Shown here piece after piece: positions 1-46,302 of a stretch of 46,302 bases of DNA. Source of the stretch: Reclinomonas americana ATCC 50394 (Eukaryota). How positions within the stretch are numbered: the stretch's first letter is position 1; the number at the start of each line of letters is the position of its first letter. The position numbers were made by a program, and so were the translations under genes. Location: assembly GCA_048213135.1 (NCBI GenBank), contig PS015360.1:176848-223149 (forward strand). Direction: 5' to 3'. The notes beneath the pieces were generated by a model. The model saw only the letters and a program-made list of their open reading frames with translations, searched no databases and was not told the DNA's origin.

Positions 1-240
1 GAGGAGGAGGAGGAGGAGGAGGAGGAGGAGGAGAACAAGAACAAGAAGGAGGCGGATATGGAGAAGATGGAGAAGGAGATGAAGATGAAGGAGAGGAAGA
101 AGAAGAAAAACAAGGCGGAAGAGGAGGAGGAGAAGAAGAATGAGAGAAGAGGGAAGAAGAAGAAGAACAAGTTGGAGGAGGAGGAGAAGAAGAAGAAGGA
201 GGATGGGGAGGAGGAGGAGGAGAAGAAGAAGAAGAATAAG
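1..240. repeat. Purine-rich (GAG/AAG)n low-complexity tract
   Basis: Directly visible. Probably lies in the intron that follows the 525-1013 exon on the minus strand. Confidence 0.85.
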
Positions 241-524
241 TCGAATGAGGAACAGGGTTTCGAGAAGAAGGCAGTGTGCATGCATTTGAGTGCGCGAATG
301 TGTGTGCAAGAGAATGAGGGAGCAAACACGTGTGCGCGCGCATGAGTGGGAAAGAAGAAGAAGAAGAAGAGAAGAAGAAGAGAGACAAGTGCAGATGCAT
401 GACAGAGAGACAAGTGAGGATATCAACTGCTCAACATCATGACACACACACACTCTCTCCCGCTCCCACTCCTTCCCCCCCACTCCTCACACAACACACA
501 CTCCTCACAAACACACACACACAC

Positions 525-1013
525 CTTTGCCGAGAGTGCGGTTGGTGATGGCACCGCCGCCATGTCCGCACCTCCCCCGCGCTGCTGCTGCAGCGGTTGC
601 GTGAGATGATGATGATGGTGATGCTGGTGATGATGCGGCGAGGAGCGGTCGATGCTTCCGCGCCGGATATCCGACGACACACGACGCATACCCCCTCCTC
701 CTCCACCTATCGAAGAGGAAGGCGACGAGGAGGCAGAGCGGTCGGCGGCGGGTGGCGTGCCCGCCAGTGGCGAGAGATGCGTTGGCAATGAGTGTGGCTC
801 GCCTATGACTGAAGCAGGAGGAGGTGGCGTGGGCGGAGAGGCAGTTGCAGCATGGTTGTTCACATCGGTGTCTGCTGCTGCTGGTGTTGCTGGTGTTGTT
901 GTTGTTGAGGTGGGTGGTGGCGCCAGTGTGCGCTGTGGTGGAGGTGGGCGCAGGAGGTTCGGCTGCAGTGGGTCGGCCACTGTCGCGGTGGACTTGCTCT
1001 GGCAACAGCCCAT
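525..1013 (-). CDS. First exon of a predicted N-myristoylated/palmitoylated protein; gene continues off the window
   Basis: ATG at 1013 gives MGCCQSKST (Gly2, Cys3/4, Ser6), then a Pro/Ser/His-rich disordered region. Phase-0 donor AAG|GTGTGT at 524. Confidence 0.65.
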
Positions 1014-1214
1014 TCGTTTCGCGCACGCGTGATTGATGGAATGATATTGATGACGACAACTCCCGCCACTTTCGTTGTCGGAGGAGGCGACTCGCGGAAT
1101 GCTGTGTCGGTGCTGCTCTCCTGTGTGTGTCGTTGTTGGTGCTCTTGCTGCTGCTAGCGCTGTGTGCATTGCGATATCGGGGGTTTGTTATTTATTGCAT
1201 TAGTAGTTTAGTGA

Positions 1215-4200
1215 TTACAAGTGATGGCCGCCGCTTGCGTGTGCGTGATGATCGTCGCTGTCGTGGCGATTGTTGGCGTCGTGCTTTTCCGTGGCGTGAC
1301 CGCCTTCTTCTTCGTCGTGGTGGCCCATGGGAAGCAGCGGGATGTGCAGCGCGGAGGAGCCGGATGACGCGCGGCCACGACTGTGCCCGTGCGCTGCGCA
1401 ACGAAGATGCCATTGGTGAGGTGTGTGCGCGTGCAATCTCATGGCAAAAAACAAACGTACCTGTGGTTGGCGCATGGCTGTGCTGGTCGTGATGCTCGCC
1501 ATGGTGCTCCTCGTGACTGTCATGGTGGTCGTCGTCGTGTCCGTCGTGCTCCTCGTGATGGCCACCGTGCTTCTTCCTCTTTTCCGGGTTCCACAGTTGC
1601 GACACGACCTCCCACAGCTTGTACAGCACCGGCAGTGCGAGGATGAAGGCAATGGTGGCCATGATGGCCAAGCACGTGTACTTCTTGAAGTCGAGCGACA
1701 CTTGCGAGGCGAACAGCGTGGAGATCACCACCAGGCCACCGAGCCCGATTGACTGTCGCGCGCCACTCGTCAGCTCACACGTGCACAAACACCTACACAC
1801 ACTCTTACGTACAAACCTCCAACACATTGTCGACGGTCGTGTGGTAGGCGCGGCAGCACAGGTGGACAGTCAGGAACGCCACACACACGCACCACAGAGC
1901 CAGAGGGAGAACTTGCAGCTGATTGCTGGCCGCCAGCGGAAAGAGAACACCGAGTACCACCAAGCGACGCGTAAGCTGGTATCCTTGGTACCACACGAAC
2001 GTCGGGCGGAAGTGATGGTACAAGTGGCCGTAGCTGCGTACGACCTGTGGCGTGCACCATCGTGAGATGCCAACAAGGTCATTTACATGTACGGGGGCAG
2101 GCAACTCACCGCACGGTTGTGCAACAAGTGCCGTCGCTTCAAACGCAGGGTCCACAAGATGACAAGCACCGGAGCCGAGAGGGCCAGCGCACCGAGAATG
2201 GCAAACAGCGGCACCAAGTTAGTCCATCTGCGTACCCGTCGTGAGTATGCATCATCACCAGCAGACGAGCAGTGAGTGCTGTGCGAATCCACGCAACATT
2301 CCCTGGTAGCACACAATGCTGGGCGAGAACAGCACGACACTCGACTGTCCAACTGGCGTGCACGTAAAGAATGTAATGACCGTCTCTGCCACACCCTCGT
2401 ACACAGCGAGCGCCAGCACGACGGTGGTGGCCTTGTACATCGGCACCGATGCACCCTTGTCGAACCACACCGCGAAGCGATGCATACGACCGGGACCGGA
2501 GCAGCACCATCGGCGCATGAGCCAGCCGAGGAAGCGGTGAAGCAGCCAGGTGAGCCACAGAATGATGACATAGAGCACCGGCGACACGATGCGACTCAGC
2601 ATGTCGCCCATGGCGTCGAGGTGGAATGGACAGCCAATGTCGAACAGGTGCGGAATCCAGAAGCTGACCAGTCGGCCAAGCGCTACCAGCTCCACGTTGG
2701 GATAGAAGAGGAGCGTGGTCGTTTGCAGCAGGAAAATGAGCATTTCAGCCGCGGCTGCAAGTCAGCGTGAGCGGAGGCACACACACACGCACGCACTCGC
2801 GACACGCTCACAGCACCTTCACCACCGCCGCCGAGGAAAAGCATGTGCACAAAGACCACAAACACCCACATCTTGAAGACGGTCCATGCGACGGCACCGA
2901 TCGAGGTGGTGGCGCACGGAATGCAGTCGCCCTGCCACTGCGAGAATCCGGCCTGCAAGCAGAACGCACGTCAGAGGAGAAGAGCTCACGGCAGCACTTG
3001 GAGAGCAAACAAGGGAGCATACGCACCTGACAGGCGCCACACATGGTGGAGTTGGCCAGTCGGTTCGTCTCCTCGTTGCAGTACTCCGAGTCGGAGCCGA
3101 CCGGCTCGTCGTCATCTCTTTCGCAGTAATCAAAGGGGCAAATGTAGGCCACCAGGAGACCACTGGCATCGGGTAGCACCTGCGAGCCGGCAATGCCACC
3201 GGAGAGCACCGACAGTGTGGTGGAGTCGTCGTCGACAGGGAAGGCCCAGTAGTTGGACAGCACCGACACCGGATCGCCCAACTGACACACCATGTTGGGC
3301 GGGCAAGGCTGACATGTCTGATTGAAGGCCACGCTACCGAGAGCGTACTGGCCATTGGGGCACGCCTGACAGCCGACACCGTCAACATACGCGGTGCCGC
3401 CTGGGCAAGGCGAAACATCGATGGAGATGGAAGGCGACGACCCGCCAAATGAACCGCCGCCCACATTGCTGATGGTGAGCGGGAAATCAGTCGAACGGGT
3501 GTCGAGCATGGCGAGGTGACGGCGGGAATGCGTGTGCGACAGTTGCTGCTGCACGGGTGCCATCTCCACCACCGAAATCTCAAACGTGGCTGTGCCGGCC
3601 ACTGTGGCTTGAAGATCCTCTTGATCCTGTTAACATTAACGTTACGCACACACATGCCCACTGTCATTTCGAAGAAACGGGAGCGCGAGGCATCGAGACG
3701 CGCGCTGCTCACCGCGGCCGCGCAACCAGGGCAGTTGATCTGAAACACGGCGCCATTGTACGTCGTCATGGGCTGGTTGAACACATCGGTGGCGTTCACC
3801 AACAGCGTGCGCGGAATCTGACTGCTCGGATACGTCACCGAACCCGGAACCAGACCGGCTGTCACTGTCCATAGAGCTGCAATGAATGAGGAGAGAAACA
3901 CGTGCGTAAGCAGACGTGCAGCAGTCGCGAATTTGGTGCAAGGCGACGAGCACGCAACAGCTGGCCACATCATTCGCCTCATAATTCGAGGCCAAGTTGC
4001 TGGTGACCAACACGCCAAGCGACTGCATGTAGTTTGTCCAGCCACCCGCCAATAGCACTGCACTCGCCATGGAGCTCAGTAGCGACGGATCCGATCCACC
4101 GTCCCAATAGATGCCACCGCCTGCACCGGAACCCACCGAGTCGGGCATGCCAAAGGCGGAATTGAAGGAGAATGTCGAATCACGTAAGCTGATGCCAGCA

Positions 4201-7200
4201 CCGCTCGACGTCGACGACGGGGCTGAAAGGGACACGTAGAGGCCACCTCCACGACCCGCGTTCGCCGTGTTACCGGTGAATGTGGAGCTAACAATATTGA
4301 CGGCTACGACGCTCTCTACGTACGCTCCGCCGCCGTCGCTCTGAGACGCAGTGTTCGATGTGATCATGCAGCCGGTGCAGTTGAATATGCCACTGCCAGA
4401 GGCAACAATTCCTCCACCGTACGATGCGGCCGTGTTCCCGACAATAGTGGTACCGGAGAGCAGTGAAATCACCTGGTTGCCAGTGTACAGAGCTGCTCCG
4501 AATTCGGCGCTGTTTTGCGCCAGTCGAGCACCGACCAGCGAGAGAGTCGACGTCTCAGTGGCGCAAATACCTCCACCCCCACCGAGGCTGCACGAGTTGC
4601 TACCAAAGTAGGCACCGGTCAGCGAGACACTGGTGGTGCCGGTGATGAAAGCTGCACCCCCCTCCAGTCCAGACCGTCCGCCGACCAACGTTCCGTCTAC
4701 ATCGGACCACGTACTGAGGCCAGTGAGCGTCAGGTGACCGCCACTTGTGCCCGCTGCATTGCTCGTGAAGGTAGAGTTCACCGTGGTGATCGAGGCCAGT
4801 TGTGAAACAGCCAATCCACCACCCGACAGCGCCGCCGAATTGCCAGTTACGTTGCAGGCGCGCAAATTGACAATGGCGGCGCCTTCCACGTAGAAGCCAC
4901 CGCCGTCGGCGCGTGGCGCGTAATTTGCGTAGATTACCGTCGACGTCAGATTGTGCACACTGCTGTCCGACACAAAGAAACCGCTGCCAAATGTTGCGCG
5001 ATTGCCGTAGAGACTCGCGTCTTGCCACACCGACGCAGAGTTGGAGTCGGCAAAGACTGCGCCTCCAAACTGCACGGCCGTGTTGTTGTGCACTCTGGAT
5101 AGAGAGAACACTGACAGCGTCGATCGCTGCGTGAGATACACACCACCGCCTCGTTCGCCAGCCGCATTGCCGTATACAGCTGTGTTGCTGACGAGATTCA
5201 ACTGCGCCAAGTTGGAGATAACAGCCGCACCACCACCCAGCAGAGCTGTGTTGGCCGCCACCACAGTGTTCGAGACGGTAGCAGACGAGGCAGCCTCCGC
5301 CAGCAAGATACCACCACCAAATCCCAGGACAGAGTTATTCTGTACGCTGCAGTTTTCCAGGACATTCTCCAAGTCACTCAAGAGCACACCTCCGCCACCG
5401 TACTCCGCAGAATTGGCACTGACGACGGCACTGGCCAGGCGGGAGCGTGTACCCATCAACACACCGCCGCCCATCGCCAACGGTCCACTGACAGAGTTGC
5501 CAATAATAGTGCAGCCGCTGGATGAACTCATCGAGTACAGCAACAAGGCGCCACCGCCACACGATGTCCCCGCCGCCACCTCAGGCGACAGGAGCACCGC
5601 GCTGTTGGCCGTAAAAGTCGACGAGTTGATCTGCACTCCGTTGAATGTCAACACACCACCGCCACCACAATAGTCGCCGGACGAGTAACGACGCAGGAGT
5701 TGGAGCGCTTGCTGCCCACCGATTCCAGGATCGATGGCTGTGTTGTTGACAAACGTACACGAGGAAATCACAGAGGGCGCATTCAACACCATCAGCGCGC
5801 CACCTCCGTTGACCGAGCTGCCTTGCGAGTTCAGCAAGTTGTTGTCGCCGCCTGATCCGTCATGGTACGAAGTATTGTTGGTGAAGGTGCTGCCGGTCAG
5901 CGAGAACAGAGCCTGCATGGACGATGAGCGACGACTATTTGGTAGTCTAGCAGATAACTGACGTACCTGAGGCGACGCCAAGAATGGTGCCGAAATGAGT
6001 GCACCACCGCCACCATTGAGGCCACCGAATGAGGCGCCGAGTGACTTGGAGTTGCTGCCACCAGAGCCATTTTGCCGGGACTGATTGTTGACGAACACGG
6101 CTCCGCTAATCGTCTGCGTTCGGCGTAAGTGTGTGTACAAGTTGCACGATTGCGAATGAACAACTCGCATGCTACTCACCGCCTGTCCAGGCAGCGTGCC
6201 AACCCCATACAGAAGCAATCCTCCTCCACCGCAGTACGAAGCTGAGCTGGAGCCGGAGCCCACATTACCGCTCCCACCGTTTCCTGCACCTCAAGCACAT
6301 CAGCGCTCAACGCTCTCTCGATAGGGTCGCTGTGTAACGCACCATTTTGCGCCGCCACGTTGTTGGTAAATGTGACTGCCGACATCTGCACGACAATGAT
6401 TTCGTGTGAGGAACACCGGGGAGAAAGTAAAAATTTGCAATCTGGACGCCACCTGCACCACGCCCGAGTACGTCACCAGCAGCGCTCCGCCACCATGCGC
6501 AAATCCAGTAGCGTCGCCACGATCCGTACTGCCACTGCCGCCAGCACCGTTACCTACCGCCGAATTTCTGGTGAACGTCAGTCCAACCATGGACTGGAGG
6601 GGCATGCATAACGTGAGTGCGCGTGAGCTACAGCTCGTCAGAAGCAAGGAACGTACTCGTTGTAGCACTCACCAGCGTGGTGTTTTGGAAAGCAGAGAGA
6701 AGTGCTGCACCGCCACCGCAGGTGCCACTGGACGAATTCGCAATGGTCGAGTTGGAGCCACCGCAGCAGGACGATGTCACGCTGTTGCTGTCAAAGACGC
6801 AGTTGCTGATCAACTACAGTACCATGATATCACTTATTCAGATATCGACAGCAATAGCATCCGAGGGTGACAGGAAACTGCACCTGACTTCCGGCCCCGT
6901 ATTGGACCATTATGGCTCCACCCCCACTGCTTCCTTCCTCACTCGACACATCGTACGCGACACCTGAGCACAGCAGTTTCATATGGAGAACAGCGACGCA
7001 CGCGTACACGGACGGCACAAACCGCCATTGCTACTGCCAGTCACAAAGTTCCGTCGAAAGACGCAGTTGTCAATCACCTGCCGACAGCAGTGTCAAGCAT
7101 CACCCCCCATGCCCTCCTTCGTGTGAGTATGCACTGACCTGATTGCCCTGAGTTACAAATTGCACGTTGAGTGCGCCGCCTCCACAGTATCCACCACTGC

Positions 7201-10200
7201 CACGCGCCGTGCCCAACGTGGCTTGTAATGCAGAGCCTGTGTAGCGTGGATGAGAGCCGGAAAACATGGAGAAGATGAACGCAGGCAGACGGCGATGCAT
7301 GCCACACCAGCTGTGCCCGCTTGGGAGACGGAATTGTCGAGAAACTGGGAGCCGGTGATGGTCTACGATAGAACGAGCGAATTCAAATGAGTGCGAGAGG
7401 CAGAGTGGTCTCTCTCTCTCTCTCTCTTCTTTTTCACCTGATTTGCGGCTACATTAAAATACACGAACATGGCTCCGCCCCCGTTTCCTCCACCATTGCT
7501 GTTTGCTGAGGCCGACGACTGCACGTTGCTGGCATAGCCTGCGAGTGCAATGAACAAGACGACCTGCAAGTGTGGAGGAAGACAGGTGGACGAATGCACA
7601 CACGTACCTCCACTGCCACTCCCAACAGCAGAGTTGTTGAAGAAGGTGCAGTTTTGCGTCAACTTTTTTTACGCAGCAATACGCGTGAGCAACAAAATGT
7701 GTTTCGTGTAAGACTCGAAGGAGCACACACTGTGAGAACCTGCACGGCGGTGCCATAAAAGAAGATATTGACTCCGCCTCCCCCGTCTCCACTGCTGTAC
7801 GAGTCCGCAAACGACGTCGTGCCACCGACACCTGCCACTGGCGAGTTGGCAAACAGCATCAACACTACAGCGTGCGCAGAGTGGCGTACGAAACTACTGC
7901 CACCGGCACCATCCATCGTCGACAGATTGCTGGCAAATGTGCAGTTGCTCATGATCTGCACCACGGGCAACAATGAAAACCCAGCAGCGCGCGCATGTCC
8001 TTCGCTGACAAAGATAGAAGCAAACCTGCGAGCCGTTTCCATTGAAGAATACAAAGGCACCACCGCCACCACTCGTGTACCCGTTGGCCACGGACGTCAC
8101 AGAGCCAGTTAGAAAGAACCCATTGGCGATACCTGCAAACAGACCCATCATCATCCAGTGATCAATTGAACCCGCCCATCATGGCAACGTGCAACACAAC
8201 CTCCTGCGCCATTGTATGACGATACGTTCGACGTAAAGACCGACGAGGAAATGTACTGCGCACAAGCGAGATCAGCTCACGACACGCGACATTAAAGACG
8301 CACGTGAAACAGACCTGCGCGCTGGTGTTGTAAAAGAGGACCCACAATCCACCGCCACCACTCAGCGACGCAGCTGAGATGGCACTCGACGGACCCTGGT
8401 TGAGCGAGGTACCTGCACAACTCAAGTGAGCAGAGGAAGCACGCACGCACGCCAGCGGGCACAATGTATACACACCTCCGGCACCGTTGAACGCGGCCGT
8501 ATTGCTGGTGAACGAGCACCGAGTGATATTCTACATTCAACAATGAGTGAATAGGCTCCAGCCACAGCACAAAAAACAGGCAACACGACGACTGCCGGCG
8601 CCCCACCTGACTGCCAACATTGTTGAACAAGGAGAGGACTCCACCACCTCCGACCATACTCGACGACGTATCAGTCACCACTTGATTTGTCGCCAACACA
8701 TTCGTTGCTTGTGCTACACACGAGAGAAGCACATGAGTGAAGAAGGAACAGAGGAAGAGAGAATGCGAAAGCACACTACCTTGGCCGCCACTGCCGCATC
8801 CCGTGGCCGAGTTGAGCGTGAACAAGCTGTCTGTAAATGTCTGTGACGATGTGAACCAACGGCATGAGAGCTCTTGGCACACATACGGAGGAGAGGACTC
8901 GGCGGCAGACACGCACCTGGTTGGCATTCTGGTTGAATGCAGCGAGCATGCCACCACCGCCGCTGACAATCGTGAGAATCGTCTCTGCGAGTGCATTGCC
9001 GCCATTTGTTGCCGTAGCTTGCAAATCGCCAACGGTATTAGCACGACGAGGAGTAGAGCGGCAGCACAACAACCAAGAGGTAGCTTACCAAGTCCACCAC
9101 TGCCACAGTTTAGAGCCGTGTTGTTGCGAAACACTGTGGACTCCACACTCTGCATACAAGTCAGCGACACACCGCACCAGCCGACCAACCTCAGTTGAAT
9201 CACGTAGATGTACCTGTGCGCCGTTGGTATTCATGTAGAGAAACAGGCCGCCACCGCCAGCGGTTCCACCCAAACTGTGCGCGGTGGCTACACCGGCGCC
9301 AGTGACCGTGGCTGCATCGATCCAGCACAATCAGCACACACCCACATCCGCAGTATTCACCTTGTTGTCCACTCACCAGTACCGCCTCGACTGTTGCCAC
9401 TCGAGACATTGTTCGTGAAGAAACTGCGCGTGACCACCTGCACCACACAAGGGTTGAGGGGCAAGCAAGGCGATTGCTTTGTTGCACAGAGGGACTGCCG
9501 CACCTGACTGCCAAGACCGTACGCCACAGCCCACAGACCCCCACCACCAGCGAGGCCTGTGGCACAATTAGCCGACGCCGTGTTGGCGACGGTTGTCGCG
9601 TTACCTGGGCAGCCCGACATGCTTCAGTAAAACGGTACGCGCACACACGCCCGCGACAACATACCGCCACTGCCGTTGTTGATCGCAGTATTGGCGTCGA
9701 ATGTGCATCGGTCAACGGTCTGCGGTTTGCAAAGTCAGCGACAGGGATCGAGAAGTGGAAACCCAAGAAAATGCACACATACCTGTTGCATGGACTGGGA
9801 GAACATGGCATTAAGGCCTGCGCCACCGTGGAATCCACCATTCGAGTTTGCCGATGCACTCTGCGCGCCCATCGCCGTGCCTGTTCTCCGCGACATGAGC
9901 GACAATAGCACAGCAGCAGGCATAGTACAAATGTCATCTTCTCACCGCCAGAGCCATTGCCGGTGGCTGAGTTGCGCAAAAACGAACTCGCTTGCACTAC
10001 CTAAGCGAGCAATACCTCTGAGGAACCACGCACCCGCCGACGCAAACAATCTTCGATACCCCCCCACCTGTGTGCCAGCCACCTGGAAGAAGGCAAGAAT
10101 GCCACCTCCACCGGTATGTTGCGCTGCAGTGTCGGACACGGCTGTGGGGCTCGAAGTGATGCGGCCACCGACGCCGTTGTTGCTGGCCATATTGCTCACA

Positions 10201-13200
10201 AAATAGCAATTTGTGGTGTTCTGAGAGAAAAACTCGCGTGAGCGCGACGAGAGACAGGAGGCAGCGCGTGCACGATTCGCACCTGGAAAGCAGTACCCCC
10301 GAAACTGGTCCACACGCCTCCACCACCGCTGGTGTTGGCACCACTTGTTGCCACCGCCGCGCCGCCAGAGTTCGAGATTGAGCCTGTGCGCAACAATGAG
10401 CAGCAACATTACCATAAAGAGGAGACACGGCTGCGCACCACCAGCTCCATTGGCAACAGCGACGTTGGCCGTGAAATTGGATTGCGTAAAGGACTGTTTG
10501 GGTGAAAGGAGTGAGAGAAAGAACGCACTCATAACAAGTATCCCCCCACACGTACTTGCGAAGCAGTGGAACTAAAGTATGTCCATACTGCGCCACCGCC
10601 ATTGCTGACACCGTTGGCTTCAGCTGTCGACGACAGCGTGCCACTGGCCACACCTGCGCAAGCGGGGAAAACAATTTGAATGACATATACACAGCACATA
10701 CACAAGCGATTTGCATGCATGCACACCGCCGTTTGCATTGCCCGACGCAATATTGAAAGCCACGGTTGAATTGGAAATGGTCTGTCGGCGGGGGGAAAAA
10801 CTACGCGATGAACAACGCCGGCACATGAAAAATATGCGCGAATGCAAACCTGCGAGCCGGCACCGGTAAAGTACGACCACAGAGCACCGCCGCCGCTGAG
10901 GCCTCCGCTCGCGCTTGCAGCCTTCTGACCTTGCCCAGTGGCCGTGCCTGTCAAGCCCACGAGCTGAGACGACTGACAATCACTAACTCACAGGCCGACG
11001 ACTCACCTGCGCAAGCGTTGCCGGTGGCACTGTTGCCCGTGAATATGCTGTCGGTGATTAGTTGAGTACCGGTGCCCGTAAAGTTCGCCCAGATGCCGCC
11101 ACCGCCACTGAGCGATGCACTCGCCAAGGCAGTTCCACTGCCGTTGCAGGTGGACGTACCTGTACGAGGAGACAAAATTAAACCTCATGCGTGGATTGAC
11201 AGAGATGGCGGCGGCCTCGCACACGAACCACCCGACGCATTGTACGTGGCGGCGTTGGAGGTGAAATTCGACGCAGAAGTCACCAGTGATCCATTGACAT
11301 CGAACCGGAGCCACACGGCGCCGCCGCCATGACTGCCACCACCGCTGTTGGACGTCGCTCCGCCGTACGTGCCGGAGGCCGTCGAGTTTCCTGCCAAGCA
11401 CAACAATGCAGTCGAGTGAGACTCCTGTACAATTTGCACGATCTCCACAATCGAACACGAACCGGCATTGCCATTACCCATGGCCACATTTGACTGGAAG
11501 CTGGATCTGCTTGTCAGCTGCAAACATGGGAAATTTCAGCGCGAGTAACAAGTCGTGAATGAGCACCGACCGACTGGCCGCACCTGGTTGCCACCCGCAG
11601 CAAAGCGCGTCCACACAGCTCCACCCCCGTTGCCGACACCGTTCGCGCCAGCGGTGACCAGCAGGCTGGTGACACCCGTGGCTACGAAATCAATGTGCAC
11701 GTCAGAGAGACGCGATGGTGAACAAGAATAGCAGTTTACGCACAGTTACCACCAACTCCATTCGAGATGGCACCGTTGCCGAGAAAGACACTATCGGTAA
11801 TGGTCTGTGACCAACGGAGAGGGGCACCATGAATCACCAACCACGGACAATCACTGCAGCTCTTCGACAGCATTCCTTGCCCCACCTGCATGCTGCTTAC
11901 TCCGGCAAAGTGTGACCACAGACCTCCACCGCCGCTAGAGCCGGTGCCGGAGCTGGCAGTGGAACTGGTGACACCGCCCGAACACAATCCACCCGCACCA
12001 TTCAATTCGGCGCGGTTTGATGAAAACGTCGCAAGCGACAGAGTCTGCACATCATTCGTGAATGGCGGCGACAAGGGGGAAAAGAGACAGAAATGGCAGA
12101 CCTGGTTGCCGCCCGCAGCAAAGTACGACCACAACGCGCCACCACCATTCGCAGAGGTAGAACTGAGTGTGCTTGCCAGATTGCCCGACGCAGTGCCTGC
12201 ATCACTGGTGGGCACGGCGGAAGGATAGCATCATCACACAAGGAGACTCGAACGTACCGCCATTGCTGTTGCTCCATGCAGTGTTGTTTGAAAAGTTGGT
12301 GGAGTCGACCATCTGCCACCAGCAGATGAGTACTACCACCAAGCAACGCAGGGGATGAACGGAGACGAGGGAAGCAACCTGCAAGCCAAAGGCGCCAAAG
12401 TAGACCCACGCAGCGCCACCACCTGCTTGTCCGCCAGTGCTCTCCGCAAACACAATCGTGCCAGCGAGTGCCGTACCTCCGTTGCAGTTGAGAGACGCGG
12501 TGTTGGAGGTGAATGTGGATCTCGAAATGACCTGCGTGCACTTGTAGTGTCAAGACAGAGCAGGAGAAACCGCAGTTGTGTGAAAGAGGGTAGAGATTCA
12601 TGTATACCTGGCTTCCAGTGCTACTGAAATACACCCACAGAGCACCACCACCAACTGCAGCGCTAGCACTGTCCGCCGCTGATGTCACAGTATCCAGCAA
12701 TATGCTGGTCGCAGCACCTGTCGGCAGTCACATCATCAGAAAAGACCCCTCCACTCAAAGAACACGCAAAGCGACGACTCACCACCGACACCATTCGACG
12801 ACGCACTGTTCATCGAGAAGGTGCAGTTGGCAATGGTCTGCGCGCTACCACTGACGGAGAAATACGTCCACAGGCCACCTCCGCCGACGTTGGCGCTGTT
12901 GCTCGAGGCCACAGCACCTCGTGCCAGGCCGTTTGCAGTTCCTGCGCAGGGTAGGTTGGAGGGAGGGAGGGAGGGAGGGAGGGAGGGAGGAGAGGGGAGG
13001 GAGGGAGGGAGGGAGGAGAGGGGGAGAGGGAGGAGAGGGAGAGAAAGACAAACAGATAGACAACCAGACAGACAGATAAACAGAGAGAGAGAAAGAGACA
13101 GAGCAGGCACGCACAGAGAGTGTTTGTGAGAAAACAAACAGATTGAGAAACAGAAAGAGAAGAGAGACACGTAGACACATATACACGCACACGCACCACC

Positions 13201-16200
13201 ACCACAATTGTTACTTGCAGAGTTTCGCAGCATGGTGCAGCCCGTGATTGTCTGCGTGGGGAGCGCAAGTGAGCTTTTTTGATTGCGTGTTAGACAGAAG
13301 GATCCCCCAACTCGCACCTGACTGCCAGTTCCGTGAAAGATTGCTGCCAATCCTCCGCCACCCGAGTTTCCACCGTTGTTCGCCGCCAAACTTTGAGCAG
13401 AGGCAGAGACTCCAGAGGCAACACCTGTGCGGAGCTGGCGCATAAGGGCATCGACCGCATAGAGTGAAACGGAAGATTCCTCACCGCCGTTTCCATTGTT
13501 GACAAAGAGGTTGTCCGTAAAAGTACAATTCGTGAGAGTCTGCCACGCATCATGAGCACGCAAGCAAAGAAAGCGCACAGCGTGTTCTCTCATTCAGGAA
13601 ACGTACTTGAACATTGTTATTATAAAAGTAGGTGAAGAGACCACCGCCACCGAGATTGCTGCTGGAGCTGTCGGCATTGGCGATTCCGGCGGCAGATGCA
13701 GACCCTGAGCGTTAGTGTTTGCAAGCAATTGAGACTTCTCGTACACAGGACAGACTTGAGCCGCGCAGAGAGCACGAACCCGCATTGCCAGTGCCCGAGA
13801 CCACATTGCTGGAGAAGACTGTGTTGTCGAGCGACTGCGCAGGCACAGATAATGTGAGCGAGCCTCGAAAAGAGAGAGAGAGAGAGACTCGAAATCTCGT
13901 GCCTGGCTGCCGGCATTCTTGAAAAACACCCACATGCCAGCACCGCCAATAAACGACCCACTGCTCCTGGCAGACGATGTCGAGTCAATATTCATGTCAC
14001 CTGTTGCCGTGGCCGTCCCTGCGAGGTTCGTCAGGACACTAGACGACAATGCGGGTGCGACACGTGTCGTCCCCTACCTCCGTTTCCGCACGACGTTACA
14101 GCGTTGCTGGCAAATGTGCAGTTGCTGACCACCTGTTACGCGCACAGTTGGTGGGCCACTGCTGCTGCCTCGCGTGTAGAACACCACTCACCTGTTGCCC
14201 AGTGTTGCCAATGAATGCCAGTGAAACGCCGCCGCCACCATGGTAGCCGCCACTGGAAATCGCCAAAGTGTGCGTGCCGCCGAGTGCCGAGCCTAAAGGT
14301 GGTGGGCGTTATGTCAGGTGAGGAAGACAGTGGTAATCAGCAGCATGATGGGAGTACTGACCTGCATTTCCGGAGCTGTCGACCGTATTGTTGAAGAAGC
14401 GACACGATGACAGCGTCTGCAGGATGGCAAGCATGTGAGGGGCATAGAGGCGAGAGAGCGAGAAGACCAGCGCACGGTACAGTACCTGCGAGCCATTGCC
14501 ACCAATATTTACAAACACCGCGCCTCCACCGTTGGTGCCTCCGGAGCTGGAGGCAGACACCTGACTGCCGGTGCCTGCACACACAAACAAGACACAGGGA
14601 GGGTGATTACTGACGATCATTTCTGCTGCTCATCCGAACTTGTCGACGTCGCAGTGTACAAACCCCCGTTGCCACTGAGCGACACACGATTGCTGATGAA
14701 CGCAGAATTACTCAACACCTGCACGCACAATGAGCGGGGCATTAGAGCTGTGGAGAAAGAGGCAGGAGGATCGATACAAAGTGCACCTGCGCAGCATTGG
14801 CATTGGAAACCAGCATAATCGCACCACCACCGCAATTGCCGCCCACACTGTTGGCCGTTCCAGTGGCACTCGCTGCGACGACGAGTGAGAAGAAGGCACA
14901 CCGTGCGCGGAGACAGCAGACACCACGGACGTACATCTTCCTGCGTTGCAATTGTTGAACGCCTGATTGCCGGTGAATGTGCCATTGACGACACTCTGCA
15001 CCGCCGCCATGACAGTTGGACGCGCGCCAAAAACGTAACAAGCAAGTAAGCACACACCTGGCTCCCGTTGCCGTTACTCAGCGTCAGAATAGCGCCACCA
15101 CCACTGAACTGCGACTGGCTGTCGGAGGCGATGACCGTGGTGCTCGTCGACGCATCACCTGCATTTCCCCCGGGAAGACGTATTACTTCCCACAGTCTTC
15201 TTTGTGCGAGCTCAGAGAACACGTACCACCGTTGGAATTGCTGTAAGCTGCGTTGCCAGTGAATGTTGTACTCGTCACATTCTGCCACTGCGCAGCACGA
15301 CACGGAGGTTGAGCGACATCCCGCATATATAAATACAAACACATATATACCTGAGCAAGCTGAGTGAGAGCGCTGGGAAAGAATGCAAGCACGGCACCGC
15401 CACCGGCACCTCCCGCTGTGGACATACACGACGCGCCGTTGCTGTTGCCACCACGACCATTGGACAAGGCCATGTTGCCGGTAAAGTCGCTGCTGATAAT
15501 CTGCGAGGTGGTGAGGGACAATGACGAAGACGACAAGCACAAGCCTCACGGACCTCGTGCAACAGTGACGTGACGAGCGGAGCGGAGGCGAATGAGAGCC
15601 ACAGAGCGCCACCGCCAGAGGCACTAATCGGCACCGGGAGCGCCAACTGCAGACCGACACTGGTCCCGCTTTGCGTGTTGCCGCTGCCCCCGCCAGCATT
15701 GTTGCTCGCCACATTGCCCACAAACTCGCATCCCGTCACCTGCAAGTACGATTTGCAGTCAACGAATCGTGCAACGCGCTGCTACCAGTGGCCGCACACA
15801 GACACACCTTCAAGTTGACGACGCCGCCCACCCACACTCCACCTCCTCCGCATTGCGTACCAGAGTTCCCCGAGCCCTGCACGTTGCTGCCACCTCCGCA
15901 GCAGCTGTCCACACGATTTTGCGACACGGTAGTTTGTGAAATCTGCGAATCAACGACACATGAGCAGAAAGAGAAGCAGACGGAGAGGGTGATCAAACTC
16001 AACAGTCACAGTCGGTGAGGAAAGCGCGGCTGCCATGTGAATCCACACCGCACCACCTCCACTCTGCTGTCCACCGCTGGCCTGCGTGCCGGTGATGCTG
16101 CATGGACCAGGCAGTACAGGACACTGCACGCCGTTGCTGCTCGACAACAGCGCGTTACTGTCAAACGTGGAGCCTTGCAGGGAGACGGTGCTGGCCTGTT

Positions 16201-17494
16201 GGACGCACAGAGCGCCTCCACCGACCCCGTTACTCCCGTTGGGCGACTGCGAATCACCATTGCCACAGCCGCTGACAGTGTTGGAACTCCACAGGCTGCC
16301 GACATCCGACACGCTGACCGACAGCGCATCCGTCACATACACGGCGCCGCCACCGTTGGAGGGACCAAACAGATTGCCGGCCGAGTTCCCCTGGAAGGTA
16401 CAGTTGGTGGCCGAGAACACAACACCGCCACCACCGCCCTGCACAAACACAGCGCCACCCCCCGCCCCGCCAGTGGCACCAGCGGCCGACGCCGCCGTCG
16501 GCCCGTGCACCGCATTGTCTACAAATGTGCAGTTGCGCATGGTCACCGACGCTCCTCCAAGCAGGCCAGCTCCCACACTCAACGCAGCACCAGATGCACC
16601 AGCGCTCTGCTTGATGCAGTCCGCAAACGTCGACGACTCCACCGACACCGTGCCAAAATGGCCGCTCACTGACACCGCCGACGAGGCGAGGCCGGCGGCC
16701 GATCCTCGGTGGTGCGCAAAGTTGCATCCGCTGATGGTGAGTGAGGCCGTGCCCGCCAGCGCTGTGGCGTCGAGCGCCACTGCACCGCCGAGAGAGCTGG
16801 AGAAGGTGGCATCGACGATGCTCACTTGTGCCACGGAGCCGGGAGTGGGCACCGCCGACGTCCACGACACAACTGGCGACGCCGCCGAACCGCCGACCAC
16901 AACAAGCCGATTGATAGTGAATGCAGACGAATCGTGCACCGACACGAAAGCGGAGGTGGAGGCCGGCGAGACTTGCAGCACGGCGGCGGTGGCCAGCGGC
17001 GGTGGCGTTGTCAGCGTCACATTGTGACCTGAGAACGAGAGTGAGAGCGTGTTCTCACACACACACACACACATGCATTGATGAATCGAGACAAGACGAC
17101 TGCACCGGTGATGGAGAGCGAGGTGGTGCTCGCCAGCGTGTAGGTGCCCTCGGCAAAGAGCACCTCCAGTGCCCAGTCGAGCTGCACGAGATTGTAGTGG
17201 CGATCTGTGCACGATGCAATAATGACCGATGCGTCACACGGCGATGCGGCGCTGGAGCCGCATGGTGTGGTAGTGGAGCCGGTAGGTGACACATAGACTG
17301 GAGTGGGGGGACTGACGAGTGAGGGGTTGCGTGACACTTGCAAATAAAGAGTGACACACACCTTGGCAGAGAGGAGAGGGCGATGCCGCAAAGACGCTCA
17401 GAGGTATGCACAGAGACAGAGAGAGGAGAAGGAAAAGAAGGATGAGAGGAGGAATGTGGAGCGGTGGGCGTAATCGTGGTGGTGATGTTGTCAT
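1215..17494 (-). CDS. Giant multi-exon surface protein: signal peptide, PMP/pectin-lyase-like beta-helix repeats, Cys-rich linker, multi-pass (about 7 TM) domain, His-rich tail
   Basis: MTTSPPRLRPPLHIPPLILLFLLLSLSLCIPLSVFA signal peptide, then VYVSPTGS..PCGS..SPC. Dozens of FxxNxA and GGG[AG]-hydrophobic motifs. CPGGT..CQACPNGQY..CQPCPPNMVC linker. TM region includes YGHLYHHFRP..WYQ..RR and AYHTTVDNVLE. Stop at 1215-1217. Exons I checked join in frame; internal boundaries are approximate. Confidence 0.85.
12955..13100. repeat. Intronic (GGGA)n / GA-rich simple repeat
   Basis: Directly visible inside an enlarged intron of the giant gene. Confidence 0.8.
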
Positions 17495-18643
17495 TGCGCG
17501 AAGTCCATCTCTGTTCGGAAAGTACGTGATTTTTTTCCGGCGCGCGGGAAATAAGTGTGCTGCCTTCTTGCCGAGATCGACTGCCTCCTTGTCTTGTGCC
17601 AGGTGAGGGCAGAGTCGGCACAGTTGACAACGCGATGTTGCTTGCACAATTGTCGAATTCAATATCGATCGACGTCGACATCCTCCGAATCGCTGCACGC
17701 CCTGCATCCCCGCAGTCTCAGCCATCTTGAACATCATGAACTTCAGCATCACCGTGTTGTGCCCCTCAAGCCTTCTCTCGGCCCGACGTCGACGTCGCGT
17801 TTTCAGCGCAAATTCGCCCACTGATGCGTGTCCGATATCGACGATCTCCTCGCGCTCCCCCTCCGCACTGCACTCCTCCGGCGCAACCAACACCCACACT
17901 CACACACACCCGTGGAGACGACGCCAGTGGTCCATTAATAGACGCACACGCCACTTTCCAAACCGGTGCATCACCACACCTCAAATTGCACATAAATTTT
18001 GTCCGCTACGCCATCATTGNNNNNNNNNNNNNNNNNNNNNNNNNNNNNNNNNNNNNNNNNNNNNNNNNNNNNNNNNNNNNNNNNNNNNNNNNNNNNNNNN
18101 NNNNNNNNNNNNNNNNNNNNNNNNNNNNNNNNNNNNNNNNNNNNNNNNNNNNNNNNNNNNNNNNNNNNNNNNNNNNNNNNNNNNNNNNNNNNNNNNNNNN
18201 NNNNNNNNNNNNNNNNNNNNNNNNNNNNNNNNNNNNNNNNNNNNNNNNNNNNNNNNNNNNNNNNNNNNNNNNNNNNNNNNNNNNNNNNNNNNNNNNNNNN
18301 NNNNNNNNNNNNNNNNNNNNNNNNNNNNNNNNNNNNNNNNNNNNNNNNNNNNNNNNNNNNNNNNNNNNNNNNNNNNNNNNNNNNNNNNNNNNNNNNNNNN
18401 NNNNNNNNNNNNNNNNNNNNNNNNNNNNNNNNNNNNNNNNNNNNNNNNNNNNNNNNNNNNNNNNNNNNNNNNNNNNNNNNNNNNNNNNNNNNNNNNNNNN
18501 NNNNNNNNNNNNNNNNNNNGCGTTCCGCGTACAGCACAGGTACGGAGCGTACATGTGCCCATATAGGTCCGATCGGCCGCACTTGTGTCTCAACACGCGC
18601 ACATACAGAAACGCGCGAGGCGTTTGGTGGCTCGGGTGGCGTG

Positions 18644-21574
18644 ATGAACGGAGTGGCCAGGCACGCCGACGATTTCGACCGCCGCTCGCGAGTCTCAGTC
18701 AGCAACAATGAGAATCCACCGTATCCGGGCAACACGTTGCGTTTGTCGCCCTCGATGTTCTCGGCAAACGCAACATCGCTCACTGCCGATCTACACACAG
18801 ACTAAACGATCGCTTCACGACGGGCGGATTGGACGATGGCTACGACCGCCGACCAGCCACTGCCGACCGCGGTATGAACACGATGCCCGATCGTGATGCC
18901 GAAGAGCGCCAACCAGGTACGCAGAGGAGAAAACCTCGTCGGGTTTACAACGTACATGCATGATGAATCAGCGCTACTCGACACGCAGGCAGGGAAATAA
19001 GCAAGCTGGTGCGAGCCGACGATGTCCGTCGCGGTTCCGACTCGCCGTACGACAAGATGGGCGACTTCCGTCGGCCCAACATCCCCATCCTGTCGTATCA
19101 AGTTCAGTGATGTGTGTGTGTGCCACCAGTCGCTTTTTCCCCAGTGCTCACACCACTCTGCACGCGCACAGACCGAATATGCATCACAGTACCAGCCGTA
19201 TGCGCCACAACGGACGCATCGGGCCACTCGCTGAAGCAAAAGCTCCTGTCACAAATAAACGAAACGAAGTCAGTGTCCTAGTCCCATCGCAGCGATTCAT
19301 CTCCGTCATCGCCGAGCGCACGATGAAGGCGCTAGTCACCCTTTACCAGTCCATATGTCAGCGAGAGAGAATAAGGGTGCGTGTGTATGTGTGTGCGTGA
19401 GGTGACTCTCTGTGAGAGAACTCACAGTAGTGATCGCACAGCCGATCCGGCGAGTGGAGGCAGTGCTGGAAATGTACGATGGCGCACACCAGGCAGTGCT
19501 CGACTGCGACGATGAAGACGTCCAGGATGCCGTTGCGTGCACTTCCCTCACACAGTCGACGCCATCAGCAGTGATCACTCATTGTGTGTCGTTCAGGGGG
19601 CGATTGCACTGATCGAGGTTCTCACTGTGCAACGCCTTCGCGTGGAGCAACTCTCGCTGGCGCACAATCGACTCACCGATCGCACGGCGGCGATGCTGTC
19701 GAGTTATCTGGTGGCCAACGATCCTGTGCTGGTGCGACTGTCGCTGCGGCAGAACGAGATTGGGGTGGAGGGCGTGTCCAAGTTGGCGCGGGCCCTGCCC
19801 AAGATCACACGCCTGCGCGTACTCCATCTCGACAACAATCGTTTCGGCGCCGATGGCGCTGTGACGTTGGCGGTGGGGCTGGAGCGAAATCGCTCACTGC
19901 AGACTGTGACACTGCGCTCCAATGTCATGGGCGATCTCGGCATGCTGGCGTTTGTGGCTGTGATTGAGAACAATCGCACACTGACAGAGCTTGACCTGTC
20001 GTACAACGCGGCGTCGGATGACGAGACCGTTTCGTCCATGGCCAAGGTGCGTCGATGACGTAAAGTGGTGGGCATGCATTGACGCCAGTTGTTGATCTGG
20101 TATATGGTACACAGGCACTATCGGGCAATCACGTCATGTGTCGCCTGTTGCTGGCTGGCAATCGCTTCGGCCCGACGGTCTTGGATCCACTCACGCGGCA
20201 GCTGCGTCGCAACGAGGAACTGGCCATGTTCCAGCGCCAGGAGTCGATTGCCGAGCGACCGCATCGAGGAGTGGGGCGTGCGCCAGGCGGCAGCGGCGGC
20301 AGCGGCGCTGGTCCCTCCAGAACAACCCCTTCATCTGCAGCCGCACGGAGCAATGGCAGAGGAGAGTTTGCGGAGGAATCTGCGGTCGACCTCAACCCGG
20401 CGTCACAGGGTGCTGGTGGCACCTTGGTCCGCAACGGCCGGGTGTTCGTTGTCAGCGGTCCGCAGGATGCGCAGGCGCTCGGCAGTGATCAGGGCACCTC
20501 TGCCATGCTCGACGATGCGAGCGAGATCTCCACAGAAGCTGGGTCGTCACCCCGTGCTGCCGGCAGTGGTGCTGTTCTTGACAATGGCACCGTAGTCCTC
20601 AATCGGTATCGCGTAACCGGTCTCAGCGATGCTCACCGCGAGGAGGAGAGTGGCGGTCAGACGGTGCACCATGTTGACTATTTTGGCATCGATCTGGACA
20701 CCGACGAGCGAGTAGTCATCCAAGTGTGCACCGATGCCAAGTATCTGGCTCGGTGCGTCGCAGGTCGTGATACCGATCGACGTGTCGTTGCTTGCTGATC
20801 TCCCACTATTGTACTCGCAGACTCATGCAATACTCTGAGGTTCTGTCGCCTGCTGGTGCCTTGCCGCCTCTCCTACAAGGTGGTAAGCATACAGGCGTAT
20901 TCGTGGCCATCAATCCTCGCCCATTCGACACACTGGAGGAGTACATCAATCGGGTCAACTGCGTCGATGATCCGCTGGCATCAGTGACAGACGATCTGAT
21001 TGGCATTGTGCGCACGCTGACGCAGCTGAAGTTGGTGTGCATCGATCTCACTCCTCTGTGCTTTCGGCGATATGCCGAGAGGTATTCTCTGTCGGGCATT
21101 GACAAACTGCGCAAGGTAAGAGGCAGTAGGCGTGGCTTCAATTCACATGGTTTCATCTGCTGATTTGTTCCTGTTCCCCTTCTGCTCCAAGCTTGAGCAT
21201 GCGCGTGATGTTCCACTTCACTCATTTACCGTTTACACCGCGCCTGAGCACCTGGTGCAAGTGGCCAGCAATCCGCTCACCAGACTTGTCACCTTCACAA
21301 CCGAGTCAATCCTGTGGTCGCTCGGCATCGTCGTGTTGCACATGCACGTACCCGACATATTCCAGCAGTACCGTTCGTTGCAGACGTTCCTGGAGAGTCT
21401 CATCACCGGTACGTAGGCCTGCGACAGCCGCAGTGGCTGCCACCAGCGAGCTCACCGAAGTGCACAGATGACTTCCGACCCGATCTCGATCACCTCGTGG
21501 AGGACTTGCGAGTTCGTGATTTTCTCCGCGCTGTTTTGCAGCATCGGCCCGTCGACAGAACCCTACGGTGGTGA
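18644..21574 (+). CDS. Ribonuclease-inhibitor-type LRR protein with a C-terminal pseudokinase domain
   Basis: 28-aa LRRs (LSLAHNRLTD, LSLRQNEIGVEG, LHLDNNRFGADG, LDLSYN). Kinase-like exons: VLNRYRV..YFGIDLDTDERVVIQ, TLEEYI, LVCIDLTP, LSGID, YTAPE, ILWSLGIVV, RPVDR. The start is uncertain because a gap lies just upstream. Confidence 0.8.
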
Positions 21575-21660
21575 TACATTGCCGCTGCAAACGGCGACGT
21601 ATAAAAAATTTGTAACAAGTCACCAACACGTTACATCATTTTTTGCCATTTTCGAACGCA

Positions 21661-23662
21661 ATGGAACGCAAAGCGGTAACAGCAGCCATCAGTGTGCTGA
21701 CCGTGTGCGGCAAGTTGCGACGCAGTGCCCTCTCGCGGCTCCACTACACAGCATCACACGCACGTCTTTTTTCACAGCTGTGTGATAGTTGTCTCTCTCA
21801 CACATACGGAATAACTCACACGTGCACACACACACACACATTCACATCCACAGGTTCGCTGCCGAGTTCAGTCGCGACGCGACGGTGGCTGATGTGATAC
21901 GCATAGCGCGCGATGGTGTGTGTGTGTGTGTGTGTGTGCTTTCACGAGATGATGCATTGTGATGATGATGATGTTAATGATGATGTTGATGACGATGTTG
22001 GGTGGCAGTGTTCGAGACGCTCTCGGCTTGTGTGGCCATGGTCAATGGCGACAAGGCCAAGGACTCGACCAAGCTGAAGAAGCTGTTCAACAGTTACGCC
22101 TCACCACGCGTGTGCCTTGTGTGGGTATTTTTGACAACGAAGCTAACTGCATGCATGCATCTTGAATGGGTGTTTTTGTTCTCCTTCTTCGTTGCCTCTG
22201 TCTCTGCCGCCTCCCCCTCCTCTGTCTCGTGATGTCCTGTTTTATTNNNNNNNNNNNNNNNNNNNNNNNNNNNNNNNNNNNNNNNNNNNNNNNNNNNNNN
22301 NNNNNNNNNNNNNNNNNNNNNNNNNNNNNNNNNNNNNNNNNNNNNNNNNNNNNNNNNNNNNNNNNNNNNNNNNNNNNNNNNNNNNNNNNNNNNNNNNNNN
22401 NNNNNNNNNNNNNNNNNNNNNNNNNNNNNNNNNNNNNNNNNNNNNNNNNNNNNNNNNNNNNNNNNNNNNNNNNNNNNNNNNNNNNNNNNNNNNNNNNNNN
22501 NNNNNNNNNNNNNNNNNNNNNNNNNNNNNNNNNNNNNNNNNNNNNNNNNNNNNNNNNNNNNNNNNNNNNNNNNNNNNNNNNNNNNNNNNNNNNNNNNNNN
22601 NNNNNNNNNNNNNNNNNNNNNNNNNNNNNNNNNNNNNNNNNNNNNNNNNNNNNNNNNNNNNNNNNNNNNNNNNNNNNNNNNNNNNNNNNNNNNNNNNNNN
22701 NNNNNNNNNNNNNNNNNNNNNNNNNNNNNNNNNNNNNNNNNNNNNNNNNNNNNNNNNNNNNNNNNNNNNNNNNNNNNNNNNNNNNNNNNNNNNNNNNNNN
22801 NNNNNNNNNNNNNNNNNNNNNNNNNNNNNNNNNNNNNNNNNNNNNNNNNNNNNNNNNNNNNNNNNNNNNNNNNNNNNNNNNNNNNNNNNNNNNNNNNNNN
22901 NNNNNNNNNNNNNNNNNNNNNNNNNNNNNNNNNNNNNGTCCTGTTTTATTGCATCGCGTTGCTGATGTGTCGCGCAGTGGAGAGTGACGGACGAAAAGAG
23001 ATGTTCCTGCTTCCGCTGTGTGATGCAGAGTTCCGCATGCATTACCGCCACACCGTGGTTGGTGACGCAGCTGGTGCTGTGGGTGGTGGGCCGTCGTCGT
23101 CTGCGGCGACGTCGGGCGTGCAGTCGACCGACGTGGTTGCCGGAGGTGAGGCGTGTGCTCGCTCTGTGTGCCTTTGTTAACCGTGCTCCCTCGTGACACT
23201 CTTCCGCTCGTGCTGTTCCCTCCTCTGGCAGGCGCTGCTGCTGGGGGCAGTGGTAGTGGAAGTGGTGGTGACGCCGGCCCGTCGGTGCCGCCAGTTGAGT
23301 GTGACGATTTTGTTGTGGTGCTGGATGTTTGTTTCTGGTCTCAATATGAAACTCGATGCATTGCATGCGAGCAGCAGGTGAGCGTGGAGGCGCTGAGCGA
23401 GAGCGAGAGTGCGGAGTTGCTGGCGATGGGGCGTGAGCGTATGCCGGGCATTCTCGAGCAGGGCGAGTGGTTGGCTGGTGCATGCGCCTATGCAGATGTT
23501 GGCGCAGACTCATCAGTGTGCATGTTACGTGTGCACAGAGAAATCCGTTGCTGGCGACGTGGCGAATGTGCCCGAGTCGCGACTGTCGGCCAAGCTGATG
23601 GAGGAACTGGAGGAGATTGATGTGATGGATCCGTCTGAGACCGGTGAGGCTGGCATCCGAGC

Positions 23663-23704
<42 letters not shown>

Positions 23705-24790
23705 GACAACGAAGGAGTGCATGCATGTGTTTGTGCTTTGGGAGATTTGCAGTGCTCGGCTCACTCACATTCACCCACGCAGGCGTGTATGGCACGGTGC
23801 CGCAGATGGCGTCGCAGGCGGTGCGAGTGGTGCGGCTGTCTCCATCGGGACCGACATCGCGCTACGAGGTGCAACTGGTGGCGCAGTTCTCGCAGCCGAT
23901 GGTGGGTGTGCACGATTGATGTGGGTTGGAGACTGGAAGACGAGGNNNNNNNNNNNNNNNNNNNNNNNNNNNNNNNNNNNNNNNNNNNNNNNNNNNNNNN
24001 NNNNNNNNNNNNNNNNNNNNNNNNNNNNNNNNNNNNNNNNNNNNNNNNNNNNNNNNNNNNNNNNNNNNNNNNNNNNNNNNNNNNNNNNNNNNNNNNNNNN
24101 NNNNNNNNNNNNNNNNNNNNNNNNNNNNNNNNNNNNNNNNNNNNNNNNNNNNNNNNNNNNNNNNNNNNNNNNNNNNNNNNNNNNNNNNNNNNNNNNNNNN
24201 NNNNNNNNNNNNNNNNNNNNNNNNNNNNNNNNNNNNNNNNNNNNNNNNNNNNNNNNNNNNNNNNNNNNNNNNNNNNNNNNNNNNNNNNNNNNNNNNNNNN
24301 NNNNNNNNNNNNNNNNNNNNNNNNNNNNNNNNNNNNNNNNNNNNNNNNNNNNNNNNNNNNNNNNNNNNNNNNNNNNNNNNNNNNNNNNNNNNNNNNNNNN
24401 NNNNNNNNNNNNNNNNNNNNNNNNNNNNNNNNNNNNNNNNNNNNNNNNNNNNNNNNNNNNNNNNNNNNNNNNNNNNNNNNNNNNNNNNNNNNNNNNNNNN
24501 NNNNNNNNNNNNNNNNNNNNNNNNNNNNNNNNNNNNNNNNNNNNNNNNNNNNNNNNNNNNNNNNNNNNNNNNNNNNNNNNNNNNNNNNNNNNNNNNNNNN
24601 NNNNNNNNNNNNNNNNNNNNNNNNNNNNNNNNNNNNNNNNNNNNNNNNNNNNNNNNNNNNNNNNNNNNNNNAAGCGGCCGTGGAGAGAAGCGCGAGGAGA
24701 AGTACACGGTGCCGCTGAGCTTCAGTGGTCAGGATCTGCTGGACTACATCAGCCAGCAGAGTGGTGTCGATGTGCGCCAGGTGCGTCTGC

Positions 24791-24830
<40 letters not shown>

Positions 24831-27800
24831 TTGTTGCTGTTTTCGTTGTGGAGTGTTTCAGCAGCAGACTGACTGACGAGTGTGGATAGGGATACGACGT
24901 GCGATGCGGTGGAGGCGTGCTGCATCGACAGTTCCGACTGGGCCACTACGATCTGTCGCGCGGCTATCGCGTGCAGATGACGCTGGTGCGACACCAGTCG
25001 TACTGCGGCATGTGCTGGGTGCAGGCGAACACTGCCAACTTTGCGGCGACATCCGACGGACGGCGACTGGTTGTGGCGATGTGCGATCGAGAGGGGCGTG
25101 CGATGGGTGGCGCGACGGCGCACATGGTTGCGGGATCTGAGCTGCTGGAGCAGGTACTGCAGACGAACGAGCGCGGTGAGTCGGGCGTGGGAGATGGTTG
25201 TCGGATAGGAGGTCGAGGAGTGTCAGTGTTGACGAGCGATGTGTTGTGTAGGAGTGATTGACGTGCAGACCGACGATTCGTTCCGATGCGACTTCCTGGT
25301 GTGGCGACACGAGGCGAACTGGGGTGTGCTGCCTGTGTACTATGACAAGTTCCGTGAGTATCATGGAGCGCATCAACTGTATCGCGAGAAACAGCGGTTG
25401 CTCGGAGTGGCCAACAGTGATCGGTGAGTAGGCAGAGTGAGGATGGGAAGAGAATGTTGTTTTGCTGAATTGCTGGATGTGATCGCAGGTCGCTGTACAA
25501 GGCCGGTGAGGTTGTGACTGTGCATGGCCAGCTGCGAGTGGAAGACAAGGACGGACATTTGGTGTTTCCCAATCGCGAGTACTTTTCTGGTGCTCTGAAG
25601 AAGGCATCTGCGCCATTCCAGCCACGATTCATGCACAGGCTTCCATGGCAGCCCGTGGAACCAGCTGTTGTCGACATGGATGGTGTGCTGCATGATCGCG
25701 ATTGTTATCAGCGTGTCTCCGCGGTCTCATCCTGTACATGTACGATCTGCAGAGGCTATTGGCGGAGAAGCACCGTCGGTGGCTGCGACATTCTCGTATG
25801 AGAATCACCAGACGGACCACCGGATGACGATTGACGAGACTGGGTGGTCGTTTGATCTGCAGTTCACGCTGCCTGAGAGTGTGCGTGTGTGAATGTTATG
25901 ATAGTGTGGTGATGATGATTTCAGCGCTCACTCTGTGTGCTCTTGCTGTCGACCGAAAAAAGTGGGACGAGTCGCAAGGCGAGTCTGCGCGGATCGAGTT
26001 CAAGGTGAATCACTCGCGTCGGTGTGTGCTGGTGCTCGAGGGAGTGTCGATCACTGTCAAGGCGTTCCGCAAGCCCGGTTCGTGATGCGATGGCGGAGGA
26101 AGTAGATGGTGCGACTGACCGCACTGACTGTGCGTGTGACAGACTTTACGGTGACACCGACCATTGAGAAGCGCGACATGTATGTCAGCGGCGACGAGGT
26201 GCCGTCGGTGACTGTGTCCAAGTACCAGACAGGTGAGAGAGTTAGAAAGAGAGAGAGAGAGAGTGAGAGGGAGAGAGATGTGTTCGTATTCGTAGCACGC
26301 TTGCTCGTTCCATGGTTGTTATATGGGGTGGTAAAGACTAAAATACGATGCTGCAGACGACCCGGTGGTGGGCCAGCTTGTGACGTACCGGAAGACGCTG
26401 TCGTGCGCACAGGCATCGCCACTGAACAGCAGCAAAGTGTCGGCTGAGGCTCGTGAGCAACTGAGAGAGTACTTGTTCACCACGCCGTACGTGACGGTGG
26501 CGGAGCCTGCGATTCCTGTCACCGAGGCGACATCGGATCGAGCGGGAGAGTCGCGGCACACGTTTGTGGTGGACCACGTGAACTATCCGGTTCCGGTGCA
26601 AGTGCAACTGCAGGTGTGTGACGAGGGGAGGAGGGACGACGAGGAGTGAACGCAGTATCTCTCACCTGAGTGTGTCGTGATGGCAGGCGTCGCTGACGGA
26701 CTCGAGTGCGCAAACCTGGTGAGTGTGCACACAAGAGAGAGTGATTGGAGGAGGAGGAGGGTGCTCATATGTTTGGAGATCNNNNNNNNNNNNNNNNNNN
26801 NNNNNNNNNNNNNNNNNNNNNNNNNNNNNNNNNNNNNNNNNNNNNNNNNNNNNNNNNNNNNNNNNNNNNNNNNNNNNNNNNNNNNNNNNNNNNNNNNNNN
26901 NNNNNNNNNNNNNNNNNNNNNNNNNNNNNNNNNNNNNNNNNNNNNNNNNNNNNNNNNNNNNNNNNNNNNNNNNNNNNNNNNNNNNNNNNNNNNNNNNNNN
27001 NNNNNNNNNNNNNNNNNNNNNNNNNNNNNNNNNNNNNNNNNNNNNNNNNNNNNNNNNNNNNNNNNNNNNNNNNNNNNNNNNNNNNNNNNNNNNNNNNNNN
27101 NNNNNNNNNNNNNNNNNNNNNNNNNNNNNNNNNNNNNNNNNNNNNNNNNNNNNNNNNNNNNNNNNNNNNNNNNNNNNNNNNNNNNNNNNNNNNNNNNNNN
27201 NNNNNNNNNNNNNNNNNNNNNNNNNNNNNNNNNNNNNNNNNNNNNNNNNNNNNNNNNNNNNNNNNNNNNNNNNNNNNNNNNNNNNNNNNNNNNNNNNNNN
27301 NNNNNNNNNNNNNNNNNNNNNNNNNNNNNNNNNNNNNNNNNNNNNNNNNNNNNNNNNNNNNNNNNNNNNNNNNNNNNNNNNNNNNNNNNNNNNNNNNNNN
27401 NNNNNNNNNNNNNNNNNNNNNNNNNNNNNNNNNNNNNNNNNNNNNNNNNNNNNNNNNNNNNNNNNNNNNNNNNNNNNNNNNNNNNNNNNNNNNNNNNNNN
27501 NNNNNNNNNNNNNNNNNNNNNNNNNNNNNNNNNNNNNNNNNNNNNNNNNNNNNNNNNNNNNNNNNNNNNNNNNNNNNNNNNNNNNNNNGCGCTTTGTGAA
27601 GCCGGGAGTGGATCATTTCCTTGGATTTACGCTGACTGTGGAACACGTTGCGTTTGTTCGTGTGCATTCTATTGCATCTTCTCTTGCGCACACGCTGTGC
27701 TTGCACAGGAGGGCACGGTGCACTCGATTGAGATGAGGCTCAGCGAGTCGGTGCAATCGCTTGTTGCGACGGTTAAGGTGGAGAGCGTGTGCACCAGTGT

Positions 27801-30800
27801 TGACGTTGCAGAGTGCTCACTCAGTTGTTGGTGGATGATCGATGGTTCTGCAGGAGCTCGTGCCACACATGACCGGGTTGAGAACGGTACGAGGTCTGCG
27901 GCTGACCGACGATGAGGGGAAACTGCACCTGAGTCTTGGTGATGCTGGGGTGTTCTACGGAGATTGCATGATCATCGAAACGCCAATGCCGGCTGAAGGT
28001 GATTCAGGCCTGCTGTCTCTCTGATTGTCATGTTCGCTGACAGCTGTCAAAAGCTGCAAGGCAGCAAGTGGAAAGGCTTCAGGACGTCGTGAAGTCATCG
28101 ATCAGTAGTGTACTCCTGCGGGGAGAAACGTTGGACTCCCTGATGCCGAAGTCCGAAACGCTGAGCGCTTCAGCTGCCCGCTTCGGCGCGAAACCCAGAA
28201 GCGTGTTTTTAGATGACTCACGAGGTGGTGGTGGAATGATGGATCTACAACAGCAAGAGCAACAGGAAGCTAAGCCGCAAGAGGTTGTGGTGGTGGTGAG
28301 TAACAACTCTCCAGCAGTCAGCTCTTGAGCCGATTGATGCTCATCACAGATATTTTGATTGCAGCGCAACAATTTCTCGCCTATTGCAGCCTTCATCCCG
28401 CGCGCGACCACCGACGAGACTGGCCACGTGACTGTCCGCTTCGAGACGCCGGACTCGCTGACCAAGTTTCGTGTCCTCCTTGACGTGCACCACTTTGATT
28501 CATTTGTGCAGCAGTGCCAGAGGTGCTCACTGTGGTGCGGCGTAGGTACCGCATCTTCGTGTTTGCCAACAACGAGACCATGTTCAGTGGCGCAGCTGAG
28601 CTGCTGTTGACTGTGCGCATGGACTTTTCGATGCGGTGTGTGTGTGCTGCTGATGACTGCACTGTGTGTGTTAGTACTGGGTTGCACTCATATGTGCCTG
28701 GTGGGTATTGTAGGTTGACGATTCCACGCTTCCTGCACGTGGGCGACGAGTTCTCCGCGCAAATCACTCTGCTAAACTTCACCGACAAGGATTTGCGCAC
28801 ATCGCTGCTTGCACACTCGCCAGATGTGGTGATTCGGCAGCCCGCGCACTCCGTTTTCATTCCGGCGCGCGATCGGTAAGTGACGGGAGTTGTGCTTGTG
28901 TGGGTGGGTGAGTGGATCTCACTCTGTTTTATATTGTCGTGTCGGATGGCAGGTGCGATCTGAGTCTGGAGTGCACGGTGGAGGACGAAGTGATGGAGGC
29001 CAAGTTCAGTGCGGCTGCGTTTGCGCAGACGGTGGAGGAGGAGTCGCGCGAGTTGACGGATGCAGTGTATCTCGAGTTGCCGGTGTATGTACCGGTGGTG
29101 CCTGAGGAGGTGACGGCAGCTGGTGTGTTGGAGGGCGGTCAGCAGATTATTGCGCAGCGGATTCGTCGCAGCGACATTATGGTGCCAACGTACGGGTATC
29201 TGCGAGTGATGGCGTCGCGCGATCCCGGCATCCAGGTGTCGGGCATGGCGGAGGCGATGTACCGGTGTGTGTGTACATGTGTGTGCGCATGTGTGTAAGA
29301 GGATGACAGCTGACTTTTAGTGTGGTGGTGCAGGTACTTCTTGGATTGCACCGAGCAGCTGTCGTCAATGGTGCTGTGCTTGTCGTCGTGCTACGACTAT
29401 CCGGACTTGATCCCGCGGGTTTGTTTTTTGTTTTTGCGTGAGAACGTGAGCGATGGAAATTGTTGGCGCAGCTGACATTGGAGATGTGGTGGGAGTAGGT
29501 GTCAGCCGACCAGATTCTGAAGAAGGTGACGACGGCGCTGGTGTCGTTGAAGGGTCGGATTGTGAAGAAGCCGATCACCGGCTTCAACTCGTGGTGTGGG
29601 GTGCGTGTGTGTTTGTGCGCGAGTTGCAAGTCGGCAGCCTTTCTCACGTGTGTTGTTGCGCAGAACCATGTGGATCCGTTCTGCACCGTGTCGGCATATC
29701 AGGCACTTGTGTGTGCGGAGCGACGACTGCCGGCTGGGAGCCGTGCGGCGCAGCTGTGTCGCAGCATGCTGGCGGAAGTGGAGCCGTCGATGAGTGCATT
29801 CTTCAACACGGATCTGTCGTATGTGGAAGAGCACAACTCGTCACTGCGCGAGAATGCACATGCGCAGCTGTTCTTGGCGGCAGCGATTGGTGAGTGAAAG
29901 AGAGAGAGAGAGAGAGAGAGAGAGANNNNNNNNNNNNNNNNNNNNNNNNNNNNNNNNNNNNNNNNNNNNNNNNNNNNNNNNNNNNNNNNNNNNNNNNNNN
30001 NNNNNNNNNNNNNNNNNNNNNNNNNNNNNNNNNNNNNNNNNNNNNNNNNNNNNNNNNNNNNNNNNNNNNNNNNNNNNNNNNNNNNNNNNNNNNNNNNNNN
30101 NNNNNNNNNNNNNNNNNNNNNNNNNNNNNNNNNNNNNNNNNNNNNNNNNNNNNNNNNNNNNNNNNNNNNNNNNNNNNNNNNNNNNNNNNNNNNNNNNNNN
30201 NNNNNNNNNNNNNNNNNNNNNNNNNNNNNNNNNNNNNNNNNNNNNNNNNNNNNNNNNNNNNNNNNNNNNNNNNNNNNNNNNNNNNNNNNNNNNNNNNNNN
30301 NNNNNNNNNNNNNNNNNNNNNNNNNNNNNNNNNNNNNNNNNNNNNNNNNNNNNNNNNNNNNNNNNNNNNNNNNNNNNNCCTTGCGCAGGTACTCTCCAGC
30401 CTCGTCACGCTGCTTGCGATCCGCCTCGTCATCCGCCACTGTGTGTGTGTGTACAAGCACGGATGTGTGTGCGAGTGGCCTGCATGCATGCTCACTCGCT
30501 CGCTCACAGGCACATCAATCATCCCTCACCAGCCTCCATTTGAATGCGTCGGTCGAACACCGGAATCAGCAGCGCACAGCTCTCCACATCCAACGACGTG
30601 AAGTCCTCGATCTCCCACAGGCCCTTCATGATCGGAAGGACGAACGCTGCACAACACCAGCACCAGTCATCAGCCAGCAACACACGGACAGCTGAGGAAG
30701 TCACAAACACACAGCGGCGATCACGCACAACAAACGGCTCGGGTCGTTGCTCCGCTGCCATCACGCTGCGATGCAAGCACACCTGCACTCGTCACGCCGA

Positions 30801-33173
30801 AACCATTGAGCCACCCACTTGACAACACACCACACAGACACACACACTCTCCTNNNNNNNNNNNNNNNNNNNNCGCTCGACTTGATCAACAACTGGTGAG
30901 AGAGAAAGAGACAGAGAGGGAGAAGAGTCGCACTGTTGGTGATGGACTGTTGTGACCTGACGAGGTGCGTGGTGGAATGGAATAACAGCGTGGAAGACGA
31001 CGGCACGCATGCTCGACTGACGAGCTCGTTCTCGCGGATGTGGTCGGAGTACATTTTCGTCAACAGCAACCTGCGTGCGACGGCGTTGTTCTGTCGATCA
31101 CTGCTGGACTGTGGCATGGTGAGCGAGTGAATGGATGGATGTACGGACGGGAGTGAGTATGCACTGATGTAATGGATGCAGATGGACGATGATCGAGTGT
31201 TGATCGAGCCACTGAACGGACTGCGACTGTTGGTGCACCGACTGGTGCGTGGCATTGCGAAGGCACGCATTGCGACGCGAGTTGGATACTTTGGGACCAC
31301 TGTCGTTGCGTTTTCACATATCTTCTGTATGTCTCTCTCTCTCTCCCTTGCTCGTTCGCTCTCGCTCACTTGTGACCGCCGCTGTTGTCGTCGATGCGAA
31401 TGGTGATGTATCACTGAGCAGGAGAATGCTGTGGTGACGAATCTGCTGTGTCGGTACTACGAGCGCATGACGTCGGACCCTGAGGCGTCGCAAGTGCAAC
31501 TGTTCTACAAGGACATGTTGGTGCGCGAGCTGGAGGTGAAGCCGAAAGGTGCGTGGTTGTGTGGGAGGTGATGAACAAGGCGAGAACGAGAGAGAGAGAG
31601 AGAGAGAGAGNNNNNNNNNNNNNNNNNNNNNNNNNNNNNNNNNNNNNNNNNNNNNNNNNNNNNNNNNNNNNNNNNNNNNNNNNNNNNNNNNNNNNNNNNN
31701 NNNNNNNNNNNNNNNNNNNNNNNNNNNNNNNNNNNNNNNNNNNNNNNNNNNNNNNNNNNNNNNNNNNNNNNNNNNNNNNNNNNNNNNNNNNNNNNNNNNN
31801 NNNNNNNNNNNNNNNNNNNNNNNNNNNNNNNNNNNNNNNNNNNNNNNNNNNNNNNNNNNNNNNNNNNNNNNNNNNNNNNNNNNNNNNNNNNNNNNNNNNN
31901 NNNNNNNNNNNNNNNNNNNNNNNNNNNNNNNNNNNNNNNNNNNNNNNNNNNNNNNNNNNNNNNNNNNNNNNNNNNNNNNNNNNNNNNNNNNNNNNNNNNN
32001 NNNNNNNNNNNNNNNNNNNNNNNNNNNNNNNNNNNNNNNNNNNNNNNNNNNNNNNNNNNNNNNNNNNNNNNNNNNNNNNNNNNNNNNNNNNNNNNNNNNN
32101 NNNNNNNNNNNNNNNNNNNNNNNNNNNNNNNNNNNNNNNNNNNNNNNNNNNNNNNNNNNNNNNNNNNNNNNNNNNNNNNNNNNNNNNNNNNNNNNNNNNN
32201 NNNNNNNNNNNNNNNNNNNNNNNNNNNNNNNNNNNNNNNNNNNNNNNNNNNNNNNNNNNNNNNNNNNNNNNNNNNNNNNNNNNNNNNNNNNNNNNNNNNN
32301 NNNNNNNNNNNNNNNNNNNNNNNNNNNNNNNNNNNNNNNNNNNNNNNNNNNNNNNNNNNNNNNNNNNNNNNNNNNNNNNNNNNNNNNNNNNNNNNNNNNN
32401 NNNNNNNNNNNNGGGCTCACGCAACTCGTCTGCCTCGTACACCGCATGCAGCGACCGGTGCACCTCAAAGTTGCGGAACACAGCCTCCGCGAACTGCGGC
32501 TGCCGAGCGCATCGGAACGACACCTGCGCATATCACACGCACAACACTCACTATTCAGACTCCCCGACACTCCCTCCCCTTTCACGACGACAAAGAAATC
32601 CACACCTCGTAGAAGCATGGCGGTCCACCAGCCTTGTACACCACACAGTTCTGCGGAGCCGTGTCCACCTTGCGCATCGGCAGCATCATGTTGCTCATCT
32701 CTGCCGCTCATCAACACACACACACACACACTCCGGTCAGCTCTCTCTCTNNNNNNNNNNNNNNNNNNNNTGGGGTGGGGGAGGGGGAAAGTTAGTAAGC
32801 GATGCTGATGGATGAATGGTGCACCAGGAATTGTGGTCAGGCGATCACATGCTGCAGTATGTGGTGCGCGCCACGAGTCGCGGTCGATTCACGATGCCGG
32901 GTGCCAAGATTGAAGAGGTGAGGAGGGAAAGGANNNNNNNNNNNNNNNNNNNNGGGAGGGAGGGGAGGGAGGGAGGGAAGAGAGTGTGGGAAGGAAGGAA
33001 GGCAGACAGGAAGAATCGGTGTCGGTTGTGCATTTTGTCCTGTTGATTGACTAGGCATGGCATGGTGTGTGTGTGTGCGTGTGTGTCTCTCTCTCTGTGT
33101 GTGTGAATCGCAGCTGTACAGCCCGGAGAACTACGGCATCAGCGAGCCGTGCTTCATCACCGTGGTCGAATGA
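21661..33173 (+). CDS. Bacterial-type alpha-2-macroglobulin (thioester protein) with Ubl and R-SNARE-like inserts; interrupted by assembly gaps
   Basis: Motifs in the expected order: VRLSPSG..AQFSQPM; SDRSLYKAGEVVTVHGQLR; VKAFRKPDFTV; VRNNFSPIAAFIPRATTDETGHVTVRFETPDSLTKYRIFVFA; LTIPRFLHVGD; YFLDCTEQLSS (29347-29358); GYFGTTVENA; YVVRATSRGRFTMPGAKIEELYSPENYGIS; TGA at 33171-33173. Linking 21661-22110 to the rest crosses a gap and is inferred. Confidence 0.85.
24791..24829. repeat. (GAT)n microsatellite, intronic
   Basis: Directly visible just after the donor at 24781. Confidence 0.9.
30379..30853 (-). other. Gap-flanked contig carrying probable A2M thioester-domain exons in reverse orientation
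   Basis: Minus strand shows GT-AG introns and exons FVLPIMKGLWEIEDFTSLDVESCALLIPVF.. and VADDEADRKQRDEAGEYLRK. Its reverse-complement start continues the (GA)n intron that ends at 29925. Confidence 0.65.
32413..32750 (-). other. Gap-flanked contig carrying A2M C-terminal-region exons in reverse orientation
   Basis: Minus strand encodes ..VVYKAGGPPCFYE|VSFRCARQPQFAEAVFRNFEVHRSL, matching the G.G.LYY....Y....G..V.R.Y pattern. Its reverse complement starts with (AG)n, continuing 31610. Confidence 0.7.
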
Positions 33174-33281
33174 GACGCTTCATTGGGCGTGTAAGTTTCC
33201 TACGATTGATGTAGTTATGATATCAGCCTGTGGTGTATTCGTCATTCTACTGTGTTGTTGTGCCTCTGGGCTTGTTCACGT

Positions 33282-34276
33282 TCACTCCCAGTACACTCTA
33301 TCCGAGACGAACGGCGCAAAGGCGAAAAGCACTCCGTGTGTGTAGGCATCGATGCGCCCGAGATGACCCTTGGTCAACAGTCCCATGGCGCCCTGGTTGC
33401 TTCTCTGTGCACAGCAAACGGAAACTATAAGATTCGAGACGCGCCTGCGTGCTACAGTCGATAAGCATTACCACGTCAGTCAAGCCGCTCAGGTCGTCCA
33501 TGATCTGCGAATGCGGTAGTGAGCATGATCATCTCTGCGATGGCATGAGTATCGGCTCACGACGCAACATCAGCGAGTTCCGTGCCACTGCGGAGGCGTG
33601 CAAGGATCTTCTCACTGACCTGGAACCGCGCGGTGCTGCCAATGCCCTCCTTACCGTCACGACGGAGAGCGACCATCCAGCCGCACTCGAAATACGTGCC
33701 ATCGACCTGCGTTGAGTAACTCAGCCTCTGCTGGCAACTGGCAGATGCAACGCAGTCTGCGTTGACACTTTGCTTCGCACCTCTTCGACGCCTGTGTTGA
33801 CCACGCGTTGAGCACAGCTGTGGTCTTTCAGTGTTTCTCGGAAAATGTGACTGACATACCGCCTTCCAAGCCGAGGCCAAAGTCCGCTTCCGGCACAGCT
33901 TCCAGTGCGGCGCGAGCGCGATTCCGTGCGCCTTGGATCGTCTCCAGCGCACTGAACGGTTGCGCAGCCACACCCGAGGGCACTGTTTGCATTGATGATG
34001 ATCGAATGACATCATTATCCGACTGCAGCAGTCACGCATGCACATGCAAGTATGCTCACCAGTCACTGCCTCCACACGATAGCCATCGGCACCGAAATAC
34101 TTGTCGGCTGCGACCTGTGTGTGCATTTGTGTGTGCATGCAGTTTTTTTCGAAATGCTGCTGTCAAGCATTTACCTGCACTGCTGCGAGCTTTGCGGCAT
34201 TCTTGGTGCCGACGGCGAGCACCAGAGGCTTTCCAGTGGACTCGATGGTAGCAGCAGCAGCTGTTTCGCTCGACAT
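33282..34276 (-). CDS. yjjX: Non-canonical purine NTP phosphatase (inosine/xanthosine triphosphatase, YjjX family)
   Basis: Six exons splice to MSSE..LAVGTKNAAKLAAV..VPSGVAAQPFSALETIQGARNRA..ADFGLGLEGGVEE..GAMGLLTKGHLGRIDAYTHGVLFAFAPF..YWE*. This matches the E. coli YjjX motifs TNPAK, SGVPEQP, GARNR, IEAG and GAIG. Confidence 0.9.
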
Positions 34277-34370
34277 CGTGACGGACTGTGAATCGACGGA
34301 CACGACGGTCCTGCCCTTGTCTGCGACGTTGTTTCTCCGTGCAACCTCCTTTCATTCTTAACCTCCTTTA

Positions 34371-36846
34371 CTACTTTGATGTGTGGTACGAATACGACCG
34401 CTGTCGGCGGAATTCGTCGAACTCGTCAGCCCGGAAACCAATGCCGCGAAAGTCGGAGCCCATGCTTGCAGTGAAACCACCTGAGCCATCCTGTGCGTCA
34501 TGCATCAGTTGCTGGGCGCGTTCAGCGACACTGTCGGCATTCCGCGACGAGCTGCTGTTGCGAGAGGACGACCCAGTGGAACTGGCGGTGGACCGACGTG
34601 GCTCACGATCTGTTGTTGTCGTTGTCGTCCGTCGCGTTGCCACATACACCGGCGTGTCCTCGTCTTCGCTGATGTACGGCGAGTCCTCATCGTCACTGCC
34701 TCCGTGTTCACCGGTTCCTTTCATAGGAGCGTCTCGCCCCGCTGCGCCCTTGTCGGTGCGAAGCGCGGCCTTCCGGTAAAAATGATCAAGTGCACGCTGC
34801 ACGCGTGACGGCAACACCGACGCCTTGGCGGGCAGTGTGGTCGGGATATCGGAGACGATGATTGGTGTGTACGGTGCGCCACGCTTGGAGAGCTCAGCCA
34901 GGACGCCGCCGGGAATATTGAGGGCGGTGATCTTGCTGGAGAAGCCAATGCTGGGACCGCTGGCAACATGAGCCTCTGGCGGTGTAAACAAGCTCTAATC
35001 GCACGAGAACAAGGTGGTTGGCCGAGTGCGACGACAGCTGAATGCTCCCTCTCATAACCCTTCGCTCGAGTACGCAACGGGTGGCGCTCCGGGTGGTGCA
35101 GGCAGCAGAGAGCCTCGTTCAAGCAGAGCTCGTTCTCGAGCCCGCTGCAACTCACGAATCTCCTTCTCCAGACGACGCTCAGCCTCGCGAGATCCGTCGT
35201 CAATCACACTCTCGAGTTCGTCAAGGACCGTGACAGGGAATACTTTCTTGTGCGACCACCGATCGATGAGCTGAACACGAACGATGAGCGGAACGGAGTG
35301 AAAGGAGTATGGTGTGCACGAGAAGCAGTAACTCAACTCGCTCTATCGATCGCTCGTCTCGCTCATCACGAGCACAAGCCTCCATGCTTCGTGGCAGTTC
35401 ACGGAGCATGGCCACAGCGAGCGGATCGTCGAGGAAGTTGTAAGTTGTGTTTCCAGATGCTTGCCTACAGACGCCAGCGTGCGTGAGTAGCACACCAGCA
35501 GGGGCGACAACGCTAGTATCTGCACAGCGCACCGAGACACCAGCAGCTCGTCAACGAGATTCAGCATGTGCAGGGCAGCACCGTGCTCCAACTCGTCCTC
35601 AGCATGCCGTCGAATGAGTTTGGCCACAGTCGCCGGCGGTATCTGCAGGTGCGATTGGATCCACGCAGCCGTGCTCTGCAGCGCGCCGAGTCAGCCGCCA
35701 ATCTTTTGCACGAACACGCAGTCGACGGGGAGCGGAACGCACCGAGATTTCTTCATCGCCTTGAATGTGGCGAAGCATCTCTCTCAGCTGCTCCTGCTCG
35801 TCTGGTGGCTCTGCTCGCCAGTCCTCCTGCAACGCCAAGATGATCAGCAATTGTCTCATTGTGTGCAATAACTTGCACACAGGCAGCAAACACACACCTC
35901 GTGTGCGCCAATTGCGCCATCGGCGACTATGTGTGTTGCAGGCAGTGAGAAACGCAGGAGAGAAGCGTGTGATGCGCAGGCAACGTACCGTTTCCCAGGG
36001 TGAGCTGCTCGTGAATACGATGCAGGAGGTAGCGATAAAAGCCGTGAAACTCAGTTCCCGGAAAGAGGAATGCAAACTGCGGATTGCCATTGTGCTTCTC
36101 CCGCATGGACGCCTCGTACTGCGGACCACTGCGGACCACGTAGTTGGCAGTGCGCTCAATCAAGCCACGCAGCTCGACATCTGCACGCGCATAAGTCAGC
36201 GAGCATGCCAAGACAATGCAAACTCAGAGCGGCGATCACCGCACCAACAGGCGGCTGCGGTGTTGGAGGCAGCGGGGGAAGAGAAGGAGGAGGAGGAGGA
36301 GGAGGCGTAGCCATCATCATGTGCGACGGCGCATGAGCGTGGTGGTGATGCATCATTGGCAGTGGTGGTTGTGGCGGCATTGGAGGCGGTGGCAACACGC
36401 TGCCGCCCGGATGTTGATGTTGATGATAGTGATGTGGAGGCATAGGAGGAGCAGCAGGAGGTGGTGGAGGGTTGGGAGGTGGCGCACTGGCAGCATACTG
36501 TGCATGCATGTGCTGCGGGTGCATGTGTTGATAGTGATGGAAATGAGGTGGTGGTGGAGGTGGAGGTGGTGGTACGGCTTGCTGTTGCTGCTGATAGAAG
36601 GCTGCAGGCGGTGCAAGCAGCGATGGACCCGTCGGAGGCACCTGCATGCACATGAGTCAGAGTGTGTGTGTGTGAGAGAGAGAGAGAGTGAGAGTGGGAA
36701 CATGTGTCAACCTGCATGTAGCCGTGTGGTGGTGGTGGTGGTTGTGGTGGTGTCGGCGCTTGTGGTGCCTGTGGGTAGCCGTATGGCAGTGGTTGCGGCT
36801 GCGGAGGAGCACCACCGCCATACCCGTGAGGATACGGGTATGACAT
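34371..36846 (-). CDS. CHERP: CHERP-like splicing factor (Pro-rich N-terminus, SURP, CID-like region)
   Basis: SURP domain LIERTANYVVRSGPQYEASMREKHNGNPQFAFLF..HGFYRY. LNIPGGVLAEL..YTPI..DIP..ALDHFY segment. C-terminus FRGIG..DEFDEFRRQRSYSY resembles the CHERP end DPYENYRRNKSYSF. Confidence 0.8.
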
Positions 36847-36920
36847 GTGTGCGTTGTGCTGAGATGTAGGGAAGAGGAGGACGACAGTGGTGGGACTTTG
36901 ATTCTCATCGTCACGTTCAT

Positions 36921-38135
36921 TCACCCTTGTAAAGTTCTGCTGAACTTGGCCAGCACACGCGTTACTGCTGAGCCAGAGCGCTGCCGGTTGTCGATGGTGG
37001 GTCTCCGACGAGGGTCGGTACTGGCCGGTGCGCCGTCTTCAATTTCTTCCTCGTCGTCGCTCTCGACCAGCTCGCCAAACACGCCCTCGCCAATGTGACT
37101 GTCGACGTCGTCGTCGAGGTCGCTGAGGACGCGAGGTGGTGGCCGTCGGTTGTTGGCGTTGCTGGCGGTGGTTGCAGTCGCGGCCGAGGTGCTCTTGTTG
37201 GCGGTGCTGTTGGATCGAGTGGCGGCCTGCTTTGTGGATATTCTTCTCTGCTGCAGTTGGATCTGCTGCTCTTGCCGCTGCAGCGCCAACTCGCGCATCA
37301 TGGCCTCCTCACCGCGCCGCACCACCATGTCCTCCTCCTCGGCGTCGAGAAGCGTCGACAGGATGGCTTCCAGTGAGGCCTGTGGCTGCGATGAGAAGAA
37401 AGCACACTGCACGGAGATCGGACGCGACATTTACCATGGAGTGCAGAATGGGCAGATGGTTGCGCAGTCGACCAGCGGGTGTGACAAAGAACTGCAGCGC
37501 AGCGATCAGCAGTGTGTCACGAGAAACAACTCAAACAAGTCGTGAGGCATGCCTTGAAGTAGTTGTCGCCAACTCCCGTCCACGTACGCGGCTCCAATCG
37601 CTTCATGGCTGCATGCACCCACTTCCACACTGGATGGGCGTTCTGCATGCACCAAAGAAGCAGGTGAGCGGGTGAAGGATGGATCGAAGCACATCGATCG
37701 CCTTACCCAGCCGACGACTTCGCACTTTTGGAACACGGTGAACTTGACATCGCGCTCGGCCACTGCAAGCACAACGACAGGTTGAGCTCGTTGTGTCATC
37801 TCTCCACGTGCTTCACCAGGCGCCTCACCAAAGGCGGCCAGCTGCTGGTTCTCCAATGGCTCACTGTCTGCGTTTTTGCGACGATGATGCTCAGACGGAG
37901 AACGCGCAAGGCAACTGCAGCGGGGGGAAGGCACTCACCAAACGAGTTGCTGGGGAAGGCCAGGATCTCAAAGTTGCGCATCTTGGACAGCCTGTGTCGT
38001 ACCTGCGTGAGCACGAGGCAACTGGCGATCAACACTCACTCTCACTCAACTTCCAATACACATGCTGCAACTGTGCAAAGTTGACATCCACAGTGCCACA
38101 GGCCGAAGCCGTGTTCACAATCAGCAGTGACTTGC
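36921..38135 (-). CDS. Divergent Cys-type glutathione peroxidase family protein with a C-terminal extension (5' end in gap)
   Basis: GKSLLIVNTASACG (TGT at 38098-38100), FEILAFPSNSFDSEP, VKFTVFQKCEVVG, NAHPVWKWV, GDNYFKFFV. Confidence 0.8.
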
Positions 38136-38138
38136 CTG

Positions 38139-38174
<36 letters not shown>

Positions 38175-38225
38175 GGAGGGGGAGGGGGGAGGGGGGAGGG
38201 AGGAGAGAGAGAGAGAGAGACGACG

Positions 38226-38247
38226 ACGGTACGGTACGGTACGGTAC
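38226..38247. repeat. (CGGTA)n pentanucleotide repeat abutting a gap
   Basis: Directly visible. Confidence 0.8.
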
Positions 38248-38743
38248 NNNNNNNNNNNNNNNNNNNNNNNNNNNNNNNNNNNNNNNNNNNNNNNNNNNNN
38301 NNNNNNNNNNNNNNNNNNNNNNNNNNNNNNNNNNNNNNNNNNNNNNNNNNNNNNNNNNNNNNNNNNNNNNNNNNNNNNNNNNNNNNNNNNNNNNNNNNNN
38401 NNNNNNNNNNNNNNNNNNNNNNNNNNNNNNNNNNNNNNNNNNNNNNNNNNNNNNNNNNNNNNNNNNNNNNNNNNNNNNNNNNNNNNNNNNNNNNNNNNNN
38501 NNNNNNNNNNNNNNNNNNNNNNNNNNNNNNNNNNNNNNNNNNNNNNNNNNNNNNNNNNNNNNNNNNNNNNNNNNNNNNNNNNNNNNNNNNNNNNNNNNNN
38601 NNNNNNNNNNNNNNNNNNNNNNNNNNNNNNNNNNNNNNNNNNNNNNNNNNNNNNNNNNNNNNNNNNNNNNNNNNNNNNNNNNNNNNNNNNNNNNNNNNNN
38701 NNNNNNNNNNNNNNNNNNNNNNNNNNNNNNNNNNNNNNNNNNN

Positions 38744-39632
<889 letters not shown>

Positions 39633-40203
39633 GCCCGCAACAACAACAACACTCGTGAGTGAATGTGTTGTCGACTCGTCGACCTCGCAGCGCAGCAGTG
39701 GTCGCGCGCCACCACATCGTCGCGAGTACAAAGGAGACAGATGATGATGACGACGAAGAAGAGAGGCGTCCTCGTGTACTGCCAGAGTGAACACACTGAA
39801 CATTGTGTGCGTGTGACAACAACAGATAACGGTGACAAGTGGCCCACATAGCACGCGTGTCAAGTGTGTGTGTGCGCGTGTCAAGAAGCAACACGTGTGT
39901 GTGTGTGTCAGTCACGTGTTTTTTCTTACCATGGTGCTTGTGGTGTGAGAGGATCCCACATCGGCCATTTTTTGTGTGTGTGAGAGAGTTGAGGCCGCGC
40001 GCGTGCTTTTGTTGGTTCTCCGATGATTTTTCGTTTTTCGATGCGTCCTGTGAAGTTCAACGGTTTTGACGTCGAATGGTGCGGTGCCTTATTCTCAGGA
40101 GAAGCAGCGCGGTGTATAGATGTGCCTGTCGCTCTCTGTCAACGCCATTGCTTTCATTTTTAGTTAGAGTTCTCGTAAACGTTGACGCCTTTCTGCTTTC
40201 GCC

Positions 40204-41812
40204 TCAATTCTTGCCGTCGGTTGTCTCTCGGTGATGAAGCAGTGCCGCTCCATCATGGTCATCTCCTGGTGTCGGCGACGTGAACATTTGCGACTGGGCG
40301 ACCGGTGGAGCTGCGGCGGCGGCAGCAGCAGCGGCTGGGGTTTGAGGGTGGTAGTTGGTCGGCAGCGGTGGGTAGCCGTAGTATGCGGCGGCGGCAGCGG
40401 CCATGGCCGCGTGGTAGTGGTACGCAGCAGCAGGGTCTACGGGCTGCGACTGATAGCTGTACTCGCCGTCGGCACCGGCACCACCGCCACCGTACGGCAT
40501 GTGCGGTGGATAGCCTGGTGGCGGCTGGCCGTATGCACCAGGCGGTGGCATGGGATACGCACCGGGTGGTGGCATGGGGTACGCACCGGGTGGTGGCATG
40601 GGGTACGCACCGGGTGGTGGTGGCATGAGATACGAACCAGGTGGTGGAGGAGGTCCACCTGGGAACTGTGGTTGTGGTGGTGGTCGTCCAGGTGGGTTCT
40701 GACCGCCTTGGCCGGGCATGGGAGGCTTCTGCGGAGCCGACGATGGCGCCTGCTGCTGCCCATGGCCAGCTGGCTGTGCAGTGGCATTGCCGATTTCCAC
40801 CTCAATGTAACCAGTGCAGGCGATTTGCGTCTCAGTGTCAGGACCGACATCACGCATAAGCGTCTGCAGTACCAGGCGCATGCTGTGGTACAAGAGGATG
40901 AGTGCATTCTTCATATAGTCCCACTCGTTTGCGCGCTGCAGCGAGACGCAACTTGCGCGAACGCAGCTCGGCATTCTTGTACGTCAGGTACTGCTCAATG
41001 GCTGCTCGGCATGCATCGAAAATCTCGCGCACGCGGAAATGAAAGTGCTTGAACGTCCACGTCGGGCGGCGCTTGGTCTATGCGTGTGTGTGAGAGAGAG
41101 GGAGAGACAGATGAAGATGGCCGACGGCAACTCACATTGCCACCGCAAATGTTGCAGTACGTGCATGCGGCAACCAGGAAGCAGCAGCAGCAGCCAATGC
41201 ACCACCACATACTCTCCGTCGAGGTGCGGCAGTCGCGTGTGTCGTAGGTCCTGGGGTTGCCGAGAGCCGAGAGCAAAGTACATGAGAACAGAGGAGACGC
41301 ACAGAGGGGGCAAGGAGAACAGCAAACGCACCACTCGAGGAGCACAGGTGCGAGTTGTTCTTCGTAGGGCAAGCTGATGGCATTCAGTTCACGAACGACG
41401 GTGGCCTCGAGTTCCTCACTGCAACGCAGATGCAAGGGATGAGTGAGGGTGGCAGGCTGACGTGAAGACTGGGGGAGACGAACCGTGACATCTGCGACAA
41501 CGACGAGGAGGGAGAGTGAGTGTGAGAATGCGAACAAGCAGGAAAATGGTGGAGGAGAGCGGAAGTGCCAACAAGAAACTGACAGAGAAAGCCAAGGAGA
41601 AGAACGCGAGCGGCTGCTGGCAATACTTGCATGCATGAAACCAATGATGGCAGCCGGACAACATCGCGACATGCGGTCAACAACATGACACAGCAACAAT
41701 ATCAGATGTTCTCTCTCTCTCTCTCTCTGTGGCGTGCTTTTGACAGCAACACTGAGCACGATTTGTGCACTCACCAGCTGTTCACCCCACACTGGCCAGT
41801 CCAATACGAAAC
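40204..41812 (-). CDS. Cys-rich membrane-associated protein, possibly Erf4/Golgin-A7-like, with a Pro/Tyr-rich tail
   Basis: EELEATVVRELNAI..WWCIGCCCCFLVAAC..AIEQYLTYKNAEL..L..YIEVEI resembles the Erf4/GOLGA7 layout. Some splice sites are unresolved. A possible first exon lies near 42717, beyond the gap. Confidence 0.5.
40540..40650 (-). repeat. Coding 24-nt tandem repeat (PPPGAYPM, about 4 copies)
   Basis: Unit ggtggcatggggtacgcaccgggt is repeated on the plus strand. Confidence 0.85.
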
Positions 41813-43218
41813 CTGTGCACATCCATGCGTGTGTGAGTGAGTGAGCNNNNNNNNNNNNNNNNNNNNNNNNNNNNNNNNNNNNNNNNNNNNNNNNNNNNNN
41901 NNNNNNNNNNNNNNNNNNNNNNNNNNNNNNNNNNNNNNNNNNNNNNNNNNNNNNNNNNNNNNNNNNNNNNNNNNNNNNNNNNNNNNNNNNNNNNNNNNNN
42001 NNNNNNNNNNNNNNNNNNNNNNNNNNNNNNNNNNNNNNNNNNNNNNNNNNNNNNNNNNNNNNNNNNNNNNNNNNNNNNNNNNNNNNNNNNNNNNNNNNNN
42101 NNNNNNNNNNNNNNNNNNNNNNNNNNNNNNNNNNNNNNNNNNNNNNNNNNNNNNNNNNNNNNNNNNNNNNNNNNNNNNNNNNNNNNNNNNNNNNNNNNNN
42201 NNNNNNNNNNNNNNNNNNNNNNNNNNNNNNNNNNNNNNNNNNNNNNNNNNNNNNNNNNNNNNNNNNNNNNNNNNNNNNNNNNNNNNNNNNNNNNNNNNNN
42301 NNNNNNNNNNNNNNNNNNNNNNNNNNNNNNNNNNNNNNNNNNNNNNNNNNNNNNNNNNNNNNNNNNNNNNNNNNNNNNNNNNNNNNNNNNNNNNNNNNNN
42401 NNNNNNNNNNNNNNNNNNNNNNNNNNNNNNNNNNNNNNNNNNNNNNNNNNNNNNNNNNNNNNNNNNNNNNNNNNNNNNNNNNNNNNNNNNNNNNNNNNNN
42501 NNNNNNNNNNNNNNNNNNNNNNNNNNNNNNNNNNNNNNNNNNNNNNNNNNNNNNNNNNNNNNNNNNNNNNNNNNNNNNNNNNNNNNNNNNNNNNNNNNNN
42601 NNNNNNNNNNNNNNNNNNACACACACACACGTACACCCATCCTTCCCTTAACCGCCTCTCGCGCTGCCGCCCCCACCCCGTTTCGTGTGGTTCCCGCGCC
42701 TGTACCATATACCGCATGGTGTTTTTGTTGTCCAAGTCGAGTGGAGGAGATGGCGGTGGCAGACGGTCGCAGTAAGTGGAGGGGTGGAGGGAGGGAGGAG
42801 AGAGATGTGGGGGTTGTGCGTTGTTGTTTATTCTCCTGCTGCTGTTGTACAGCTGAGCAGCAGTGATGAGCGCGCTTGTTTTCCCCCCTCTCCCTCTCCC
42901 TCTCCCTCTCTCTCCTCTCCCTGCTGTCGCCGCTGCTGCTGTCCCTTTCCCTCCCTCGCGTTTCTCAAAAAAAGAAAAAATAACTTGAGAAAAAAGAAAA
43001 AAAGGACATGAGAAAAAGTGCAAAAAAACAAAATAAGAAGCACACAAAGAAAAATGAAACAATAATAATGATGTACACTACAATCTTCCCTCTTCCGTCT
43101 TCACTTTTAAAGAAAAGAAAACAAAGAAATCGACAATACTACCACCCAAGACAAATGCCAATGCAAAATCAGCGCGAGCGATATCCAATCACTCATTCAT
43201 CGCTCTCCTCCATCATCC

Positions 43219-46200
43219 ATGCTCGGCATCGACCTCGGCACTGCCAACCTGCGTGTGTATGTGGCCACACGAGGGCAGTTGCCGGTGGCTGTCATGAGCG
43301 AGCGAGTTGCGTCGTCAGTTGCACCACACATGGTGTGCGATTTCGCTCACTCATCGTGACAGGGCCACACGGTGATCCCGGCCGTGGTGGGCTTCCCCGC
43401 CGACGATCGCAGTCACATCTTTGTGGGAGACGCAGCACTGAAACACGCCTTGGAGCACCCAAAGGTGTGCGAAACCCACGAGCACAGGCAGTTGTCTCTC
43501 TCTCTCCGTGTGTGCTCACCTTCTCCGTGTGCGTGTAGGATGCGGTGCACTCGGTGGTGCGGCTCGTGTCGATGATGTGTGTGGCACCACCGACGGGCAA
43601 GGCGTATCCGACCAAGTGGGCCGAGTTTGAGGTGGTGCCCGAGCACCGCGCTGTGCGCATTCACGGATTGTTGTACCCGATGGATGTGCTGCTGGCCAAC
43701 ATGCTGCGCTACTGCCGAAGACTGGCGTCGATGCAGCTGCGCGTCGACGAGAGTAGTCTCGAGCGTGCAGTGTGCACCGTGCCGGTGGAGTTCTCGTGGC
43801 ATCAGCGACAGGTGGTGCGTNNNNNNNNNNNNNNNNNNNNNNNNNNNNNNNNNNNNNNNNNNNNNNNNNNNNNNNNNNNNNNNNNNNNNNNNNNNNNNNN
43901 NNNNNNNNNNNNNNNNNNNNNNNNNNNNNNNNNNNNNNNNNNNNNNNNNNNNNNNNNNNNNNNNNNNNNNNNNNNNNNNNNNNNNNNNNNNNNNNNNNNN
44001 NNNNNNNNNNNNNNNNNNNNNNNNNNNNNNNNNNNNNNNNNNNNNNNNNNNNNNNNNNNNNNNNNNNNNNNNNNNNNNNNNNNNNNNNNNNNNNNTTCTT
44101 CGTTTCTTCTTCTGTCTTCTTCTTCTTCTTCTCCTCCCCCTCCTCCTCCTCCCCCTCCTCCTCCTCCCCCTCCTCCTCCTCCTCCTCCTCATTCTCCTTA
44201 TCCTTCATCTTAACCATTGTCATTCGCCGCCGGCAGTTGTGCGACCAGGTGGGCTTGTCGAGGGATGCGATCGACGACCTGATGCTCATGGGAGGCGGAA
44301 GCGAGTCGCCGCTTGTGTGTGATCTTGTTGCGGGAGCGAAGCATCTGCGCAACGCCAAGCGCGACTACAGCGTACCCTTTGACAGCATGCACGCGGCCGC
44401 GTACGGCAGCGCGCTGCTAGGCTGCCACTTGACCAGTCAGCCGCTGCCTGTGAAGACAAGTGTGCGTGCAGCGTCTTGTGTATTCTCTTACTTTTCGTGT
44501 CGCGTCGTGCGCTCATCACCGTCTGTGGGGCAGTTGCACGTCCAACTGAGGGAACTCATTCCGCACCCGCTGACCGCGCAAATCTCCGCCGGTCGTCACA
44601 GTGTGTCGCACGTGATCATTTCGGCAAACGCCGAACTGGCCGCGCGCAACAGCGTGACGCTGTCGGTGCCGCCCGATGCACACATTCCTGTGGCAGTCCG
44701 GCTGTTGGAGAACATTGACAATCGGCTCACCACGAAACCCATTCCGCCAGTGCCAATCGCCGCGCTCGCACTCAGTCACACCCGCGAACCGCCGTTTGAT
44801 GTTATTGTTGCGTGCTGCGTTGAGAACAGCATGTGCGTGTGTGTGTGTCTGTCTGTCACCCACATGATGCACAGATTGAGGTGGAGTTCGACACCGACGG
44901 CCACATTGTGCTGCGCATCACGGATGTCGGTGTGCCTGGTCAGACGGTGGATGGCGTGGTGGGCGAGTTGCCGTTTGACGTCAACATGGCGCGCCGTCGC
45001 TCCGAAGGTGCACCCGCAACACCGACCCTTGTCGGCGGCCCACTTCCCGAGATTCGTTTGCCTGCACTGCCGTTTGTGCCGGAGTTGCCCGTGCCTCTGG
45101 CATCTGCGCCAGAAGCTGCGCAACCATCACAACCACAGCCACAGCCACCATCACAAGTACCGCCTCCAGCACCGACAACTGTTGCGGCGCAACCAACAGC
45201 ACCGTCGCCACAACCGCCCACAGCACCGCTAGTCGCCGCCGTTGCGGCCGAGGCGGCGGTGCAACCGACCGCGGCGCCACAGCCGCAGACGCAGACGCAA
45301 CCGCCGTCCACGGCCGCCGTCAAGACTGCAGCGGCACCACCGCCGGCGGGCGGAACCAGTGATGATGGTGCTGGCGTACTGCGCAAGCGTGGTCGTCTGT
45401 CTTCTCGTGCCCCGTCCGACACGCCTGTGGTCCCGCCTACTGGAAAAGGTGCAGCTGTGCCACCCATCTCTACTGCACTGTCGCCGACGGCACCGACGCG
45501 GCCGATTCGGTCCACCGCGATTCCAGCATTCTCCTCTTTCGTCTCTCAGAAGACAGCACCTCCACCTCCGCCGCCACCGCCACCACCACCTCCACCTCCA
45601 CCGCCGCCACCGCCTCCACCACCAGTGGCCAGACAGCTTGCTCGACCGCCAGTAGCAGTGGTGCCGGACGTCGATGCTGCCGGGGGGTCGGCACAGCTGG
45701 AAGATGCCGAATCGCGTGGCGACCTCGATACGTCGCAGCTGGCGTCCGTGGTGGATGAGGCTGCCAGCGAAGCGATGCCAGCTGCCGCGGTCGCCAGTGC
45801 ACCAGCTAGCGTCGAGGTGGACAGCATGGTGTGTTTTGCTTATGTTTGTTTCGTGCATCTTGTTGATGTTGACACTTAATTGTGCTGCAGACACCTGGCC
45901 TGCTTGCAGCAACTGTCATGGTGCCGCCAGCCGAGGATCCTGCACGTCAAGAGCAGCAGGCACGACAGGCGGAGATTGCGGCTGGAGTGGCGCAGACTGA
46001 TGAAACCACGCTGCCGCAGATTGCCGTCGAGCCGATTTCAGTACGTGGCTTGGCATTTCCCTTCTTCTATTTGGTACCCACGATGATGCTGAATACTGCG
46101 TGCATCTTCTCTCCATGCGCAGTACCGACGTCCAGTTCGCTTCATCTCGCTGCGTCTTCCGAAACGCCCGAAGCACGGCGCTGGCGGCGACCTCAAGACA

Positions 46201-46302
46201 GCCACCGGCCTGGACACGTTCACGTCGAGCTACATTGATGCCTCGCAGATCGATGCGACTGTGCGCGAGCAGAGTGATGATGACGACGACGATGAGGATA
46301 AC
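43219..46302 (+). CDS. Atypical Hsp70-family protein with a long Pro-rich extension (partial; gap inside, 3' end beyond window)
   Basis: MLGIDLGTAN, SERGHTVIPAVVGF, FVGDAA, AVCTVPVEFSWHQRQ, IDDLMLMGGGSESPLV, AAAYGSAL, IEVEFDTDGHIVLRITD. Confidence 0.85.
44096..44190. repeat. (CTT/CCT)n pyrimidine tract, intronic
   Basis: Directly visible next to a gap and upstream of the acceptor near 44236. Confidence 0.85.

Follow-up and report, generated by a model that had tools for sequence, protein, structure and literature searches.

Residues preceding an R-SNARE motif in the bait of a bacterial-type alpha-2-macroglobulin gene of Reclinomonas americana

The DNA analyzed here, referred to as the window, is a 46,302-nucleotide stretch of contig PS015360.1 from Reclinomonas americana ATCC 50394. 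It carries a large, intron-rich gene encoding a thioester alpha-2-macroglobulin (A2M) of the bacterial (ECAM/YfhM-like) type, in which a genuine R-SNARE motif occupies the bait position. Three proposed exons encode about 90 residues directly upstream of this SNARE-like bait, and a preliminary description made from the DNA letters had proposed that these residues form a ubiquitin-like (Ubl) domain acting as a second decoy. We tentatively favor a different assignment, in which the pre-bait residues belong to the scaffold of the A2M itself and not to a separate ubiquitin-like module.

A bacterial-type A2M with an R-SNARE motif in the bait

Pfam domains were detected on the + strand in the colinear order bMG5 (weak), Synaptobrevin, A2M, and bMG10. 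Exon 4 (28054..28295, + strand) encodes the R-SNARE motif (approximately 28056-28193, with the codon for the zero-layer Arg at 28119-28121), followed by a GGGG linker. The exon matched Pfam Synaptobrevin (E 1.3e-7; 31.8 bits for a cut-off of 26.4), and the top PDB sequence match of the motif was VAMP4 (E 1.3e-5). The post-bait anchor was also identified, since an HMM alignment starting from DSRGGGG pairs the GGGG linker (28224-28235) with the 'GGGGG' that follows the bait in bacterial A2Ms. Exon 5 (28365..28475, +) encodes RNNFSPIAAFIPRATTDETGHVTVRFETPDSLTKFRV, the post-bait half of the split MG domain at the start of Pfam A2M (E 0.0034-0.01). An HMM built from 24 fragments of ECAM-like A2Ms aligned DSRGGGG..PDSLTKFRV at 26.9 bits (24.8 bits for the exon 5 ORF alone), and additional colinear matches to this HMM were found further downstream. 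The thioester motif CxEQ was read directly in an ORF piece (29314..29472, +) containing RYFLDCTEQLSS; the bacterial consensus is YPYGCLEQ, and a relative, P0002, has DCSEQ. Close to the end of the gene, the C-terminal bMG10 exon (32816..32932, +) was detected both by Pfam (E 6.8e-6; 26.7 bits for a cut-off of 26.2) and by the ECAM-like HMM (23.9 bits).

The domain families and their order (bMG5, split MG domain with bait, Pfam A2M, CxEQ thioester, and bMG10) are common to this gene and to the bacterial A2Ms ECAM (E. coli YfhM) and Salmonella SaA2M (PDB 5a42, 4u48, 4ziq). The conserved post-bait block 'GGGG..R..F..PDsLT.fR' is also present, and ..DAGV..P.P lies directly ahead of the bait, comparable to 'aDaGVL..LPDP'. 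In contrast to its bacterial counterparts, the gene is eukaryotic, very divergent, interrupted by many GT-AG introns of 55-76 nt, and endowed with an R-SNARE motif in the bait; furthermore, its pre-bait segment is not detected as A2M_BRD by profiles. When one 107-aa exon was used as the query of a full HMMER scan covering 1.84 billion proteins, no bacterial A2M was matched and the only hits were two fragmentary relatives.

Exons and splice junctions upstream of the SNARE motif

A run of 807 N (26782..27588) masks the beginning of exon 1, together with whatever separates the bMG5-like exon from the pre-bait segment, the start of which is therefore hidden. The visible 3' part of exon 1 (27590..27646, +), read in frame 27590, encodes RFVKPGVDHFLGFTLTVEH. 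It is followed by proposed intron 1 (27647..27708, +; 62 nt, phase 0, GTTGCG..CACAG), exon 2 (27709..27777, +; EGTVHSIEMRLSESVQSLVATVK), proposed intron 2 (27778..27853, +; 76 nt, phase 0, GTGGAG..CTGCAG), and exon 3 (27854..27998, +), which encodes ELVPHMTGLRTVRGLRLTDDEGKLHLSLGDAGVFYGDCMIIETPMPAE (27854-27997) and ends with the first base of the next codon. Proposed intron 3 (27999..28053, +; 55 nt, phase 1, GTGATT..CTGAC..AAAG) leads to the SNARE exon. As previously described, exons 27590-27646, 27709-27777, and 27854-27998 can be joined in frame to the SNARE exon, and the phase-1 intron with CTGAC ahead of its acceptor is present, the frame remaining open through the SNARE exon to the A2M exon at 28365.

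Permissive enumeration from 27590 to the SNARE exon yielded 18,818 distinct open GT..AG paths with 3 or 4 introns, 3 introns being the minimum for an open frame. Owing to this number of open paths, open joining in itself is weak evidence for the proposed exons. The GC contents at codon positions 1/2/3 were 0.68/0.32/0.53 for exon 1, 0.57/0.39/0.78 for exon 2, and 0.67/0.42/0.62 for exon 3, including its sub-part 27887-27997. This coding signature (high GC1, low GC2, high GC3) was thus present in the proposed frames of all three exons, as it was in seven of eight reference exons of the gene, the eighth being probably read in the wrong frame. These data support the conclusion that exons 1 to 3 are coding in the proposed frames, including 27887-27997, which would be intronic if the upstream donor were used.

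It nevertheless has to be considered that the mRNA of the cell differs at one or more junctions, the 70-aa 'domain' being partly an artefact of the gene model. Candidate alternatives are donors 27656 or 27662 in place of 27647, donor 27887 combined with acceptor 28043, or other paths among the 18,818. The first donor (27647, GTTGCG) is weak, the in-frame donors at 27656 and 27662 would append VAF or VAFVR to exon 1, and intron 1 has a tandem acceptor, CAGGAG (27706-27711). The combination of 27887 and 28043 preserves the frame, and the SNARE similarity reaches two residues beyond acceptor 28053 on its 5' side. We regard such a difference as improbable because the coding signature is absent from shifted frames and present in 27887-27997. 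In addition, the proposed introns (55-76 nt) have the size of neighboring introns of the gene, whereas 27887-28043 would span 157 nt, and the best alternative splice model did not exceed 3.5 bits against the A2M_BRD HMM (16,571 of the 18,818 models scored).

The pre-bait segment as a candidate half of the split MG domain

The bait domain of bacterial A2Ms sits inside MG8 (PMC4498604). According to the assignment that we tentatively favor, the pre-bait segment would consist of the final part of the MG domain before it and the N-terminal half of the split bait-carrying MG domain (MG8 in the bacterial numbering, the A2M_BRD region of Pfam). The sequence ..KLHLSLGDAGVFYGDCMIIETPMP would correspond to the conserved elements that lead up to the bait, namely the last strand, a short helix, and the 'LPDP' turn. 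The bait proper would then consist of the R-SNARE motif alone, flanked by TPMP and DDSRGGGG..RNNF. In this arrangement, the bait would be held in place and displayed by the pre-bait segment, and pairing of this segment with the strands that follow the bait (RNNFSPIAAF..PDSLTKFRV) would complete the beta-sandwich. We infer the alignment of the segment to bacterial A2Ms from sequence comparison, and the predicted fold, which follows from that alignment, carries the same qualification.

The candidate pre-bait motif (27920..27991, +; KLHLSLGDAGVFYGDCMIIETPMP) is the putative counterpart of 'EvaLSvaDaGVLnLigYrLPDP', the end of the pre-bait half of MG8 in ECAM-like bacterial A2Ms. The ECAM-like consensus, inspected along with 23 sequences, is 'EVALSVADAGVLNLIGYRLPDPFETFY', and LSLGDAGVF..TPMP matches the conserved 'lsvaDaGVL..LPDP' that closes the scaffold before the bait. 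When hhalign was run in global mode, SLGDAGV..ETPMP fell on 'AvVDeGvL..kTPdP'. In an AlphaFold model of a bacterial A2M fragment (pLDDT 79; best PDB matches ECAM 5a42 and Salmonella A2M), the motif adopts the order strand, short helix, turn, and is followed by another short helix and the disordered bait; the SNARE helix of the present protein starts where the bait begins in this model. With segment boundaries picked after the alignments had been viewed, global alignment of the 55 residues VQSLVATV-TPMP to bacterial MG8a..LPDP segments of 57-59 aa gave a mean score of 9.4, reached by 6 of 2000 shuffles (-9.9 ± 5.8), this window ranked first among 154 windows of the joined protein, and a split HMM test was equaled by 8/5000 shuffles for the N half against MG7, 55/5000 for the C half against MG8a, and 2/5000 for the sum.

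The space available in the gap provides a separate argument. In two bacterial A2Ms, 296-303 aa lie between bMG5 profile position 115 (26634 in the window) and the end of A2M_BRD. Provided that the N-run length is roughly correct and that domains keep canonical sizes despite divergence, the 955 unseen bases would have to be 68-71% coding if A2M_BRD ends at ..DAGVFYG (about 27961), and 89-91% coding if the segment, ubiquitin-like or other, is an extra domain. The coding density measured in this gene is 69% (206 profile positions per 892 bases). The gap therefore accommodates the canonical domains only if the pre-bait segment is one of them. Parsimony also leans toward the scaffold, which requires one insertion (the SNARE motif) and not two.

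Other results count against the scaffold assignment. Profile methods gave no A2M_BRD match for the segment: Pfam was blank on the exons, the first 95 aa had no match by hmmsearch, the first 144 residues stayed unaligned by hmmalign, and hhalign against A2M_BRD reached a probability of 0.1% with exon 2 and of 1.5% with exon 3, the latter in a register different from the others. The joined 72 aa compared to the 72 aa preceding the bait in 21 and 23 bacterial A2Ms gave a z of 1.5, reached by 100 and 105 of 1500 shuffles, respectively, whereas the like-for-like comparison to ubiquitin gave a z of 3.0. Initial shuffle tests against Bacteroidota A2Ms of another type were null (523, 529, and 418 per 5000). 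At least four registers onto the bacterial consensus look plausible by eye, making each of them weak. Finally, SESVQSLVATVKELV displays helix-like periodicity over a run of 9 windows, for a maximum of 7 in true strands of 23 bacterial sequences, although the measure is unreliable since it miscalled the next stretch.

Ubiquitin-like and longin alternatives

An inserted ubiquitin-like domain is less likely than the protein's own scaffold, and we consider it a doubtful but serious alternative. The three exons would in this case encode a true beta-grasp domain (beta-beta-alpha-beta-beta-3_10-beta), placed by insertion between the SNARE motif and the scaffold. Such a domain would serve as an additional bait or decoy, as a handle for binding, or as a tag for degradation. 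The hydrophobic pattern and predicted order of elements can be threaded on ubiquitin, in common with ubiquitin/SUMO-like beta-grasp families (Pfam ubiquitin, Rad60-SLD, Ufm1), and the helix-like periodicity falls at the position expected for alpha1. Aligned globally by a crude method, in the register originally proposed, to five ubiquitin-family sequences from Bacteroidota genomes, the joined 72 aa (FTLTVEH..CMIIE) scored 12.8 on average (shuffles -10.0 ± 7.6; reached by 12/1500 and 13/2000), corresponding to a z of 3.0, which is unremarkable for a pattern picked from the whole window. None of 44 bacterial pre-bait 72-aa segments reached this score (maximum 1.2). By hhalign, EMRLSESVQS of exon 2 fell on ubiquitin 'eVE..Dti' in the same register (probability 0.4%). 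AlphaFold predicted for exon 3 alone a strand (LRL), a strand (LHLS), a short helix, and a strand, with a mean pLDDT of 63. In the ESM Atlas, the ten named-cluster rows closest to exon 3 include five with ubiquitin, Rad60-SLD, or Ufm1 families and two more with TmoB and CLU_N, which we take to be beta-grasp folds. However, the neighbor scores were all 0.76-0.79, below the noise mark of 0.9, and large A2M proteins cannot surface as neighbors of a 48-aa query.

The pattern presented in the preliminary description as typical of Ubl folds lacked specificity in every profile test performed. Neither the exons nor the ORF pieces matched a ubiquitin-clan family in Pfam, and exon 3 aligned to ubiquitin by hhalign at a probability of 0.2% over 4 columns. 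A PDB sequence search of exon 3 found no Ubl, and exon-by-exon searches of large databases (5.8 billion proteins) returned no homologue. Local HMMER and hhalign matches to ubiquitin (8/5000 and 3/300 shuffles) were in a different register, with FTLTVEH on beta2, and could not be extended; the C half had no local match. The ubiquitin HMM was matched equally well by 29 of 3736 natural 91-aa windows of bacterial A2Ms. The letters also bear out the absence of Gly-Gly after ..CMIIE, differing in this respect from ubiquitin/SUMO-like proteins; lacking a scissile Gly-Gly, the segment is not a substrate-type deubiquitinase bait.

Longin domains sit ahead of R-SNARE motifs in Ykt6, Sec22, and VAMP7. 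The segment might accordingly be a truncated longin-type domain (beta-beta-alpha-beta-beta-beta, devoid of the last two helices) that entered with the R-SNARE motif in one insertion from a host longin SNARE gene. A single donor would account for both pieces, the SNARE motif itself is genuine, and the order of secondary-structure elements would fit. This origin is highly unlikely, since longin SNAREs were much weaker PDB matches to the SNARE motif (Ykt6, E 0.19; VAMP7, E 0.55) than VAMP4. In addition, the Longin family was not found on the exons by Pfam, no longin SNARE appeared among the PDB sequence matches of exon 3, and no longin/SNARE-like cluster appeared among its ESM Atlas neighbors. 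With a spacing of only 7 residues between ..CMIIE and the SNARE motif, longin helices alpha2 and alpha3 would be missing.

A folded module within the split MG domain is structurally conceivable by analogy with complement C3, C4, and C5, in which an anaphylatoxin (ANA) domain lies at the site equivalent to the bait. Chains of C5, C3, and C4 were among the structural matches of the bacterial A2M fragment model. ANA is a helical bundle freed by a specific convertase, and is not a Ubl. The embedded host-like target for which there is evidence is the SNARE motif only, not a Ubl. In plant NLRs with integrated decoys, a host target motif is built into the sensor and the pathogen effector acts on the sensor. 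The idea of a host target motif in a sensor may be shared by the A2M analyzed here, the chassis of which is a thioester trap and not an NLR.

A divergent macroglobulin gene of bacterial type

Pfam analysis of 79 ORF pieces of the + strand revealed colinear families, namely bMG5 (26335-26646, E 0.072, a weak match), Synaptobrevin (28041-28325, E 1.3e-7, 31.8 bits for a cut-off of 26.4), A2M (28359-28876, E 0.01 and 0.0016 for single ORF pieces), and bMG10 (32816-32932, E 6.8e-6, above the cut-off). The post-bait A2M block and the C-terminal bMG10 domain were both present, and the HMMs that we built gave 26.9 and 23.9 bits. A CxEQ thioester motif was detected as DCTEQ in ORF 29314-29472 (bacterial consensus YPYGCLEQ), the short exon harboring it being left unaligned by our HMM. 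By its sequence, the gene as a whole is an alpha-2-macroglobulin (A2M) of bacterial type, with a thioester predicted from the motif. It is the only A2M gene in the window. Its neighbors include a leucine-rich-repeat gene (LRR_6, 19516-20055, + strand, E 3e-18) and a SWAP1_C-like piece (34374-34994, - strand, E 2e-5, slightly below the cut-off).

The 107-residue exon 28948-29268 was compared by HMMER with 1.84 billion proteins, which gave three matches at E ≤ 0.001. Two of these, P0002 (58% identity, ENA contig of 2706 bases) and P0004 (39% identity, JGI contig of 2400 bases), are short fragmentary relatives, and P0002 has kept the thioester motif as DCSEQ. The third, P0003, is a repeat protein and was taken as spurious. 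Since a scan of this size provided only two fragmentary relatives, the gene is very divergent; the two matches nevertheless indicate that the family has members in two or more further organisms or paralogues among those sampled. Two metagenome scans found no relative.

An R-SNARE motif in the bait position

Exon 28054-28295 encodes a SNARE motif with the zero-layer arginine at 28119-28121. The best match among solved structures was VAMP4 (E 1.3e-5), with LLRGETL aligned on IERGERL, and this match did not support a Ykt6-like assignment of the motif. The Synaptobrevin match spans profile positions 6-53 of 89 and a C-terminal membrane anchor is absent; the match is followed in the exon by ..AKPRSVFLDDSRGGGGMMDLQQQEQQ.., after which comes the A2M block. 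Among longer proteins, the only homologue of the exon was P0001 (E 0.11), a hypothetical non-A2M protein of 523 residues from JGI, which contains an internal SNARE-like stretch with 52% identity to the motif of the window, the canonical SNAREs in that search being less close.

To delineate the bait, A2M regions were fetched from Bacteroidota with PF07703 (30 loci, match in 36 of 81 genomes) and with a fragment of the ECAM-like type, i.e. that of E. coli YfhM, as the query (30 loci, match in 73 of 301 genomes). With the HMMs derived from both sets, alignment of the joined protein was limited to the stretch that starts at DSRGGGG.. and runs through RNNFSPIAAF..PDSLTKFRV (21.3 and 26.9 bits), which corresponds to the conserved post-bait block 'GGGGG..R.dFr..ayW..TD..G.a...f.lPDnLT.fR'. 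Upstream from the bait, the bacterial sequences read '..EVALSVADAGVLNLIGYRLPDPFETFY..'. The AlphaFold model of one bacterial fragment (alignment of 23 sequences, mean pLDDT 79) best matched ECAM (5a42) and Salmonella A2M (4u4j and 4u48), with E values of about 1e-14 to 1e-13. In this model, EIAFSAAD folds as a strand, whereas both AGVLNL and PFDVF are short helical stretches; the 43 residues that come next are disordered and represent the bait. A publication on ECAM situates the bait domain within MG8 (PMC4498604). In the window, the SNARE helix directly follows ..KLHLSLGDAGVFYGDCMIIETPMP, and global hhalign placed SLGDAGV..ETPMP on 'AvVDeGvL..kTPdP'. The bait position of this thioester A2M, between TPMP and DDSRGGGG, is occupied by an R-SNARE motif, presumably the first decoy of the preliminary description, an arrangement that looks both real and unusual. 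A limited literature search revealed no publication on SNARE or ubiquitin-like modules in a macroglobulin bait, and nothing relevant on protist thioester proteins.

Proposed splicing of the segment preceding the SNARE exon

The segment located directly before the SNARE exon consists of three short exons (27590-27646, 27709-27777, and 27854-27998), which had been proposed to encode a ubiquitin-like domain that might act as a second decoy. The eukaryotic scaffold is gapped, with 12 N runs in the window, one of which (26782-27588, 807 bases) stops one base short of the segment. The + strand translations agreed with the letters and frames initially reported: the 3' part of exon 1 (to 27646) reads ..RFVKPGVDHFLGFTLTVEH, exon 2 (27709-27777) reads EGTVHSIEMRLSESVQSLVATVK, and exon 3 (27854-27997) reads ELVPHMTGLRTVRGLRLTDDEGKLHLSLGDAGVFYGDCMIIETPMPAE. 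Putative GT..AG introns of 62, 76, and 55 nucleotides join the three exons to exon 28054-28295 in a frame that remains open throughout, as had been proposed, and a 69-nucleotide intron then carries the open frame from the SNARE exon on to 28365 onwards.

Permissive enumeration between 27590 and the SNARE exon provided 18,818 distinct open paths with three or four GT..AG introns, and none with fewer than three. Because of these many alternatives, open joining alone is no more than expected by chance. Codon-position GC contents (GC1/2/3) were 0.68/0.32/0.53 for exon 1, 0.57/0.39/0.78 for exon 2, and 0.67/0.42/0.62 for exon 3; the sub-part 27887-27997, which would be lost if the upstream donor were used, gave 0.70/0.41/0.57. 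The other exons of the gene display a signature of GC1 of about 0.65, GC2 of about 0.42, and GC3 of 0.57-0.78, present in seven of eight reference exons, the eighth being probably misframed. Shifted frames did not display this pattern. The proposed splice model is favored since its frames carry the GC signature of the gene and its introns match the neighboring ones in size; an erroneous model appears quite improbable. The donor of intron 1 (GTTGCG), however, is weak and has in-frame alternatives 9 and 15 bases downstream. Overall, the initial observation was confirmed in part. None of the alternative splice models yielded a recognizable A2M_BRD.

The start of exon 2 carries a tandem acceptor, CAGGAG (27706-27711); splicing at its second AG would remove the first Glu. 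Contigs from two public runs cover 28971-29273 only, with two A>G differences (29091 and 29187), and may be derived from cDNA; one of them stops at 29269, near the end of the exon, with terminal letters resembling a sequencing adaptor. These contigs span an exon-sized stretch devoid of joints and are therefore uninformative on the junctions of the segment. The antisense strand contains four ORFs, none with a Pfam family, and no Rfam family was detected. Search for DNA repeats within 27589-28400 found none, and scanning for bacterial promoters and terminators gave chance-level results.

Origin of the segment

The reading that we rank first, though tentatively and at somewhat less than even odds, is that the segment belongs to the A2M scaffold itself, with the pre-bait half of the split MG domain (MG8a, within A2M_BRD). 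The ranking rests on the strands that every known family member needs at this place, on the fit of the DAGV..P.P motif and of the segment length, on domain accounting, and on the greater simplicity of one insertion over two. Global alignment of the 55 residues VQSLVATV-TPMP with the 57-59-residue bacterial MG8a..LPDP segments gave a mean score of 9.4, versus -9.9 ± 5.8 for shuffled sequences; this score was matched by 6 of 2000 shuffles and was the highest among 154 windows of the joined protein. In a split HMM test, the score of the N half against MG7 was reached by 8 of 5000 shuffles, that of the C half against MG8a by 55, and their sum by 2. These figures flatter the scaffold reading because the boundaries were chosen after the alignments had been seen. 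For domain accounting, 296-303 residues separate bMG5 profile position 115 from the end of A2M_BRD in two bacterial A2Ms. Provided that the length of the N run is about right, an A2M_BRD ending at about 27961 would require the unseen 955 bases to be 68-71% coding, versus a measured gene density of 69%, and a segment representing an extra domain would require 89-91%.

A2M_BRD comprises one MG domain together with the pre-bait half of the split MG, and ends with 'aDaGVL' ahead of the bait. No profile alignment of the segment to A2M_BRD (PF07703) was obtained by Pfam or HMMER, and hhalign of the exons to A2M gave probabilities of 1.5% and 0.1%. Initial shuffle comparisons with the other type of A2M showed no signal (523, 529, and 418 of 5000), and 17 of 300 shuffles scored as high by hhalign against the ECAM-like region. 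In an equal-footing test, the 72 residues from FTLTVEH to CMIIE aligned with the bacterial 72 residues preceding the bait with a z of 1.5 (100 and 105 of 1500 shuffles). Several registers are plausible by eye, which in itself calls for caution.

A genuine ubiquitin-like β-grasp domain ranks second among the readings, as somewhat less probable than scaffold. Global alignment of the same 72 residues, in the register first proposed, with five ubiquitin-family sequences from Bacteroidota (match in 5 of 401 genomes) gave a mean score of 12.8 (z of 3.0; 12 of 1500 and 13 of 2000 shuffles), not approached by any of 44 bacterial pre-bait segments (maximum 1.2). This z is not strong since the pattern was picked from the whole window and the alignment test is crude. 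Of the ten nearest rows of named ESM-Atlas clusters to exon 3, five had ubiquitin, Rad60-SLD, or Ufm1 families and two others are β-grasp; all neighbor scores were 0.76-0.79, under the 0.9 mark of the tool. However, Pfam detected no ubiquitin-clan family in the exon translations, even at E up to 10, or in the 79 ORF pieces, and hhalign against the five ubiquitins assigned exon 3 a probability of 0.2% and exon 2 one of 0.4%. When the joined segment was compared locally by HMMER and hhalign (8 of 5000 and 3 of 300 shuffles), FTLTVEH fell on the second strand of ubiquitin rather than in the proposed register, and the C half of the segment had no local ubiquitin match. Against the ubiquitin HMM, 29 of 3736 natural A2M windows scored equally well. 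The low-confidence AlphaFold model of exon 3 alone (mean pLDDT 63) contained three short strands and had no Foldseek match at E ≤ 0.001. Homologues of exon 3 were found neither among longer proteins (9 candidates) nor among proteins of similar length, and a PDB sequence search returned only a bile-salt hydrolase (E 0.85). The sequence reads ..CMIIETPMPAEAARQQ, confirming that no diGly follows the last strand; a bait of the modifier or substrate type, with a C-terminal Gly-Gly or an equivalent scissile site, is thus not apparent. The hydrophobic-moment profile was discarded as a discriminator, since 195 of 1453 strand windows were called helix-like upon calibration on the bacterial model and the segment was partly miscalled.

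A longin remnant, expected to display helices α2-α3 ahead of the SNARE motif, is very unlikely: only 7 residues separate ..CMIIE from the motif, and Pfam detected no Longin match in single exons. Whatever probability these readings leave goes to something else.

The ubiquitin-like assignment should not be treated as established, and two tandem host-target mimics in the bait of a eukaryotic thioester A2M, a folded ubiquitin-like domain and then an R-SNARE motif, are improbable. A trap molecule carrying both could sense and covalently capture two kinds of effector protease from intracellular or predatory microbes, directed at ubiquitin-like proteins and at SNAREs. With a real ubiquitin-like domain, this would be, to our knowledge, the first macroglobulin to have a folded host-like module beside another mimic in its bait. 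If the segment instead belongs to the scaffold, the limits of the bait are fixed: the R-SNARE motif alone would lie between TPMP and GGGG, precisely at the site of the disordered bait of bacterial A2Ms, and the SNARE-bait idea would become cleaner and directly testable.

Genes nearly identical to eukaryotic ubiquitin were present in 4 of the 401 Bacteroidota genomes (loci L062-L065 and L067), one of them on a contig of only 347 bases that contains a tandem copy; these may be contamination or known bacterial ubiquitin homologues. In the window, the stretch YTVPLSFSGQDLLDYISQQSGVDVRQ (24700-24781), which directly follows an N run close to the 5' part of the A2M gene, also resembles the N-terminal half of a ubiquitin-like domain; its only Pfam match was DEP (E 0.089), and a (GAT)13 repeat comes next.

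Follow-up and report, generated by a model that had tools for sequence, protein, structure and literature searches.

During the analysis of a 46,302-nucleotide stretch of DNA from Reclinomonas americana ATCC 50394 (hereafter the window), a peptide resembling an R-SNARE was recognized in a gene that also encodes an alpha-2-macroglobulin (A2M) domain and a CTEQ thioester motif. Two questions are raised by this locus: is the R-SNARE-like peptide a part of the macroglobulin, and if so, what is its role there? The first-pass annotation had assigned the peptide to the bait region, whose cleavage triggers thioester capture of the protease, and had proposed a decoy for proteases that attack SNAREs. 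Judging from the gene model and the domain profiles, it is on balance probable that the exon in question, exon 4, is a constitutive exon of a eukaryotic gene for a bacterial-type thioester macroglobulin, and that it encodes the bait of this protein as an R-SNARE-derived, anchor-less segment followed by a 37-aa disordered linker. The bait was probably acquired through exon shuffling from an R-SNARE gene of the organism itself. As reconstructed in silico from one draft assembly, the architecture appears to be real and unusual.

The peptide ARQQVERLQDVVKSSISSVLLRGETLDSLMPKSETLSASAARF is encoded by positions 28056-28184 on the + strand, as had been read in the first-pass annotation. The start at 28054 given there is correct for the exon but not for the frame of the motif, which begins at 28056; the two bases before it are the remainder of a split Ala codon, and for this reason a translation from 28054 shows stops. 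The 95-aa open frame matched the Pfam Synaptobrevin profile PF00957 with 31.8 bits (E-value 1.3e-7), above the gathering score of 26.4, and the 43-aa motif alone scored 31.0 bits. The phmmer search against PDB at E ≤ 1 returned R-SNAREs in 19 of 19 matches, with VAMP4 (2nps_A) as the best (E-value 2.3e-5), and the R-SNARE pattern noticed earlier is thus supported by significant matches. The three best named clusters in ESM-Atlas were all synaptobrevin (0.87-0.88), a result that the tool grades as a lead only. A specific affinity to Ykt6 had also been suggested, and it is rejected here, as VAMP4 (28 bits) and VAMP8 (21 bits) outscored Ykt6 (15 bits) in the PDB search.

The motif spans about layers -6 to +6 of the SNARE helix, numbered as in the SNARE literature. 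With this numbering, the alignment with VAMP4 shows 9 identical and 3 conservative residues among the 12 positions of layers -5 to +6, and 10 identical residues among the 30 non-layer positions. The zero-layer Arg is encoded by the CGG codon at 28119-28121 (+), exactly where it had been placed before, and aligns to the RGE arginine of VAMP4, VAMP8, and Nyv1. Of the 16 layers that make up the full set for complete zippering, the motif retains -5 to +6. In the VAMP4 alignment, Pro occupies layer +7, and a second Pro is found between layers +2 and +3.

The match to PF00957 covers positions 6-53 of the 89 in the profile, which leaves no membrane anchor portion. A C-terminal transmembrane (TM) or lipid anchor is absent; downstream of the motif, exon 4 encodes a polar linker, after which the A2M domain follows. 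The earlier description of a SNARE without a TM segment agrees with these results. Single-sequence AlphaFold2 predicted a helix at residues 2-22 of exon 4 with pLDDT of about 90, while confidence was low from approximately residue 31 to 80, with pLDDT < 55 for most of residues 44-80. By its profile match and alignments, exon 4 carries a true, anchor-less R-SNARE-type motif.

In this draft assembly, the window is interrupted by 12 gaps, and several of these fall within the macroglobulin gene. Small contigs whose coding sense seems foreign are also located within the gene. The spliced model was drawn from one gap-free contig (27589-29925), and it includes 11 exons on the + strand, which together encode 546 aa with no stops and are separated by GT..AG introns of 41-80 nt. 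Exon 1 (27590-27646) is an open frame with MG/BRD-like beta strands and the donor GTTGCG, and its 5' end is truncated by the gap at 26782-27588. Exon 2 (27709-27786) is also MG/BRD-like, with the acceptor CAG and the donor GTGTGC in phase 0. Exon 3 (27854-27998) is the final macroglobulin-type exon 5' of the bait and ends in phase 1. Intron 3 (27999-28053; 55 nt, GTGATT..AAG) contains a CTGAC branch-like site 13 nt upstream of the acceptor. Exon 4 (28054-28295; 242 nt, 81 aa) includes the R-SNARE-type motif and the 37-aa polar low-complexity linker GAKPRSVFLDDSRGGGGMMDLQQQEQQEAKPQEVVVV, the latter at 28185-28295. Intron 4 (28296-28364; 69 nt, GTGAGT..CAG) joins exon 4 to exon 5 in phase 0 in the stop-free model, the same junction as proposed in the first-pass annotation.

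The exons downstream of intron 4 encode the A2M and thioester regions. Exon 5 (28365-28470), whose 3' boundary at a 41-nt intron is ambiguous, contains the start of the A2M domain (PF00207 profile 3-29; 14.5-16.1 bits), exon 6 (28512-28635) its middle, and exon 7 (28714-28875) its end (profile 61-89) and the PRF motif. The two halves of PF00207 are collinear: the exon 5 frame matched profile 3-33 with 16.1 bits and the exon 6-7 frame matched 33-89 with 18.7 bits, each below the 21-bit cut-off, which is passed by the summed score. Clean exons 5 and 7 scored 14.5 and 15.4 bits. All macroglobulin Pfam matches are from single, unspliced exon translations and each is below the gathering score. In the blastp comparison of the spliced model with ECAM, residues 215-303, covering exons 6-7, were aligned to ECAM residues 996-1088 with the E-value 0.002. 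Exon 8 (28953-29264) links the A2M domain and the thioester, and exon 9 (29334-29418) bears the CTEQ motif at 29347-29358, the position reported earlier. The CTEQ is 159 aa past PRF, and the CLEQ of ECAM is 156 aa past it. Exons 10 and 11 (29499-29600 and 29664-29889) contain the start of the thioester domain (TED) and are followed by a gap. No Pfam match was obtained with exons 9-11 as single exons, and most of TED is within the gaps 29926-30378 and 31611-32412. The search of PDB with the 40-aa exon 5 gave 0 matches. Among the three Pfam families named in the first-pass annotation, Synaptobrevin passes its threshold and A2M does so through the summed halves, but PF07703 (BRD) had no match on single exons 1-3.

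Several parts of the same gene were recognized outside this contig, all on the + strand. The start of an MG2-type domain (25487-25576) showed weak similarity in tblastn to ECAM 394-420 (E-value 0.53), collinear with PF01835 at 388-479 of ECAM, and a bMG5-like exon (26335-26649) matched PF17972 weakly (E-value 0.072). Candidates for the first exons are present near the gaps 22247-22937 and 23946-24671. A C-terminal MG10 exon of 33 aa (32819-32917), whose 5' boundary is not fixed, matched PF17973 (bMG10) with 25.5 bits against the cut-off of 26.2 (E-value 1.6e-5). The last exon (33114-33173) encodes LYSPENYGISEPCFITVVE and the stop, and with the preceding EE it gives E-E-L-Y across the last splice. 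The C-terminal motif of ECAM is E-x-M-Y (PMC4498604). Because PF00207 is present in collinear halves, the CTEQ has the same spacing as in ECAM, and the C-terminus resembles bMG10, the gene is classified by its domain composition as a bacterial-type (ECAM/SaA2M-like) thioester macroglobulin.

Exon 4 ends 8 residues upstream of the start of PF00207 and is located approximately 300 residues upstream of the CTEQ thioester. In ECAM, the bait is R923-N963 (R923-L942 disordered; R956, G958, N963), between Pfam BRD at 759-905 and A2M at 976-1057. The interval from BRD to A2M in ECAM is 63 aa, compared with the 81 aa of exon 4. Since exon 4 fills the whole interval that holds the ECAM bait, it is regarded as the bait itself and not as an addition to it; on this positional evidence, exon 4 is taken here as the entire bait region of the macroglobulin. 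The earlier placement of the motif in the bait, directly before PF00207 and before CTEQ, is retained, but the term insert is not, since the 81-aa exon would be the whole bait.

Relatives of this protein were searched for in several collections. An exhaustive phmmer search of 1.84 billion representative proteins gave 3 matches and no macroglobulin with exon 4. Two of the three are low-complexity Ig/BACON repeat proteins and were judged spurious. The third match, a protein of 254 aa, carries 4 synaptobrevin motifs in tandem and is not a macroglobulin. In searches limited to proteins of up to 2000 aa, none of 366 candidates of 141-2000 aa scored as a relative of exon 4, and none of 834 candidates of 232-2000 aa as a relative of the TED frame 29499-29897. 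In metagenome contigs, exon 4 was confirmed in 0 of 596 pattern matches and exon 8 in 0 of 391. No paralogue of exon 4 was found elsewhere in the window with tblastn (next matches E ≥ 0.42), and the target-site-like repeats flanking exon 4 are only short ones of chance size. No description of a SNARE-derived macroglobulin bait was found among the literature matches listed, which come from openly accessible journals.

If exon 4 is the bait, its segment would be exposed and largely unfolded. Cleavage of this segment by a protease would release a conformational lock and expose the CTEQ thioester, which would then form a covalent bond with the attacking protease, as happens in ECAM. The set of proteases able to trigger such a trap depends on the bait sequence, so a SNARE-like bait would be expected to respond preferentially to those that recognize R-SNARE sequences. 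According to PMC8267569, the bait of human A2M is wholly replaceable, with inserted substrate sequences setting the triggering protease.

It seems rather unlikely that the SNARE exon lies outside the macroglobulin mRNA, as a piece of a chimeric contig, a pseudo-exon, or a decayed R-SNARE gene fragment in an intron. Such an error could be suspected from the draft assembly, with its many gaps and apparently interleaved small contigs, and from two features of exon 4 itself: the acceptor of intron 3 is an atypical AAG, while the remaining 9 acceptors are 7 CAG and 2 TAG, and GC3 in exon 4 reaches 0.57, near the bottom of the 0.53-0.90 range. The absence of an identical or related protein among the 1.84 billion representatives also points in this direction. 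However, the proteome of the organism seems to be absent from the database, and a missing twin of exon 4 is therefore expected; even a gap-free 882-aa frame in the window shows at most 38% identity among the 120 matches listed. Exon 4 is flanked on both sides by macroglobulin exons of a single gap-free contig, and its length and phases exactly bridge the phase 1 end of exon 3 and the phase 0 start of exon 5. In the frame tests of the model, skipping exon 4 causes a frameshift with 3 stops, and retention of either intron 3 or intron 4 leads to early stops. There are three alternative junctions without stops, and the SNARE frame is preserved in all three. The exon 4 frame is open across 95 codons, and both other frames have stops.

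With exon 4 accepted as an R-SNARE-derived bait, a stronger reading, close to that of the first-pass annotation, is that the macroglobulin is leaderless and cytosolic, and that the bait was selected as a mimic of the protist's own R-SNAREs, which microbial proteases target to block vesicle or phagosome fusion; the protease would cut the mimic and be captured covalently. This is unlikely. The R-SNARE signature is far better kept at the layers than elsewhere, yet such a bias is expected of any R-SNARE paralogue and is uninformative on selection after capture. The N-terminus, and with it the evidence on the compartment, falls in assembly gaps. SNARE-cutting proteases act in the cytosol, while known macroglobulins are secreted and no characterised one is known to work in that compartment. 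A K-S pair in the motif corresponds to VAMP4 K87-S88 and Ykt6 K173-S174, the cut site of one known SNARE protease (PMC5543303), and the specificity of a trap is set by the bait sequence (PMC8267569). On the other hand, two Pro residues, at P2 of this pair and at layer +7, deviate from real substrates, and no orthologue was found with which constraint could be tested. It is quite improbable that the motif is instead a binding helix, which, without any role for cleavage, would attach the macroglobulin to Q-SNAREs as tomosyn does or mediate its self-association. Tomosyn is a large soluble protein with an anchor-less R-SNARE motif, and the intact layers -5 to +6, the zero-layer Arg, the helix predicted with high pLDDT at residues 2-22, and the 4 tandem anchor-less synaptobrevin motifs of the 254-aa protein are all compatible with such a function. 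Against it, the motif is at the bait position and not terminal, the two prolines should impede full zippering, and neither layers +7 and +8 nor the juxtamembrane part is present. The release of exon 4 as a small helical module upon activation, acting alone in the manner of an anaphylatoxin, is very improbable. The 81-aa segment is similar in size to an anaphylatoxin domain and is at the equivalent position, but it lacks both a cysteine framework and an independent fold, AlphaFold2 predicting one helix and coil; flanking processing sites are not evident, and the gene belongs to the bacterial rather than the C3 type.

As a rule, the bait of a macroglobulin is an anonymous loop that evolves fast. 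One with a recognizable origin in another protein family would mean that natural traps are retargeted by borrowing substrate sequence, which protein engineers have achieved only recently (PMC8267569). Should the protein turn out to be cytosolic and to prefer SNARE-cutting proteases, it would represent the first thioester trap to operate within a eukaryotic cell and a protist parallel to the decoy domains in plant immune receptors, and it would indicate that SNARE-cleaving effectors are an old microbial weapon against phagotrophic cells. If exon 4 was merely a convenient disordered segment, it would still be a clear example of exon shuffling into a bacterial-type gene.

ECAM (YfhM) of E. coli and SaA2M of Salmonella, which are type I bacterial thioester alpha-2-macroglobulins, share with this gene the bait directly preceding PF00207 and the CxEQ about 156-159 aa past PRF, and in collinear order probably also MG domains and a bMG10 C-terminus with the E-x-[ML]-Y motif. 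Unlike these bacterial genes, the gene described here is eukaryotic, with many introns of 41-80 nt, and it is highly diverged, with 26% identity across 101 columns in the best blastp alignment with ECAM. The bait is a recognizable R-SNARE motif with a linker, whereas that of ECAM and SaA2M is an anonymous disordered loop. No lipoprotein signal or PBP1C partner, both features of the bacterial systems, was seen for the present protein, whose N-terminus is within gaps. The human A2M engineered with a "tabula rasa" bait and inserted substrates (Harwood et al. 2021, PMC8267569) follows the same logic of an exchangeable bait that a natural SNARE-like bait would follow; those proteins are laboratory constructs of the tetrameric vertebrate A2M, while the present one is natural and bacterial-type. 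Exon 4 resembles the R-SNAREs (VAMP4, VAMP8, Nyv1, Ykt6, and VAMP2) in exceeding the PF00957 cut-off and in retaining the zero-layer Arg, the hydrophobic residues of layers -5 to +6, and the signature RGE.LD.L..KSE.L. It differs from them in lacking an anchor, whether transmembrane or lipid, and a longin or other N-terminal region, in the location of its motif inside a macroglobulin, and in the prolines found within that motif and at its end. Like tomosyn and amisyn, the protein would be large and soluble with an R-SNARE motif lacking a membrane anchor. In those proteins, the motif binds Q-SNAREs and is located at the C-terminus, in tomosyn at that of a WD40 protein; in the present gene, MG-type exons precede the motif and A2M-domain exons follow it, so that it occupies the internal position of a protease bait. 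Complement C3, C4, and C5 contain the anaphylatoxin domain at the position equivalent to the bait. They are a precedent for a foreign module at the bait position of a macroglobulin, although the module, which is not SNARE-derived, the lineage, and the presumed consequence differ from those of the R. americana gene.

Exon 4 (28054-28295, + strand) of the macroglobulin gene encodes a segment that is, judged from its residues, a SNARE motif. Translation of 28056-28184 on the + strand recovered the R-SNARE-like peptide quoted in the first-pass annotation. The position 28054, given there as the start, is the first base of exon 4, and naive translation from it meets stops because the first two bases of the exon complete a split codon. 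The Arg codon at 28119-28121, the intron at 28296-28364, and the CTEQ at 29347-29358 were also confirmed. A polar, low-complexity tail extends the exon to 28295. In Pfam, the 95-aa open frame matches Synaptobrevin (PF00957) with 31.8 bits and the e-value 1.3e-7, above the gathering score of 26.4, and the proposed SNARE relationship is thereby borne out at the profile level; the 43-aa motif alone scores 31.0 bits. The match is limited to the profile positions 6-53 of 89, and the motif thus lacks the juxtamembrane and transmembrane parts.

All 19 matches found with phmmer among PDB sequences (E<=1) are R-SNAREs, led by VAMP4 (E 2.3e-5, 28 bits) and followed by VAMP8, Nyv1, Ykt6 (15 bits), VAMP2/3, and VAMP7. 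The motif resembles R-SNAREs generally, and a specific likeness to Ykt6 was not upheld. The three best named clusters in ESM-Atlas are all synaptobrevin (0.87-0.88), which the tool grades as a lead only. In the alignment with VAMP4, with SNARE layers numbered as is customary, the layers -5 to +6 comprise 12 positions, of which nine are identical and three conservative; identity at non-layer positions is 10/30. Pro is seen at layer +7, and a second Pro between layers +2 and +3. A K-S pair, here preceded by Pro, aligns with VAMP4 K87-S88 and Ykt6 K173-S174, which are described in PMC5543303 as cleavage sites of one SNARE protease.

The contig 27589-29925 contains no gap, and the gene model, built from GT..AG sites only, comprises 11 exons encoding 546 aa with zero stops and introns of 41-80 nt. 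The phase is 1 at the end of exon 3 and 0 at the start of exon 5, with the 242 nt of exon 4 in between. Skipping exon 4 yields three stops, the earliest at residue 140, while retention of intron 3 or intron 4 yields a stop at residue 102 or 185, respectively. Of all the GT/AG pairs tested near the junction of exons 3 and 4, just three give no stop, and each of them preserves the SNARE frame. In favour of the exon 4 acceptor, a branch-like CTGAC lies 13 nt upstream, and only one AG comes earlier, 3 nt away. Counting against the model are the acceptor itself (AAG, versus CAG or TAG at the other nine acceptors), the GC3 of exon 4 (0.57, inside the range of 0.53-0.90 in other exons but at its low end), and the ambiguous exon 5/6 junction with its 41-nt intron. 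At 28465-28530, one and the same A2M-domain position is fitted by 'TKFRV' and also, in the next frame, by 'RRYRIF', and a small duplication or assembly indel is possible there. Exon 4 is quite probably a true part of the coding sequence, and the architecture of the SNARE exon and macroglobulin is supported in silico, from a single draft assembly.

The A2M domain (PF00207, cut-off 21 bits) is matched in two collinear halves, each below the cut-off: the profile positions 3-33 on the exon 5 frame (16.1 bits) and 33-89 on the exon 7 frame (18.7 bits), or 14.5 and 15.4 bits with the clean exons. Residues 215-303 of the spliced model align with 996-1088 of the E. coli alpha-2-macroglobulin (ECAM) with the e-value 0.002, and the distance from PRF to CTEQ is 159 residues, compared with 156 in ECAM. 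The C-terminal exon 32819-32917 matches bMG10 (PF17973; E 1.6e-5, 25.5 bits, cut-off 26.2), and when joined to the last exon it reads E-E-L-Y at the place of the E-x-M-Y motif of ECAM (PMC4498604). Farther upstream, MG2 and bMG5 signals are weak and collinear, and several MG-like exons were recognized by eye. Assembly gaps cover the thioester domain as well as a large share of the N-terminal half. With every single-exon score weak, the gene is filed here as a putative divergent bacterial-type thioester macroglobulin. Before the first bMG1-like exon (23782-23907, 'RYEVQLVAQFSQPMV'), spliceable + strand frames at 22938-23660 encode acidic and Gly/Ser-rich segments; they show no Pfam match and no obvious signal peptide, and may extend the macroglobulin at its N-terminus.

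In ECAM, the Pfam domain A2M_BRD spans 759-905 and A2M spans 976-1057. The ECAM bait, described in PMC4498604 as the disordered R923-L942 plus R956, G958, and N963, is therefore within the interval between them. The profile position 3 of PF00207 lies 8 residues past the exon 4/5 junction; thus, exon 4 (81 aa) occupies the stretch, 63 aa in ECAM, in which the ECAM bait is found, and by this comparison it is the predicted bait region. The bait position proposed for the SNARE segment therefore stands, but not as an insert added to a bait, since exon 4 corresponds to the bait itself. In a single-sequence AlphaFold2 model of exon 4 (mean pLDDT 64), residues 2-22 form a helix with pLDDT about 90, and confidence stays low beyond about residue 31. 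The model fits an exposed, flexible segment, as weak evidence.

The window, a draft scaffold interrupted by 12 runs of N, has a G+C of about 57% outside gaps, and its short GT..AG introns indicate a eukaryotic origin. (GA)n or (CA)n microsatellites are present at the gap edges 23660-23700, 26230-26280, 29895-29925, 31585-31610, and 32715-32750, and likewise in several introns; they probably caused the assembly breaks. Two short contigs between gaps inside the macroglobulin gene (30379-30853 and 32413-32750) show no + strand macroglobulin coding and no Pfam match. They contain plausible minus-strand open frames, such as 30519-30791, and could be explained by interleaving of scaffold pieces or by a nested gene. 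Upstream of the macroglobulin, 19516-21600 (+ strand) looks like a gene, with an RNI-type leucine-rich-repeat frame (LRR_6, E 3e-18) followed by frames read as kinase-like; Pfam gave no match on 20771-21160. A SWAP-type splicing-factor gene is at 34374-36159 on the minus strand (weak SWAP1_C, 25.3 bits; SURP-like motif by eye). A long run of repeat-rich minus-strand frames (GGALW..., NNGNGG...) occupies 3645-17000. For its gap-free 882-aa frame at 3645-6290, the search gave 510 relatives with E<=0.001, bearing Chlamydia-PMP (PF02415) and beta-helix (PF13229) repeats. Among the 120 listed, which are bacterial and algal, most are 24-32% identical, none exceeds 38% (the top, over 12-18% of the query), and no self match is found.

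The organism's proteome thus seems absent from the searched database, so the lack of a twin there is no surprise and carries little weight. No protein with an exon related to exon 4 was found among 1.84 billion representatives, where two of the three matches to exon 4 were judged spurious. The third, a 254-aa protein (P0004), contains four tandem synaptobrevin motifs without a membrane anchor (133.6 bits against Pfam synaptobrevin, in 4 stretches); it is a further case of an R-SNARE motif in use without such an anchor. No relatives were found in word-based protein searches with the SNARE exon and the thioester-domain frame, or in two metagenome scans with exon 4 and exon 8. Among the papers listed from the searched literature, which covered few subscription journals and no supplements, none links the bait of a macroglobulin to SNARE or synaptobrevin.

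The SNARE-like bait could be read as a decoy for SNARE-cutting proteases, as the first-pass annotation suggested, with the bias of the trap as its selected function. This is unlikely: conservation concentrated at the layers would be seen in any paralogous R-SNARE, and the macroglobulins known so far do not act in the cytosol, the compartment of SNAREs. In the proposed working of the trap, a protease would cleave the SNARE-derived segment or its linker, and the lock on the thioester domain would be released. In human A2M, the bait is described as replaceable wholesale, with inserted substrate sequences setting the triggering protease (PMC8267569). By analogy, a SNARE-like bait should make the trap favour proteases able to accept R-SNARE sequences. 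The CTEQ thioester would then bind the protease, as in ECAM, whose thioester is described as binding the protease after bait cleavage and release (PMC4498604).
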